The notes under the pieces are model-generated. The model did not search any database. It saw nothing but the letters and a program-made list of their open reading frames with translations, and had not been told where the DNA came from. Below, one piece after another: positions 1 through 64,000 of a stretch of 64,000 nt of DNA (position 1 is the first letter of the stretch; the number at the start of each line of letters is the position of its first letter). The translations under genes and the position numbers were made by a program. The stretch is from NCBI GenBank assembly GCA_963700635.1, contig CAVOYH010000003.1, forward strand, positions 1,376,001 to 1,440,000, given 5' to 3'. Source of the DNA: an uncultured Bacteroidota bacterium (lineage in GTDB: Bacteria; Bacteroidota; Ignavibacteria; UBA10030; UBA6906).

Positions 1-1
1 C

Positions 2-1414
2 TTTTCGGTCACACGCGACATCACCGAGAGGAACCGGACCGATCAGGCTCTGCGCAGAAGCGAGGAGGCGTACCGGCACCTTATTGAGACCATGCCGGAC
101 GGTGTGTACAAGAGCACACATGAAGGTAGATTCCTTGAAGTCAATCCTGCCATGTTAACGATCCTTGGATACTCTTCAAAAGAAGAACTGCTGGCCATCC
201 ACATTCCCACCCAGCTCTATTTTGCACCGACAGACCGGGAAAGTGCGGCGCTGGAAGAGCAGCTGGAAGAAATGGCCGTGTTCCGACTGAGGAAGAAGGA
301 TGGAACGGAGGTGTGGGTGGAAGACCATGGACGGCATGTGCTGGATGAAAAGGGGAACGTGTTGTATCACGAAGGTATTTTGCGGGACGTAACTGAACGC
401 CGACGGGATGAGGATAAACTGCGGGCGAGCGAGGAACGGATCAGGGCGATCATTGAGGGGACGCCGCAGTTGTTCTTTTATACCCAGGATGAAGAAGCAA
501 ACACAACATATGTATCACCAACGGTCGAAGCAATCACGGGATATACGCCGGATGTCTGGGTAAAAAGGAGGGATTGGTTCATCACGGATGCCCCGATGAA
601 CCAACTGGCAATCCGGGAGACACACGCCCGCCTGCGCGGAGAGAGCTCTGAAGGTCGACAGCTCGTGGAGATCCAACACCGCGAAGGACATCGGATCCTG
701 CTCGAGGTCTATGAACATCCCATCATTCAGAACGAAAAGGTGACCGGTCTGCAGGGAGTGGCGCATGATATCACCGATCGCGCGCGAGCGGAGGATGCGC
801 TTGTGCGCTCACTCAAGGAAAAGGAAGTTCTTCTCAAGGAGATCCACCACCGGGTAAAGAACAATCTCCAGGTTATATGCAGCATGTTGAACATGCAGGC
901 ATCAGAGGTCGCGGATGCCGCTGTCAGCGCAGCGCTGCAGGAGGCACAGGCCCGCGTCCTTTCCATGGCATTGATCCATGAACGTCTTTACGGCGTAGCG
1001 GATTTTGCCCGGATTGATCTTTTTGAGTACAGCCAGAGCCTTCTTGCACACCTTGCACGGACCTGGAGGCGTGCCGGAGTCGATGTACGGGTCCAGGGCG
1101 GCCAGACCTTTGTCGGGGTTGACGCCGCAATTCCCTGCGGATTGATACTGAACGAACTCGTCACAAACGCTCTCAAACATGCGTTTGTTGGAAAAGAGAA
1201 TGGCCGGGTGGAAGTGACCATCCAGCGAAGAAACGACGGGGAGGTGGAAATGGGCGTCCAGGACGACGGCATCGGTTTCCCCCCGGACAAGGAATTTATC
1301 CGGATGGGATCGATGGGAATGACGCTTGTGACGCATCTTGTTGAGCAACTGTCGGGTACACTTACCCTCGAGAAGTCAGCCGGAACACGTTTTGTGATCG
1401 TCTTCCGGGCGTGA
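2..1414 (+). CDS. Multi-PAS sensor histidine kinase (HisKA_2 type), 5'-truncated by the window edge
   Basis: Frame is open from base 2. PAS/PAC ends (RDITER, RDVTER, HDITDR), H-box EIHHRVKNNLQ, N-box NELVTNALKHAF and G-box DDGIG. Confidence 0.9.
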   Translation, partial: FSVTRDITERNRTDQALRRSEEAYRHLIETMPDGVYKSTHEGRFLEVNPAMLTILGYSSKEELLAIHIPTQLYFAPTDRESAALEEQLEEMAVFRLRKKDGTEVWVEDHGRHVLDEKGNVLYHEGILRDVTERRRDEDKLRASEERIRAIIEGTPQLFFYTQDEEANTTYVSPTVEAITGYTPDVWVKRRDWFITDAPMNQLAIRETHARLRGESSEGRQLVEIQHREGHRILLEVYEHPIIQNEKVTGLQGVAHDITDRARAEDALVRSLKEKEVLLKEIHHRVKNNLQVICSMLNMQASEVADAAVSAALQEAQARVLSMALIHERLYGVADFARIDLFEYSQSLLAHLARTWRRAGVDVRVQGGQTFVGVDAAIPCGLILNELVTNALKHAFVGKENGRVEVTIQRRNDGEVEMGVQDDGIGFPPDKEFIRMGSMGMTLVTHLVEQLSGTLTLEKSAGTRFVIVFRA

Positions 1415-1465
1415 TGGTGCAGGGTAATGTCCATGGAAAACACATCTGAGCATCGAGGAGGACGC

Positions 1466-2020
1466 ATGTCGGCGAAAACGTTTCTTGTGGCGGTTGTTCT
1501 GTTCCACCTGGGTCTGATGAGTAGTTCTATGGCGCAACAGCAGCAAGGGGATGTGGAGCTGCAGTTGCAGGGTTCCTTCTTCACCACGGTGGGTGCAGAC
1601 ATCACGAACAGCGTCGGCACGATTGCCGGGAAAGTCGGCCCATATATCACGGCAAACATACAGGTCGGGATCGGACCAACGCTGACGATTGCCACAAACA
1701 CTTCCACAGCCCGTGAAGTGGCGTCGGGCCCGCTGGTCACAACCACCAAAACGAATGTGACATTTGGCAGCACGATATTTGCGGTGTATTCTTTCCTCTT
1801 CCCTGACGCCCGGACGGTTCCGTATGTCGGCGCATCCTACTACAAACGCGATTTCAGCAATGGTGCTGACCGCGGGTGGATTGGCGGCAATGGTGGCGCA
1901 AAGTTCTTTTTCACAAAAAGGGCAGCCGCCGACCTGAGCGTCAACTATCTTACCAGTCTGAACAAGGAAACGAAGGGCGGACTCCTGCTCTTTGCATTTG
2001 GACTCAGCTTGCTCTTTTGA
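1466..2020 (+). CDS. Outer-membrane beta-barrel protein, function unknown
   Basis: GAGGAGG RBS before ATG 1466, signal peptide, alternating beta-strand pattern (VPYVGASY) and C-terminal Phe. Confidence 0.65.
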   Translation: MSAKTFLVAVVLFHLGLMSSSMAQQQQGDVELQLQGSFFTTVGADITNSVGTIAGKVGPYITANIQVGIGPTLTIATNTSTAREVASGPLVTTTKTNVTFGSTIFAVYSFLFPDARTVPYVGASYYKRDFSNGADRGWIGGNGGAKFFFTKRAAADLSVNYLTSLNKETKGGLLLFAFGLSLLF

Positions 2021-2179
2021 GTTGTTTCCCGGCGGTTTCCGGGTCTGTTACTCCATTGTCTCCCCTTAAGAGGGATCCTGCCCAGCAGGAACCCATCTTC
2101 GGTTTCTCCTGTTAAGGTAGTACGGTATCGGTGGGAGATATCTTCCCGCAGACTGGCAAAAACCTTGACGGAGGAGCAG

Positions 2180-2839
2180 ATGAGGCGAAGAGTTCAGTCG
2201 TGGTATTCCACAGTGTTGCCCGGAGCAGGCATTCTGATGATGCTGTTCCTGCCTGTGGAAACTGGAGCAACAGTGCACGTTATCGAGTTCGGTGGAGTCC
2301 TCGGAAACACCTATTCACCGAACATCCTCTCGGTTTCGGTCGGCGACACTATCCGCTGGCAGGGGACGTTCGACTCTCATCCGGTCCGCTCTACGATCAT
2401 ACCGGCAGGCGCTGAGAGCTGGTCCAACGGCTCCGGAACGGCGTTCATCTACATTGTGCCCCTTCCCGGGACGTACAACTACACCTGCGATTTCCATGGC
2501 CCATCAATGAGCGGATCCTTCACCGCCGCTGTCAGTAGTCTAAACGGAGACACCGGATCACGACAGCCCGGGGAGTACGCGCTCGGGCAAAACTATCCCA
2601 ATCCGTTTAATCCCACCACGACAATTACCTATACACTCCAGGGTCCGCAGCCTGCCAGGGTGAAACTCGCGGTGTATAACCTTCTCAGCCAGGAGGTGGC
2701 GGTTCTGGTAAACGAGACCCAGAGCGCAGGCTCCCACACGGTTACGTTTAACGCTGCAGGACTTTCGAGCGGAATTTACCTGTACACGCTGACTGCCGCC
2801 GGAATCGACCGTACGCGCCGGATGGTACTCCTGCGGTGA
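2180..2839 (+). CDS. Plastocyanin-like type-1 copper protein with T9SS C-terminal domain
   Basis: Signal peptide; SHPV...YTCDFHGPSMSG supplies the H/C/H/M ligands; C-terminus [11 protein letters not shown]...SGIYLY...MVLLR; GGAGGAG RBS. Confidence 0.85.
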   Translation: MRRRVQSWYSTVLPGAGILMMLFLPVETGATVHVIEFGGVLGNTYSPNILSVSVGDTIRWQGTFDSHPVRSTIIPAGAESWSNGSGTAFIYIVPLPGTYNYTCDFHGPSMSGSFTAAVSSLNGDTGSRQPGEYALGQNYPNPFNPTTTITYTLQGPQPARVKLAVYNLLSQEVAVLVNETQSAGSHTVTFNAAGLSSGIYLYTLTAAGIDRTRRMVLLR

Positions 2840-2965
2840 CGCTGGAATCGGTTCCGCAGGGATTAACTCCTTTTCCATCCTTTTGGGTGATTGAATTGGG
2901 AGGGCGCCCCGGTTAGATTATAGCGGGGGGAGTCTGCGCTATTTCTTACGTAAAGGTCCTTCAGA

Positions 2966-4447
2966 ATGAACATCCTCCTCGTTTGCCCGGAATATCCGGA
3001 CAGTTTCTGGTCGTTCAAACACGCGCTCCGGTTCATTTCCAAAAAGGTCGGTCAACCCCCTCTGGGGTTGCTGACCGTTGCAGCTCTCCTTCCGGCGGCG
3101 TGGAATAAGAAACTGGTCGATCTTAATGTTACGGGACTCTCAGATGAGGATCTCCGGTGGGCAGACTATGTCTTTCTCGGGGGGATGTCGGTCCAGGCAG
3201 AATCTGCCCGGTACGTTATCACACAGTGTAATAAGATGGGGACGCCGGTCGTCGCGGGTGGACCGTTGTTCACGGCCCGGCATGAGGAATTCCCGGGCGT
3301 GGACCACTTTGTCTTGAATGAGGCGGAGATCACACTGCCGCTTTTTCTGGATGACGTGCGACACGGCCGGCCGAAACAGCTTTACACAACTGACAGGTGG
3401 GCGGATCTGGGCTCAACTCCTCTCCCGATGTGGGAACTTCTCGACCGCCGCAAATACGCCACGATGAATATCCAATACTCACGGGGTTGCCCGTACGATT
3501 GTGAGTTCTGTGACATTACCGTGTTGTACGGGCATCAGCCGCGCACAAAATCCGGCACGCAGGTGATTGCGGAGATGGATGCCCTGTACCGGACCGGGTG
3601 GCGCGGCCACGTGTTCTTTGTGGATGATAATTTTATCGGCAACAGGGTAAAGCTGAAGAAGGAAGTTCTGCCCCTCATGATCGAGTGGATGGAAGCGACA
3701 CACTATCCGTTTTCCTTGGGGACCGAAGCCTCACTCAACCTTGCTGATGATCCGGAACTTCTGGGACTGATGGCCCGTGCGGGATTTGAAGAGGTGTTTG
3801 TGGGGATCGAAAGCCCGAACGCAGAAAGTCTGGAGGAATGCAAAAAGATTCCAAATAAGAACCGGGACCTGATCGCAAGTGTGAAGACGCTCCAGAAGGC
3901 TGGCCTGCAGGTTCAGGGAGGTTTTATCGTGGGCTTTGATAATGACCCGCTCTCCATTTTTGACACCCTGATCCGGTTTGTCAAGGAAAGTGGTATCGTC
4001 GTTGCAATGGTGGGGCTTCTGAACGCACCAATCAACACCCGCCTGTATGCCCGGTTACGGAAGGAGGACAGGCTGCTGAAAGTGTTTACGGGGAACAATA
4101 CAGATTTTTCGATGAATTTTGTCCCGAAAATGAACCGTCAGGCTCTTCTCGACGGGTACCGGAAAATCCTCGGGACGATCTACTCACCGAAAGAGTACTA
4201 CCAGCGGGTCACCGATTTTCTGAAGACCCATGAACCACTCCGGCACCACGAGGCTCCTTTTCGTTTTGCGCATCTGCACGCGCTGTCAAAGTCGATGCTG
4301 TTGCTCGGTATCATGGGCAAAGAGCGGGTCTACTATTGGAAGCTCTTTTTCTGGTCGTTGTTCCGTCGGCCGCGTCATTTTTCGACTGCCATCACGCTTG
4401 CCATTTACGGGTTCCACTTCCGGCGGGTTTTCCAGCAGTACCTCTAA
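2966..4447 (+). CDS. B12-binding radical SAM protein (DUF4070 C-terminus)
   Basis: N-terminal cobalamin-binding region (PPLGLLTVA, VAGGP), CxxxCxxC motif RGCPYDCEFC, FFVDDNF and FIVGFD. Confidence 0.9.
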   Translation: MNILLVCPEYPDSFWSFKHALRFISKKVGQPPLGLLTVAALLPAAWNKKLVDLNVTGLSDEDLRWADYVFLGGMSVQAESARYVITQCNKMGTPVVAGGPLFTARHEEFPGVDHFVLNEAEITLPLFLDDVRHGRPKQLYTTDRWADLGSTPLPMWELLDRRKYATMNIQYSRGCPYDCEFCDITVLYGHQPRTKSGTQVIAEMDALYRTGWRGHVFFVDDNFIGNRVKLKKEVLPLMIEWMEATHYPFSLGTEASLNLADDPELLGLMARAGFEEVFVGIESPNAESLEECKKIPNKNRDLIASVKTLQKAGLQVQGGFIVGFDNDPLSIFDTLIRFVKESGIVVAMVGLLNAPINTRLYARLRKEDRLLKVFTGNNTDFSMNFVPKMNRQALLDGYRKILGTIYSPKEYYQRVTDFLKTHEPLRHHEAPFRFAHLHALSKSMLLLGIMGKERVYYWKLFFWSLFRRPRHFSTAITLAIYGFHFRRVFQQYL

Positions 4448-4464
4448 GTTTTTTCATTATCCCC

Positions 4465-4493
4465 TTGACAATTATCTATGAGTCCGTTATATT
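4465..4493 (+). promoter_or_regulatory. Sigma70-type promoter of the nar-act operon
   Basis: TTGACA (4465-4470), 17 bp spacer, TATATT (4488-4493). Confidence 0.75.
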
Positions 4494-4604
4494 CCGACAA
4501 AAGAGTCTGATATATAGATCTGAATTTGGACCGGTTTTGTTGAGCCGGGCGGGTGTTTGATACCAGTGTCTTTTAAGTTCCTTATTTCAGACTAATCGGT
4601 CTGA
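4493..4604. promoter_or_regulatory. Two copies of a palindromic operator TCnGAC-N6-GTCTGA
   Basis: TCCGAC-AAAAGA-GTCTGA at 4493-4510 and TCAGAC-TAATCG-GTCTGA at 4587-4604, both with AT-rich flanks. Confidence 0.65.
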
Positions 4605-4628
4605 TTATCCGTAAAGGAGGCCAGCGCT

Positions 4629-5513
4629 GTGTCTGCCACCACTTTGTTCCCCAGCATCTGCTTAGGGCAGCGTGTTCACCGCCTCGCGTGGATACTTCCG
4701 TCTGCTCTCCTTCTTACCCTTCCGGCGTTCGCCCAGGATCCCGCAGCTGACTTCCGCTCCAACTGTATGAGCTGCCATACCATCGGTGGTGGCCGGCTTA
4801 CAGGACCGGATCTTCAACACGTTACGCAACGTAAGGACCGTGCGTGGTTGACGCAATTCATACAAGATCCTAAATCGAGCATCGATGCCGGCGATCCGTA
4901 CGCCCTTGAGTTGCTCAGGAACTCACGCGGTGTGATCATGCCCGCGTTGCAGGGGATGACAAATGCCCGGGCGGGGGCATTGCTCGATCTGATCGATGCA
5001 GAGTCGATGCTGGCCCGATCCCAGTTTGCCGGCCTGCAGATCAGCGAACGGCCGTTTACTCCGCGGGATGTGGAGCTGGGACGCGGCATCTTCGAGGGCT
5101 CCGTCTCGCTTATCAACGGCGGCCCCTCCTGTATCTCGTGCCATGCCGTGCAGGGATTGGCGCTCTTCGGCGGTGGCACACTCGCCCCCGACCTGACAAC
5201 TGTGCTTGAACGATATCAGGGCCGGAAGATCCTTTCTACATGGCTCTCAGCACCTGCAACACCCACCATGAGTTCGGTCTATAAAACACATCCGCTTCAG
5301 GGTGATGAAGTGCTCGCACTTGTTGCGTATTTCCAGAGTACCCTCGCACGTAATCCCGACGACGTTTCCCCGGCCCGGCTCAACTTCATCCTCATCGGTC
5401 TGGTCGGAACACTTCTTGTCCTGGGTCTTCTGGATATCGTCTGGAGCAAACGCCTTCGTTCCGTGCGCCGCGCCATGGTGAGAGACAAACGATTGGAGGT
5501 TGTCAATGAGTAA
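4629..5513 (+). CDS. narC: Membrane-anchored diheme cytochrome c (NarC-like)
   Basis: AAGGAGG RBS, signal peptide, CMSCH and CISCH heme motifs, C-terminal TM helix; overlaps the narG start. Confidence 0.8.
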
Positions 5514-8500
5514 CAACGACAAGGTAAGCTGGATCAAAGACGAAGAAGATGTACACCTGCGGAGCTGGGAAGAATTTTATCGCAACCGCTGGCAGCACGA
5601 TAAAGTCGTGAGGAGCACTCACGGTGTGAACTGCACGGGCAGTTGCACCTGGATGATTCATGTCAAGGATGGTATTGTGACATGGGAAATGCAGGGACTT
5701 GATTATCCTTCGCTGGAACACGGTCTGCCCCCGTATGAACCTCGGGGATGTCAGCGCGGAATCTCCTTTTCCTGGTACCTGTACAGTCCGTTGCGCGTGA
5801 AGTACCCGTACATCCGGGGCGCATTGCTCGACCTCTGGCGCAAGGCACGGGCAGAACACGAAGATCCCGTGGAAGCGTGGAAATCGCTCGTCACTGATCC
5901 TGAATCGCGCGGCCGCTGGCAACGCGCACGGGGAAAAGGCGGATTCCGCCGTGCCAGCTGGGAGGAGGCACTGGAGATCACGGCTGCCGCAAACATTCAC
6001 ACCATCAAAACGCACGGCCCGGACCGTATCGCGGGTTTCTCCCCGATTCCCGCGATGTCCATGGTCAGTTACGCGGCGGGCGCCCGTCTGATGCAACTGC
6101 TGGGCGGCATCTCCCTTTCGTTCTATGATTGGTACTGCGACCTTCCCCCGGCATCACCCGAAACGTGGGGAGAGCAGACTGATGTGCAGGAATCGGCCGA
6201 TTGGTATAACGCCAAACTGCTTGCCGTCATGGGGTCCAACCTGAACATGACCCGGACGCCCGACTGCCACTTCGCGGCGGAAGCGCGTCACAACGGCACA
6301 AAAATGTACGTCTTCTCCCCCGATTTCAGCCAGGTTGCAAAATATGCCGACCACTGGGTGTCGGTGAACGCCGGACAGGACGGTGCGTGGTGGATGGCCG
6401 TCAATCATGTACTACTCAAAGAATTCCACCATGACAAGCAGACTCCGTATTTTCTTGACTACACGAAGAAGTTTACCGACGCGCCGTATCTTGTCGAGCT
6501 GACTGACGATGGGGGGGTGTATGAGGCAGGTCAGCTTCTTCGCGCCGGCCGCCTGCAGAAATACGCCGACGCCGAACACGGTGAATGGAAATTCCTCATG
6601 TGGGATGAGACGTCGCAGGCGATGAAGATGCCGATGGGCAGTTCGGGCTTCCGGTGGGGAGCGGAAAAAGGGAAATGGAATCTGCTGCTCCGTGATGGTG
6701 TTGATGGCACCGCCATCGATCCCCAGCTGACTTTTCTGAAAGATTCTGAAACGACGCTCCCGGTCCGTTTTGACAACTTTGCCGATGCCACAAGCCACAC
6801 GCGCCATGTACCGGTGAAATTTGTCACAACGAAAGACGGGAAGAGGGTTGCTGTTGCCACCGTCTATGACATCCTCATGGCTCAGTACGGCGTACCCCGC
6901 GGTTTGCCGGGAGATTACCCCGCCGATTACGATGACAGGGACAAACCCTTCACACCTGCGTGGTCGGAGAAGTACACAGGTATTGACCGGAAGGATCTTC
7001 TGAAGTTTGCGCGGGAATGGGGCAGTACCGCCATGCACACCAACGGCAAGTGCACCATCATCATCGGGGCAGGGATCAACCACTGGTATCACGCCAACCT
7101 GATGTACCGCGCCGGAATCCATGCACTAATGTTCTGCGGATGTATCGGTGTGAACGGCGGTGGCCTCGCGCACTACGTCGGGCAGGAGAAACTTGCACCC
7201 GGAGAACCCTGGGGCGCCATCGCATTTGCCAAGGACTGGTACGGACCGTCCCGCCAGCAAAATGCACCGAGCTGGCACTATGTGCATACAGACCAGTGGC
7301 GGTACGAAAGAGGGTTCACCGATTATCACACGGTGCCGGCGAAACAATCACCCGGTTCGCTCGCCCAGGGTCATACGATGGATGTGCAGGTGAAAGCCGT
7401 CCGCAACGGATGGCTCCCGTTCTATCCGCAGTTTAACCGGAATCCCCTGGATCTCGCGCGTGAAATGGAAGCCGGCGGTCTGACGAAACCGGACGAAATG
7501 GTCAACCAGGTCGTCAACCAGCTTACGAACCGCACACTCAAGTTCGCCGTTGAGGATCCGGATGCATCGGAAAACTGGCCCCGTGTCTGGTACATCTGGC
7601 GCGGCAACGCCCTCATGGCCAGCAGCAAAGGACATGAATACTTCCTTCGCCATTATCTGGGCACCCATGACAATGCTGTCGCCGAAGACATGGCGAAAGA
7701 TTCCGTAAAAGAGGTAACCTGGCACGATAAAGTACCACATGGTAAAATGGATCTTGTGGTGGACCTGAACTTCCGGATGGACACGTCCGCACTGTATTCT
7801 GACATCGTCCTGCCGGCGGCGACCTGGTATGAGAAGGCCGATCTCAACTCGACGGACATGCACAGTTTTATCCATCCACTCTCGGCGGCTGTCCCTCCGT
7901 GCTGGGAGTCGAAAAGCGACTGGGATATCTTCAAAGCAATCGCCAGAAAATTCTCCGAGCTTGCAGCCAATCACTTTCCCCATCCTGTCAGAGATATCGT
8001 CGCCACCCCGCTGGCCCACGATTCTGCCGCGGAGATCGCTCAGCCACAGATCAGGGATTGGATAACGGGTGAGGTGGAAGCGATTCCCGGCAAGAGTATG
8101 CCCAAACTGACGGTCGTGACGCGTGACTACAAGCATGTCTACGACCAGTATATCGCGCTCGGCCCTCTGGTGAAGAAAAACGGGCTGAACGCTCATGGCA
8201 CGGCCTATGCCATCGATGACTTCTACGATCATATGCTCGAGACAGGCCCGACGGTGTCCATCGATGGAACATCCTATCCGTCGTTGCTCAGGGACGTTGA
8301 TGTGTGTGACGCCATCCTGCAGCTTGCCACCGTGACGAACGGCGAGCTTGCATACCGCTCGTACAAGAACATGGAGGAGAAGGTCGGCCTGCCGCTTGCA
8401 CAGCTTGCCGAAAAGAACCGGGGCGTGCGCATCTCCTACCGGGAGCTGCAGGGCCGGCCCATGCGGCTCCTGAACAGTCCGATGTGGTCGGGACTGACGG

Positions 8501-9150
8501 AAAACGGACGGGCCTATTCGCCGTTCACCTACAACAAGGAAGCCCTGGTGCCGTGGCGGACATTAACCGGCCGGCAGCATTTTTATCTCGATCATCCAGG
8601 GTACATTCAATTCGGCGAACATCTTCCCACGTACAAGCCCAAGCCGGCACCCGTGCATTATGCCGACCTCCGCTTCACAAAGGAAGCCGGCGCATCGATG
8701 ATGTTGAACTTCCTGACCCCCCACGGCAAGTGGCATATCCACTCGACCTATGGCGACAATCAGCGTATGACGACTCTCTCGCGCGGGGTGGAACCGTTCT
8801 GGATTAACGACAAAGACGCGGCAGATATCGGTGTGAACGATAATGACTGGGTAGAAGTGTACAATGACCATGGTGTTGTGGTGACCCGCGCCGCGGTCAG
8901 CGCCCGAATCCCCCGCGGCATCTGCATCATCTATCACTCCCCGGAACGAACGTACTCGGTTCCGAAGTCCCCGCTCCGCAACAACCGGCGGGCAGGCGGG
9001 CACAACAGTCTTACCCGTACCCGTCTGAAACCGAACTTGATGGTGGGTGGATACGGACAGTTTACGTTCCACTTCAATTACTGGGGTCCCGTCGGGTGTA
9101 ATCGTGATACGCATGTGCTGGTGCGGAAATGCCCGGAAGTGATCTGGTGA
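5506..9150 (+). CDS. narG: Nitrate reductase / nitrite oxidoreductase alpha subunit (Mo-bisPGD), cytoplasm-facing
   Basis: [11 protein letters not shown]...[10 protein letters not shown]0 motif, [21 protein letters not shown]; no twin-arginine signal; GGAGG RBS before ATG 5506. Confidence 0.97.
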
Positions 9151-9177
9151 CCATGCGGTGAACAAGGAGAACTCAGC

Positions 9178-10667
9178 ATGAACGTTCGGTCTCAAATCTC
9201 GATGGTGTTTCATCTCGACAAATGTATCGGGTGCCACACATGCAGCATTGCCTGTAAGAATATCTGGACCGACCGGAAGGGAACGGACTACATGTGGTGG
9301 AACAACGTGGAGACGAAACCCGGCACAGGGTTCCCGACGGCATGGGAGGACCAGCAGAAATACCGGGGTGGGTGGGAGTTGAAGGACGGCAAACTGCAGC
9401 TTCGATCCACGAGCAGGGCCAGGACCATCACCAACATTTTTCACAATCCATCCATGCCGAGTATGGATGAATATTACGAGCCCTGGACTTACACATACGG
9501 CGACCTCTTTAATGCCCCCGAAGGCGCCGACCAGCCCGTCGCACGGCCGATCTCACTGGTTACCGGTGAATACATCAATGTTGAGGCCGGACCGAACTGG
9601 GACGACGACCTCGGTGGTTCTCCCGTGTACGCGGAGAATGATCCCAACCTGAAGAACCTCACGCCGGAACAGCGCGAACAGTTGTTCGCCATTGAGCGCC
9701 TGGTCTTCTTCTACTTTCCCCGCATCTGCAACCACTGCCTGAATCCAAGCTGCGTGGCGTCATGCCCCTCGGGTGCTTTGTACAAGCGCGGGGAGGATGG
9801 TATTGTCCTTATTGACCAGAAACGGTGCCGTGGCTGGAGGGCGTGTGTCGCCGCATGCCCCTACAAAAAGTCGTTCTACAACTGGTCGACCGGCAAGTCC
9901 GAAAAGTGTGTGTTGTGTTATCCCCGGCTTGAAACGGGCCAGGCGCCGGCCTGCTTCCATTCGTGTGTCGGCCGCATCCGTTATCTCGGGGTGTTGCTGT
10001 ATGACGCCGACCGCATTGAAGAAGTGGCGAAGTTTCCAGACGACCAGCTGATCGATGCGCACCGGTCCATGGTTCTCAATCCCCACGATCCCGCCGTGAT
10101 AGAAGGCGCGCGGAAGAGCGGTATTCATGACACGGTCATCGAATCGGCACAGATCTCACCCGTCTATAAATTCGTCAAAGAATGGAAACTTGCCCTTCCG
10201 CCGCATATCGAATTCCGGACTCTCCCGATGCTGTTTTATGTCCCCCCCATGTCTCCGGTTATGGCGCAACGCGGGGACGACACGGTCAGCGGCGTGTCCG
10301 GCGAGTTCTTCCATGATATTGAAGATTCTCGCGTGCCCCTTCAGTTTCTGGCCAATCTCTTCGGCGCGGGCCATCAGGGGAAGGTCCTGTATGCCCTGAA
10401 AAAACAAAAAGCGATCCGGACCTACCGGCGGGCGAAGACGGTCGGGGATATTACCATGGACGTTGCTGAGGCGATGCTCCGTGAAGCCGACTGCACGCCG
10501 CAAGAAGCCGAAGCTGTGTACGCACTGACATCCCTCTGTACGTTTGAGGATCGCTTCGTCATTCCACCCATGCACCGTGAAGAAGCAATTGAATTAATGC
10601 GCGACCCGATGGAGCACAAGGGATCAGTCGGGTTTGGCTTTATGGAGCCCCCCGGAGGGGACTGTGA
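9178..10667 (+). CDS. narH: Nitrate reductase beta subunit; apparent 1-nt frameshift at the 3' end
   Basis: LDKCIGCHTCSIACK, PRICNHCLNPSC, CRGWRACV and KCVLCYPR...CFHSC. Adding one C to the C6 run near 10648-10653 gives ...EPPRRGL* at TGA 10665-10667; as given, the ORF runs on to 10776. Confidence 0.93.
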
Positions 10668-11225
10668 TGGCGAACCCAGAAGGACATTCTGGATACGCTT
10701 GCCCGTGTTCTCTCCTATCCGGGCGAGGAGTACGGACATCATGTGGCACGGTGTGTGGAGCTCTGCGGTGCGGTGAAGTGGGAAGACCCAGTTGCCGCCC
10801 GGGCGCTCGTGAGCGCCATGAGAAGTTTCTCCGACGCACTCAATGATCTGTCGGACGGAGAACGCGAGGAGCTCTATACCCGGACCTTTGATATCAATCC
10901 GGTCAGCAGTCTGGAAGTTGGCTGGCATTTGTACGGTGAAAGTTATGAACGGGGAGCTTTTCTTGTGCAGATGAGAGATCTCCTGCGGCGGTGTGGCATC
11001 GAGGAATCCAGCGAGCTGCCCGATCATCTTACCCATACCGTGCTTGCCGTCGGAAGGATGGAAGCAGAGGAAGCCGGTAAGTTCGTTTCCGGCCATCTCC
11101 TGAAGGCCATTGACAAAATGCTTGAGGGGTTTGCCGACAAAGGGAATCCCTATGAGCACGTGTTAACATCAACAAAGCTCGTGCTGACCGAGATCCGTAC
11201 GCAGACTGTTCATCAGGAGGTATGA
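10667..11225 (+). CDS. narJ: Nitrate reductase Mo-cofactor assembly chaperone; apparent frameshift just after the start
   Basis: YTRTFD...HLYGESYERG...ELPDHL motifs. The frame extends upstream as KDILDTLARVLSYPGEEY; ATG 10667 overlaps the corrected narH stop but is one base out of frame. Confidence 0.88.
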
Positions 11226-11932
11226 CCATGGTGACCCCGGGGCCGTTTATGTTCGACCAGATTATTTTTGTTGTGTTCCCGTATGTGGCCGTCATCCTGT
11301 TTGTCCTGGTCTCGATCCGTCGATTCAGGACGGAAGCCTACACATTCTCCAGTCTCTCGTCCCAGTTCCTCGAGAATCAGAACCATTTCTGGGGGCTCGT
11401 TCCGTTTCACTTCGGCATTATCACCGTCCTGGCCGGACACCTTATCGCATTCCTGATCCCGCGGGAAATCCTCGCGTGGAACAGCCACCCCGTCCGCCTC
11501 TATATTCTTGAGGGATCAGCCCTGGTTGCATCGCTGCTCACGCTGGTTGGATTGACGTCGATACTCCTGCGCCGGTTCACCGATCCCAGGGTGCGCAAGG
11601 TCACCAGCGGGGCGGATTGGGTTGTGCTCGGGAGTTTTGTGGTGCAGATCCTCAGCGGCCTGTATGTTGCAGTGTTCCATAGCTGGGGCTCCTCCTGGTA
11701 TGCGGCGCTGGCCGCGCCGTATCTCTGGTCGCTCGTTACACTGACTCCCGACATCACCTTCGTCACTGCCATGCCCTGGATGGTTAAAGTACATATTGCC
11801 AGCGCGTGGCTGATGATTGCGTTCGCACCGTTCACACGTCTGGTGCACATCCTTGTCGTTCCGAATCCTTATCTCTGGCGAAAACCGCAGGTGGTGCGAT
11901 GGTACACGAAGTGGTCTCCGCGTCGCAGTTAG
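11222..11932 (+). CDS. narI: Nitrate reductase gamma subunit (diheme cytochrome b)
   Basis: SSLSSQFLE, FHFGI...GH, VHI...PFTRLVH heme ligands, RKPQVV; about 5 TM helices. Confidence 0.95.
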   Translation: MTMVTPGPFMFDQIIFVVFPYVAVILFVLVSIRRFRTEAYTFSSLSSQFLENQNHFWGLVPFHFGIITVLAGHLIAFLIPREILAWNSHPVRLYILEGSALVASLLTLVGLTSILLRRFTDPRVRKVTSGADWVVLGSFVVQILSGLYVAVFHSWGSSWYAALAAPYLWSLVTLTPDITFVTAMPWMVKVHIASAWLMIAFAPFTRLVHILVVPNPYLWRKPQVVRWYTKWSPRRS

Positions 11933-11962
11933 CCACACATCCACGATGCCAGGAATTTTTCC

Positions 11963-13534
11963 ATGCAGGGGTCAAGCATGACGAATAATCGGCAGGGCCT
12001 CATCGTGCTCGCAATGAACACGATGGCGTTCACCGTCTGCTTTGCCGTCTGGATGATGAACGGCGTGCTTGTGACGTTCCTGGTGGAGCAAGGGGTGTTT
12101 GACTGGGACAAGAGTCAGATTGGCTGGTTGATCGGCATCCCGGTCCTGACAGGATCGATCATGCGGCTGCCTGTCGGAGTACTGACCGACAAGTACGGTG
12201 GACGGATTGTCTTCGGGCTGCTCTTGCTGCTCTCGGCAATTCCGACCTACTTCCTGAGCTACGCAACGAGTTACACCGGCTTTCTGCTTGGAAGCCTCGG
12301 GTTCGGCCTTTCGGGGGCTTCGTTTGCCGTCGGTATCGCGTACACATCCCTCTGGTTCAAGAAGGAACGGCAGGGGACAGCGCTGGGCATCTTCGGTGCA
12401 GGGAATGCCGGCTCCGCACTGACGAGTATTGGTGCTCCATGGCTCCTGCTGTATCTGACAGACAATGGCGAAAATCTCGGCGCATGGCGGACGATGCCCC
12501 GGCTCTATGCGGGAGCACTGATTGTCATGGCCATCCTGTTTTTTCTGCTTACAAAGTCGAAGAAAGTCCAACACGGCCAGGAACTCACCCTGACCCAGCG
12601 CCTCGCGCCGCTCCGATACACCCGTGTATGGCGGTTCGGTCTCTACTATTTTGTCGTGTTTGGTGGTTTTGTCTCGCTTGCCCAATGGCTTATTCCATAC
12701 TACGTCAGTGCCTATGGCATGACGGTCGCTCTTGCAGGAATCATGGCGAGCATCTTCAGCTTTCCCTCCGGAGTCATCCGTGCACTCGGCGGGTGGTTAT
12801 CGGATCGTTTTGGAGCGCGGGCTGTCATGTACTGGGTGTTTGGCCTGTGTCTTGTCTGCTTTATTTTGCTTTGTGTCCCGCGAATGGATATCGAGTCGCC
12901 CGGTCAGGGCGTGATGGCTGAAAAGTCAGGCCTGGTGACCGAGGTAACTTCAGAGAGAGTTGTTGCTGCCGGGAACGTCTATCCGCTTCTCGCCAGACCG
13001 GCAATAGACAACACGATGTGGGATGAGGGAACGCTCGTGTGGCCTACGTTTACCTTCTGGCAGGAACCTGTGGCGCAGGTAGGAGAGAGGGTTGAAAAAA
13101 GACAACTGCTTGCCAGAGGGGTCACCCACATCTACTTCCAGGCGAATGTATGGATTTTTACGGGCCTTGTGTTTCTGGTGGGTATCATGATGGGCATCGG
13201 AAAAGCCGGCGTCTATACGTTTATCCCCGAATACTATCCGAATGAAGTGGGTATCGTGGGAGGAATCGTCGGGGTGATCGGCGGACTGGGCGGGTTCGTC
13301 TGCCCCATCATTTTCGGATATCTTCTGAAGGCGACAGGCATATGGACCACGGCCTGGATGTTTCTCTTTCTCGTTACCCTGGCAAGTCATCTCTGGATGC
13401 ATGTTACGGTTAGAAGATTGCTCCGGGAACAGGCTCCCATTCTGGATCGCCAGATAGAAGATCATCGACCGATGGAGGAGATGGCCGAAGAAGTACCCCT
13501 GCGTATCCATCTGGGAAAGAGGAGCAGCTCCTGA
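11963..13534 (+). CDS. narK: NarK1-like nitrate/nitrite MFS transporter with a large loop insertion
   Basis: MRLPVGVLTDKYGGR, GASFAVG...GTALGIFGAGNAG, IRALGGWLSD and GGIVGVIGGLGGF. The start may be 11978. Confidence 0.9.
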   Translation: MQGSSMTNNRQGLIVLAMNTMAFTVCFAVWMMNGVLVTFLVEQGVFDWDKSQIGWLIGIPVLTGSIMRLPVGVLTDKYGGRIVFGLLLLLSAIPTYFLSYATSYTGFLLGSLGFGLSGASFAVGIAYTSLWFKKERQGTALGIFGAGNAGSALTSIGAPWLLLYLTDNGENLGAWRTMPRLYAGALIVMAILFFLLTKSKKVQHGQELTLTQRLAPLRYTRVWRFGLYYFVVFGGFVSLAQWLIPYYVSAYGMTVALAGIMASIFSFPSGVIRALGGWLSDRFGARAVMYWVFGLCLVCFILLCVPRMDIESPGQGVMAEKSGLVTEVTSERVVAAGNVYPLLARPAIDNTMWDEGTLVWPTFTFWQEPVAQVGERVEKRQLLARGVTHIYFQANVWIFTGLVFLVGIMMGIGKAGVYTFIPEYYPNEVGIVGGIVGVIGGLGGFVCPIIFGYLLKATGIWTTAWMFLFLVTLASHLWMHVTVRRLLREQAPILDRQIEDHRPMEEMAEEVPLRIHLGKRSSS

Positions 13535-14869
13535 TGACACAGTCCACAACATGGCTCTCCAGATGGGAGCCGGAAAACACCAGGTTCTGGGAGGAGACCG
13601 GGCGCAAAGTCGCATGGCGTACACTTGACGATCACCACCATCTCTCTTGTCCTTTCCTTCTCGACGTGGTTCATGATGAGCGCCATCGTCGTCCGCCTGC
13701 CGCAGGCCGGCTTTACCTTCGATACAATGCAGCTCTTCTGGCTGACGGCGTTGCCGGGGCTTGCCGGAGGGACGCTGCGAGGCGTGCATATGTTCCTCAT
13801 CCCGATTTTCGGTACGCGTGCGGTTATTTCGACGGCCACGTTTTTGAAGTTGATTCCCTGCCTTGGCATCGGTCTTGCCGTGATGAACCCCGCGACCCCG
13901 TTCTGGGTGTTCATGCTGCTCGCGTTTGCGGCCGGTTTCGGAGGTGGTGATTTCTCTTCGCACATGTCGAGCACCAGTGTGTTCTTTCCAAAACGGCTGC
14001 AGGGGACAGCACTTGGCATTCAAGCCGGTGTGGGGAATTTCGGGGTAAGCCTTGCGCAATTTGTGACCCCATGGATCATCGGGATTTCCGGCTACGGGGT
14101 GTCTCAGACGCTCCTGCTGGGTGGGAAAGCCACTCCCGTCTGGCTGCAGAATGCCGCGCTCTGGTATATCCCCCTGCTGCTCCTGATGGGGGCGCTCGCG
14201 TGGAGGTATCTGCGAAGTATCCCCGTGCGTGCCTCGTTCACCGAACAGCTTGACATCTTCAAGAACAAGCACACGTGGTTCTGCACGCTCACCTACGTGA
14301 TGACGTTCGGTTCGTTCGCCGGGTTTTCCGCGGCCTTTCCACTCCTTATCAAGATCCTCTACGGGAAATTCCCGGATGCACCTGACCCACTCGCGTATGC
14401 TTTTCTCGGACCCCTTGTCGGATCCGCTGCGCGTGTTGCGGCGGGACCGCTGGCTGACAGGGTCGGGGGTGCGATTCTGACCCACGTGACCGGTATCGGA
14501 CTGATAGTCTCGGTGGGAATTATGGCAACCACCGGCCTGCTGACACCGGATTCGCCAGATATGTTCCCGTACTTTCTGGCACTGATGCTTATCATCTTCT
14601 TGCTGTCGGGGATCGGGAATGCCTCCACGTTCAGGCAATACCCGATTATTTTCTCGCATTCTCCCCGGCAGGCGGCGGGGGTCATCGGGTGGACGGCCAC
14701 GGTCGCTGCATACGGTCCGTTTGTCTTTGCAACCCTGATTGGTTCGGCCATCACGCACGCCGGATCTCCCGTCCCGTTTTTTGCCGGAGTGGGAGCGTAC
14801 TACGCCATTGCCACGGCTGTCAACTGGTGGTACTACGTGCGAGCGGGATGTGAAACACCACGTTCGTGA
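13534..14869 (+). CDS. narK: NarK2-like nitrate/nitrite transporter; apparent 1-nt frameshift near 13625
   Basis: N-terminus WLSRWEPENTRFWE...AWRTL continues in another frame as TITTISLVLSFSTW; GGTLR, GFGGGDFSS, YVMTFGSF and SGIGNASTF. Confidence 0.9.
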
Positions 14870-14878
14870 GGAATTTGT

Positions 14879-15544
14879 ATGAAATTGCCGGATAACAGAA
14901 TTCTCACCGTCATCCTGGGCGTTGCCGTACTGTTGACGTTTAGTGTGTTCGTGACGTCCTTCACGTTTAATATAAAGTTGCCGGACAACCATCAGGGTTA
15001 TGAACCGGTCCAGCCGATCCAGTATTCGCACAGACTCCACGCCGGAGAACTCGGCATTCCCTGTCTGTTTTGTCACGGTGGCGCGGAGCGGAGCGGCACT
15101 GCGGGGATACCCTCCGCTGGAGTGTGCATGAATTGCCACAAGTATATCTCAGCTCCGTGGGTGCAGGTGAGGGCCGAGGACCAACGTGCCACAAAGGAGA
15201 AGCGTGAACCGCTGCGTCTCGTGTCTCCTGAACTTGAAAAACTCTATAGTGCCATGGGTCTGAATGCTGAAATGAAGAATGACCAGGCGCATACGCCACG
15301 GCCCATCGAATGGGTGAAGGTGCACTCAGTGCCTGCCTTTGTGCGCTTTGATCACAGCATCCATGTGTCTGCCGGAGTGGAATGCCAGACATGCCATGGT
15401 GCGGTGGAAACCATGGAACGTATCCGGCAGGTGTCCGACCTGTCGATGGGGTGGTGTGTGAACTGCCATCGTGATGTCAATCGCCTGGGTCTTAACGGGA
15501 AAACGGTGTATGCTTCGACCGACTGCGTAGTGTGTCACCACTGA
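14879..15544 (+). CDS. actA: Alternative complex III pentaheme cytochrome c subunit
   Basis: N-terminal TM helix, PVQPIQYSHRLH and five CxxCH motifs (CLFCH, CMNCH, CQTCH, CVNCH, CVVCH). Confidence 0.92.
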   Translation: MKLPDNRILTVILGVAVLLTFSVFVTSFTFNIKLPDNHQGYEPVQPIQYSHRLHAGELGIPCLFCHGGAERSGTAGIPSAGVCMNCHKYISAPWVQVRAEDQRATKEKREPLRLVSPELEKLYSAMGLNAEMKNDQAHTPRPIEWVKVHSVPAFVRFDHSIHVSAGVECQTCHGAVETMERIRQVSDLSMGWCVNCHRDVNRLGLNGKTVYASTDCVVCHH

Positions 15545-15585
15545 ACAGAAACGATCACCGTATTGCTGATGAACGACAGGTGCCA

Positions 15586-18561
15586 ATGAGTCACGACCAT
15601 CAACGACCGGAAGGCCCGGTGCCGTTCGATATAGACCGGCGCTCATTTCTCAAAGTTGCCGGGTTCTCGTTCGCAGGAGTTATGATCGCCGGATGCCAGA
15701 AGGGGGGCGTGGAAAAGGCAATTCCACTTCTGGTCCAACCGGAAGACTCCACGCCGGGCATTGCCTCCTGGTATCCCACCACATGCGCCGGGTGTTCTGC
15801 AGGATGTGGTGTGCTGGCGAAAGAGAGGGAAGGACGGCCCATCAAGCTTGAGGGGAATCCGGAGCATCCACTTTCGCGCGGCGGACTGTGCGCGGTGGGT
15901 CAGGCCTCACTGCTGGGACTGTACGATTCCCGGCGACTGCATACGTCCCTCATTCAAGGAAAGCCCTCTACCTGGAGTCAGATCGATGAGGAAGTGGGGG
16001 CGGAACTCAGACGGATCAAGAGCACGGGAGGTGCCGTGTGCTTCCTGACCGGGACCATCGACAGTCCGACGACGCGGGCCATGATCAATAAGTTCCTGGC
16101 CGGCTTCGCCCGTGCACGACATATCGAGTATGACTCGATGTCCTGCTCGGCCATTCTTGATGCGCATAATATCACGCATGGCAAACGGGTGCTGCCGCGC
16201 TATCGATTTGATAGAGCGGAAGTCATCGTCAGTGTTGATGCGGATTTTCTTGGCAATTGGATTTCGCCGGTTGAATTTACGAAGGGATATCGTTCTGGCC
16301 GGACACTCGGAGGCGATCCTGCTCGCTTTTCATTTCATGCCCAGATCGAGTCGCGTGTCTCACTCACCGGCAGCAATGCAGACGAACGAATCTGTGTTTC
16401 TCCGGATGAAATGCGCGGGAGTCTGGAGAAACTGGCAGAGCTGATTGCGTACAGATCAGGAAAGCAGCCCATTGTTCAGACCACTCTCTCCCCGGAGCTG
16501 GACCAAACGATCGGACGCCTTGCCGACCGGCTCTGGTCCGCTCGCGGCAGAGGGCTCGTACTCTGCGGGGTGAACACTCTCCGGTGTCAGTTGCTCGTGA
16601 ATGTCATCAATGACATGCTGGGGAATTACGGCCAGACCGTTGATCTCACCTTCCCCTCGTACCAGTATGGCGGCGATGATGCCGGGCTGGGAGAACTGTT
16701 GAAGGAAATCTTCTCCGGCGATATCGCCGCCCTGTTTATCGCAGGCGTGAACCCTGTCTATGAACTTCCGGACGGGCCGGCCCTCGGCGAGGCATTGAAG
16801 AAGATTCCGCTGGTGGTAAGTTTTGCGGAACGGGTTGACGAAACTGCCGCCTGTTCCCGGTACGTCTGCCCGCAGCCTCACGCGCTCGAATCGTGGACCG
16901 ATCGCGAACCGGTCGCCGGAATTGTTGCGGTGGCGCAGCCCGCCGTACAACCTCTGATGGACACACGGCATCTCCTTGAGAGCCTCGGTGTTTGGAGCGG
17001 TGAAAAAGAACCTGCGCTCAGTCTGATCCAGCGCGAGTGGAAACGGTCTGTGTTCACGCGACAATCGGGGGAAGTTTCCTTTCCACGATTCTGGGATCGA
17101 ACCCTGGCTTCAGGGTACGCCGAGGTTACCTCCAGGCCGGGTGTTTCACGGTCGTGCGACTACGCGGCACTCCGGGGTACACTGGCACCTGTTGTTCCTC
17201 CCGGTTCAGATACCGATGGGCACACGCTTCTCCTGTATCCTTCATTGACCATGCTGGATGGACGGCACGCGCACAATCCCTGGCTGCACGAACTCCCCGA
17301 TCCCGTCACAAAAGTGGTCTGGGACAACGTCGTATCGGTCTCGCGGAAGACCGCAGAAGCACTTGGTGTGCATGATGGGGATGTGCTCCGCCTTGAGGCG
17401 GATGACCGCTCGGTGGAGTTGCCCGTCCATATCCAACCCGGTCAGCACGATACGGTAGTGGTTGTTGCGCTCGGGTACGGAAGGGAGGGCACGGACCGGT
17501 TTGCGGATATTGGTCCGCATTGGCTTCAGTCACAGCCCACGGTGTCAGCGGGTGAACGTATCGGCAAGAATGCCGCGGTGTTTCTCCGGATGGCCGAGGG
17601 GTGTCTTTCCTCCTCTGGAGGCAGGGTTACGCTCGTTGCCACCGGGCGCAAGCAAACACTTGCCATGACCCAGGAGTACAACTCGCTTCACGAGCCCGAG
17701 CTTCTCGGCGGATCAACTGGTCCACGCCGGCCGATAGTTCAGGAAACCACGCTCGCGTCCTTTATCAAGGACCCATCGGCGGGGAGCTTCCACAAGGAAC
17801 AGCTCGACTCCATGTGGCCGGAGGATCACACCTACACAGGACATCGTTGGGGAATGGCGATTGATCTGACTGCCTGTACAGGCTGCTCCGCGTGTGTGCT
17901 CGGCTGCCAGGTAGAAAACAACATTCCGGTGGTCGGCAAAGATGAGGTCCATCGTAACAGGGAATTGGCGTGGATACGGATTGACCGTTATTACGACGAA
18001 TCCGGAGGCGGGTTCTCTGTTGCCCATCAGCCAATGATGTGTCAGCACTGCGGCAACGCTCCATGCGAGACCGTCTGTCCCGTTCTGGCCACGGTGCACA
18101 GTGAAGAGGGACTAAATCAGCAAATCTACAACCGCTGTGTCGGAACACGGTACTGTGCCAATAACTGTCCGTATAAGATGAGGCGATTCAACTGGTTTCA
18201 ATACCGGCACGGTGATGAAATGCATAAAATGGTACTCAACCCTGATGTTACCGTGCGTGATCGGGGTGTTATGGAAAAATGTTCGTTCTGCATTCAGCGC
18301 ATCCAGGGGGCGAAGATCGAGGCAAAACGAAACGGCAGGGTGGTGCGGGATGGGGATGTGCAGCCCGCATGTGCGCAATCATGTCCGGCGCAGGCTATCG
18401 TCTTTGGGGATACGAATGATCCGGAAAGTGACATATCGAAGCGATTGTCCGATCCCCGCGCGTACCGGGTGCTGGAAGAACTTGGCGTCCGTCCGTCGAT
18501 CGGCTACCTGACGCTGGTGCGAAATCGGGAAGCACAACGCACGGAGACGCATCATGGCTAA
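15586..18561 (+). CDS. actB: Alternative complex III subunit B (molybdopterin-oxidoreductase-like fold plus Fe-S domain)
   Basis: Tat motif DRRSFLK, GRPIKLEGNPEHP, NPWLHELPDP; Fe-S motifs CTGCSACVLGC, CQHCGNAPCETVC, CVGTRYCANNC and CSFC...CAQSCP. Confidence 0.93.
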   Translation: MSHDHQRPEGPVPFDIDRRSFLKVAGFSFAGVMIAGCQKGGVEKAIPLLVQPEDSTPGIASWYPTTCAGCSAGCGVLAKEREGRPIKLEGNPEHPLSRGGLCAVGQASLLGLYDSRRLHTSLIQGKPSTWSQIDEEVGAELRRIKSTGGAVCFLTGTIDSPTTRAMINKFLAGFARARHIEYDSMSCSAILDAHNITHGKRVLPRYRFDRAEVIVSVDADFLGNWISPVEFTKGYRSGRTLGGDPARFSFHAQIESRVSLTGSNADERICVSPDEMRGSLEKLAELIAYRSGKQPIVQTTLSPELDQTIGRLADRLWSARGRGLVLCGVNTLRCQLLVNVINDMLGNYGQTVDLTFPSYQYGGDDAGLGELLKEIFSGDIAALFIAGVNPVYELPDGPALGEALKKIPLVVSFAERVDETAACSRYVCPQPHALESWTDREPVAGIVAVAQPAVQPLMDTRHLLESLGVWSGEKEPALSLIQREWKRSVFTRQSGEVSFPRFWDRTLASGYAEVTSRPGVSRSCDYAALRGTLAPVVPPGSDTDGHTLLLYPSLTMLDGRHAHNPWLHELPDPVTKVVWDNVVSVSRKTAEALGVHDGDVLRLEADDRSVELPVHIQPGQHDTVVVVALGYGREGTDRFADIGPHWLQSQPTVSAGERIGKNAAVFLRMAEGCLSSSGGRVTLVATGRKQTLAMTQEYNSLHEPELLGGSTGPRRPIVQETTLASFIKDPSAGSFHKEQLDSMWPEDHTYTGHRWGMAIDLTACTGCSACVLGCQVENNIPVVGKDEVHRNRELAWIRIDRYYDESGGGFSVAHQPMMCQHCGNAPCETVCPVLATVHSEEGLNQQIYNRCVGTRYCANNCPYKMRRFNWFQYRHGDEMHKMVLNPDVTVRDRGVMEKCSFCIQRIQGAKIEAKRNGRVVRDGDVQPACAQSCPAQAIVFGDTNDPESDISKRLSDPRAYRVLEELGVRPSIGYLTLVRNREAQRTETHHG

Positions 18562-19978
18562 GACCCCCGTGGCTGCCCGCACGTTCCCCGCCGCACACGA
18601 GGAAAAGTCCTCTGGCTGGTCTGTGTTGAGAGAGCCACTCATTCTCGGGCACAAGACGTATGGTGATGTCACGGAAGATGTGTGCTCGCCTCTGGACCAG
18701 AAGGCATCCACGGCCTGGTGGGCGGCGTTTGTGATTTCTCTCTGCGTCTTGCTGCTGGGGGTGGTCTCTGTTGCCTATCAAATCGCAACCGGCGTCGGTG
18801 CGTGGGGATTGAACAACACCGTTGGCTGGGCGTTTGATATCACCAACTTTGTGTTCTGGATTGGTATCGGCCACGCAGGGACGCTGATCTCAGCCATCCT
18901 GTTTCTTTTCCGCCAGAAGTGGAGAACCGGGGTTAACCGTTCGGCGGAAGCGATGACGATATTTGCGGTGATTTGCGCGGGCATTTTTCCCATCATCCAC
19001 ACGGGGCGTCCCTGGCTGGCGTACTGGCTGGTTCCGTATCCGAATTTCCGCGGACCGCTCTGGGTGAACTTCCGGTCTCCGCTGGTGTGGGATATGTTTG
19101 CGATCAGCTGTTATTTCACGATTTCTGCGGTGTTCTGGTTTGTGGGGCTCATTCCTGACTTTGCCACGCTCCGCGACCGGTCAACGTCCGGTCTGAAAAA
19201 ACGGCTCTACAGCTTCCTCAGTTTCGGATGGGATGGATCCAATCGCACCTGGCACCGATACGAAAAGGTATATCTGCTGCTCGCGGGATTGGCGACACCG
19301 TTGGTGGTGTCGGTACACACGATTGTGAGCTGGGACTTTGCAACCTCGGTCATCCCCGGGTGGCACACGACCATCCTCCCTCCCTATTTTGTGGCAGGCG
19401 CGGTGTTCTCCGGTTTTGCCATGGTGCTCACCCTGATGCTAATCGTGCGCACGGTGATGCGAATGGAAGCCTACATTACCCTCCATCATGTTGAACAGAT
19501 GTGCAAGATCATTCTCACCACGGGAGGCATGGTGGCGCTGGCCTATGCCACCGAGATCTTTGTGGCATATTATTCCGGGAACGAATACGAACGATTCGCT
19601 TTTATCAACAGGGCCCTCGGACCGTACGCCTGGGCGTACTGGACGATGGTCTCGTGTAATGTTCTGGTACCTCAGTTCCTGTGGTTTAAGAAGATCAGAA
19701 GGAGCATCGTTGCCGTTTTTATTCTTTCCATTTTCATCAATATCGGCATGTGGTTTGAGCGGTACGTGATCATCATGACGTCCCTGACCAGGGATTATCT
19801 CCCGGCAGGGTGGTCCGGCTTTACACCCACTCTTATTGACCTCGGCACGCTGATCGGAAGCTTCGGGTTGTTTTTTACTCTCTTCCTGCTCTTTGCCCGG
19901 TTTCTCCCGATGATTGCCATCGGTGAAGTGAAGGGGGTTCTCCGGTACGGCCGTACACCGAAAGGGGATTCAGCATGA
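18554..19978 (+). CDS. actC: Alternative complex III quinol-binding NrfD/PsrC-type subunit
   Basis: FVFWIGIGHAGTLISA, NRSAEAMT, HTGRPW, SPLVWD, SWDFA and WFERY. Confidence 0.95.
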   Translation: MAKTPVAARTFPAAHEEKSSGWSVLREPLILGHKTYGDVTEDVCSPLDQKASTAWWAAFVISLCVLLLGVVSVAYQIATGVGAWGLNNTVGWAFDITNFVFWIGIGHAGTLISAILFLFRQKWRTGVNRSAEAMTIFAVICAGIFPIIHTGRPWLAYWLVPYPNFRGPLWVNFRSPLVWDMFAISCYFTISAVFWFVGLIPDFATLRDRSTSGLKKRLYSFLSFGWDGSNRTWHRYEKVYLLLAGLATPLVVSVHTIVSWDFATSVIPGWHTTILPPYFVAGAVFSGFAMVLTLMLIVRTVMRMEAYITLHHVEQMCKIILTTGGMVALAYATEIFVAYYSGNEYERFAFINRALGPYAWAYWTMVSCNVLVPQFLWFKKIRRSIVAVFILSIFINIGMWFERYVIIMTSLTRDYLPAGWSGFTPTLIDLGTLIGSFGLFFTLFLLFARFLPMIAIGEVKGVLRYGRTPKGDSA

Positions 19979-20499
19979 GCCGCCGCGTATTGGTAAGTGT
20001 GTTCGGGAGTGAGGAGGATATCCTCGGCGCCACAACGCAGGCACGAGAGCGCGGTTATGACATCATTGATACCTATACGCCGTATGCGGTGCACGGACTC
20101 GATGCGGCCATGGGAATCACCCCCACACGTCTTGCGTACGTGTGTTTTGCGCTGGGCCTGACCGGCGCAGTAGCCAAACTGGGTTTCCAGATCTGGACGT
20201 CGGCATGGGATTGGCCCGTGAATGTGGGAGGCAAGCCTCTCGTGTCAATCCCTGCGTTTGTCCCGGTGACCTTTGAAGTCATGGTATTGTTTGCCGGCGT
20301 CGGAACCGTTCTGGCCTTCTTTCTGGTGAGCCGGCTCTTTCCGGGAAAAAAACCGAAGGTGGTGTTTCCACGGGTGACCGACGATCATTTTGTTCTTGTG
20401 CTTGACGAGAAGGATGCTTCGTTTGACGTCAGGAAAGTGGAACTCATGTTCAAACCGTATGCCCCGCTCCACATGGAGGAGCGGGTGCTGCAGGAGTAG
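19975..20499 (+). CDS. actD: Alternative complex III subunit D (DUF3341)
   Basis: YTPYAVHGLD, WPVNVGGKP and PAFVPVTFE. Confidence 0.93.
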   Translation: MSRRVLVSVFGSEEDILGATTQARERGYDIIDTYTPYAVHGLDAAMGITPTRLAYVCFALGLTGAVAKLGFQIWTSAWDWPVNVGGKPLVSIPAFVPVTFEVMVLFAGVGTVLAFFLVSRLFPGKKPKVVFPRVTDDHFVLVLDEKDASFDVRKVELMFKPYAPLHMEERVLQE

Positions 20500-20502
20500 C
20501 GC

Positions 20503-21099
20503 ATGTCGAGCAAGGCCCTGAACCGTGTTCTGTTCGTCATTCTCGTATTCATGGTGGGTACGGTCTTTCTTGTTCGCCGGGATTACACCACGAAAAACGT
20601 GGAATTCCTGCCGGGGATGGTTTCCGGTGTTGCGTACGGACCACAATCCGCCAACCCGATTTTTCAGGATCGAAAGACCCTTCAGATGCCGGTGAAAGGA
20701 ACGGTGGCGCGGGGGTTTGAACCGCTGCTGTACACCCCGGATCCGGAAGGCGCGCTTCGGGCCGGGCTGGAGTTAGGCAGTTCGCTGGATCCGAAAGACA
20801 GCACCGGGGATCTTGCCCGCGGGGCGTTTGTCTTTAACACATTCTGTACACCCTGCCATGGATCAGGCGGAGCGGGCGATGGCCTGATTCCCCAGCGCGG
20901 ATTTCCGCCCCCGCCCTCGCTCCTTGCAGAGCATGCCGTCACCATGAAGGACGGGCAGATCTTCCATATCATCACCTATGGTCAGCGCACTATGCCTGCC
21001 CTTGCCGGGCAAGTGGTGCGCGACGATCGGTGGCGTGTGGTGAACTTTATCCGGACGCTGCAGAAACATTCAAAACCGACTCCCCTCGCCGCACAATGA
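20503..21099 (+). CDS. actE: Alternative complex III monoheme cytochrome c subunit
   Basis: PVKGTVARG, CTPCHG, GQIFHIITYG...MP, DRW; N-terminal hydrophobic anchor. Confidence 0.9.
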   Translation: MSSKALNRVLFVILVFMVGTVFLVRRDYTTKNVEFLPGMVSGVAYGPQSANPIFQDRKTLQMPVKGTVARGFEPLLYTPDPEGALRAGLELGSSLDPKDSTGDLARGAFVFNTFCTPCHGSGGAGDGLIPQRGFPPPPSLLAEHAVTMKDGQIFHIITYGQRTMPALAGQVVRDDRWRVVNFIRTLQKHSKPTPLAAQ

Positions 21100-22283
21100 A
21101 ACCCGAACCCCACATCCCGCATACCACGTTCCGAATGTCGGAACGGCTCCGGAAGACCCTTCTCGGCGTCACCCTTGCCGGATTGTCCATCGCGGCGCTT
21201 GGCGTCATTGTATCACCCGAACGTACGTGGCCCAATATTCTCCTGGCCAATTATTATCTGATGAGTCTCGGACTGGCGGGCGTGTTCTTTGTCGCGCTGC
21301 AGTATGTGTCCAATGCGGGCTGGCCGACGGCATTCCGGCGTGTGCCCGAAGCGATGATAACAACCATCCCGGTCTCCGGACTGGTGATGCTCGTTATCCT
21401 GTTCGGCATTCCCGCGCTCTACGAATGGAGCCACGTGTCGGCCGTGGAGCAGAGCAGGGTGCTGCAGGCAAAAGCAGGGTGGCTGAATATCCCCTTCTTT
21501 GCCGTCCGCACCGTTCTCTATCTGACGGTATGGGTTGTCCTTGCCTCCGCCATCGTCCGTTTGTCCCGAAAACAGGATCTGGATGGCGGGGTGGTGCACA
21601 CGCTCAGGAACAGAAAATTCTCGGCGGCATTTATCGTTGTCTTTGCTTTGACATTCACGCTTGCCAGCATGGACTGGATCATGTCGCTGGAACCCCACTG
21701 GTTCAGCACCATCTTCGGCGTGTACAATTTCAGCGGTCTGTTTCTGAACGGTCTTGCGACGATCACGTTGAGTGTCATTCTCCTGCGCCGGTGGGGGTTT
21801 CTGGCGGGGGTTGTCAGCGATGCGCATCTGCATGATCTCGGCAAACTTCTCTTTGCTTTCAGTACCTTCTGGATGTACATCTGGTTCAGCCAGTACATCC
21901 TCATATGGTATGCGAACATCCCCGAAGAAGTGCGGTACTACACCACGCGTTCACAGGGAGGGTGGCTGGTATTGACGATCGTGAATGTGGTTTTCAACTG
22001 GTTGATACCGTTTCTCATCCTGCTCCCCGCCTGGACGAAGAAAAACGAAGCGGTTCTGTTTCGCGTCTGCATCATTCTCATGATCGGTCACTGGATTGAT
22101 TTGTTCTGGATGATTCTTCCTCCCTTTATGAAAGGGAATCCCACGTTGTTCTTCTGGGAAATCGGTCCCATAGCTGCTGCAATCGGTGGATTCTTCCTGT
22201 TGACATTCAGGACTTTGGCCAGGCACAAACTCGTCCCGGCGAAGGACCCGTACCTCGCTGAAAGTATCACACGAGACCATTAA
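21096..22283 (+). CDS. actF: Alternative complex III membrane subunit F
   Basis: [32 protein letters not shown]...WMYIWFSQ...WYANIPEE; ATGA overlap with actE. Confidence 0.92.
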
Positions 22284-22293
22284 GGGAGGTGGC

Positions 22294-24374
22294 ATGAACA
22301 GAAAGACTTTTGTCCGGTTACTCGGAGCAGCTCTTCTACTCCTCGTCGCGTTACCCGGTGAAGGGCAATGGGTGAAAACGAACGGACCCGATGGAGGATC
22401 GGTAGATTGTTTTGTGGGTGATTCCGCGGCATTGTATGCCGGAACCAGCGGGGGGATCTATCGTACAACTGATGCCGGTGGATCCTGGGGCTGGTTCGGG
22501 GGAGGGCTCACAACGGACCGTGTACAATCACTGCTTCGGGATAAGGGCATGCTCTACGCCGGAACCGCCGGAGGGGGTGTGTTCAAATCCACCGACGAAG
22601 GGGTGACCTGGGCGTCCTCCAATACAGGGCTCGCGTATCTCAGCATACTGGCACTCGCCGCGACGGACTCGGGCGTGTTTTCAACGAGTGCCGGAGGAAT
22701 CTACCGCTCTACCACCGGCGGAACAAGTTGGTTTCCCGTCAACACGGGGCTGACCAAAACGCGCACGCGGTGCCTCCTGTCAGCTGATAATACGCTCTTT
22801 GCGGGAACGGATGGCGCAGGTATGTTTCGTTCCACCGATCAGGGCGGACTCTGGATACCGATAAACACTGGGTTGACCGATTCGGTGATCACATCCTCGG
22901 TACTGGCAGGGGGGACTCTCTTCATTGGCACCCAATCCGCAGGTGTTTTTCGATCCACCGATGACGGAGCATCCTGGACGGCGGTCAATGACGGACTGCT
23001 CAACCTTTCTGTGAGCGCGGTTGCAGGCGACCCGGCTGTTCTCTTCGCCGGAACCTGGTTTAACGGCTGTTACCGTTCCACCAACCAGGGGGCCACATGG
23101 GTGAGGGTCGGTCTCGGTACGACCAACGGTGCGGTGCGGTCCGTTCTGGTGACCGGCGGACGGGTATTCCTCGGAACACTTGGTGGCGCGTATGTATCAA
23201 ACGATCAGGGTACCTCCTGGTCGAATATCTCGGCCGGCATCTGGGCCACCGCCGTCCTTGCACTCTATCCTACACCTTCAGGGCTGTTTGCCGGAACGAA
23301 CACCACGGGAGTCGCGGTTACAATCAACAAGGGTGCCACATGGCATACTGCCGGCACAGGCATTACCTATCCGTCAGTGTATGCTCTTACGAAAGCCGGC
23401 TCGACTCTCCTTGCCGGGACCAATGGTAACGGCGTATTCGGTTCCACGGACGACGGACTCACGTGGAATCCGAGGAATGCGGGAATTACCATGATGAACA
23501 TTCTCACACTGGCGAGTAATGGTGCTGCCACGTATGCAGGGACATTGGACGGATTGTTCATTTCCACAAATGAAGGGGCGGTCTGGTCCACGGCCCCAAT
23601 CGGTCACACCGGGGCGACGGTGTACGGGCTGGTTACGCTGGACACACTCGTGTTTGCCGGGATCTACGGCGTTGGCGTTTTGAAGTCAACAGACGGAGGG
23701 CAGACATGGAACACCGCCAATGCAGGCCTTGGTGATCTGAGCGTCCGGTCACTCTCTGTTTCAGGAACTACACTCCTCCTAGGTATTTTCGGGGAGGGTA
23801 TATTCCGGTCCACAAATCGGGGCGTGGGCTGGCAGGCGTCTACGACCATGTGGCCCCTGGGCGGAGTCACCGCGGTCGCAACCAGCGGGACGACAATGTT
23901 TGCCGCTACAGATTACTATGGCGTGTTCCGTTCGGAAGACGGAGGGGACACCTGGGCCGAGGTGAATGAAGGACTCGTCTCGAAGCAACTCCAGGCCCTG
24001 GCGGTCGCAGGTGGGGATCTGTATGCAGGCTCAAGTGGTTCAGGAGTATGGAGGCGGCCCATTTCAGAACTGGTCACATCCACGCCGCGCGATGCAGACC
24101 GTTCGCTGCCGGAGGGGTTCAGCATGGAGCAGAATTATCCCAATCCGTTTAATCCCTCGACCACAATCCGTTATGGATTGCCCCGTCGCTCGCACGTCAC
24201 GCTGTCGATCTACAATAGTCTGGGCCAGCGTGTGGCGCAGCTCGTCAACGGCGAGAGGGGGGAGGCTATCACGAGGAGCAATTCGACGGTTCACGTCTGG
24301 CCAGCGGTGTATACTTCTACAGGATTCAATCAGGATCGTTCGTCCAAACAAATCGGCTGGTGTTGATGCGTTGA
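22294..24374 (+). CDS. Secreted BNR/Asp-box repeat beta-propeller protein with T9SS CTD; frameshift in the CTD
   Basis: About 14 S-T-D-x-G-x-x-W repeats and QNYPNPFNP. Adding one base at G6 24257-24262 restores [36 protein letters not shown]. Confidence 0.85.
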
Positions 24375-24519
24375 CTCCTGCTAGGGGAACTGTCGGGCCC
24401 GGTACTGAAGGTAGTCCTCTATGGTATCGATGTCCGACAGTTCTCGCAGCAAAACGACGGTTGCCTGATGTTCTTGAAGGAGACGGAATGAATCCTCGAT
24501 TTTTCGGTTCCCGGCGCAT

Positions 24520-25867
24520 TCATCGGGCGGTCCACTCCGTCTCAGATGCCGATTCCGTTTTCCACCGACCTGAGGCCGCCTTCCTGCCGAATTGACCTCT
24601 TGCGATTTCCCAGCCAAGAACCAGAAAAAACGGAACATACTCGATAAGGAGCAACAGCGTATTCTCCTGCCAGACTGATGTCAGGCGGTACTGGTAGACA
24701 ACGATATTGCTGATGTTTGACAACCCGAGGAAGACGAATACCGCAGTTGACCATCGCAGGGTTATGAGCGCGGCGATCCACGTCAGGTACCACGGGTGAA
24801 CGACCGGTGCGAAAATAATCATGCCAAGGAATATGAGAAAAACCTTTTCCGGGATGGGGCGATCAATAGAAAGAACCCCTGCCACCCAGAGCAGTGTTGC
24901 TCCTGCGCAGTAGAGATGCGCCATTTCGTTCGATCCAACGAGGGCATACACGAGTGCGAACACCGAGCCGTTAAATTCCCATCGCGAACTGAATACAGCA
25001 AGGGATTCAAACAATCCGCCCGTAGGCTCACGGTAGAGCCAGTACCCGGCAACGACGAGTGCGGCAGTAACACCTGGTATCCAGATGCTCTTCCAGTGTC
25101 GAAGGGACCGCATGGTGAGCGGTGCGAGGACCAGTGGGACGAGTTTCGTAAGCACTGCACCTCCCAGAGCGATTGCGGCGAAGACGCGTTTGTTCTTCAC
25201 GAGCAGCAGCACAAAGAGGAGCATCAAGAGTATCCCGAGAGAATCCACATGGCCGTCGAGGCCAAAGTACAGTACGGGAAGCGGGGACCACGCATACACC
25301 AGGATACCTTCCGGCGGCAGACCAAGGCGACGAAGGAGGAGGAGCAGTATTCCCAAAGACCCGATATCACACAGGACCAGCAGGAACTTCAGTCCCGTGA
25401 GAGAATCCCCGAACAGGAGCGTCGAGAAGGCGAAGAGGCCCTGAGCAAGCGGAGGATAGATCGTACGCATGCCGGGGTGATTGATTTTCCCCGGCAAGGT
25501 GTCGGTGCTCAGGGACTTCAGTGTGGGGTCAGAGGGGGAAAAAGCGAAGGGATTAATACCGTGCACGGCAACCCTGCCGTCCCACACGTACCGGTAGATA
25601 TCATCGGATCCGACAGGATCATGGGCAACAAGGGTGAGTCGAAAAAGAATGCCAAACCCGACAATCAACGGGACCAAGCTTCTCCGGTCCGTGGCGGGTT
25701 GCTTCGTACGCCGGAGACGCAATAACGGCGACGACGAGAAGGAGAAATGTCAGGCCGTTCACCACGATGAACGCGACAATATCCTGGAGCGGGTCATGCA
25801 CAATGTACAGCCCGATGTAACAGAGCTCCATCAGGACGCCAAGCGTGATACCATGAAGTCTGGACAC
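24520..25867 (-). CDS. GT-C fold membrane glycosyltransferase (GT87/DUF2029-like); frameshift near 25723
   Basis: SDDIYRYVWDG...NPF, TIYPP, YAWSPL, GHVD and HPWY. The two N-terminal TM helices (VSRLHGITLGVLMELCY...) lie in an adjacent frame. Confidence 0.8.
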
Positions 25868-26262
25868 GACTAGACCTTTTTTACGAGGTATTTTGCTATT
25901 GTATAGAGGATCATCGCCGAGGCTTTTACTGTCCCCGCCAGGGTGCCTGCCACTTTGGATTTGTTTGCCATAGTAGTGATGACTTGGATGGAGTGACAGG
26001 TGCTGGCTGGCGGCTGGGCGAATGCTGGTGCGTATAGTAGGGAATCCACACTCCAGAGTCAATATTTGTCGGCTGGCGGACAAATCTTCAGCGTGTGTGA
26101 TTCGGAGCTTGACAATTCGCAAAAGGATACTCTCATTGCGCCGGCAGAGTATCTGCCTGCACCGGTCAAGGCCAGCATACTCGCCAACAAACAGAGATTC
26201 CCATTCCCGATCTGCCCGGAGATGTCCTCCGTACACGATCATGAACGAAGGGACTTCGTACA

Positions 26263-27729
26263 ATGAGTACTGCTGTGATTATCTTTGGGGCTTCCGGTGA
26301 TCTTGCGGCAAGGAAGCTGATTCCCGCCCTGTACAACAATCTGAAGAAAAAGCGCCTGCCGGATCAGACGCGAATTATTGGATTCTCGTCCTCCACTTTT
26401 ACAGACGATGAGTTCCGTCAGAAAATGAGACTGGCGATGCAGACATTCGCACCGGCAGATTTCGATGAAGCCGAATGGAGCGCATTTGCGCCGAACCTCT
26501 ACTACCAACCGGGGAAGTTTGAGAATGACAAGGATTTTGCTGCACTGGCAAGAAAGATTCAGACAACCGGCGGTCAACCGGACAACTGCCTGTTCTATCT
26601 TGCCGTCGCGCCACGGTTCTTTCCGGTAGTGCTGGCGCGAATGGGTGCATCACACATGGTTGACGAAGGGAACCGGACAGGATACAGGAGGATCATTCTT
26701 GAAAAACCGTTCGGGCGCGATCTTCCCTCGGCTCGTGCTCTGAATCAGGAGCTGCTGAAGGTCGTTTCTGAGGATCAGATCTATCGTATCGACCATTACC
26801 TCGGCAAGGAGACTGTACAAAACGTTCTCCTGCTGAGATTCGGCAACGCAATCTTCGAACCTCTCTGGAACAGAAACTATATCGATCATGTTCAGATCAC
26901 CGTCGCTGAAACCGTCGGTGTCGAGCACCGGGCCGGGTATTATGACGTCACGGGTGCCCTCCGGGACATGTTTCAAAACCACCTCCTGCAGCTTCTGACT
27001 CTGGTAGCGATGGAACCTCCAGCCAAAGTGGAAGCAAATGCCCTGCGGAATGAAAAAGTCAAAGTCCTCGAGGCAATCCGGGATATCGTGCCGGAACATG
27101 TTTCGCGGTATACCGTCCGGGGTCAGTATGAAGGATACCTCTCTGAAAAGGGGGTTGCACCGGCGTCAGAAACGGAAACGTACGCCGCACTCCAGGTGTA
27201 TGTCGATAACTGGCGCTGGCAGGGAGTTCCGTTCTACCTGCGTTCCGGAAAGTTGTTGACCGAAAAGACGTCGGAAATCGTGATTCAGTTCCGGCGACCT
27301 CCCACCCAGATCTTCGATGTTCAGGCGGGAGTCACGGAGCTCTTTACAAACCGATTGAGCATCTGCATTCAGCCGGATGAAGGAATACACCTCCGGTTCA
27401 TCGCCAAGGTTCCCGACCAGGGGATAACAACCAGACCGGTTGACATGGATTTTCACTACAGAGATTCGTTCAGTGGGGAGGTCATCCCGGAAGCGTACGA
27501 ACGTTTGCTTCTTGATGCCCTCCGCGGGGATGCGTCGTTGTTCGCCCGGAGTGATGAGATCGAACTTGCGTGGAAACTGGTCGACGGTATCCGGACCGGA
27601 TGGGAGAGTGAAACAGCTCCCCCGCTGGAGACATACCAGCCGGGGTCATGGGGACCAGAAGCAGCGGAGAAACTTCTGGGCCGCGAAAGGCGGTGGTGGA
27701 TGCACGACTGCGGAGCGCATGAACAGTAA
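26263..27729 (+). CDS. zwf: Glucose-6-phosphate 1-dehydrogenase
   Basis: IFGASGDLA, EKPFG, YRIDHYLGKE, RDMFQNHL and WRWQGVPFYLRSGK. Confidence 0.98.
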   Translation: MSTAVIIFGASGDLAARKLIPALYNNLKKKRLPDQTRIIGFSSSTFTDDEFRQKMRLAMQTFAPADFDEAEWSAFAPNLYYQPGKFENDKDFAALARKIQTTGGQPDNCLFYLAVAPRFFPVVLARMGASHMVDEGNRTGYRRIILEKPFGRDLPSARALNQELLKVVSEDQIYRIDHYLGKETVQNVLLLRFGNAIFEPLWNRNYIDHVQITVAETVGVEHRAGYYDVTGALRDMFQNHLLQLLTLVAMEPPAKVEANALRNEKVKVLEAIRDIVPEHVSRYTVRGQYEGYLSEKGVAPASETETYAALQVYVDNWRWQGVPFYLRSGKLLTEKTSEIVIQFRRPPTQIFDVQAGVTELFTNRLSICIQPDEGIHLRFIAKVPDQGITTRPVDMDFHYRDSFSGEVIPEAYERLLLDALRGDASLFARSDEIELAWKLVDGIRTGWESETAPPLETYQPGSWGPEAAEKLLGRERRWWMHDCGAHEQ

Positions 27730-27756
27730 CCATCAGCAAGTTGATCCGGATATCGT

Positions 27757-28500
27757 ATGACACCAACGGTCGAGGTATATGAGACGATTTCTGCTCTCGA
27801 GGACGCTGCGGCTGAATACATCACGACGGATGCAACGGCTTCGATCCAGGACAGGGGTGTGTTTACTATTTCCCTTGCGGGGGGCAATACACCCCGGGGT
27901 GTCTACCGGCGCCTTGCCACGAGTCCGTACCGTGATCGTATAGACTGGAGCCGCGTCCATGTGTGCTTTGGAGATGAGCGAGTGGTCGGACCCGACGATC
28001 CACAGAGTAATTTCGGCATGGCGACGGAGGAATTACTCTCCCGGGTTCCTCTCGCGGAAACGAACGTGCACCGGATACACGGAGAATGGTCTGCAGATGC
28101 GGCGGCAAAGGCGTATGCAGAAGAAATGAAATACCTCCTGCGGGGTCAGTCTGATCGTCTCGATCTTGTCGTGCTTGGTTTGGGTGCGGACGGGCACACT
28201 GCATCGCTCTTTCCGGGTACCGATGTTCTGGATGAGGACTCTGAAATGGTGCGCGCGGTCTTCGTGCCAGAGTTGACGAGTTGGCGTGTCACGATGACGT
28301 ATCCGTTGCTGAACAGAGCCCGCGCGGTGCTGTTCCTGGTCGCGGGAATTCAGAAAGCCGCGATTGTCCAACGTGTGCTCAGCTCACGCAGGTTCGAGCC
28401 TGTTATACCCGCCTCGGGAGTGCTGCCGGCGGATGGGACAGTGCGGTGGATGCTCGACATCGGGGCTGCAGCGGCGCTCGGCGGTGCAACACTCCGATGA
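27757..28500 (+). CDS. pgl: 6-phosphogluconolactonase
   Basis: LAGGNTP, GDERVV...SNF and LGLGADGHTASLFP; adjacent to zwf. Confidence 0.96.
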   Translation: MTPTVEVYETISALEDAAAEYITTDATASIQDRGVFTISLAGGNTPRGVYRRLATSPYRDRIDWSRVHVCFGDERVVGPDDPQSNFGMATEELLSRVPLAETNVHRIHGEWSADAAAKAYAEEMKYLLRGQSDRLDLVVLGLGADGHTASLFPGTDVLDEDSEMVRAVFVPELTSWRVTMTYPLLNRARAVLFLVAGIQKAAIVQRVLSSRRFEPVIPASGVLPADGTVRWMLDIGAAAALGGATLR

Positions 28501-28513
28501 CCAACAGATGAGG

Positions 28514-28978
28514 TCAGGGCTTCCGGAATTTCTGTGCCGGATGTTTGACAATCAGCACCGAGCACGGAGCTTTGCGTATGACCTTCTCCGTGACGCTGCC
28601 AATCAGGACTTGCGCCAGCCCGGAGCGTCCATGGCTCCCCATGACGATGATGTCCGCCTTTACGTCTCTGGCGCACCTGATGATCTGAACAAACGGCTGT
28701 CCATCCCGGATGACAGCGTCGCATTTGATTCCCTTGCCTCTGGCTTCACTTCTCAGCCGTGCCAATTTCTGCTCCGCGCGTTCTTTTAGAGCCCCGTAAA
28801 TCTGTGCGGGAGTCATCGCTACGACCAGAAACTGATAGTCCTGTGGCATGCGATGCACCACATGCACGACCACAAGTTTGGCCTTCTGTTTGCTGGCATG
28901 GAGAAGAGCATGTTTCCAGGCAACAGCAGAACTGCCGGAGAAATCGGTCGGAAAGAGGATGGTCTTAATGCTTTTCAT
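28514..28978 (-). CDS. Universal stress protein
   Basis: ILFPTDFS, DIIVMGSHGRSG and IGSVTEKVIRKAPCSVL; GGAGG RBS before ATG 28978. Confidence 0.95.
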   Translation of the reverse strand: MKSIKTILFPTDFSGSSAVAWKHALLHASKQKAKLVVVHVVHRMPQDYQFLVVAMTPAQIYGALKERAEQKLARLRSEARGKGIKCDAVIRDGQPFVQIIRCARDVKADIIVMGSHGRSGLAQVLIGSVTEKVIRKAPCSVLIVKHPAQKFRKP

Positions 28979-29019
28979 ATTCGCCTCCGGATGTGTCAAG
29001 CAGCGTTGTGAGCATGGTC

Positions 29020-29235
29020 TTATCCTCCTGCCGGGTCCCATGTTTCGGGGCCGGGACTATGCGTGTTTGAAAAGTGATCTGAACCACTCCTCCCGTCATC
29101 CTGCCTGCCATCAGTGATCCTGCGACCTGAAGTACACACCGGACAAATCCAGAGCCCCTCGCTGCTGCCCCTTCGCTGAACAAAGGCCATGCGCGACGTG
29201 CACCGTCTGCACTGAACACTTGGCGTGAATGTCAT
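29020..29235 (-). CDS. Small putative zinc-ribbon protein
   Basis: QCRRC...WICPVC (two CxxC), with a GGAG RBS 9 nt upstream, directly behind the DUF2294 stop. Confidence 0.45.
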   Translation of the reverse strand: MTFTPSVQCRRCTSRMAFVQRRGSSEGLWICPVCTSGRRITDGRQDDGRSGSDHFSNTHSPGPETWDPAGG

Positions 29236-29250
29236 TGGTCATCACTCCCT

Positions 29251-29613
29251 TCATTTCGCCGTCACCGGTCCCAAATAGATCACGATACTCATATCCTCCG
29301 GCTGAGTGCCGAAGATGTAGTGAATGCTTCTGATGCTTCTTTGCAGGAAGTCCGCGACCCTTCCGCGCAACACGTGCTCTGACTGTTTGAATAGCTGCTC
29401 GCGCAATTGTTGATACGACGAAACGGTGGAGCCATTCCGGTCGAGCAAATCCTTTTCCGCAGGTGAAAGAAGATTCCGGATGATCACCACGGCGATGTCT
29501 TCGGTGAGTTCCGTCTTCATGTCTGTGGGAGTTTCTCCAACATGTGTGACAAGGAAATTCTTCACAATAAGATTGACTCCAATTGCCAGACTTCCTGCCG
29601 AGGTTTCCGCCAT
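29251..29613 (-). CDS. DUF2294 / MpsC-family protein (divergent paralog)
   Basis: HVGETP...IRNLLSPAEKDL...QQLREQL parallels the neighbouring paralog; GGAG RBS before ATG 29613. Confidence 0.75.
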   Translation of the reverse strand: MAETSAGSLAIGVNLIVKNFLVTHVGETPTDMKTELTEDIAVVIIRNLLSPAEKDLLDRNGSTVSSYQQLREQLFKQSEHVLRGRVADFLQRSIRSIHYIFGTQPEDMSIVIYLGPVTAK

Positions 29614-29663
29614 AGAATCTCCATGCCTGATGACGCAAGAGAGGGAATGAGAACCGGTCGACC

Positions 29664-29790
29664 AGAATGAAGAAACCAACACTGGTCATCGCTCGTGATG
29701 ACTCGTGTTGGTTTACCAACCACCAAATCGCCCCTGCAGCAATTCGCAGGGAATATTTCGTGATCCGTCTACCCGGTATGTACCAGCTTC
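29664..29790 (-). ncRNA. Candidate cis-regulatory structured leader (attenuator) upstream of the second DUF2294 gene
   Basis: Lies between the promoter and the ATG. Contains hairpin CCCUGC/GCAGGG (29732-29751) and a long hairpin AAACCAACAC..GUCAUC/GAUGAC..GUGUUGGUUU (29673-29714) followed by CUUCAUUCU. Confidence 0.5.
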
Positions 29791-29796
29791 ATGTCA

Positions 29797-29825
29797 AATA
29801 TACGGCAAGACGTCAGCGTTGTCAA
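29797..29825 (-). promoter_or_regulatory. Sigma70-type promoter
   Basis: TTGACA-17 bp-TATATT on the minus strand. Confidence 0.75.
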
Positions 29826-29880
29826 GCACAATCGGCACAATCGGGTCTGCGCAAAAGAGCACGGCGGTGCAGCGAAAAAA

Positions 29881-30234
29881 TCAGGGCGCCTTCATCAGCG
29901 TGAATACGATTATACGTTCCCCCGTCCTGGCGCTGATATCGGAATGCATACTCGTTACGTCGCGGCGTGTGATGTCATTGATGAGACGTATGAGCATATC
30001 CTTTGAGTTTTCGATCAGCGTCTGCCGGACTTCCTTGAGCAGCCTGATCCCCGCGGGGTCTTTTGCCAGCTGAATCTCTGCCGGTGTCAGAACGCCCTCC
30101 AGCCGGACAATAATCATATCGTCGAGGAAGTGCGTGCTCGTGCGGGCGGGTCCACGTCCCATGTGTTCCCGCTCGAACGTGACCATTGCTTCGCTAATCT
30201 GAGCTTCAATTTGTCCGATAGATTTCTGGGGCAT
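29881..30234 (-). CDS. DUF2294 / MpsC-family protein
   Basis: EAQISEA...FEREHMGRGP...RLEGVLTPAE...KEVR...SMHSDISARTGERIIVF. Confidence 0.9.
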   Translation of the reverse strand: MPQKSIGQIEAQISEAMVTFEREHMGRGPARTSTHFLDDMIIVRLEGVLTPAEIQLAKDPAGIRLLKEVRQTLIENSKDMLIRLINDITRRDVTSMHSDISARTGERIIVFTLMKAP

Positions 30235-30355
30235 GGGAATGCGCAGGGTGATTCACAAACAGGGTACTGTAACCCTAATGTACGGAAATGTCACAGAATA
30301 TCCACTCAACACATCCGGTGAAGGGGTATCAAACGACCGCTGCTGAGGTCTTCTC

Positions 30356-30390
30356 AAAAAAAATCCCCGGCCGCCGTGTGGCGACCGGGG
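30356..30390 (-). terminator. Rho-independent terminator after the cold-shock gene
   Basis: CCCCGGTCGCC-ACAC-GGCGGCCGGGG followed by A and T8 on the minus strand. Confidence 0.85.
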
Positions 30391-30419
30391 TTACAACGGC
30401 CTCTAACGCTGTGGACGAA

Positions 30420-30620
30420 TTACGTCCTTCTTACGCCTGTGGCCTGGAGACCCTTCGGGCCGTTGGTGACTTCAAAACCAACTTTGTCACCTTCGTTGAG
30501 GGTTTTGTAACCGTCACCGACGATCTCCTTAAAATGCACAAAGACATCTTCGCCAGTTGCGCGTGAGATAAAACCGTAGCCTTTAGCTCCGTTGAACCAT
30601 TTTACTGTTCCTTCTTCCAT
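30420..30620 (-). CDS. csp: Cold-shock protein
   Basis: [15 protein letters not shown] (RNP1), DVFVHF (RNP2) and GPKGLQA; 66 aa. Confidence 0.97.
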
Positions 30621-30844
30621 GGAACAATTCCTTTCAAAAAATACAAATCCGCTGCCGGCGGACACGGCCATCAACATCCAGAAGTGTGCCATGAAAGCAA
30701 AAATCGCAACCAGGTTTATACTGCATCATGGTTGCGATCTCGAGCTGTCCAGCTATGGGCCTGTCTGATGTACTTGAACAAACCCCGCTTCGGTTTCCCG
30801 AAGCCAACGTAAAGCCACAACGATGTTCTAATGATGTGTATAAC

Positions 30845-30873
30845 AATATACGCTATCAGGTGGACAATAGCAA
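30845..30873 (-). promoter_or_regulatory. Probable csp promoter, giving a ~220 nt 5' UTR
   Basis: TTGCTA-17 bp-TATATT; long leaders are typical of csp genes. Confidence 0.55.
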
Positions 30874-31029
30874 GAATATTCGAGGCGAATTACCGCATTC
30901 CTGAAAATGTCAGGATATTGCATGCCCATTGGCCACAACTGCACCCGGCTGCCGCCCCGGATGCAGTTGTGGCCGTTGTGCACGATTATGGGCGTTTCCG
31001 CGCCTCACCAAAACCGGATCTCACCGCAA

Positions 31030-32652
31030 TCACGCAGTGGCGGGCACGGTATCCTTGGTGTCAAGTTTTGCGGGCAGGAAAATCCCGATCACACCGCGCA
31101 ACCCGACACTCATCACGATATTAAAGAAGAACGCAAGGAATGCCAGCAGGAGCAACGATCCGGCCAATGCCGCAAAGACCATGTAAGTGTTAAACTCCCC
31201 GTCCACATACAGCGTGCGTCGCAACATTCCGCCAAGTCCGGCCATGCCCATAAACGCACCCATGCCGATTCCCCCTACCAGGTGTGCCCAGAAATGTACA
31301 GTGGTCAGGCGCTGGCTGTAAAGTTTAGCGCCGTTCGTGAGTATGGGCAGCAGAAGGTAGATCGCAGCATACAGGGTCATGGACAATCCTACGAGAATCG
31401 CCACGTGCACATGCGGACCCACAACCCATTGCGTGTTATGGAGAATCCTGTTAAGTCCGATATCGGCCTGCATGATACCTGCAGGAACAGCCAGGGCAAA
31501 CCCGAGTAATCCCCCGAGGAGAAACTTCAACGGATTGCTCATCGTCAACGGTCTCGCGCTCCACAGCGTAACAAGCGTGATAAAGAAGGCCAGCCCCTGT
31601 GTGATCAATTCAAAGGCCGTGACCATTTCTCCCGAGACCACCTTGAGGAAGCCCGGTTGCGCCTGGTCGGAGAGCAAGTGGTGCGACCATACGGTCCATG
31701 ATACGACCAATTCGACGAAGAGGGCGGCGCGGGCGACGTTCTCCATGTACAACTTCTTTCCGGTGATCATCATGGCAAGAAGGTACCAGGTCCCGGCAAC
31801 GAAGATGAGGACGAGTCCATCGGCAATAAGATCCAATCCCCACCAGAACCAGTTCTTGTAGAGCAACGCATCCACCGCTGTGTGTTTCAGGTCATACCCC
31901 ATCAGAGCCGCGACCATGTAGACCAGAATCAGCACTCCCGTAAAGAGGATGATAGCTGCATTCAGCGCCACATCCACGGTTCCCCGTGCGACTGCCGCCA
32001 CCGGCAGGGAGACGAGGTGTTCCTTCTTGGTTTTGGAAAACATCCGGGAGAAGCCGCTGAGACCCAGCGCGGAGCGCAGAAGGGGACCAGCCGGTTGTTT
32101 CTCCCAACCTTCCGGAGTGTAGGTGATGGTCTTGAAAATGTTGACGACGAACAGTGCCGTTCCAACCATCACCAGAGCGATGCCCAGGATGAACACCGTT
32201 CCACCGATCACACTGAACTGCGTGAAGTCCGCAGGCAGGGGCCAGTACAAGGTGTACAGTGGAGCATAGTGTGAGAGAAACCCCGCCGCCCAGAAAACGA
32301 ATGTTCCGACTGCAATCAGTCCGAAGGTCCAGTTCCCCATGGGGATGCTCCAAAGAGGTTTTTTCATGAGGTACGGGACCAGAAACAGGAAAGCTCCAAA
32401 GACAATTGAGTAGGTTGAACCGAAAATGCCCACGAGGGGATGGGCGGTCAGGATGGCAAAGTATTGATCCGTGGTCACGGTGGGGACCGGGGTGACCGCA
32501 TGGACACGCATGATCATCCCCTCGGTGACCGCAAAACCGTAGTACAACAATCCAACAACAACGAAGCGTAATGTCATTTTCTGCATGGGAGTCAGCGAGT
32601 CGGCGCGGAAGGCACCTTGTTCGCCATTCAGCAGTGTCTGAAGAAAGCTCAT
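31030..32652 (-). CDS. Heme-copper oxidoreductase subunit I with non-canonical active site (gNOR-like putative nitric oxide reductase)
   Basis: 12 or more TM helices, TAHPL, YTLYWPL, WSHHLL, HNTQWVVGPHVH and GMLRR. Helix VI reads WWGLDLIADGLVL instead of WxxGHPxVY. Confidence 0.85.
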   Translation of the reverse strand: MSFLQTLLNGEQGAFRADSLTPMQKMTLRFVVVGLLYYGFAVTEGMIMRVHAVTPVPTVTTDQYFAILTAHPLVGIFGSTYSIVFGAFLFLVPYLMKKPLWSIPMGNWTFGLIAVGTFVFWAAGFLSHYAPLYTLYWPLPADFTQFSVIGGTVFILGIALVMVGTALFVVNIFKTITYTPEGWEKQPAGPLLRSALGLSGFSRMFSKTKKEHLVSLPVAAVARGTVDVALNAAIILFTGVLILVYMVAALMGYDLKHTAVDALLYKNWFWWGLDLIADGLVLIFVAGTWYLLAMMITGKKLYMENVARAALFVELVVSWTVWSHHLLSDQAQPGFLKVVSGEMVTAFELITQGLAFFITLVTLWSARPLTMSNPLKFLLGGLLGFALAVPAGIMQADIGLNRILHNTQWVVGPHVHVAILVGLSMTLYAAIYLLLPILTNGAKLYSQRLTTVHFWAHLVGGIGMGAFMGMAGLGGMLRRTLYVDGEFNTYMVFAALAGSLLLLAFLAFFFNIVMSVGLRGVIGIFLPAKLDTKDTVPATA

Positions 32653-32684
32653 TGGAGTAACCTCACAGTTGTACGGATGGACAG

Positions 32685-33251
32685 TTATTGAGCGTTGATG
32701 TGATCGCCGACCACCTCGAAAACATCCTTCTTAATCATGTGGATACCCCTGGGTCCGGAGTATTCCGTCGAACGAATAGAATACACTCCGGGTTTGTCAA
32801 ATTTCCAGAGGATGTCATTGGCATGACCCGGGACGACCTGCATCTGGAAGACCATCGAGTTGTCTTCTCTGAACAGGCCAAATCCATAGGTAAGGTCCCT
32901 GGATGTGACGTCGAACTGGACGATCTCCTCACATCTGGCGATCAGTTTTTCGGCGGGCAATTGAAATTTGTGATCGGCCACAATGATGGAAAAGGTTCTG
33001 TCAGGCTTGATGTCCGCCCGATTGAGGTCCATCGGCGCCCAGGGTATCGTATTGTATGTGATGATGTGCAGAGACACGCCGAGGACGACCAGGAAGCCGA
33101 CAAAAGAATAGAAGAGCGAAGTTCTGATGGTACTGGATGTGCCCTTTTTCGTGACTTTGTACGCAAACCACGCCATGAGCGCCATCATCGCGATGACATA
33201 CAAGGTGTACGCGATGGTCTGCCCCGCGAGGACAACAGAGGAGTCAACCAT
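32685..33251 (-). CDS. Heme-copper oxidoreductase subunit II-like protein lacking CuA ligands
   Basis: Two TM helices plus a cupredoxin domain (VTSRDLTYGF, QVVPG, FDKPGVY); STEYSGPRGIHM replaces CxExCGxxHxxM. Confidence 0.85.
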   Translation of the reverse strand: MVDSSVVLAGQTIAYTLYVIAMMALMAWFAYKVTKKGTSSTIRTSLFYSFVGFLVVLGVSLHIITYNTIPWAPMDLNRADIKPDRTFSIIVADHKFQLPAEKLIARCEEIVQFDVTSRDLTYGFGLFREDNSMVFQMQVVPGHANDILWKFDKPGVYSIRSTEYSGPRGIHMIKKDVFEVVGDHINAQ

Positions 33252-33407
33252 AATCTGCTCCGTGAGAGTTGTGTGGAATAGGACAGTGTGAAACGTGAAT
33301 GGGTATTGAAGGCAATAACTCGGGGTCCAGGAGGATCCGGTCCAATATACTGCTTTCTTTTTTCATGAGGAAGTATGTGAGAGAAATTATTTCAGAATTG
33401 CCTCCCC

Positions 33408-34844
33408 TCACACAGTGAATCTCACATAAAGTCTGACAGCCGAGTTCGCACTATGAGTGTCCGGATAGTACTTGTAATCGCCATACCGTTCGTACAACAT
33501 GAAGTCGATTCCCAGGACTGCCGCATGGTGCAGGGCGTAATCCGCTCCGATCTTCAGGAGCCCGACAAATTCTTCGCCCTCTGCTCCGCTCAGGGTATGG
33601 ATCCAGAACCGTTTGTAGTCGAAGGAGATACCTCCGGAATTGTCTATCTGGAAATGCGTCCCGATCCGGGCACTCGCACCGGGGCCGATATTGTAGTCCT
33701 TTCCATCCTCCGATGCGTACTCGGAATTTGTTGCACCCATGAGGATTGCGGAGACACTCAAAGAATTTGTTATTGTGACACCGGGTGAGAGTTGGAACTG
33801 ATTGGTCAGGCGGGAAGTCAGGCTTGTTCCCGAAAGCTTGTAAATGGTATTAATAATCATGTCGATCTCTTTGTAGACTCCGACAACATTGGTCGGGGTA
33901 CCGAACAGCCTGACCTTCGTATCCCAGATCACACCACTTCCGTACACGGCAGTGATGTTGTCGTCTTCCGAGAGACTCAGTTCTGCATGGACGGTAAAAT
34001 AGTCGAAGGGATCTTTGTGCTTGTTCGCCGCAAACAGATCGCCGTACTCCAGGTCAAATCCCACGAAACCATATCCTTTGTTACGCACAAGCGTGCGATC
34101 CAGGAAGACATTATTGCCGCCAACGGATACCCAGACTGAAAAAGGAGGTCGGTCGGCGGGCATACCTTCCCGCCACATCGCGCCCTGAAAAAGACGGTTC
34201 AAGCCGTAGACAGGGTCAACGGCAAAGGCGGAGAATTCACGGAGCACACGTTCAAAACCGTATGCGCTCTCATCGATGATGAGATTGGATACACGAAAGG
34301 AAATCTCGCCGAGGATGGTTCCGGTGACAGGGGTATTTACGATGTCGTTATATGACGGCGGCTCATTTTCCATGGCAATCTCCCAGATTGCGCTGCCACC
34401 CAGCGAGTACAGCGAAGATTCCCAGAAGTTCAATCCGTTTGATCTGGCCGCATTAAAATAGGCAGCTCCGTTGTACGGATGCGCGAACTGGTTCATGAGA
34501 TACCCATCCCTATCCCACACGAATCCTGTCTTGATGTTGTCCTTGATTGTTTGAATGCTAATTTCGGACCAACCCGTTTTCGTCAGGTATCTGTTGAATG
34601 CCCATACGCCGATATCGATTCCAACGACCTCCCCCGCAGCCAGCCAGTATCGCTTTTCGGGCAATGCCTGGTTCTGCGCGGGGAGGATCTCTTCGGTTAT
34701 CCGGGATGTGTCGGCTCTCGCCATGGAGAAGTGTGGCGATTGTGTTTTGAATTGCCCGACTGCCGTGCCGACTGACAGAGCGAGCACAATCGGTGCGGCC
34801 AGGAAGAGAGACCGGCCGACGGTTGTCGATTTATGTTTTGACAT
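33408..34844 (-). CDS. DUF3943-domain outer-membrane protein
   Basis: Signal peptide, FVWDRD...NQFAHPYNG...AARSNG..FWES...WE...ENEPPSYND, beta-strand-rich C-terminus. Confidence 0.75.
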   Translation of the reverse strand: MSKHKSTTVGRSLFLAAPIVLALSVGTAVGQFKTQSPHFSMARADTSRITEEILPAQNQALPEKRYWLAAGEVVGIDIGVWAFNRYLTKTGWSEISIQTIKDNIKTGFVWDRDGYLMNQFAHPYNGAAYFNAARSNGLNFWESSLYSLGGSAIWEIAMENEPPSYNDIVNTPVTGTILGEISFRVSNLIIDESAYGFERVLREFSAFAVDPVYGLNRLFQGAMWREGMPADRPPFSVWVSVGGNNVFLDRTLVRNKGYGFVGFDLEYGDLFAANKHKDPFDYFTVHAELSLSEDDNITAVYGSGVIWDTKVRLFGTPTNVVGVYKEIDMIINTIYKLSGTSLTSRLTNQFQLSPGVTITNSLSVSAILMGATNSEYASEDGKDYNIGPGASARIGTHFQIDNSGGISFDYKRFWIHTLSGAEGEEFVGLLKIGADYALHHAAVLGIDFMLYERYGDYKYYPDTHSANSAVRLYVRFTV

Positions 34845-34862
34845 ATGCTCCTCCGGGGAGTA

Positions 34863-35276
34863 TCATTCCTCTTGTTCTATCGGGACTGTCTTTTCTCTTG
34901 ATTGCCACGCCATCCACGTGACGAGTATCCATATGCCGGAACGTAAAAGCATGGCGTGCACACTGTGGATTGCCGCGAGGCCGCCTGCACTATGCAGTGC
35001 AGCAACAGTGATTAGGACAAGGACATGTGCTCCGCTTACCGCCCCGGCAACAAAGATCGCTGACCGACGGTTTGCCCAGACTCCTATTCCAGCCACCAGG
35101 CCAACGGCGCCCATGATGACGTTGTAGAGCACTAACGCCGGCAGCACAACGTAATCGGGGGTGCGTATGCCCAACAACACCCCGGAGCCTTCAGCTATTG
35201 TGAGCAGACTGAACGTAATAGCAATAGCTGCTGCAATCCGCCTCACCAGTGTTCGTTTCGTAGCGATGTGTCCCAT
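34863..35276 (-). CDS. Small 4-TM membrane protein
   Basis: Four hydrophobic segments; packed between the ABC permease and DUF3943 genes. Confidence 0.7.
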   Translation of the reverse strand: MGHIATKRTLVRRIAAAIAITFSLLTIAEGSGVLLGIRTPDYVVLPALVLYNVIMGAVGLVAGIGVWANRRSAIFVAGAVSGAHVLVLITVAALHSAGGLAAIHSVHAMLLRSGIWILVTWMAWQSREKTVPIEQEE

Positions 35277-35284
35277 GGTTGTGT

Positions 35285-36412
35285 TCATCCGAGTTTGTTT
35301 TTGAATCGTAAAACGCTGAGCGTAAGGATACCTACGCCAAATACGATGAGTGCTGCTGCCTGTGGCCACAGTTCGTAAATGCCGACCCCTTTAAGAAACA
35401 AACCGCGGATGATGACGATGTAGTAGCGCAGCGGAATGCCCAATGTGAGATACTGTATTGTCTGTGGCATATTCTCAATCGGGAAGGTAAAGCCCGACAG
35501 GAATATGAACGGCATGAAGAAGAAGAATTGCGCTGTCATCATTGCCTGTTGCTGAGTCCGGGAGATGGTCGAAATGAACAGTCCCAGACCAAGAGTCGTA
35601 AGTAAAAAGAGGCCGCTGAGTCCGAAAAGCAGCGGAACACTTCCCCGCAACGGCACAGCAAACCACCATCGCGTGACCCCAAGAACCAGAACAATATCCA
35701 CCACGCCAATGATTGCAAACGGCAGCAGTTTACCGATAATCAATTGATACGGTTTGATGGGGGTGACGAGCAATTGCTCCAGCGTTCCAACCTCTTTTTC
35801 CTTCACGACGCCGAGCGATGTCAGGGTCATGGTAATAATCATCAGGACCATCGCCAGCACGCCCGGAACCATGAAGTTACGGCTTTTGAGTTCCGGGTTA
35901 TACCACACGCGGGTTTCCGGATTCACGCTTGCCGGTCGAACTCCCTGTGGCAACCGGTCAAACGCCTCTGCAATGATCGTCTGCGAGTATTTCGCAGTGA
36001 TTTGTGAAGCATAGCTCAGACTGATGCCGGCAGAGTTGGCGTCGCTGCCGTCGGCAATAATTTGCACCGACGTGGGGTGGCGGGCAAGGAGGTTGTTGGA
36101 GAAATCGGGCGGGATAATCAACGCCATCCATACCTTCCCATGTTCAATGAGCGGGTCAATGTCGGCGAGAGCGTCCACGCTATGCTCGATGACGAAGTAC
36201 CCTGAGTTCACAAACTGACTAACATACTCGCGGCTGGTAACGGACTTGTCCTGATCGTACACTACGATCGGAATATCTTTTACATCTGTTGTTGCTGCAT
36301 AGCCGAGAATAATCAGCTGGAGAACGGGTGCCATAAACGACAGCATCATCATCCGGCGGTCGCGACGGAATTGTATAAATTCCTTGATAACGATGTGGTA
36401 AAGCGTCTTCAT
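35285..36412 (-). CDS. ABC-2 exporter permease (YbhR-like)
   Basis: KEFIQFRRD, VWYNPEL, KEKEVGTLEQL and LSGFTFPI. Confidence 0.93.
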   Translation of the reverse strand: MKTLYHIVIKEFIQFRRDRRMMMLSFMAPVLQLIILGYAATTDVKDIPIVVYDQDKSVTSREYVSQFVNSGYFVIEHSVDALADIDPLIEHGKVWMALIIPPDFSNNLLARHPTSVQIIADGSDANSAGISLSYASQITAKYSQTIIAEAFDRLPQGVRPASVNPETRVWYNPELKSRNFMVPGVLAMVLMIITMTLTSLGVVKEKEVGTLEQLLVTPIKPYQLIIGKLLPFAIIGVVDIVLVLGVTRWWFAVPLRGSVPLLFGLSGLFLLTTLGLGLFISTISRTQQQAMMTAQFFFFMPFIFLSGFTFPIENMPQTIQYLTLGIPLRYYIVIIRGLFLKGVGIYELWPQAAALIVFGVGILTLSVLRFKNKLG

Positions 36413-36413
36413 G

Positions 36414-37544
36414 TTAGTCTGCCTTTTTTAATAACCGCACCGAACTTATGCCGAGCGTAACTGCCGCAAATATGGACATATACGCGAGCTGGTCCCAGAA
36501 TGCCGCTGGCCCGACGCCCTTCAGGATAATGTCGCGAAGAACGATGAGGAAGAACTTCGGGGGTGAGAGATTGGAAATTACCTGCAACGCTACCGGCATA
36601 CTACGGATAGGAAAGATGAACCCGGACAGAATGAGAGACGGAAGCAGTGTGGTGAATACCGAAATAATGAACGCCACCTGTTGTGTCTGCGCCACCGTAG
36701 AAATGAGCAGCCCCTGGCCGAGTGCGGCCAGGAGAAAAATGAAGATGGCGACATACAGCCAGACTATGCTGCCCCGTATGGATATATCGAAAACGAGGTA
36801 GCCGATGAACAGCACGAGAACTGACGCGACCAATGCAATAATGAGATAAGAGATCGTCTTGCCCAGAATGATCTCCACTGTCTGCAGTCGTGACACCATC
36901 ATTTGATCCATGGTGCCCCGTTCCTTTTCCCGTACCACCGAAAGCGATGTGGAAACCACAGCGCTCAGCATGAGGATAAACCCGATCAAACCCGGGACGA
37001 GGAACTTTGCGCTGAGGAGTTCGGGATTGTACCACACCCTTGGCTGAAGGCTTACCGGAACGTACGGCTCTTTGCCATAACGCGCAAGTGTTGTGGTCGC
37101 CACATGTGCTGAGTATGTTTGCGTGACTGCATTGATGTAACCGATGGCGGTCGTGGCGGTGTTGGAATTCGAGCCATCAACAAGAATCTGCAGGGTTGCA
37201 TTTCTGCCGGCAAGGAGGTTTCCGGAAAACTCCGGAGGGATGACAACGGCCATCAGAATCTTTTCCTCGTCCAGCAGCCTGCCAATCTCATCGTAGTTGT
37301 CAACAGCGTATGAACAATCGAAGTACTCGGAATGTGAAAAGCTCCTCACAAACTCACGGCTGGTGGGAGTCCTGTCCTGGTCGAAGATGGCAACGGGAAT
37401 ATGTTTTACGTCAAAATTGAGCGCATACCCGATCAGCAACACCAGCAGTGCCGGGAAGACCAGGAGCACGCCGAGTGAGCGTTTGTCGCGCCGTATTTGC
37501 AGGAATTCCTTGATGACAATTGGTCGAATGCGTCTGATGTTCAT
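36414..37544 (-). CDS. ABC-2 exporter permease (YbhS-like)
   Basis: KEFLQIRRD, VWYNPEL, REKERGTM and LSGFIFPI. Confidence 0.93.
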   Translation of the reverse strand: MNIRRIRPIVIKEFLQIRRDKRSLGVLLVFPALLVLLIGYALNFDVKHIPVAIFDQDRTPTSREFVRSFSHSEYFDCSYAVDNYDEIGRLLDEEKILMAVVIPPEFSGNLLAGRNATLQILVDGSNSNTATTAIGYINAVTQTYSAHVATTTLARYGKEPYVPVSLQPRVWYNPELLSAKFLVPGLIGFILMLSAVVSTSLSVVREKERGTMDQMMVSRLQTVEIILGKTISYLIIALVASVLVLFIGYLVFDISIRGSIVWLYVAIFIFLLAALGQGLLISTVAQTQQVAFIISVFTTLLPSLILSGFIFPIRSMPVALQVISNLSPPKFFLIVLRDIILKGVGPAAFWDQLAYMSIFAAVTLGISSVRLLKKAD

Positions 37545-38503
37545 GCGGCCCTCTTTTTCATGTCTTCTTCGAGAAGATGCAAAAACACGTCTTCCAGTGA
37601 CGGCACGATGCGTTCCATCCGTCGTACTGTAATATCGTGTGCAGAGAGCGTCTTCGCGATCAGTTGTTGTCCTTCCTGTTCGTCACGCACACCGACGTGC
37701 AGGTAGGTGCCGAACAACGAGATTTCAACCACCCATGGTTGCGTCCGCAGGACTTCCAATCCGGTCACCACGTCGTCAATATCGACTTCGAGAATCGGAT
37801 AGGTAATGTATTTCGCCTTGAGTTCTTTCGGACTTCCCGTGGCGATCAGCTTTCCCGCATTGATCAGGATAATGTTATTGCAGTATTCCGCTTCATCGAG
37901 GTAGTGGGTCGTGACCAACACGGTGATGCCCGCTTCAGAAAGCTGGTTGATGAGTTCCCAGAATTTCCGTCGTGAAACGGGATCAACGCCGCTGGTAGGT
38001 TCGTCCAGAAAAACGATCTTCGGCTCGTGCAGCACAGCAGATCCGAGTGCAAGCCGCTGTTTCCATCCACCGGAGAGTGTCCGCGTGAGACTCTTTTCAC
38101 GTCCTTCGAGTCCTGCCATCGCAAGCACCCACTTCATGCGTTCCTGGACTTTCTCCTTGCTCAATCCGTACACACCACCAAAGAATCGGATGTTTTCCTC
38201 GACGGTCATGTCTTCATACAAGGAAAACCTTTGCGACATGTAGCCGATGTTCTTTTTGAGAAGGTCCGTCTGGGTCCGAACGTCGAATCCGCCGACCGTT
38301 GCAGAACCGGCTGTCGGTTCGAGCAATCCAATCAGCATCCGGATCGTCGTAGATTTGCCGGCACCGTTTGCGCCGAGAAACCCGAATATCTCTCCCCGTT
38401 TTACCGTGAAGTTCACCTTGTTCACAGCGGTAAAGCTGCCGAACATTTTGGTGAGGTCTTGAACGTCGATCGCGTAGTCTGGCATCTCTCTTGTACTCCT
38501 CAA
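37541..38503 (-). CDS. ABC exporter ATP-binding protein
   Basis: GANGAGKST, LSGGWKQR, LDEPT and TTHY. Confidence 0.95.
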   Translation of the reverse strand: MRSTREMPDYAIDVQDLTKMFGSFTAVNKVNFTVKRGEIFGFLGANGAGKSTTIRMLIGLLEPTAGSATVGGFDVRTQTDLLKKNIGYMSQRFSLYEDMTVEENIRFFGGVYGLSKEKVQERMKWVLAMAGLEGREKSLTRTLSGGWKQRLALGSAVLHEPKIVFLDEPTSGVDPVSRRKFWELINQLSEAGITVLVTTHYLDEAEYCNNIILINAGKLIATGSPKELKAKYITYPILEVDIDDVVTGLEVLRTQPWVVEISLFGTYLHVGVRDEQEGQQLIAKTLSAHDITVRRMERIVPSLEDVFLHLLEEDMKKRAA

Positions 38504-39855
38504 AGATTATCGGTTGACCATCGTCCGAGCGCTTTTTCAAGTCGCGCATGTGCGAGCTCCTGATCCACGAGTCCCACTGTGTAATGCAACCGGGATTGGA
38601 GCAAGGCACCCTCTGCGTCAAGCAGGTCGGTATTGGTGGCTGTGCCGCTCAGAAACTTGTCCTTCGTCATGCGATAGTGTTCTTCAGCCTGGCTGACTCC
38701 CTGGGTAGCGACAGCGACTTTCTTTTCCGATTGAGCAACCGTCAGGTAGCTCTGATTCACTTCCAGCGAAACATTGTCCTTTATCTGCCGGAGTGCATAC
38801 TGTGTTTGTGCGCGGACGGCCTCAGCCTGGTCGCTGTGGTGTTTTGTCATGCCCCAGTTCCAGATGTCCCACGACAAACTCACACCGACATCCCACGTAT
38901 CTTTGAATTCGTCTCTGGTCGGCAAGACGCGCTGGTTCGGCCGCGAGTAGGTGAAATTGCCGAACAGACCAAGTTGCGGCCACCAGCCACCGTTGGCAGC
39001 GGAGACGGACGCGTTCGCCGCGTTGATTCGCATTTCCGCCGCCCTGACGTCTGCGCGGTCCGCCGTCGCACGTTGTGCGAGAGTATCCGCAAGCAGCGAC
39101 CGTCCGGCCCGGGCTTTTGCCACCGACAGAATTCGGACATCAGTGTCGAGCGGAAGCCCGATCAAGCTGTTCAATGCCATCATGGCGTTTGTCACATTGT
39201 GTGCTGCCTCGATCTGCGCAAGCTGGGCGTTGGAGAGCTGTACTTCCACTTTCAGGACGTCATTCTTTGTCACCAATCCTTGCGCCATCATGTTCGTCAC
39301 GTCAGTGACGTGCGTTTTTATCTGCAGTATATTCTCCTCGACGACGTGCTTCACTTCCAGGGCTTTGTAGAGGCCCCAGTACATCGCCTTTATGGTATAG
39401 ACCATGTCCACGCGGTCTTTTTCAGCGTCAAGGTGTGATGCCTGGGCTGCGTAGTCTGCAGCTGCGGCCGACTGTTCAAGTCTGAACCCCGTGAAGAGCG
39501 GCTGCAGCAGAGTCACCTTCGACATGTACTGATCCAACACTGTGGGTGATATCACGACCGGCACGGGTGATGACGGCAGGGTGACTGCAAACGGATCTAC
39601 GTCGCTGAGGCGCGTATAGCCTGCTTGTAGCTTTAGAGAAGGAAGCCGCGCCGCATTCGCTTCGCTTGATTTAGCCTCTGCTGCTTTCGACTTTGCTTCT
39701 GAGATGTGCAGCAGGTTGCTGTTCTGCAATCCAAGGTGAAGCGCTTCGTCGATGGTCAGAGTGCGTGTCTCCTGTGCGATGGCAAGTGCAGGAAGTAACG
39801 ATATGAGAAGAAGCTTTTTTATCATGACAAACTCCGGGTTATCAGTTCCGATCAT
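38500..39855 (-). CDS. TolC-family outer-membrane efflux protein
   Basis: Signal peptide, QPLFTG, WDIWNWG, helical repeats and DLLDAE. The start may be the ATG near 39825. Confidence 0.92.
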   Translation of the reverse strand: MIGTDNPEFVMIKKLLLISLLPALAIAQETRTLTIDEALHLGLQNSNLLHISEAKSKAAEAKSSEANAARLPSLKLQAGYTRLSDVDPFAVTLPSSPVPVVISPTVLDQYMSKVTLLQPLFTGFRLEQSAAAADYAAQASHLDAEKDRVDMVYTIKAMYWGLYKALEVKHVVEENILQIKTHVTDVTNMMAQGLVTKNDVLKVEVQLSNAQLAQIEAAHNVTNAMMALNSLIGLPLDTDVRILSVAKARAGRSLLADTLAQRATADRADVRAAEMRINAANASVSAANGGWWPQLGLFGNFTYSRPNQRVLPTRDEFKDTWDVGVSLSWDIWNWGMTKHHSDQAEAVRAQTQYALRQIKDNVSLEVNQSYLTVAQSEKKVAVATQGVSQAEEHYRMTKDKFLSGTATNTDLLDAEGALLQSRLHYTVGLVDQELAHARLEKALGRWSTDNL

Positions 39856-40762
39856 GGGACATCATTGAGATGAAAATATTCTCCAGGGATGGATTGATCG
39901 TACGCCACTCCGAGATATGGATATTCGCCTCTGAGAGCGTGCGCTCAACCATGGGAAAGTCACGCTTGCTATCGTCAACGACAACGTTCAGCCGGTCGCC
40001 AAATGCCTGAACATCTTTGACCGCGGGATGATGGAGCAGCACACCAGCCGCACGACGGATATGGTCGCAGACCACCTCGATCACTTCTCCTTCCATCAAT
40101 CCCTTCAAGTGTTGGGGCGTGTCGACAACCATGATCTTTCCCTGATTCATGAGGGCAACGCGGCCACAACGCTCTGCTTCGTCCAAATACGGTGTGCTCA
40201 TGACAATGGTAATGTTCTCTTTGAGAAGGCTGGAAAGAATCTTCCAGAAATCACGCCTTGAAACCGGGTCAACGCCAGTTGTCGGTTCATCCAGGAAAAT
40301 GATCTTGGGTCGATGAATGAGTGTGCACGCGAGTGCAAGCTTCTGCTTCATGCCGCCTGAGAGCTGGTCTGCCAGCCGGGCGCGGAACGGGGTTAACCGG
40401 GTGAAGTCAAGCAACTCGTCTCGTCGCTGTGTGTAGTCAAACACTTCATTTATTCCTGCAAAAAATCCGATGTTCTCATCAACCGTCAGATCGCCATACA
40501 AACTGAATCGCTGCGACAGGTAGCCGATGTCCTTCTTGATCTCGTCCGAATCTTTTACAAGGTCATGTCCGAGGATCGTGGCCGTGCCCGATGACGGCGT
40601 CAGGATCCCGGTCAGCATCCGGAATGTTGTGGTCTTGCCTGCACCATCCGGACCCACGATGCCGAACATCTCACCCTGGTCAATGGTGAGGTCCAGACCG
40701 TTCACCGCAGTGATGGTATCAAATCTTTTTGTCAGAGTATGAATCTCGATTGCCGGGTTCAT
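39842..40762 (-). CDS. ABC exporter ATP-binding protein
   Basis: GPDGAGKTT, LSGGMKQK and LDEPT; the H-switch reads STPY, as in the N-terminal half of YbhF-like ATPases. Confidence 0.94.
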   Translation of the reverse strand: MNPAIEIHTLTKRFDTITAVNGLDLTIDQGEMFGIVGPDGAGKTTTFRMLTGILTPSSGTATILGHDLVKDSDEIKKDIGYLSQRFSLYGDLTVDENIGFFAGINEVFDYTQRRDELLDFTRLTPFRARLADQLSGGMKQKLALACTLIHRPKIIFLDEPTTGVDPVSRRDFWKILSSLLKENITIVMSTPYLDEAERCGRVALMNQGKIMVVDTPQHLKGLMEGEVIEVVCDHIRRAAGVLLHHPAVKDVQAFGDRLNVVVDDSKRDFPMVERTLSEANIHISEWRTINPSLENIFISMMSHDRN

Positions 40763-40777
40763 GATCAGGTCTGCCGT

Positions 40778-41701
40778 TTAGTGTTTTCGGGTGATCGGAA
40801 TTCTGGCATCCGCCGGCATGCCGGGTTTCAGCATTTGATCCGGATTCGGAACCTCGATTTTGACACCGAACACGAGCTTGGTGCGGTCATCCTTGGTCTG
40901 CACGTTCTTCGGTGTGAATTCTGCTTTATCCGAGATGAAGATGATCCTTCCGGTGAACGGCTTCTCGGGATAGGCATCAATAAACACGTCTGCCTCCTGG
41001 CCCAATGTCACGTCGGCGAGCTCCACTACGGACACGTAGATCATCAGACGTACACGGTCGAGCCGGGAAATGCGGAACAGGGAACCGTTTGGCAGGACCA
41101 CATCACCCTGTTCAATGGCCTTCTGGGTTATCACTCCTGTCATCGGCGCCACCACAAACGCATCGGCAACTGTTTTCTGGGCTGCCTCAACCTGGGCAAG
41201 CGATACATCACGCCTTGCCCTTGCCGCAGCGATGTCTTCGGTCCGTGAACCGCGTTTCATCTTCTCGTAGCCCTGCTGCGCTACAATAAATCTTGTGCGT
41301 GTATCGTCGAGGTTTTTCTGGGTGACGGTTTGTGCCTTGAAAAGTTCCTCCGCCCGCTGGAGATCGGTCTGTGCATTTCTGAACGTTGCTTCTGCTTGCA
41401 GGATATCCTCTGACCGGAAACCGCGAAGGATGAGCTTATACTGGGCCTCCGTGGCGGCTGCGTTGGCGTGAGCGAGCTTAAGCTGGATGAGAATGTCGGT
41501 GCGGTCGACAAGCGCGAGGGTGTCTCCCTTTGCCACGTGCGAGCCTTCGTCCACAAAGAGCGTGACGATCTCTCCCCCTACTCTGGCGCTGACGGTCACT
41601 TCGGTAGTTTCAATGGTGCCGGAGGCGGTGATTTCTGTCCCATCATTGCTTGCACATCCGACAATGAACAGTGCAAGAGCAAACGTGATAAGGGGTTTCA
41701 T
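40778..41701 (-). CDS. HlyD-family membrane fusion protein (YbhG-like lipoprotein)
   Basis: Lipobox IVGC, ASGTIE, AEFTPKNVQT and LKPGMPA. Confidence 0.93.
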   Translation of the reverse strand: MKPLITFALALFIVGCASNDGTEITASGTIETTEVTVSARVGGEIVTLFVDEGSHVAKGDTLALVDRTDILIQLKLAHANAAATEAQYKLILRGFRSEDILQAEATFRNAQTDLQRAEELFKAQTVTQKNLDDTRTRFIVAQQGYEKMKRGSRTEDIAAARARRDVSLAQVEAAQKTVADAFVVAPMTGVITQKAIEQGDVVLPNGSLFRISRLDRVRLMIYVSVVELADVTLGQEADVFIDAYPEKPFTGRIIFISDKAEFTPKNVQTKDDRTKLVFGVKIEVPNPDQMLKPGMPADARIPITRKH

Positions 41702-41728
41702 TGTGTGTCCTCTCTCAATAGTCTGGTG

Positions 41729-42343
41729 TTAAGACATCCGGTCTGTTGAATGCTTCGTAAGAATGCCATGAAGAAACAGGTCGGTTACGGCCTGGAGTGT
41801 CTGACCTGCATGGATAGATCCCGGGGTAACCCCGTCAGCTTCGCCTGCCCACTGCAAGGCTCCTATGAAGGCCGGTACGACAACGTGGAGGGGTGCGTCG
41901 GATCGTACGGCTCCCTTCGTGATGCCGGCTTCGAGCATCCGCGCGAAATCTGCAAATACCGTCTGGCGTCGGATTTCTCCAGTCTGCACCCAGAGATCCG
42001 GTCGCAGTCTTCGTAGATCTCTCTGAAACTCCCCGCTGATCGGGACGATGGTGTGTCCTATCAGGGAGAAGATGTTTTTCAACTTGTCGGCATCGCCAAG
42101 GGCGGAGTGTGTGATTGTCCAGTAACGCCTCATGGCTCGAATAATCTGCCGCTCCCAAACCGCTGCAACCAGTCGATCCTTGCTCCCAACATGCTTGTAG
42201 AGTGTCTTCTTACTCATGCGAAGGTCGGAGGCGATTTCTGTTACGGTCACCCGTGTAATGCCATGAGCGAAGAATTTCTCCTGTGCAACATCCAGGATGT
42301 GGCTCGGGACTTCCGAGTACATATGCATGGAATGCATCCTCAC
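41729..42343 (-). CDS. TetR/AcrR-family transcriptional regulator
   Basis: FFAHGITRVTVTEIASDLRMSKKTLYKH helix-turn-helix; exact start uncertain. Confidence 0.88.
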   Translation of the reverse strand: MRMHSMHMYSEVPSHILDVAQEKFFAHGITRVTVTEIASDLRMSKKTLYKHVGSKDRLVAAVWERQIIRAMRRYWTITHSALGDADKLKNIFSLIGHTIVPISGEFQRDLRRLRPDLWVQTGEIRRQTVFADFARMLEAGITKGAVRSDAPLHVVVPAFIGALQWAGEADGVTPGSIHAGQTLQAVTDLFLHGILTKHSTDRMS

Positions 42344-42474
42344 TCCCCTCGTTTCTCGGGATGACGATAACGGTTTTGTTCATGCTTGCGGTAGGCAGAT
42401 TCGGCTCCGATGTAGGCGAGCAGAAGAATGCCAGCCGTCAGAAGAGCACTCCAGAAAATAATGTCGGTCCACAT
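42340..42474 (-). CDS. 44 aa single-TM small protein heading the efflux operon
   Basis: GGAG RBS, one hydrophobic helix plus basic tail; the stop overlaps the TetR ORF start (GTGA). Confidence 0.55.
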   Translation of the reverse strand: MWTDIIFWSALLTAGILLLAYIGAESAYRKHEQNRYRHPEKRGE

Positions 42475-42514
42475 GATGATCTCCAGTAGTCTTGTTCCTG
42501 TTCTGATACACTTC

Positions 42515-42532
42515 ATCCACATTACGTGCCAG
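42515..42532 (-). promoter_or_regulatory. Possible sigma-54 promoter
   Basis: CTGGCACGTAATGTGGAT: perfect -24 box, but the -12 position reads GG instead of GC. Confidence 0.45.
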
Positions 42533-42650
42533 TAAAAATACCGCTCTCACGTGCAGAATATTGCGCCGACGAACCGCCGGGTGTGAAGAAAATCTGCGCG
42601 GGGTGTGATCCGGAAGTTCTGTATCTGATTGATTGAAGGGAGGTTAGAGG

Positions 42651-42667
42651 TGTACAAAAAAAGTGCA
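42651..42667. promoter_or_regulatory. Possible enhancer-binding-protein site
   Basis: TGTAC-N7-GTGCA resembles NtrC-type TGCAC-N7-GTGCA and lies ~120 bp upstream of the -24 box. Confidence 0.35.
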
Positions 42668-42821
42668 CACACGATGGACGTCGGAGAGGGCATGACAGCT
42701 GCGAATATCAAGCTGCCGGGGATGGTTTGCGGGATGGTCTGTGTCCTGCAAACGGCAAAGACCTGCTTCTGTCAGAAGGAAGGGGGTTTCAGTCTGTTAA
42801 TGGGAGAGAAGAACCCCGGTC

Positions 42822-44231
42822 TCACTCCGGGTCTGAGGGAGATTCTACCTTCAGTCCAAGGGCCTTGAGCCGTGCGTGGAGCAGCCGTCGATCCATACCA
42901 CTTGTCCGCGCAGTTTGAGAAATATTCCAGCCGTTCTCCCGTAGCCGCTCCAGAAGATAGTTCCGTTCAAGCTCTTTCACGAACCGATCCTTGAACTTCC
43001 TCTTGGCGGAAAGGAAATCCTGATAATCAACCGGCAGTGCATCTTCCCCGCCGGGAGTTCCAAGATGAAGATCCGCCGGAAGATCTTCGATGGTAACATA
43101 TTCGCCCCGGGCAGCCACCATTGAGCGGATCACCACATTATCCAGCTCGCGCACATTCCCGGGCCAGGAGTGTGACTTCAGGTGGATTACCGCGCGTTCG
43201 TCAAATCCTTTCAACTCCTTCCCGACAGCCTGACCGTGTTTCTGTATGAAGTGTTGCGCGAGGAGGGGGATGTCTTCGGGACGTTCTCGCAGTGCCGGGA
43301 GAGAAATATTCACAACGTTCAGGCGATAATACAGATCGCTCCGGAACCGTTTGGCTTCAACCTCCTGGCGCATTCGGCGGTTTGTCGCGGCGATGATCCT
43401 GACGTCAAGCAGAATCCGTTCGCTCCCGCCGACGCGTACAATCGCGTGTTCCTCCAGAGCACGAAGGAGCTTCACCTGAAGGTCGACCGGCAATTCCCCC
43501 ACTTCGTCAAGAAATAACGTGCCGCCGTTTGCCTGTTCAAATTTTCCGGGTCTCTGGGCTGTAGCCCCGGTGAAAGCACCCCGTTCGCTGCCGAAGAATT
43601 CGCTCTCGAGCAGTTCGCGCGGGATCGCGGCGCAGTTGACTGCGACAAATGACCCGTTGGCCCGCGTACTGAGATCATGGAGAGATCTGGCAACGAGTTC
43701 TTTTCCCGTTCCCGTTTCACCTTCAATCAGGACGGCAAAATTTGTTGGGGCAATCTGGCGGATCGATTCCAGGATTTCCTGCATCTTCGGGCTTGCGGTG
43801 ACGATAGCGCTGACCCCCTGCAACGACTGAAGCGTTGCCCGGAGCCGTTGATTCTCCCGGACCAGCAGAATATGCTGGCTCGCGCGGCCGATGGCCAGAT
43901 CCAGATGGTCAAGATTTACGGGCTTGACGATGTAATCGAATGCGCCCTCTTTCATCATGGCGACGGCATTCTCAATTGTTCCGAATGCAGTCATGATAAT
44001 AACCGGGACACCGTGTCCCTGTTCCCGCACCTCGGCCAGAATTGCCGCGCCGCCGACATCCGGCATTTTGAGATCCGTGAGGACAATGTCAATCCGGCCG
44101 GACCGAAGATATTCCAGTGCTTTTTGTCCGGACTCTGCGAGCAGAATGGTGTGTTTATTCCCCAGGGAGATCTCCATAAGGCGCCTGGTTTTTTCTTCAT
44201 CGTCCGCGACGAGAAGGGTGAGATTATTCAT
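42822..44231 (-). CDS. Sigma-54-dependent response regulator (NtrC family)
   Basis: Receiver domain (DLKMP), GETGTGKE, GAFTGA, LFLDEV, WPGNVREL and C-terminal HTH. Confidence 0.96.
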   Translation of the reverse strand: MNNLTLLVADDEEKTRRLMEISLGNKHTILLAESGQKALEYLRSGRIDIVLTDLKMPDVGGAAILAEVREQGHGVPVIIMTAFGTIENAVAMMKEGAFDYIVKPVNLDHLDLAIGRASQHILLVRENQRLRATLQSLQGVSAIVTASPKMQEILESIRQIAPTNFAVLIEGETGTGKELVARSLHDLSTRANGSFVAVNCAAIPRELLESEFFGSERGAFTGATAQRPGKFEQANGGTLFLDEVGELPVDLQVKLLRALEEHAIVRVGGSERILLDVRIIAATNRRMRQEVEAKRFRSDLYYRLNVVNISLPALRERPEDIPLLAQHFIQKHGQAVGKELKGFDERAVIHLKSHSWPGNVRELDNVVIRSMVAARGEYVTIEDLPADLHLGTPGGEDALPVDYQDFLSAKRKFKDRFVKELERNYLLERLRENGWNISQTARTSGMDRRLLHARLKALGLKVESPSDPE

Positions 44232-46315
44232 CGTGTTTCACCCTGGATTGGTAGATCGATAATAAACGTTGTTCCGGAAGGGGAACTGGTAAACGTGACG
44301 GTCCCATGAAGTCGTTCCACCATCGTGTACACGATGGGGAGCCCTAACCCGGTGCCAGTCGGCTTTGTCGTAAAAAAGGGATCGAACAATCTGGATTGAT
44401 GATCGGGAGAAATGCCGCCTCCCGTATCACGCACCTCGAGGAGCAGTCTTCCATCTGTTTTTCGCCTGGCAGCGAAGAACAGATCTCCGCCCGAGGGCAT
44501 CGCCTCAATGGCATTGAGGCCGAGGTTCGTGAGTATCCTGTGCAGGTGATCGGGAGAGCTCATGAGCCACTCGGCGCCGTCCTCCACGGATGTCCGCAAC
44601 GAAATCATCCCACCGGATATTCGAGCTTGAAGGTGTTCTCCGACACTCTTGAAGATGTCCCCTATGTGGACACGTTCCCAGACCGGCGAGTGCGGTTTGG
44701 CGAATTCAAGGAACGCGTCGATGGTTCGGGCGAGGCGGTCTGTTTCCTCTGTTATATAGCGGGCAGTTTCACGGTGTAACTCTTCCTCCCCGGGGCGTCG
44801 GATGATAAGTTGAGCCGACGTTGCTATGATATTGAGAGGATTACGGAATTCGTGGGCGATGCCCGCGGTGAGTCGGCCCAGTGCAGCGAGTTTTTCCATC
44901 TGCGCCGTACGCACCTCTTCTCTGCGCATCTTCGCCATGAGCAGATTCCGCTCGAGCGCGATTGCCACCTCATTCGCAAAGATAGAGAAGAATTCCACCT
45001 CATCCAGCGTATAGGTTTTCGCTGCCGCGGGTCGGCCGATAAGAAGGACTCCGGTGGGATCCTTCTCTCCAAGAAGGGGCAGGATATATCCTCCCCGAAA
45101 GGCGGCGAGAAGCGTCTGCTCCTCTCCAGAGCAGACGGGAATCAATGCGCTCACTTCATGTGCCTTCTCTTCCTGTTTCACGATTCGCCCCAGACATCCA
45201 TCTGCCGAAACCTGCCGCGCGGGTGAAAGAATTCCGGTGAACCGTTGAGAGTCGTCCGCAAGCAGCATCACCTCAGCGTCTGTTGCAAAGAGGGTGTCCC
45301 TGAGGAATGCGGTAACGGCAAGGGAAAGACTGGAGACGTTCGTTATTGCAAACGCTTCACGCGTGAATCGGATGAACCTCTGCCGGTACCGGAATAGATG
45401 CTTGTAGAAAAGCTGTTCAGTGAGCCTCTGGACCTGGACAATAAGCGGCCTGAAGAAGAGGGCCAGGAGCAGAATCAACAACGCTTCGACGACGAATGAC
45501 CGGACGCCGATCTGGCGGCCAACCACGTCGGCCACGTTCGTAATGATGATCACATAAAACCCGAGAATCGTCCCGGTCACCAGTGAATAAACCAATCCTT
45601 GCTTCCCCAACTGCCGCAGGACAAATAGGCGGCTCCCCAGGACGACATAGGCGAAAAACAGGCTGATGAGAAGCAGGAGCACTCTCGACGCGTAAAAATG
45701 AAGCTTCTCGGTAGTATGCAATACATCCAGCACGACAATGAATGCCGCGAACACGATCGTCCCGAGAAGAAGATGGACGATCTTGAGGAGTTCACCCCTG
45801 ACCCGGGAACCTCGAACCTGCGTGATCAGATTTCCCAATGCCCAGGCAAGATACACGAAGATCAGCGCATACATAACGCCGTTCCATGGTCCTCCGTACA
45901 GACTTACAACATAAGAATAGACATCGGTGTCGGCTAATCGGCGAATCTCAAGCGGATGGAACCATTGGAGGGCGAGTGGAATGACCAGAGTGACCGGCGG
46001 GATGAGAAACATCAGACGAACGGGCCATCGGCCGAAGGTCGATTTTATCTCCCGGGGGAAAGAGAATGAGAGAATGAGGTTAAACGTTGTGGAAAACAAC
46101 AAGCCCGCACCGATAACAGCGCCAGCGGCCGACGCGGCGTCAGGTGTTCGGCTGTTCACCATGGCGATATCCGCTGCATTCAGGAGGGCGAAACATCCGA
46201 TAAGGAGGGCAAAGAGCCGATGTGTCCGGCTCTTCGGGTCATTCAGAATCAGAATGACCACAAGTGATACATTTATCGCAAACGCGAAAAAAGCGGGAAG
46301 CGAGTAAATGGACAC
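44228..46315 (-). CDS. Multi-TM sensor histidine kinase with GAF-like domain
   Basis: 7TM-like N-terminus, AHEFRNPL, NLGLNAIEAM, DTGGG and FFTTKPTGTGLGL. GTG 46315 is preferred over the ORF-track start 46612. Confidence 0.9.
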   Translation of the reverse strand: MSIYSLPAFFAFAINVSLVVILILNDPKSRTHRLFALLIGCFALLNAADIAMVNSRTPDAASAAGAVIGAGLLFSTTFNLILSFSFPREIKSTFGRWPVRLMFLIPPVTLVIPLALQWFHPLEIRRLADTDVYSYVVSLYGGPWNGVMYALIFVYLAWALGNLITQVRGSRVRGELLKIVHLLLGTIVFAAFIVVLDVLHTTEKLHFYASRVLLLLISLFFAYVVLGSRLFVLRQLGKQGLVYSLVTGTILGFYVIIITNVADVVGRQIGVRSFVVEALLILLLALFFRPLIVQVQRLTEQLFYKHLFRYRQRFIRFTREAFAITNVSSLSLAVTAFLRDTLFATDAEVMLLADDSQRFTGILSPARQVSADGCLGRIVKQEEKAHEVSALIPVCSGEEQTLLAAFRGGYILPLLGEKDPTGVLLIGRPAAAKTYTLDEVEFFSIFANEVAIALERNLLMAKMRREEVRTAQMEKLAALGRLTAGIAHEFRNPLNIIATSAQLIIRRPGEEELHRETARYITEETDRLARTIDAFLEFAKPHSPVWERVHIGDIFKSVGEHLQARISGGMISLRTSVEDGAEWLMSSPDHLHRILTNLGLNAIEAMPSGGDLFFAARRKTDGRLLLEVRDTGGGISPDHQSRLFDPFFTTKPTGTGLGLPIVYTMVERLHGTVTFTSSPSGTTFIIDLPIQGETR

Positions 46316-46806
46316 GGTAGATAGTCCGAATGGAAAAAAGAGAGAGTACCAGATGATACTGTTCTTCTTTTCGAGAGTCAACGATGATAGATATCCCCCC
46401 TCAGGTGTACACTGTTCAACAATCCACCATTTCGGACCCGAATGAAGATCAGCCCCTGCCTTGTCAATCCGCCAGCAACGCCTCTTTGCCAGACTTCTGC
46501 CAGCGCAAGCTCCGTCCATCCCTTTTGCTGATTCTGGGAGTGCACTGGTCTTACAAGGGCTCTTCTCCCCGATCAGATATGCTGGAATTCGGCGTACAAT
46601 GGGGATATTCACACGCGCATGACAGAGATATGCACAAAAATGGCAAACAAAAGCTCAAGGAAGTCAAGAAATCCACCCGCCATTAGGCTACCATGAATGT
46701 ACAAACATGCACCAGTTCTTTGGCGGCGTTCATCATGAGCCCGCCTGTGTGGCGTTCACGCCCCTCTCTCTATGGGTAAACCCTCAAACTTTAGGAGAAA
46801 CTCCTG

Positions 46807-47325
46807 ATGCAAACCCCATTGCGGCAATTCAGCATTCTCGTCGGTACCGGCATACTGCTCCTGGCGGCTGCCCCTTTCACCGGGGTGTTCGCACAGGTGA
46901 AGAGCGTGCCAACTGATGAGCTCGCCCGACGCGCCGAGGTCGTTGCGGTCGGCAAAGTTACCGGAGTCCAGTCAGAATGGAATGCGGACCAGACAATGAT
47001 CCGGACCCGCGTGACGGTTTCCGTTGATGAATTTGTCAAAGGAAACGAGCCTGGAGGCACGCTGACACTGTATGTGCCCGGGGGGGAAATCGGCACGGTG
47101 GGAGAAATGTACAGCCATACCCCGAAATTTAAGGGCAAGGAAGAAGTTGTTGTCTTTGCAGCGAAGAACTTCCAGGGCATCTATAATGTCTCGGGGGGAT
47201 CGGAAGGGAAGTTCTCCGTGAGGCGCGACGAAACCACGGGGAACCGGATGGTGACAGAAACAATGAGCCTTGAGCAACTGAAGAATGAAGTCCGGGCTGC
47301 GTCGTTGGAATACAAGGGAGATTAA
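46807..47325 (+). CDS. Exported small beta-barrel protein of the type seen with bacterial matrixin-like proteases
   Basis: AGGAG RBS, signal peptide, ELARRAEVVAVGKV...TRVTVSVDEFVKG...PGGEIG...PKF..EEVVVF. Confidence 0.7.
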   Translation: MQTPLRQFSILVGTGILLLAAAPFTGVFAQVKSVPTDELARRAEVVAVGKVTGVQSEWNADQTMIRTRVTVSVDEFVKGNEPGGTLTLYVPGGEIGTVGEMYSHTPKFKGKEEVVVFAAKNFQGIYNVSGGSEGKFSVRRDETTGNRMVTETMSLEQLKNEVRAASLEYKGD

Positions 47326-47446
47326 CGCTCCAGCCGTCGACTTGACGGAATGGGCCCATGACGAAGTCAGATCCCGATCAATGTGGTAATTTCAGATCGC
47401 TGCATCGTTCCTTGTCAAACAAAAAATCTATTCTCCGGGAGTTCTC

Positions 47447-50400
47447 ATGAAGAAACGTATTTTCTTTTTTACCCTTTTTAGCGTACTCATTCCTGCCGTT
47501 GCACTTGCGGCGACCTTCACTGTCACCAATACGAATGACTGGGGGGTAGGTTCTCTCCGCCAGGCCATTCTTGACGCCAATGCTGCCGCCGGGACGGATA
47601 ATATTACATTCGCCATTCCCGGTGCAGGTGTTCAGACCATAACCCTTGTCACCCCACTCCCTCAAGTGCTGGGCCAGACTGTGATCGACGGCTACACCCA
47701 GCCGGGTTCGTCTGCCAACTCCCTGACGGTGGGCAATAATGCAGTGATCCTGATCGAGATCAATGGGAACGGGACCGCCGGCGATGGAGTTCTGGATATC
47801 CGAGGTGGGAACAGCATCATTCGCGGGCTTGTGGTGAACCGCGGCAATACGGCGGGGATCTCGCTTGGAAGCGACAACAACACCCTGGAGGGGTGTTTTA
47901 TCGGAACGGACGCAACTGGAACGATTGATCTGGGGAATTCATCCGATGGTGTGTTCATTGCGAACTATCTCGCCACCGGGAATTTTAATCACATCGGCGG
48001 TCCGACCCCGGCCGCCCGCAACGTCATTTCAGGGAACGGCAGAAGAGGGATGACGTTTGATCAGACCTCCAATGCGACGGTTGAGAACAACTACATCGGG
48101 ACGAACGCGGCAGGAACCGGGGCCCTTGGAAACGACGACGCCGGCATCGTGGCGTTTGTATACGGTGGGCACACGATTGGCGGACCCACCGGAGGATCCC
48201 GCAACGTCATCTCAGGAAATGCCACCGATGGTATTGTCGTGCAGGCTCCCTCTAACACAATTCAGAACAACTACATCGGTACGAATGCCACTGGCAGCGC
48301 CGGGCTCGGCAATGGCGCGAATGGCATCCACCTCGTGAGCGGCGCGTTAGGCGGATCCGGGTGGTCCATTGCGTATCATTCCGACAACAATGTTGTCGGC
48401 GGAGTCGGAATGGGAAACGTCGTCTCGGGAAATGGTAATGTTGGCATATACGTCCATAACGATGGTTCCGCTCCTGATGGTAATATCATCCGCGGAAACC
48501 GTGTCGGGACGAGGGCAGACGGAACTGCCGCACTGCCCAACAGCAGAGGCATTTTTCTCGGCACCCCGATCAACACGATTATCGGTGGAACGAACGCCGG
48601 CGAGGGAAACCTGGTTTCCGGGAACCTGTATGACGGGATCTACGTAACGGGCAGCAACGCTGTCATTCAGGGAAACAAAATCGGTACGGATCTTTCGGGT
48701 CTTGCCTCCATACCGAATGGCACTGCCGGTGCGGGGTTCCAGTACTCTGGCATATTCATGGACGTGCCCTGCTCGGGAACGACAATCGGAGGATCTTCTG
48801 CCTCTGCGCGGAACATCATTTCGGGAAACAAGGGTGATGCCATCGCGATGTGGGGAGCGGTCGATCAGGTCAGTATCCTCGGTAACTACATCGGCGTGCA
48901 AGCTGACGGAACAGGGCCTCTTGGCAATTTCGCCAATGCCAACCAGCTGGACGCCGCTGCCGGGATCTCACTCAGGAACTACCCGACGAACATCACTATT
49001 GGCGGGCTGGGAGCCGGCGAAGGGAACATCATCGCCAACAACCATACCGAAGGGGTCGTGGTGTATTCCGGGTCAGGGGTAAGCGTGCTCGGGAACGTCG
49101 TCCATCACAACAACTTCGGGGCATACACGTTTAACTCGAACACCTTCTCTCCAATCCGCGCTGGAGGATTGTTCATAGCGAATCAGAACGCGGCGGTCAT
49201 AAAGGGAAACAGGGTCCATGAAAATTACGGCCACGGTCTTGTCCTGTACTACAGCAGCAATTCCGCCGTCGGAGGGATCGCAGCGAACGAGAGGAATGTT
49301 TTTTCTGGAAATGGCGCGGGACCTGCCCTTCTGGGACAGGGTGCTCACGGGCTTGCCCTCACGGGCGTATCGACGAACAACAATGTTATTGGCAACTATA
49401 TCGGCACGGATGAAACAGGTCTCGCGGCGTGGCCTAATTCCGGGGACGGCATTGAAGTTTTTTCCGGTCCACTAAACAACACGTTTGAGCAGAACGTTAT
49501 CTCCGGAAACGCCTGGACTGGTATCGCGTTCCTGGCGGCCGGGGGAGACGAAACGGTCGGCAACGTCGTACGCGGGAATTTTATCGGGGTCAGCGCCAAC
49601 GGCTCAACTGCCCTGGGGAATGTCGGCGGAACCGGTGTGTATCTCGGACCGGGGGCTGAGTACAACACTGTCGGCGGAACAGGTGTCGGGCAGGGCAACA
49701 CGATCTCCTACAACGGATATGTCGGCATCTTCCTTGACGGCGCGGTCTCATTCAACACGATTCAAGGGAACCAGATTACTTATAACGGTCAGCCGAATCC
49801 TCCCGTCAATGAAATTGGGACGGGGGTGTATGTCGCCGGCGATGCCGTCGACAACGTTATCGGTGGCCAGGTGGCCGGAGCAGGAAACGTGATATCGTCC
49901 AATGCGGGCGATGGCGTTCGTTTCGCCACAAGAACGGTGGACAATGACGGAATCATCACAGAATACATCCCGATCCGCAATGCGATATTCGGGAATTCAA
50001 TTTTTGCCAACGGCGGATTGGGCATCGATCTCGGCGGTGATGGTGTGGGGAATTCTTCAGGGGTGAACAGCGGACAGCTCGCGCCGGTACTCAACTCCGC
50101 GCAGCTGGAGCTGGGCACCATACAGGGGAGCCTCCAGGGGACGCCCAACACGACATACGGGCCGAGTTCTTCTCCAATACGGGGGGCGATCTGGCTGAGG
50201 GCCAGTTTTTCCTCGGCTCCGCACCCATCCCTACGAACGCACTGGGCAATGCCTCGTTTTCCGTGGCCCTCCCCGGCCTGGCTGCGGGGACGTATCTTAC
50301 CGCTACCTCGACTGATCCCAACAACAACAGTTCGGAATTTTCGGGTGCAGTTGGCGTGGGTGAACTGACCAAACACTACGGCGACCACTTTGTCGTTAAC

Positions 50401-53400
50401 ACGACACTGGCCGGCGTTCCGCTGCACTGGCGCGGAGGAAGTGCGACGTACCACATTTCGAGCACCGTACCCACAACCACGGATAATTTTGTCGGTGCAA
50501 TCCAGCAGGCATTTGCAGCATGGACGCTTGCCCCGCCGGCGAACTTCACCGAAAACACGCTGGTTGATCCTGACTATCATGTGTTCGCCGGCAACGTCGA
50601 CGGCGTCAACAACATCGTGTATGTCAGTCCGGATAACGCGACACTGTGGCCGGGTAGCGCCACATCCGACGCATGGACCGCAGCAACCGGCGGAGCCGAT
50701 CCGAACGTGATCGCACTGACAAGGGTGCGCTACAACACCCTGAACGGTGAGATTACGGATGCTGACATCGCCATCAATGCCGTCAATCCGCTCTTTCAAT
50801 ACAAAACCGACGGCTCAACACTCGGTTTTCTGGATCTGCAGAATGTGATCACCCATGAGGCGGGCCACTTCGGCGGAATGGGAGACATTTACAATCTTGG
50901 CGATGCCCCGTATGTCGCCGAAATGGGTTCGGGTAATGAGAATGTTGCCATGTACGGCATTATCAAAGGATCCTCGGTCACGGGTGTCGTTGAAACGAAA
51001 AAGCGTGTCATTCAGGCCCCTGATAAGGCGGGCATCAGTTTTATCTACGGCAGCCTGCCACCGTCAGGAATTGATGTCGTCATTCTTATTGACGGCTCGA
51101 CCACGTTTTCGTCAACCTATAACGCGTTCTCCCCCTCATTGAAGGGTGCACGGAACCTCGTTCTGAACATGAGGGACGGTGACCGGGTGGGCATTGTGAA
51201 ACTCCCAAGCACCACCGTTCTGGGCCTGACGCCTGTGAACACCGGGAAGAATGCAGTTCTGGCGGCATTGACCGGACTGACGGTCGGGGGAACAAGCGGG
51301 ATCGGACAGGGACTGCAGGTTGCAAGCGGACTCCTGACCGGTGCAACCCAGACTACGAATCAAAGGGCGATGCTCCTTTTTAGTGCGGGCGAAGAAACCG
51401 GTACGCCGGGAGCTCTGAGTCCGGGTGTGCTTTCGACGGTGCAAGCTGCAGGAGCGCAGGTGTATACCATGGGCTTCACCGGGAGTTTCGGGCAGGCGCT
51501 GGGAGCCAACCTTGCGCAATATTCTGGTGGAGGGTATTATATCGCCAGCGATCCCGGTGCACCGGGTGGCATCGCTACTTCCGATGCGATGATGATCAAC
51601 GTTGTGGATCAGATGTGGACACGACTTTCCGGCCTTCATCTGACGTATCAAGACTCCATCCCTTCAGGTTCCTTTGAGTACGGGAACGGGTTTGTGAGTG
51701 GCCAGCCGGGCTTTGTGAGTGGCCAGCCCGGGTTTGTCACCGGCCAGCCGGGTATCATCACCGGTCAACCCGGCTTTGTAAGCGGTCAACCGGGCTTTGT
51801 GTCCGGTCAGCCGGGTATTGTGAGCGGTCAACCCGGCTTTGTGAGCGGTCAACCCGGCTTTGTGAGCGGTCAGCCTGGCTTTGTGAGCGGTCAGCCGGCA
51901 ATTGTGGACGAGGGGACCACGATTATTGTCCCTGCGGCTACTGTCGGCGGTGCGTCTGTGCCATTGGGCAAGGCGAACGCAACGACCGCTGTTGGAGACT
52001 CGAAGGTCCAGTTGGGATTGATTGTCCCGGGCGGAGCATATCCTGATCCGGCAACGGCGCCCTCACAGTTCGTCGATGGGGGTTCCGGCCAGATTATCAT
52101 CTCCCCATACTATCTGTTCTATGTCTGGGGTGTCATTCTGCCGGAGAGTATTCCGTTTATCAAACAGAGGCCTTCCGAGTTCTTCTCTGATATCAGCTAC
52201 GTTCAGGGGGACAAGTTCGCCTACTATGTCATCAAGAACCCCAAAAAGGGGATGTGGAGTCTGATCACCGCGGGCGATCCTCAGAATGATCTGACTGCCC
52301 CGGTTACCGTTGCGCTCACCGTTACTGCCATCCGAGATGTAAACATGAGCGTCACGTTTGACAGGTCCTCGTACCAGCTCGGTAACTCGGTCACGGTCTC
52401 TGCGGTGCTCAAGGACGGGCGCGGCAACGGAAACCAGGCGGTTGATGAGTACGGCGGAGGAAATCCCGGCGGCTCAACAGGCGGAGGCCCGGTTACGAAT
52501 GCGACTGTTCAAGCGGTTGTGACACCTCCCGGAGGCGGCTCGTCGGAAACGATCGCCATGACACACATGGGCGGCGGGGTCTATACGGGTTCCTTTACGA
52601 ACACGGCGTTTGCCGGATCGTATGACTTCAGCGTCACAGCAACAGGTGTTCTGGTCGGTCAGACCGAACCCTACACCCGCAACTATAAGCAGTCGGTGCA
52701 TGTCGCGACTCCATTCAGCTGGAATACCGTCATGCTCGCCACGAACAGCGCCGTTATTGGAGAGAAGTCCACGATCCATTCGGGGAGCATCGTCGTGAAC
52801 AACCAGCGGTCAGCATCGCCGGATCCGCTCCTGCCTGAACTCACCATCGGAGAAAAAGCGTCAACGCCCGAAAATTACAAGGTTGCGGCATCGCGCATAC
52901 TGATCCGTGACAAGGCAAGTATTGGTGGCGACGTCTTCTACAATTCACTCACGAACGGTGGTACCATAAGTGGCACGGAACAGGCGCCACTGTCGTTACC
53001 GGTTGTGCGCACATTGCCTCCATTCGAAACGGCGACCGTAGGAACGAACAACCTCACCGTGGCTGAGAAAAAAGTGACCACGATTAGTCCGGGTAACTAT
53101 GGCAACGTCGTGGTACAATCCAAGGCAAGCCTCGTATTTTCCAATGGCGGCGTCTACAACTTCAAGACACTCTGGGTGAAAGAAAAAGCGAAACTTGTGT
53201 TCAACGGTCCGACACATGTCAGGGTCCTCCTCGCCGTAAGAGCAGACGAAGCTTCGTATGTCGGACCGGCACAGGGTACGACGTTTGATCCGGCGGGTAT
53301 AGTGATCTATGTAGGAGGAACGGGTTCAGGCAGCGATTTTGCGTCATCGGTAATGGCAGGTGAGAAGACCGCGCTGTTTGCGAACTTCTATGCACCGAAC

Positions 53401-53856
53401 GGGACGATTTCTCTCGGCGGAAAGACGGAGCTCACCGGCGCCCTGTTCGGACGCGACATCGTGCTCGGAGAGAAGGTGGACCTTACGCTCGCAACCTCGT
53501 TCCTCGGATTACAGAAAGAAGAACGGTCTCCATGGACGCGGGAGCCGGGCGACGCAGCGGCGGGTGCTACACTCCCCACCGTCTTTGCCATGGATCAGAA
53601 TTACCCGAATCCGTTTAATCCGACAACCGTTATCAACTACCAGTTGCCGGCGCAGCGTGCTGTTACATTCACCGTCTACAACACGCTCGGGCAAGAGGTG
53701 GTTACGCTGGTTAATGAGGTGCAGCCGGCCGGAAACTATTCCCTCACGTGGGATGGAAAGAACCAGGCCGGGTATGCCGTGAGCACCGGGGTGTACATTT
53801 ACAAACTGCAGGCGGGCAGCTTTGTCGATATCAAGAAGATGATGCTGCTGAAATAA
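47447..53856 (+). CDS. Giant (~2,136 aa) T9SS-secreted protein: beta-helix, metzincin, vWA, heptapeptide repeat, second beta-helix and CTD; 1-nt frameshift near 50158
   Basis: GSLRQAI, repeated GNYIGT/NVISGN and GLGIDLG. Adding one base at ~50158 restores YRAEFFSN..EGQFFLG and joins the two ORFs. [17 protein letters not shown] and QNYPNPFNP follow. Confidence 0.85.
51688..51897 (+). repeat. Ten tandem 21-bp coding repeats (G-F/I-V/I-S/T-G-Q-P)
   Basis: GFVSGQP x7 plus [14 protein letters not shown] and GIVSGQP, with synonymous codon variation. Confidence 0.95.
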
Positions 53857-53887
53857 TCCCCCGGAGGCACGGCGGGACAATTGTAAC

Positions 53888-53930
53888 ACCAAGCTACCGC
53901 GGATACTGTGTCTGCGGTAGCTTGGTTTTT
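53888..53930 (+). terminator. Rho-independent terminator
   Basis: ACCAAGCTACCGCGGA...TCTGCGGTAGCTTGGT hairpin running into a T-tract. Confidence 0.8.
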
Positions 53931-53974
53931 GTACGTAAACGTGGTACCTTTATGCTCCTTCTGCCTGAACGGGA

Positions 53975-56900
53975 ATGAACGAAACCCAATTTACACGATA
54001 TACAACCAGCTGGCTGCGTGCAGTGCCTGCGGTCGGCCTGGTACTCCTTGCCCTGCTGTGCGTGCAGGATTCTTCCGCCCAGCGGAAGTACACATTCGAA
54101 CACCTGACGGTGAAACACGGACTCTCGCAGGGAAGTGTGCTCTGTATCCTTCAGGACAGCAAGGGATTTATGTGGTTCGGCACCCAGGATGGGCTGAACA
54201 GGTACGACGGGTACCACGTCAAGGTCTTCAAGAATATCCCCGGAGACTCCACGTCCCTGAACGGAAGTTATATCCTCACCATCGCCGAAGATTCCAACCA
54301 GACCCTCTGGATCCGCACCAACGAGGGCGGAACCATACTCAACCGGTTTGACCGCGCGACAGAATCGTTCACGCAGGTCCCGGGTGACAGCGTTAATCTT
54401 CTCCATGCCCAAAAAAATGTTTCACGGCAGGAATACGACGAACCTTCCGGCGTGCAGTGGCGGGGTACAGCAAGAGGCTCTGGTCTGACACGGTTCGATC
54501 CCCGGAACGGCACGACCACTGTCTTCAAACATGACCCATCTGATCCTCACAGCCTCATTGACAATCGGATCTACTATATCTACGGGGACCGCGGGGGAAC
54601 TATTTGGGTCGGAACCCGCATCGGGCTCGACCGGTTCAATGATGAGACCGGAACATTCACTCACTACACGCATCAGCCGAATAATCCGAACAGCCTCAGT
54701 GACAGCTGGGTATGGCCGATTTTCGAAGATAAGGCCGGTATCCTCTGGGTCGGGACATACAACGGCGGACTGAACCGGTTCGACCGGAAGACCGGGACAT
54801 TTACCCGGTATTTGCATGAAGAAGCCAACCCGAGGAGTCTTAATGGTAATCAACTCCTCTCAATCAACCAGGATCGATCGGGGATGATCTGGGTTGGCAT
54901 CGATGGCCAGGGAGTGGATCGGTTTCACCCGGACCTTGGTGCGTTCAACAATTTTATGAATGATCCCAAGAATCCAGCGAGTCTTCTGAACAATAATGTC
55001 GTCGGCCTTTACGTCGATCAATCTGGTGTCCCATGGATAGGCAGTAAAGCAGGGCTGAGCCGCCTGAATCGGAGGACGGGAAAGTTTGACCATTTCCGAC
55101 CTGATGCTGCCAGACCATCGAGTCTTGGCGGAAACATGCCCCACGTATTCCTTGAAGACAAAACCGGGGAGATGTGGATAGGATTGATCGGCGGAGGGAT
55201 TGATCGATTCGACCGGAAGCGCGGCACCTTCACGCACTACAAACACAATCCGTCCAACCCGAAAAGCCTGAGCGGCAATGAGGTGTATGCGCTCTATGAG
55301 GATCGGAGCGGTGTCATCTGGGCCGGGACGTTTAACACGGGCCTGGATCGGTTCGACCGGGCTACAGGCACGTTTACAAACTACCACCATGTGGATTCCA
55401 TTCCCGGGAGTCTCGGCGGCGGCGGTGTCTTCGCCCTGCTGGAAGACAGGGCGGGAGATTTCTGGGTAGGGACGTTCGGCGGAGGTCTGGACCGGTTTGA
55501 CCGGGAGCGCGGGGTGTTCACCCACTTCAAACACGACGATGCAGATTCCAGCAGCCTGAGCAACGATCTGATCGCGTGTCTGTATGAGGACCGTGCGGGA
55601 ACCCTCTGGATTGGAACAGCAGGCGGCTTGAACCGGATGGACCGTGCAGCCGGCACATTCCGGTCATACCATGTGAAAGACGGACTGCCCGATGATGTCG
55701 TGCTGGGAATCCTGGAAGATTCGGGCGGAATTCTCTGGCTCAGCACCAACAAGGGTCTCTCGAAGTTTGATCCGCGGATGGAAACCTTCCGGAACTTCGA
55801 CTATAACGACGGCCTCCCGGGTGATGAATTTAACCAGGGGGCATACGCTCTCGACCCCCGTTCGGGAGAGATGTTCTTCGGCGGGACAAACGGGTTTACA
55901 CTGTTCCATCCCGACAGTATCTTCGATAACACGTACGTGCCCCCTGTCGCCTTTAGTTCGTTTGTCCGTTACAACACCGACGATGAAGAGGGAAAACCGA
56001 TCGAGGAGCGGGGAATCGAAGCACGCCCGCTTATCACACTTACCTACAAGGATAATGTCGCCAGTTTGTCGTTTTCAGCATTCAGCTTCTATAACAATTT
56101 CAAGAATCAGTATGCGTACAAGCTGGAGGGGTTCAGCGACAACTGGATTCAGCTCGGGACCGAGCCGCGGGCAACATTCACGAACCTGGATGCCGGGGAG
56201 TATGTTCTCCGGGTCAAGGGCTCCAACAGCGAAGGCGTGTGGAACACTGAGGGAGCTTCCCTGAATCTGGTTGTTACTCCCCCGTGGTGGGAAACTCGGT
56301 GGGCGTACGCCATCTATGCCTTCCTTGGGTTCAGCCTTCTGTTTTTTGTTCGCCGGGTGGAGATCAACCGTCGCGAGCAGAAAGCAAAGATCCGGGAATC
56401 AGAGCTTCAACGGAAGGCGATGGAGGCAGAAAAACGAACTCTTGAGGCGGAGAACGAGCGGAAATCAAAGGAATTGGAGGAGGCCCGGCAGTTGCAGCTC
56501 TCCATGCTGCCGGCAAAACTCCCTGAACATCCCCATCTCCAGATCGCCGTGCATATGCAGACGGCCACGGAAGTGGGGGGGGACTACTACGATTTTAACG
56601 AGGAGGCAAATGGAGTGCTGCATGTGGCATTCGGTGATGCGACCGGCCATGGTATGCAGGCAGGCACCATTGTGGCCTTGATGAAGGGGATGTTTGTATC
56701 CGATGCAACCCGGCTCGATTTGAAGGAGTTTATGAGTCACTGCACCCGCTCATTCAAGGGGATACGGCTGGGGAGATTGCTGATGGCGTTAAGCGTATTG
56801 AAGATTCAGGACCGGAAGGTGAGTTTCACATCGGGAGGGATGCCCCCCGCGTACATCTACAGGAGTCAGGACTCCCGGATCGAAGAAATCCTCCTGAAGG

Positions 56901-57178
56901 GGATGCCTCTGGGTGCCATGAAGAATTTTCCGTATGCGGTGGAGGAACACCACCTGAATCCGGGCGACGTGATCCTGCTCCTGAGCGATGGCCTTCCGGA
57001 GCAGAAGAATGCCGGGGGGGAGATGTTCGGATATGACCGCGTGGAGGAGGGGCTCCGCCAGGTTGCCCGGCGCAGTCCGGAAGAAATTGTGCAATATTTC
57101 CTCGCGGCAGGGGAGACATGGATGGACGGCGTTGCGCAGGATGATGACATTACGCTGATGGTCATTAAAATGAAATGA
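53975..57178 (+). CDS. Periplasmic beta-propeller/YYY sensor fused to a SpoIIE/PP2C phosphatase
   Basis: Reg_prop repeats (D..G.LWVGT..GLNRFD), YAYKLEG/TNLDAGEY/PPWW, TM helix, coiled coil, EVGGDYYD, DATGHG, SDG and DDIT. Confidence 0.93.
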   Translation: MNETQFTRYTTSWLRAVPAVGLVLLALLCVQDSSAQRKYTFEHLTVKHGLSQGSVLCILQDSKGFMWFGTQDGLNRYDGYHVKVFKNIPGDSTSLNGSYILTIAEDSNQTLWIRTNEGGTILNRFDRATESFTQVPGDSVNLLHAQKNVSRQEYDEPSGVQWRGTARGSGLTRFDPRNGTTTVFKHDPSDPHSLIDNRIYYIYGDRGGTIWVGTRIGLDRFNDETGTFTHYTHQPNNPNSLSDSWVWPIFEDKAGILWVGTYNGGLNRFDRKTGTFTRYLHEEANPRSLNGNQLLSINQDRSGMIWVGIDGQGVDRFHPDLGAFNNFMNDPKNPASLLNNNVVGLYVDQSGVPWIGSKAGLSRLNRRTGKFDHFRPDAARPSSLGGNMPHVFLEDKTGEMWIGLIGGGIDRFDRKRGTFTHYKHNPSNPKSLSGNEVYALYEDRSGVIWAGTFNTGLDRFDRATGTFTNYHHVDSIPGSLGGGGVFALLEDRAGDFWVGTFGGGLDRFDRERGVFTHFKHDDADSSSLSNDLIACLYEDRAGTLWIGTAGGLNRMDRAAGTFRSYHVKDGLPDDVVLGILEDSGGILWLSTNKGLSKFDPRMETFRNFDYNDGLPGDEFNQGAYALDPRSGEMFFGGTNGFTLFHPDSIFDNTYVPPVAFSSFVRYNTDDEEGKPIEERGIEARPLITLTYKDNVASLSFSAFSFYNNFKNQYAYKLEGFSDNWIQLGTEPRATFTNLDAGEYVLRVKGSNSEGVWNTEGASLNLVVTPPWWETRWAYAIYAFLGFSLLFFVRRVEINRREQKAKIRESELQRKAMEAEKRTLEAENERKSKELEEARQLQLSMLPAKLPEHPHLQIAVHMQTATEVGGDYYDFNEEANGVLHVAFGDATGHGMQAGTIVALMKGMFVSDATRLDLKEFMSHCTRSFKGIRLGRLLMALSVLKIQDRKVSFTSGGMPPAYIYRSQDSRIEEILLKGMPLGAMKNFPYAVEEHHLNPGDVILLLSDGLPEQKNAGGEMFGYDRVEEGLRQVARRSPEEIVQYFLAAGETWMDGVAQDDDITLMVIKMK

Positions 57179-57262
57179 GGAAGGTTGATGGGTGCTGTGC
57201 AGGCCGATGCTGACCTAGCTTCTCGAGAACCAGTTTCATCTGTCAATTTCCTGGCGACTGGG

Positions 57263-58480
57263 ATGAACTTCAGAATCAGATCAGCGGCGCTCCTCTTTTT
57301 GTTTCCGGTAATGTTAGTGCCGAGTGAAGTCACCGCACAGGAGCAGTATCTCGTTATCAATATTGCCCCTGAGGAAGAAACAGCGATTGCTGTCGGGCAG
57401 ATCCGGCAGACCATGAAGCGGAGCCCCTCCGATCATGTTCGCCTGGGCGTCGGTGCCATTTTTTCATACCTCGACACATCGCGGGAACGGTGCACGGAGG
57501 AGCTGCTCGAGTTCCTTTCGCTTGCAGAGCGTTACGACATACCGGTTGTTGTCCAGCTTGACGGCGAACAATGGTGGAAAGCCCGTCCGGATTTATGGAA
57601 CTGGTGGGATCCCGGGCTCCCTGGCTATGATCCAGAGAACCGGCTGAACGTCGAGTGGTCGGGATGGGGGCCCGAACACGCGATGAAGATAGCCTGGCGC
57701 AACTGGGGTGAACAGATACGGGTTCTGCCGCCTCCCAACTTTATGAGCCCCCGCTACCGGAAAGCCTGTCATGAAGAAATGCGGATACATATTCCCCTGA
57801 TTCTGCGGTGGTGGGCGAACCTGCCTGATGAGAAAAAGTACCTGCTGATTGGAGTCAAGCTGGGCTGGGAAACCGCCATCGGCGTAAACTCGTTCTACTA
57901 CCCGAACGGGAATGCGCTCCTGGACGCCCCCGAAATTGATGACCCCCGTACCGAACTCAAGGGTGACGATATACCCGGTCGTGGTGTCAAAGCGATCGGG
58001 TATGCCGCAGTATCGACTGCCCGTCTGGCCCACAGGGGAGTGCTGCAGGAAGAGCACCTGGCGGAGATCGTCAGACGTCACCTGGCCGACCTTTGTGCGC
58101 TGGCTGCCGGACTCGGCGTTCCCCGCGAGAAGTTGTTCACGCATGTGGGCGGCTGGAAGGAAGAAGAACTTCTTTACGAGGGCGCCCTGAATGATTACTC
58201 ATGCCCCGGATGGAGCTTCTACAGGCATGCGAAAGATCCCGCAAAAGACGCGGGGGTACAAAAGGCCCTGCGGAAGAGCAACGCCCCGTTCTGGGCCGCG
58301 GCCGAATGGCTATTGATGGGGAAAAACGACAAGCAGGCATGGCTCAACGCACTCGGGCGGACATTGTCCGATCCGGCATGCCGGTATGTGTGCATCTACA
58401 ATTGGAGCGGTATCAAAGATGATCGCGCAGCCCTCGACGCGATTCAGGATATGCTTGATGCCCGGGAAGTTCATCCCTGA
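57263..58480 (+). CDS. Exported hypothetical protein, possibly glycoside-hydrolase-like TIM barrel
   Basis: Long Trp-rich ORF with signal-like N-terminus from ATG 57263; GWE and AAEW could supply catalytic Glu residues (inference only). Confidence 0.6.
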   Translation: MNFRIRSAALLFLFPVMLVPSEVTAQEQYLVINIAPEEETAIAVGQIRQTMKRSPSDHVRLGVGAIFSYLDTSRERCTEELLEFLSLAERYDIPVVVQLDGEQWWKARPDLWNWWDPGLPGYDPENRLNVEWSGWGPEHAMKIAWRNWGEQIRVLPPPNFMSPRYRKACHEEMRIHIPLILRWWANLPDEKKYLLIGVKLGWETAIGVNSFYYPNGNALLDAPEIDDPRTELKGDDIPGRGVKAIGYAAVSTARLAHRGVLQEEHLAEIVRRHLADLCALAAGLGVPREKLFTHVGGWKEEELLYEGALNDYSCPGWSFYRHAKDPAKDAGVQKALRKSNAPFWAAAEWLLMGKNDKQAWLNALGRTLSDPACRYVCIYNWSGIKDDRAALDAIQDMLDAREVHP

Positions 58481-58553
58481 TATGGATACGATGTGAGTAA
58501 CGCACCGGCTGCGGGGTGTACAAGCTGCCGGTGTTTGTGAAGCCGGCCACCCT

Positions 58554-59720
58554 CTACAGATAGCTCAGCCAGGGTTCTTTGCGCCGGCGTTTTACCCCGG
58601 CAAACCACCGGCAGGGGAGGTAGAGGAGCAGAATAACCGAGACCCACACCAGATACACAATCCCCAGATTGAACCCGTACGTTGCGGGCCATTGGTCCCA
58701 GAGAACATTGGAGAAAAGAAAACTGATGTCGTGTACGGTCAGCGAGGCGGCAATGACAGCGAGACCGTGAATGAGATACAGGTGCAGAACGTAATAGAAG
58801 AGCGGCACGCGCCCGAAGACGGTAAGAAAATTTGCGAACCGCCCGTGCCACCGTTCGAGAAGGGGGAGAATGAGGATGGCTGGGCCGAGAGTCATCATCA
58901 GGTAGAGGAGTGAGGGTGGATACTTGTGTGTGTCGATGAAGGAGAGTACGGTCTTCAGCACAGTATCCTGGGAACTCCAGGGATGGGGATCACCGTACAG
59001 ATTCAAAGCCCGCAGCACGACGAACCCACCGACGAGAGCTAAGCCAAGCTTGTAAAGTGTCGCGCGACGCGTGTGCTCTTCCTTCTGTAAAATCCCGCCG
59101 AAAACGTATCCCGCAGCCATCACCCCGATCCAGGGAATAAGGGGGTACGCAACGAAGAATACTCTGTCCACGGCGTACACAATAGGGCTCTGGATATGGA
59201 GGATCTGCCAGAGCCATCCGAACACACCCATTGAAGCGGGGGACACCGCATCGAGGCTGTTGTGCAGCACAATCATGCCGATCGCCAGCACAGCGATTGC
59301 CCTTCGCGGCAGAAACACCAATCCCGAAAGCACCACCATCGACCAGCCGATCGCCCAGATCACCTGCACAAACATGAAGGAATAGTCGAAGTTGAATAAC
59401 CAGGCAAAGCGAACGACGGTGAGTTCGAGAAACACCAACCAGAATCCGCGTGTCAGCAGAAATCGGGAGAGCTCTGATTTGGTTTTGCCGCGGGAGAGTG
59501 AAAGGAACGCCCCGGTTCCTGCCAGGAAGACAAATGCGGGCGCACAATGGTGCGTGACCCACCGGGTAATGAACAGGAGGGACGTGGTTTGTGTGAGGTC
59601 CAGAGGATCAAAACGTGCTGTATGGAAGTAGTCGCGCACGTGGTCCAGGGCCATGATCACCATGGCTATTCCGCGGAGCAGATCGACGGAATTAAGACGA
59701 ACCGCCTTCTTTTCGGCCAC
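58554..59720 (-). CDS. DUF1624 / HGSNAT-like membrane acyltransferase
   Basis: RLNSVDLLRG..MALDHVRD, TRWVTHHCAP.FVFLAG, KYPPSL and GRVPLFYY; GGAGG RBS before GTG 59720. Confidence 0.88.
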   Translation of the reverse strand: MAEKKAVRLNSVDLLRGIAMVIMALDHVRDYFHTARFDPLDLTQTTSLLFITRWVTHHCAPAFVFLAGTGAFLSLSRGKTKSELSRFLLTRGFWLVFLELTVVRFAWLFNFDYSFMFVQVIWAIGWSMVVLSGLVFLPRRAIAVLAIGMIVLHNSLDAVSPASMGVFGWLWQILHIQSPIVYAVDRVFFVAYPLIPWIGVMAAGYVFGGILQKEEHTRRATLYKLGLALVGGFVVLRALNLYGDPHPWSSQDTVLKTVLSFIDTHKYPPSLLYLMMTLGPAILILPLLERWHGRFANFLTVFGRVPLFYYVLHLYLIHGLAVIAASLTVHDISFLFSNVLWDQWPATYGFNLGIVYLVWVSVILLLYLPCRWFAGVKRRRKEPWLSYL

Positions 59721-59956
59721 AGGTCCTCCGGAATTGGGAAAGAACAAAGTGATCCCAAAGAGCGAACTTCCCGGATTGTATGCAACGGAAATCTCCTCCC
59801 GGAAGGGGCCCTGATTCATCGTTGACGGAATCATCGCGTGGAAGAAAAGCGACCTTGCTGTTTGGCCGGTCCAAAGGTATATTTCGGTTGAGACGGGTGC
59901 GCTTGTGCGGGTGCCGCTCTTGTGGGGGAGGAAAAACTGAGCCACGAGGAGGAGAT

Positions 59957-61402
59957 ATGCAGCGAACGGTCTGGACCGGTTTGGGCGCAATGCTGCTGAT
60001 GTTCGGAGTGCACAGAGCAGGATCCCAGGGCATCGTATTCGACACGACAGATGTACAATCTCTGTTCGCCGTCGGGAATACCATCACCACCACCATCGAC
60101 ACAATGACCAGAGTGGCGAACATCGGTACGCCGGGCCAGACGTCCTGGGATTTCGGCGGTCTTTCTACAACGTCGGTAACACGGATGAGGAGCGTGCCTG
60201 TGGGTTCCACTCCGTACGCCACCGACTTTCCTCAGGCGACTCACGCCCTCCGCGACACAACATTCACATATTCCTTTTATTCCGCTTCCCTTGCAACGAC
60301 AGTGACGCTGGTGGGGACGGGAATTCGATACTTTGGTGTGGAGGGTGATCTGCTCGGCTACGGCCTAAAGGGAACCGGGGACGCGTACATCTACGGCAGT
60401 CCGTATCCCGCTCAGGGTCAGTGGCTCAATGCGCCGGCATCCGTGGAGTACGACCTCCCGCTCCAGATCTCCACAAGCTGGATCGCCGATTACACAGAGT
60501 CCATTGCGGGCACCGCCTTCGTCAGTGGCATCACGTTTCCATTCGGACCCATTACCACACACCATACGATCACGTACACCGTTGATGCCTATGGCACACT
60601 CAATCTTCCCGGAGGCCAGGTGCAGGAAGCCCTCCGAATCCGAAAAATGGACCGGTTCATGAGTGGCACAACCATCGGAGTTCGCGCCGGATACATCTTC
60701 CTGGCCAAAAACGGCTCGACGGTTACACTGACAGTGATCGACACCTCCGCCACCAGCGGCACGGTGGCCGTGACTGATGTACAATGGTCAGCCCCCGGGA
60801 GCGATCTCCCGGTCCCCATTGAACTGGCCGGTTTCACGGCTGCGCGGCGGGACGGAGGATCCGTAACACTCACATGGACGACCCTTTCAGAGACCAACAA
60901 CTTTGGATTCACCGTGCAACGGAAAATTCCGCATGGCCCGGAGTACGTCGATGTGCCGGGCTCGTTTGTAGCAGGTCATGGCACCACCGTTGTCCGGCAG
61001 GAATACAGCTATGTTGACAATCCCGGGAGTGCGGAAGTTCTCTGGTACCGGCTGAAGCAGGTTGACCTCGACGGGGCTTTGTTTTTCTCTGACCCGGTTC
61101 AGGTTGGCGCGACAACGGGGGTGAGGGAAATTGCGCCGTTGTCCTTCGAGCTTTTGCAGAATTACCCCAACCCCTTCAATCCATCCACCACGATCAGTTA
61201 CACTGTACCGGCCCGATTGCCGGTGACGCTGACCCTTTGGAACGTCTATGGCCAGCAGGTGGCGGTTCTGCATCATGCTGTCCAGGATGCCGGACGCCAT
61301 CAAATCCGGTTTGACGGGAGCGGGCTCTCCAGCGGTGTGTACTTCTACAAGCTGCAGGCGGGACCGTACGTTTTAACGAAGCCGCTCGTTTTTATGAAAT
61401 GA
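59957..61402 (+). CDS. Secreted Thr-rich beta protein with T9SS CTD
   Basis: AGGAGGAG RBS, signal peptide, PVPIELAGFTA...SETNNFGF...YRLKQVDLDG module and QNYPNPFNP. Confidence 0.85.
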   Translation: MQRTVWTGLGAMLLMFGVHRAGSQGIVFDTTDVQSLFAVGNTITTTIDTMTRVANIGTPGQTSWDFGGLSTTSVTRMRSVPVGSTPYATDFPQATHALRDTTFTYSFYSASLATTVTLVGTGIRYFGVEGDLLGYGLKGTGDAYIYGSPYPAQGQWLNAPASVEYDLPLQISTSWIADYTESIAGTAFVSGITFPFGPITTHHTITYTVDAYGTLNLPGGQVQEALRIRKMDRFMSGTTIGVRAGYIFLAKNGSTVTLTVIDTSATSGTVAVTDVQWSAPGSDLPVPIELAGFTAARRDGGSVTLTWTTLSETNNFGFTVQRKIPHGPEYVDVPGSFVAGHGTTVVRQEYSYVDNPGSAEVLWYRLKQVDLDGALFFSDPVQVGATTGVREIAPLSFELLQNYPNPFNPSTTISYTVPARLPVTLTLWNVYGQQVAVLHHAVQDAGRHQIRFDGSGLSSGVYFYKLQAGPYVLTKPLVFMK

Positions 61403-61432
61403 AACTCCTCATGTACTATTCGAGAACCTACC

Positions 61433-62602
61433 GTGAAACGAAGTCCGGGGTGTCTTGCGAAGCTGGAGAGAATGACCAAAACGCTTCGGCATGAAGAAGC
61501 CGACCGTGTTCCAGTCAGTGATTTCTTCTGGGGGAGTTTTCTTGATCGCTGGCGTCGTGAACTGGGGCTGGCGAAGGACTCGGACATCTATCGGTACTAT
61601 GATCTTGACTGGGTTGTCACGATCCCCAATATGGACCCTCATGTCAAACAGTTCGAGCTGCTCGAGGAATCCGACGGTCATGTTGTCGTGCGCACGGGTT
61701 TTGAGGCGGTGGTCAGGAAACAGTTCGCCGACCCGATGCCTGCATTTCTGAGGTTTGAGACCGATACCATCGAGAAAATGAAGGCATTCCAGTTTGATGA
61801 CCCATGGGATGAACGCAGATATCATCGTGCCGGTGACAATCAGATTGCCGGGGTTGGTGACGGTTTTGTGAGGAATTCGGCGGCCTGGGTGGAAGGAGTG
61901 AAGTCGCTTCATCCGGACTTTCCGGTGTATGGAAGTGTCTGCGAAGCACAGGAGATGGTATGGCGTATCATCGGGTCTGAAAACGTCATGCTCTGGATCG
62001 GTCTCTACCCTGATGAGCTCGCCGGATTCATCGAGCGTGTTGGGGAATTTGCCCTGGGGATCACCAGGGCCCAGATCCAGGCGGCCGGGGGCAGACTGGA
62101 TGGAATGGTCATATGGGGCGATATTGCCTACACCAGAGACATGTTCTTTTCCCCCGCATATTGGCGAAGGTGCTTCAAACCTGTTGTCAAAGCAATTGTT
62201 GAAGAATGCCACGCGCACGGACTCCCCGTGATCTACCATGGATGCGGCAATGTCAGGAGGGTCTTTCAGGACTTCATTGAGATCGGGGTGGACGCGTACA
62301 ACCCGCTGGAGGCGAAAGCCGGAATGGACGTCATCGGTTTGCGCCGTCAATACGGACACACAATCAGCTTCTGCGGTAATCTGGATGTCCTTACCTGGGC
62401 CTTCGGCACGCAGGAAGAGATTAAGAACATGGTCCTCACCAAATTGAACGCCGCAAAAGGTGGCGGCTATATCGTTCAATCGGATCATTCTGTGCCGGGA
62501 AATGTGTCGGGAGAAAACTACGATTACGTCATACGCCTCCTGCGCGAATACGGAACATATCCGTTGAGGCTGGGAGAATATGATATCGCAGACATACGTT
62601 GA
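61433..62602 (+). CDS. Uroporphyrinogen decarboxylase / MtaA-CmuA superfamily protein
   Basis: EADRVP, IWGDIA, IYHGCG, SFCGNLD and GGGYIVQSDHSVP. Confidence 0.88.
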   Translation: MKRSPGCLAKLERMTKTLRHEEADRVPVSDFFWGSFLDRWRRELGLAKDSDIYRYYDLDWVVTIPNMDPHVKQFELLEESDGHVVVRTGFEAVVRKQFADPMPAFLRFETDTIEKMKAFQFDDPWDERRYHRAGDNQIAGVGDGFVRNSAAWVEGVKSLHPDFPVYGSVCEAQEMVWRIIGSENVMLWIGLYPDELAGFIERVGEFALGITRAQIQAAGGRLDGMVIWGDIAYTRDMFFSPAYWRRCFKPVVKAIVEECHAHGLPVIYHGCGNVRRVFQDFIEIGVDAYNPLEAKAGMDVIGLRRQYGHTISFCGNLDVLTWAFGTQEEIKNMVLTKLNAAKGGGYIVQSDHSVPGNVSGENYDYVIRLLREYGTYPLRLGEYDIADIR

Positions 62603-62715
62603 GGCAGGAAGGTGCTCCCGTGGTTGCATGTTGCTATTGGGCGGACAGATCAGTTACTTTATTTTAGAGGCTGTACGCCTCTCGAGGTATCCAAAACTTT
62701 CGAAAGGAACAAACC

Positions 62716-62919
62716 ATGTCCGTCGCACGTGTTACGGAAATAACTTCAGCGTCCACAAAAAGCTTCGAGGATGCAATCCAGGTCGGCGTCAGCCGTGCCA
62801 ACAAGACTCTGCAGAATGTTAAGGGTGCCTGGATCCAGGATCAGAAGATCGTGGTGGAAAACGGCAAGATCACCGAATACCGCGTGAACATGAAGGTGAC
62901 GTTTGTACTCACGGCCTGA
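62716..62919 (+). CDS. Dodecin (flavin-binding)
   Basis: SSTKSFEDAI-like region and EYRVNMKVTF; 67 aa. Confidence 0.93.
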   Translation: MSVARVTEITSASTKSFEDAIQVGVSRANKTLQNVKGAWIQDQKIVVENGKITEYRVNMKVTFVLTA

Positions 62920-63026
62920 TGTGTGCAATCGCGGAAATGTTGGTCTTGCAGCCACTGTGTCCCGGGCAACCATTTCGGGGAGAACGGGATTGTTGAGTAA
63001 GATCATGTTTTTGCAGGGAGAGTAGA

Positions 63027-63890
63027 TTGGCAGAAACCAGGCAGACCGCAACGCTGCTGTTATCATGCGCTGACAGGAGAGGACTCGTATCGAGAATCTC
63101 GCACTTCATTTTCGAGCGCGGGGGGAATATTGTCGATTTGAGCGAGCATGTGGACTCCAACGAGCGGCAGTTCTTTCTGAGGGTTGCCTGGGACATGTCT
63201 GGTTTTTCGATCACGGCGGACGACCTCACCGATGCCTTCGGACCCCTCGCGAGAGAGTTTGATGCGCGCTGGAAGATAAGTCTGAATCACAAGAGACACA
63301 GGGTGGCAATTTTCGTCTCGAAGGATGATCATTGCCTCCTGGAAATCCTCTGGCGGTACACGCTCGGGGAGTTTAACGCTGATATCTGTCTGATCATTTC
63401 GAATCACGAGGGGGTGGCGCCACTCTGCGCACGCTACAATGTGCCGTTTCACGTCTTTGCGAAAACCCCTGAGAATAAAGTGCATCAGGAAGAACTGGAA
63501 CTCGCTTTATTGAAGAAAGAGGCGATTGACACAGTGGTGCTTGCCCGCTACATGCAAATCCTTTCTCCTCATTTTGTTGAGCAATACCCGAGCGCGATCA
63601 TTAACATTCACCATTCGTTTCTTCCTGCCTTCGCCGGAAGCAACCCCTATACGCAGGCATACGAGAGAGGCGTAAAGATCATCGGGGCGACAAGTCACTA
63701 CGTGACGGAAGACCTCGACGAAGGCCCGATTATTGAACAGGACATCAGTCACATATCACATCGGGATTCTATCAAGGACCTTGTCCGGAAAGGCCGTGAT
63801 CTTGAGCGACTGGTTCTGGCCCGGGCTGTACGCCTTCATCTGGAAGATCGGGTCCTCGTCCATGGGAGGAAAACGATAGTGTTCGATTAG
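63027..63890 (+). CDS. purU: Formyltetrahydrofolate deformylase
   Basis: N-terminal ACT domain, VLARYMQIL, INIHHSFLPAF, GVKIIGATSH and LDEGPIIEQ. Confidence 0.97.
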   Translation: MAETRQTATLLLSCADRRGLVSRISHFIFERGGNIVDLSEHVDSNERQFFLRVAWDMSGFSITADDLTDAFGPLAREFDARWKISLNHKRHRVAIFVSKDDHCLLEILWRYTLGEFNADICLIISNHEGVAPLCARYNVPFHVFAKTPENKVHQEELELALLKKEAIDTVVLARYMQILSPHFVEQYPSAIINIHHSFLPAFAGSNPYTQAYERGVKIIGATSHYVTEDLDEGPIIEQDISHISHRDSIKDLVRKGRDLERLVLARAVRLHLEDRVLVHGRKTIVFD

Positions 63891-64000
63891 GAGGGTTCCA
63901 CCATCTTCGGTTGAACGGTGCTATCGTAAAATCTTAAGAATGCGTCCTGGAACGGAGACGTGTGGGTGAGCAGAGTCGTGGGCCTCTTCTGTCCGAAAGG

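What the first reader, a model, noticed from the sequence alone, without database searches (positions are those of the whole stretch)
31030..32652. Heme-copper enzyme with Asp in place of the helix-VI His and no cross-link Tyr (gNOR-like)
Seen: the heme ligands (TAH, HVH) and the HH pair are intact, but helix VI is WWGLDLIADGLVL, with no His and no Tyr; a Glu (FELITQ) lies in the helix after the HH pair. Known: O2 reductases need the His-Tyr cofactor, and the proposed gNOR family, derived from B-family oxidases, is described as having a His-to-Asp ligand change. To my knowledge its activity is predicted rather than shown. Automatic annotation would call this cytochrome c oxidase. With Nar and ACIII nearby it suggests a cryptic denitrification chain; no nirS, nirK or nosZ is in the window.
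Basis: partly seen in the sequence, partly recalled or inferred. Interest (0 to 1): 0.75.

Follow-up and report, generated by a model that had tools for sequence, protein, structure and literature searches.

The report
gNOR-family putative nitric oxide reductase
This two-gene unit encodes an ordinary member of a known but never biochemically tested family of membrane enzymes thought to turn nitric oxide into nitrous oxide, and the genomes that carry the family suggest it mostly clears nitric oxide rather than serving as a step of denitrification.

Summary
Observation confirmed. Window 32652-31030 (minus strand) encodes a 540-aa heme-copper subunit I with intact heme ligands and HH pair. Helix VI has Asp274 at the metal-ligand His position and a second Asp278 at the cross-link Tyr position.

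Both Asp are invariant in 119 of 119 GTDB loci. Close relatives (84% and 81% identical over fragments) sit in genomes that Murali 2024 scores as gNOR. So this is a typical gNOR, not a new family. NO reduction remains predicted; I found no biochemical test.

The 'cryptic denitrification chain' is poorly supported. nar/ACIII lie 8.7 kb away on the other strand. In the published gNOR table only 3 of 58 Bacteroidota genomes have nirK/nirS, and 0 of 95 gNOR-only genomes have a full pathway. In related loci the recurring neighbours are an Rrf2 regulator (26 of 80) and hemerythrin, NnrS or YgbA genes (7 of 80); the window itself has no Rrf2 or hemerythrin gene.

Best reading: a quinol-fed NO sink with a 2-His/carboxylate non-heme iron site. 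The rest of this genome was not available.

The parts
31030..32652 (-). gNOR subunit I (540 aa, heme-copper oxidoreductase fold)
   Evidence: AlphaFold model pLDDT 87, pTM 0.89; best structural match Z 39.7, rmsd 2.5 A over 460 residues to oxidase subunit I
32685..33251 (-). gNOR subunit II (188 aa): two predicted membrane helices plus cupredoxin domain; CuA ligands replaced (His to Tyr122, Cys to Ser161, Cys to Ser165)
   Evidence: family profile best matches Thermus ba3 subunit II/CuA domain, E 1.6e-12 to 4e-11; same replacements in 71 of 72 loci where the motif was detected; membrane helices inferred from hydrophobic stretches
31819..31845 (-). Helix VI active-site motif W270-x3-D274-x3-D278 (D274 at the metal-ligand His position, D278 at the cross-link Tyr / NOR Glu position)
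   Evidence: W/+4/+8 spacing equals W482/H486/E490 of qNOR
31678..31683 (-). H324-H325, the two remaining His ligands of the non-heme metal
   Evidence: invariant in 72 of 72 full-length relatives
31609..31611 (-). E348 in helix VIII, third invariant carboxylate near the site (inferred counterpart of the qNOR/cNOR helix-VIII Glu)
   Evidence: 72 of 72; not among the subunit-II-facing residues of that helix in the complex model, which only weakly suggests it points inward
31405..31413 (-). H414 and H416: high-spin and low-spin heme ligands
   Evidence: 72 of 72
32440..32442 (-). H71, low-spin heme ligand
   Evidence: 72 of 72
32521..32523 (-). E44 in helix I, candidate quinol ligand (aligns with D74 of aa3-600 menaquinol oxidase)
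   Evidence: 72 of 72 in gNOR and absent from the 6 outgroup rows that cover it; alignment to 6kob
31972..31986 (-). R223-x3-D227 in helix V, family-specific polar pair of unknown role (possible proton path or binding site)
   Evidence: R 71 of 72, D 72 of 72, not in outgroups

Best explanation
A two-subunit gNOR acting as a quinol:NO oxidoreductase whose main job is to remove NO, not to carry a denitrification pathway. Shown by sequence: heme ligands intact, no His-Tyr cofactor, no CuA. Inferred steps: (1) menaquinol binds near helices I-II (E44, Q63/His) and reduces the low-spin heme; (2) electrons pass to the high-spin heme on H414; (3) beside it a non-heme metal, probably Fe, is held by H324, H325 and D274, with D278 as a further ligand or proton shuttle and E348 in the second shell; (4) two NO are coupled to N2O plus water; (5) subunit II is structural and caps the periplasmic face; (6) little or no energy is conserved because most K-channel positions are not kept. 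In this cell the likely NO source is nitrite made by its Nar, or NO from neighbouring organisms. Separate odds: gNOR membership about 0.97; NO-to-N2O chemistry about 0.7; the confidence below is for chemistry plus NO-sink role together.
For: Family definition (His to Asp, CuA-less cupredoxin subunit, proposed quinol donor) read in PMC11214002; D at the Tyr position listed for gNOR in PMC8756737 Table A4. All met here. Motif-bearing loci L102, L023, L118 and L086 come from genomes scored GNOR=1 in Datasets S6/S8 and are 84%/166 aa, 81%/310 aa, 66%/120 aa and 45%/209 aa identical to the query. The query nests in a 77-row Asp-x3-Asp clade with SH-aLRT 100. A 2-His-1-Glu Fe myoglobin mimic reduces NO (statement; reference title only). 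NO-sink role: nirK/nirS in 10 of 95 gNOR-only genomes, 0 of 95 complete; in Campylobacterota nirS goes with cNOR (25 of 25) and not with gNOR alone (1 of 11), Fisher p 4e-8, not corrected for relatedness. Neighbours within 3 ORFs in 80 loci: Rrf2 regulator in 26; hemerythrin/RIC in 6, NnrS in 1, YgbA in 1 (7 loci together); Crp/Fnr in 3. Subunit I-II complex model: score 0.91, best of 3 controls 0.00, runs agree in at least 94% of contacts, partner pLDDT at least 88; the mark was reached by 116 of 157 solved and 2 of 215 mismatched pairs; a pass by likeness to solved oxidases is likely.
Against: No gNOR has been assayed in anything I could read. The metal and its ligands were not modelled: no tool returned coordinates. 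The quinol site is partial: the Arg and Glu/Gln partners are absent (F40, A66) and the His position is Q in 36, H in 24 of 72. The Rrf2 proteins score far below the NsrR cut-off (best 96 of 182 bits; those of the upstream type 43-61) and could sense O2, redox or iron instead. The window itself has no Rrf2, hemerythrin or Crp hit and no operator match upstream (score 0.9). 35 of 95 gNOR-only genomes have none of nap/nar/nir/nos, so their NO source is unclear. Most genomes are incomplete MAGs, which lowers nir counts. Sulfur-handling genes lie within 3 ORFs in 5 of 80 loci, about as often as hemerythrins. Murali 2024 itself proposes a role in sulfide-tolerant denitrification.
Confidence: 0.5

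Rival explanations
1. Same chemistry, but it is the respiratory NOR of a Nar-Nir-gNOR(-Nos) denitrification chain in this organism (first reader; Murali's sulfide-tolerant denitrification idea).
For: A full narGHJI, two narK-type transporters, a diheme cytochrome c and ACIII lie in the window. ACIII plus that cytochrome implies periplasmic cytochrome-c acceptors somewhere in the genome (inference). 49 of 160 gNOR genomes have nirK/nirS. One locus has gNOR beside heme d1 genes (L074) and one beside nar (L008).
Against: 39 of those 49 genomes also have another NOR. 0 of 10 nar-positive Bacteroidota gNOR genomes have nirK/nirS. No linkage to nar/ACIII here. Loss of CuA removes the usual entry point for electrons from ACIII via cytochrome c.
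Confidence: 0.2
2. An O2-scavenging quinol oxidase that works without the His-Tyr cofactor, using a carboxylate-rich heme/iron site, to protect anaerobes.
For: Derived from oxidase ancestors. Many carriers belong to mostly anaerobic groups such as Bacteroidales and Anaerolineae (lifestyle from general knowledge). Rubrerythrin (L048), cytochrome c peroxidase (L022) and heme o synthase (L001, L018) occur next to some copies. The top PDB sequence match of the family profile is aa3-600 quinol oxidase, effectively tied with mycobacterial aa3.
Against: All characterised heme-copper O2 reductases need the cross-linked Tyr, and Tyr-less eNOR showed no O2 activity. Scores are far below oxidase cut-offs: 88 vs 671 bits (CtaD), 51 vs 583 (CcoN).
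Confidence: 0.12
3. A different reaction: the 2-His/2-Asp/Glu site handles another substrate (nitrite, a sulfur or S-N species) or another metal.
For: It is the only HCO family reported to have lost an active-site His. 47 of 160 carrier genomes lack all of nap/nar/nir/nos. Sulfur transporter, rhodanese, TauE or DsrE genes are within 3 ORFs in 5 of 80 loci. The family is reported as enriched in sulfidic habitats.
Against: No recurring partner enzyme for such chemistry appears in 80 loci. The mimic supports NO reduction by a 2-His-1-carboxylate iron. The sulfur genes are common families and I have no background rate for them.
Confidence: 0.13
4. A decayed oxidase or a sequencing artefact.
For: Loss of a His, the Tyr and the CuA ligands looks like decay in a single sequence.
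Against: The same residues are fixed in 119 of 119 loci across bacteria and archaea, down to about 40% overall identity; the ORF is intact and folds confidently.
Confidence: 0.01

Closest known systems
gNOR family (Hemp & Gennis 2008 and Sievert 2008 as cited; Murali et al. 2024 PNAS, PMC11214002)
   Same: His to Asp in helix VI, Asp at the Tyr position, CuA-less cupredoxin subunit II, two-gene layout, same taxa (Ignavibacteria, Bacteroidales, Sulfurovum, Persephonella, Anaerolineae, Caldarchaeales).
   Different: Nothing defining. This copy lacks the upstream Rrf2 gene seen in many Bacteroidota loci.
cNOR / qNOR / nNOR (3 His + Glu, FeB)
   Same: No Tyr; carboxylate at W+8; a helix-VIII Glu 21-23 residues after the HH pair.
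   Different: They keep the helix-VI His and use Glu, not Asp; cNOR has a cytochrome c subunit and qNOR is a fused single chain.
eNOR, bNOR, sNOR (B-family-derived NORs)
   Same: Tyr-less, cupredoxin subunit II, proposed or shown NO reductases.
   Different: They keep three His, have Gln or Asn at the Tyr position, keep CuA and have conserved channel residues.
Quinol oxidases bo3 and aa3-600
   Same: CuA-less subunit II; acidic residue in helix I at the quinol site (E44 = D74).
   Different: They have His-Tyr and CuB and reduce O2; their Arg and Glu/Gln quinol ligands are missing here.
Thermus ba3 oxidase (B family)
   Same: Best structural relative of subunit II by sequence.
   Different: Has CuA, CuB, His-Tyr and a K-channel.

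Membership tests
gNOR | HCO subunit I with the three heme His ligands and the HH pair | tested here: met
gNOR | Asp in place of the helix-VI His | tested here: met
   D274 aligns with His in all 7 outgroups and without a gap to a WWGLH-x3-N relative. HMMER alignments to PDB chains shift the register by one and put L273 on the His; either register leaves no His.
gNOR | No cross-link Tyr; Asp at that position | tested here: met
   D278 aligns with Tyr/Asn of outgroups; 'D' listed for gNOR in PMC8756737 Table A4
gNOR | Cupredoxin subunit II lacking CuA ligands | tested here: met
   window 33251-32685
gNOR | Falls in the clade of published gNORs | tested here: met
   Indirect: 81-84% identity over fragments from genomes scored GNOR=1; genome matching rests on strain or WGS placeholder names. 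Single clade, SH-aLRT 100; those fragments were too short for the tree.
gNOR | Scores with the authors' gNOR HMM; direct comparison with the six reference accessions | not testable with these tools
   HMMs are not held; alignment supplement is a picture; accessions seen but their sequences were not obtained
gNOR | [quoted passage not shown] | tested here: inconclusive
   Subunit II best matches ba3 subunit II; subunit I tree has unlabelled, long-branch outgroups; PDB profile and fold hits rank A-family chains first
gNOR | Conserved quinol-binding residues | tested here: inconclusive
   E44 invariant and aligned with aa3-600 D74; Arg and Glu/Gln partners absent; His position variable. The defining paper (Murali 2022) is not held.
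gNOR | No canonical K proton channel | tested here: inconclusive
   By my inferred mapping from Dataset S1 numbers, only Y290 is kept; positions 352 and 355 vary. R223/D227 and T351 are invariant with unknown role.
gNOR | NO reductase activity; identity of the non-heme metal | not testable with these tools
   needs protein; untested for the family in what I read
A/B/C oxygen reductases | Three His on CuB plus cross-linked His-Tyr | tested here: not met
A/B/C oxygen reductases | Curated family score (CtaD, CcoN, SoxB) | tested here: not met
   88/671, 51/583 and 37/700 bits
cNOR / qNOR / nNOR | Helix VI His-x3-Glu | tested here: not met
   Asp-x3-Asp instead
eNOR / sNOR / bNOR | Helix VI His-x3-Gln/Asn and CuA in subunit II | tested here: not met

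The most novel reading that the evidence does not exclude
gNOR is not a denitrification enzyme and may not be an NO reductase at all. Its 2-His/2-Asp/Glu heme-metal site could run chemistry new to the superfamily (Tyr-free O2 scavenging, or nitrite/sulfur-nitrogen turnover) under control of a dedicated Rrf2 sensor. Current N2O-source surveys that count gnor as an N2O gene would then be miscounting.
Probability: 0.2. Interest if true: 0.75.

Novelty: new member of a known kind. Interest (0 to 1): 0.3.

Why it matters
The locus itself is one of thousands: the homolog search returned 3,409 proteins at E<=0.001, with the best 119 all at 80% identity or more. It matters as a compact two-gene construct for the first assay of a family whose activity is still assumed, yet already counted in N2O budgets. 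The side result is more useful than the locus. gNOR mostly occurs without NO-forming nitrite reductase and often behind an Rrf2 regulator with a conserved operator, which points to NO removal. I did not find this stated in print (searches), but figures, the SI appendix of Murali 2024, and the 2008 and 2022 papers were not visible to me.

Tried and rejected
1. Modelling which Asp binds the metal: the AlphaFold job gave confidence and secondary structure only; the complex job with two hemes and Fe did not score or list ligand contacts. Unresolved.
2. Single-sequence PDB search gave only weak cbb3 hits. A helix I-II profile hit cbb3 helices IX-X and bo3 only at E about 3, so it gave no clean quinol-site test.
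3. Accession numbers for relatives were not obtained, so named reference gNOR proteins were not compared directly.
4. Promoter/terminator scan around the genes was at chance level: 3 vs 2.3 +/- 1.5 and 4 vs 2.7 +/- 1.7. No exact FNR/Crp box in the window (box patterns recalled).
5. The Rrf2 operator is not upstream of the window's subunit II (score 0.9, rank 145).
6. 'New family' rejected: all directly testable gNOR features were met.
7. The FIND preprint says gNOR has a His-to-Glu heme-ligand change. Not seen here: H71, H414 and H416 are His in 72 of 72.
8. One literature search returned only irrelevant papers; one found nothing.
9. The near/far test for hemerythrin (4 near, 0 far) is circular because the HMM was built from near hits; I give it little weight.
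10. Metagenome and viral contig collections were not searched.

Full report
1. Observation. The stretch 31030-32652 is one intact ORF on the minus strand, 540 aa, matching Pfam COX1. An AlphaFold model from a 48-sequence alignment is confident (pLDDT 87, pTM 0.89) and matches oxidase subunit I (best Z 39.7, rmsd 2.5 A, 460 residues). NCBIfam scores are far below the oxidase cut-offs, although homologs are routinely labelled cytochrome c oxidase.

2. Register of helix VI. Aligned with seven His-bearing outgroups, D274 falls on the His and D278 on the Tyr/Asn, with one extra residue after D278. A relative with WWGLH-x3-N aligns with no gap there. The spacing W, +4, +8 equals W482/H486/E490 of Alcaligenes qNOR, whose helix-VIII E559 lies 21 residues after its HH pair; E348 lies 23 after ours (passages, PMC10256718). 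HMMER alignments to PDB chains instead pair L273 with the His, so the register rests on the multiple alignment. Neither register supplies a His or Tyr. The site therefore has two His, two Asp and a nearby Glu. Which carboxylates bind metal is not shown.

3. Conservation. Both Asp are present in 120 of 120 proteins of the first search, the query included. This is a capped sample, not a census, and 10-kb flanks were fetched for 80. At 50% clustering only two full-length relatives stand out (74% and 48% identity) before a drop to other HCOs at about 25-31%. A tree of 87 proteins of at least 436 aa (shorter loci left out) gives one 77-row clade with SH-aLRT 100. The query sits among Bacteroidota, Ignavibacteria, Acidobacteria and Spirochaetota sequences; outgroup placement is unreliable because of long branches.

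4. The missed second gene. 32 nt upstream, 33251-32685 encodes a 188-aa protein with a weak CoxB match. Its family profile best matches Thermus ba3 subunit II, with the CuA His and both Cys replaced by Tyr, Ser, Ser. The same replacements occur in 71 of the 72 loci where the motif was detected; 8 of 80 had no match, 4 because the contig ends and 4 with a homolog my pattern missed. A complex model supports binding of the two subunits: 0.91 versus best control 0.00, at least 94% contact agreement, partner pLDDT at least 88; the mark was reached by 116 of 157 solved and 2 of 215 mismatched pairs. Likeness to solved oxidases could explain the pass.

5. Membership. Murali 2024 (PMC11214002; main text parts 1-4 of 6 read; figures and SI appendix not visible) defines gNOR by Asp for an active-site His, a CuA-less cupredoxin subunit and possible quinol ligands, and verifies activity only for eNOR. 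PMC8756737 Table A4 (passage) gives D at the Tyr position. I could not run their HMM or fetch their six reference proteins (accessions seen). Instead, four of my loci come from genomes scored GNOR=1 in Datasets S6/S8: CG2_30_36_16 (L102, 84% over 166 aa), JABMQB01 (L023, 81% over 310 aa), JAADDL01 (L118, 66% over 120 aa) and HR02 (L086, 45% over 209 aa). The match is by strain or WGS placeholder name. CG2-30-36-16 has only A, C and gNOR enzymes, and an Asp-x3-Asp protein cannot be A or C. A 2026 paper still lists only eNOR as confirmed (passages, PMC13592168).

6. Electron donor. The family profile aligns E44 with D74 of aa3-600, Q63 with H94, F40 with R70 and A66 with E97. That these four are aa3-600's quinol ligands is recalled; the equivalent bo3 cluster Arg71-Asp75-His98-101 is. 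E44 is invariant and family-specific; position 63 is Q 36, H 24, other 12 of 72. With CuA gone, quinol is the likely donor, but the site is only partly canonical.

7. Is it part of a denitrification chain? The window has a diheme cytochrome c, narGHJI, two narK-type transporters and ACIII in one run (4629-22283, plus strand), 8.7 kb from the gNOR pair, with G6PD, lactonase, Usp, MpsC-family and cold-shock genes between. I hand-copied the 160 rows of the GNOR sheet of Dataset S8 and counted. nirK or nirS is present in 49 of 160 genomes, 39 of which have another NOR. Of 95 gNOR-only genomes, 10 have nir and none has a full pathway. Bacteroidota: 3 of 58 have nir, and 0 of 10 nar-positive ones. 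Campylobacterota: nirS in 25 of 25 with cNOR and 1 of 11 with gNOR alone. Caveats: mostly incomplete MAGs, related genomes, no nrfA column, and no family-wide cNOR/eNOR control.

8. Neighbours. In 80 loci the only widespread partners are subunit II and an Rrf2 regulator: 26 loci, 22 of them directly upstream on the same strand. These keep a three-Cys/His motif, pass the Rrf2 superfamily cut-off in 7 of 8 tested, and reach no named subfamily cut-off. In 22 upstream regions a palindrome (about AAATGATAC-N6-GTATCATTT) scored 14.8 bits versus 8.0-8.8 for shuffles; 17 of 22 sites scored 9 or more, 14 of them starting 24-28 nt before the start codon. The AT-rich start context may inflate this. Of 264 other ORFs within three genes scanned with Pfam (plus two cluster representatives), hemerythrin/RIC occurred in 6 loci, NnrS 1, YgbA 1, Crp/Fnr 3, nar 1, heme d1 genes 1, and sulfur-handling genes 5; no NirK or NosZ family was hit. 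The window copy has no Rrf2, hemerythrin or Crp hit.

9. Mechanism and verdict. Most likely menaquinol reduces the low-spin heme, then the high-spin heme/non-heme iron pair held by H324, H325 and D274 (with D278 and E348 as ligand or proton carriers) couples two NO to N2O, as an NO sink with little energy gain. Only the residue inventory and gene layout are shown; metal, donor, substrate and role are inferred. It is a new member of a known, untested family. The specialist interest lies in the assay and in the mismatch with nir, not in this locus.

10. Other papers, passages only: bioRxiv 2021.10.15.464467, bioRxiv 592808, PMC6094997, PMC3362086, PMC8906906, PMC13556223. Supplements of PMC11214002 seen: S1 and S5 whole, S4 gNOR rows, S6 part 1 and searched rows (file cut), S8 parts 1 and 139-142. 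Murali 2022 is not held; Lin 2010 was seen as a reference title; Hemp & Gennis 2008 and Sievert 2008 only as citations. bioRxiv supplements were not visible and may already list the residues discussed here.

Noticed in passing
window 4629-22283 (+): One co-directional run: membrane-anchored diheme cytochrome c (NarC-like by recall), narGHJI, two narK-type transporters, then ACIII actABCDEF-like genes, with no oxidase genes after it. One search listed a single review holding all the terms, which I did not read.
   Followed up: partly
L002, L008, L013, L015, L019, L021, L030 and others, just before the Rrf2 start codon: Conserved palindrome, probably the operator of an autoregulated Rrf2-subunit II-subunit I operon in Bacteroidota; absent from the window.
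   Followed up: partly
L057:1713-2288 (+), Thermofilaceae MAG: An archaeal gNOR whose subunit II keeps the CuA ligands (His, two Cys, His, Met), 1 of 72; a possible intermediate before CuA loss.
   Followed up: no
L001:7644-8555, L018:11499-12476: Heme o synthase-like gene beside gNOR in two Chloroflexia loci, hinting at heme o in those enzymes.
   Followed up: no
L007, L011, L017, L022, L024, L025 and others, directly downstream of subunit I: A 200-aa membrane protein with no Pfam or NCBIfam match (one representative tested) follows gNOR in 14 loci, nearly all Campylobacterota; a YcxB-like gene follows it in 7. Possible extra subunit or assembly factor.
   Followed up: no
L011, L035, L056, L063, L064: In several Campylobacterota the gNOR pair lies inside a nitrate-reductase-like molybdoenzyme cluster with a DmsB/DmsC-type fusion; L063 also has a nitrite/sulfite reductase gene.
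   Followed up: no
L005 near 9000-11400: Subunit I appears as two consecutive ORFs (245 and 325 aa), probably a frameshift or assembly error.
   Followed up: no
window 29251-30234 (-): Two tandem MpsC-family (PF10057) small genes next to a universal stress protein and a cold-shock gene, downstream of gNOR.
   Followed up: no
window 33408-34844 (-): DUF3943 gene directly upstream of subunit II, same strand; not a recurring neighbour in 80 loci.
   Followed up: partly
window 51776-51852: Short repeats inside the 1197-aa VWA/secretion-tail protein, in a region with a weak ice-binding beta-roll Pfam match below cut-off.
   Followed up: no
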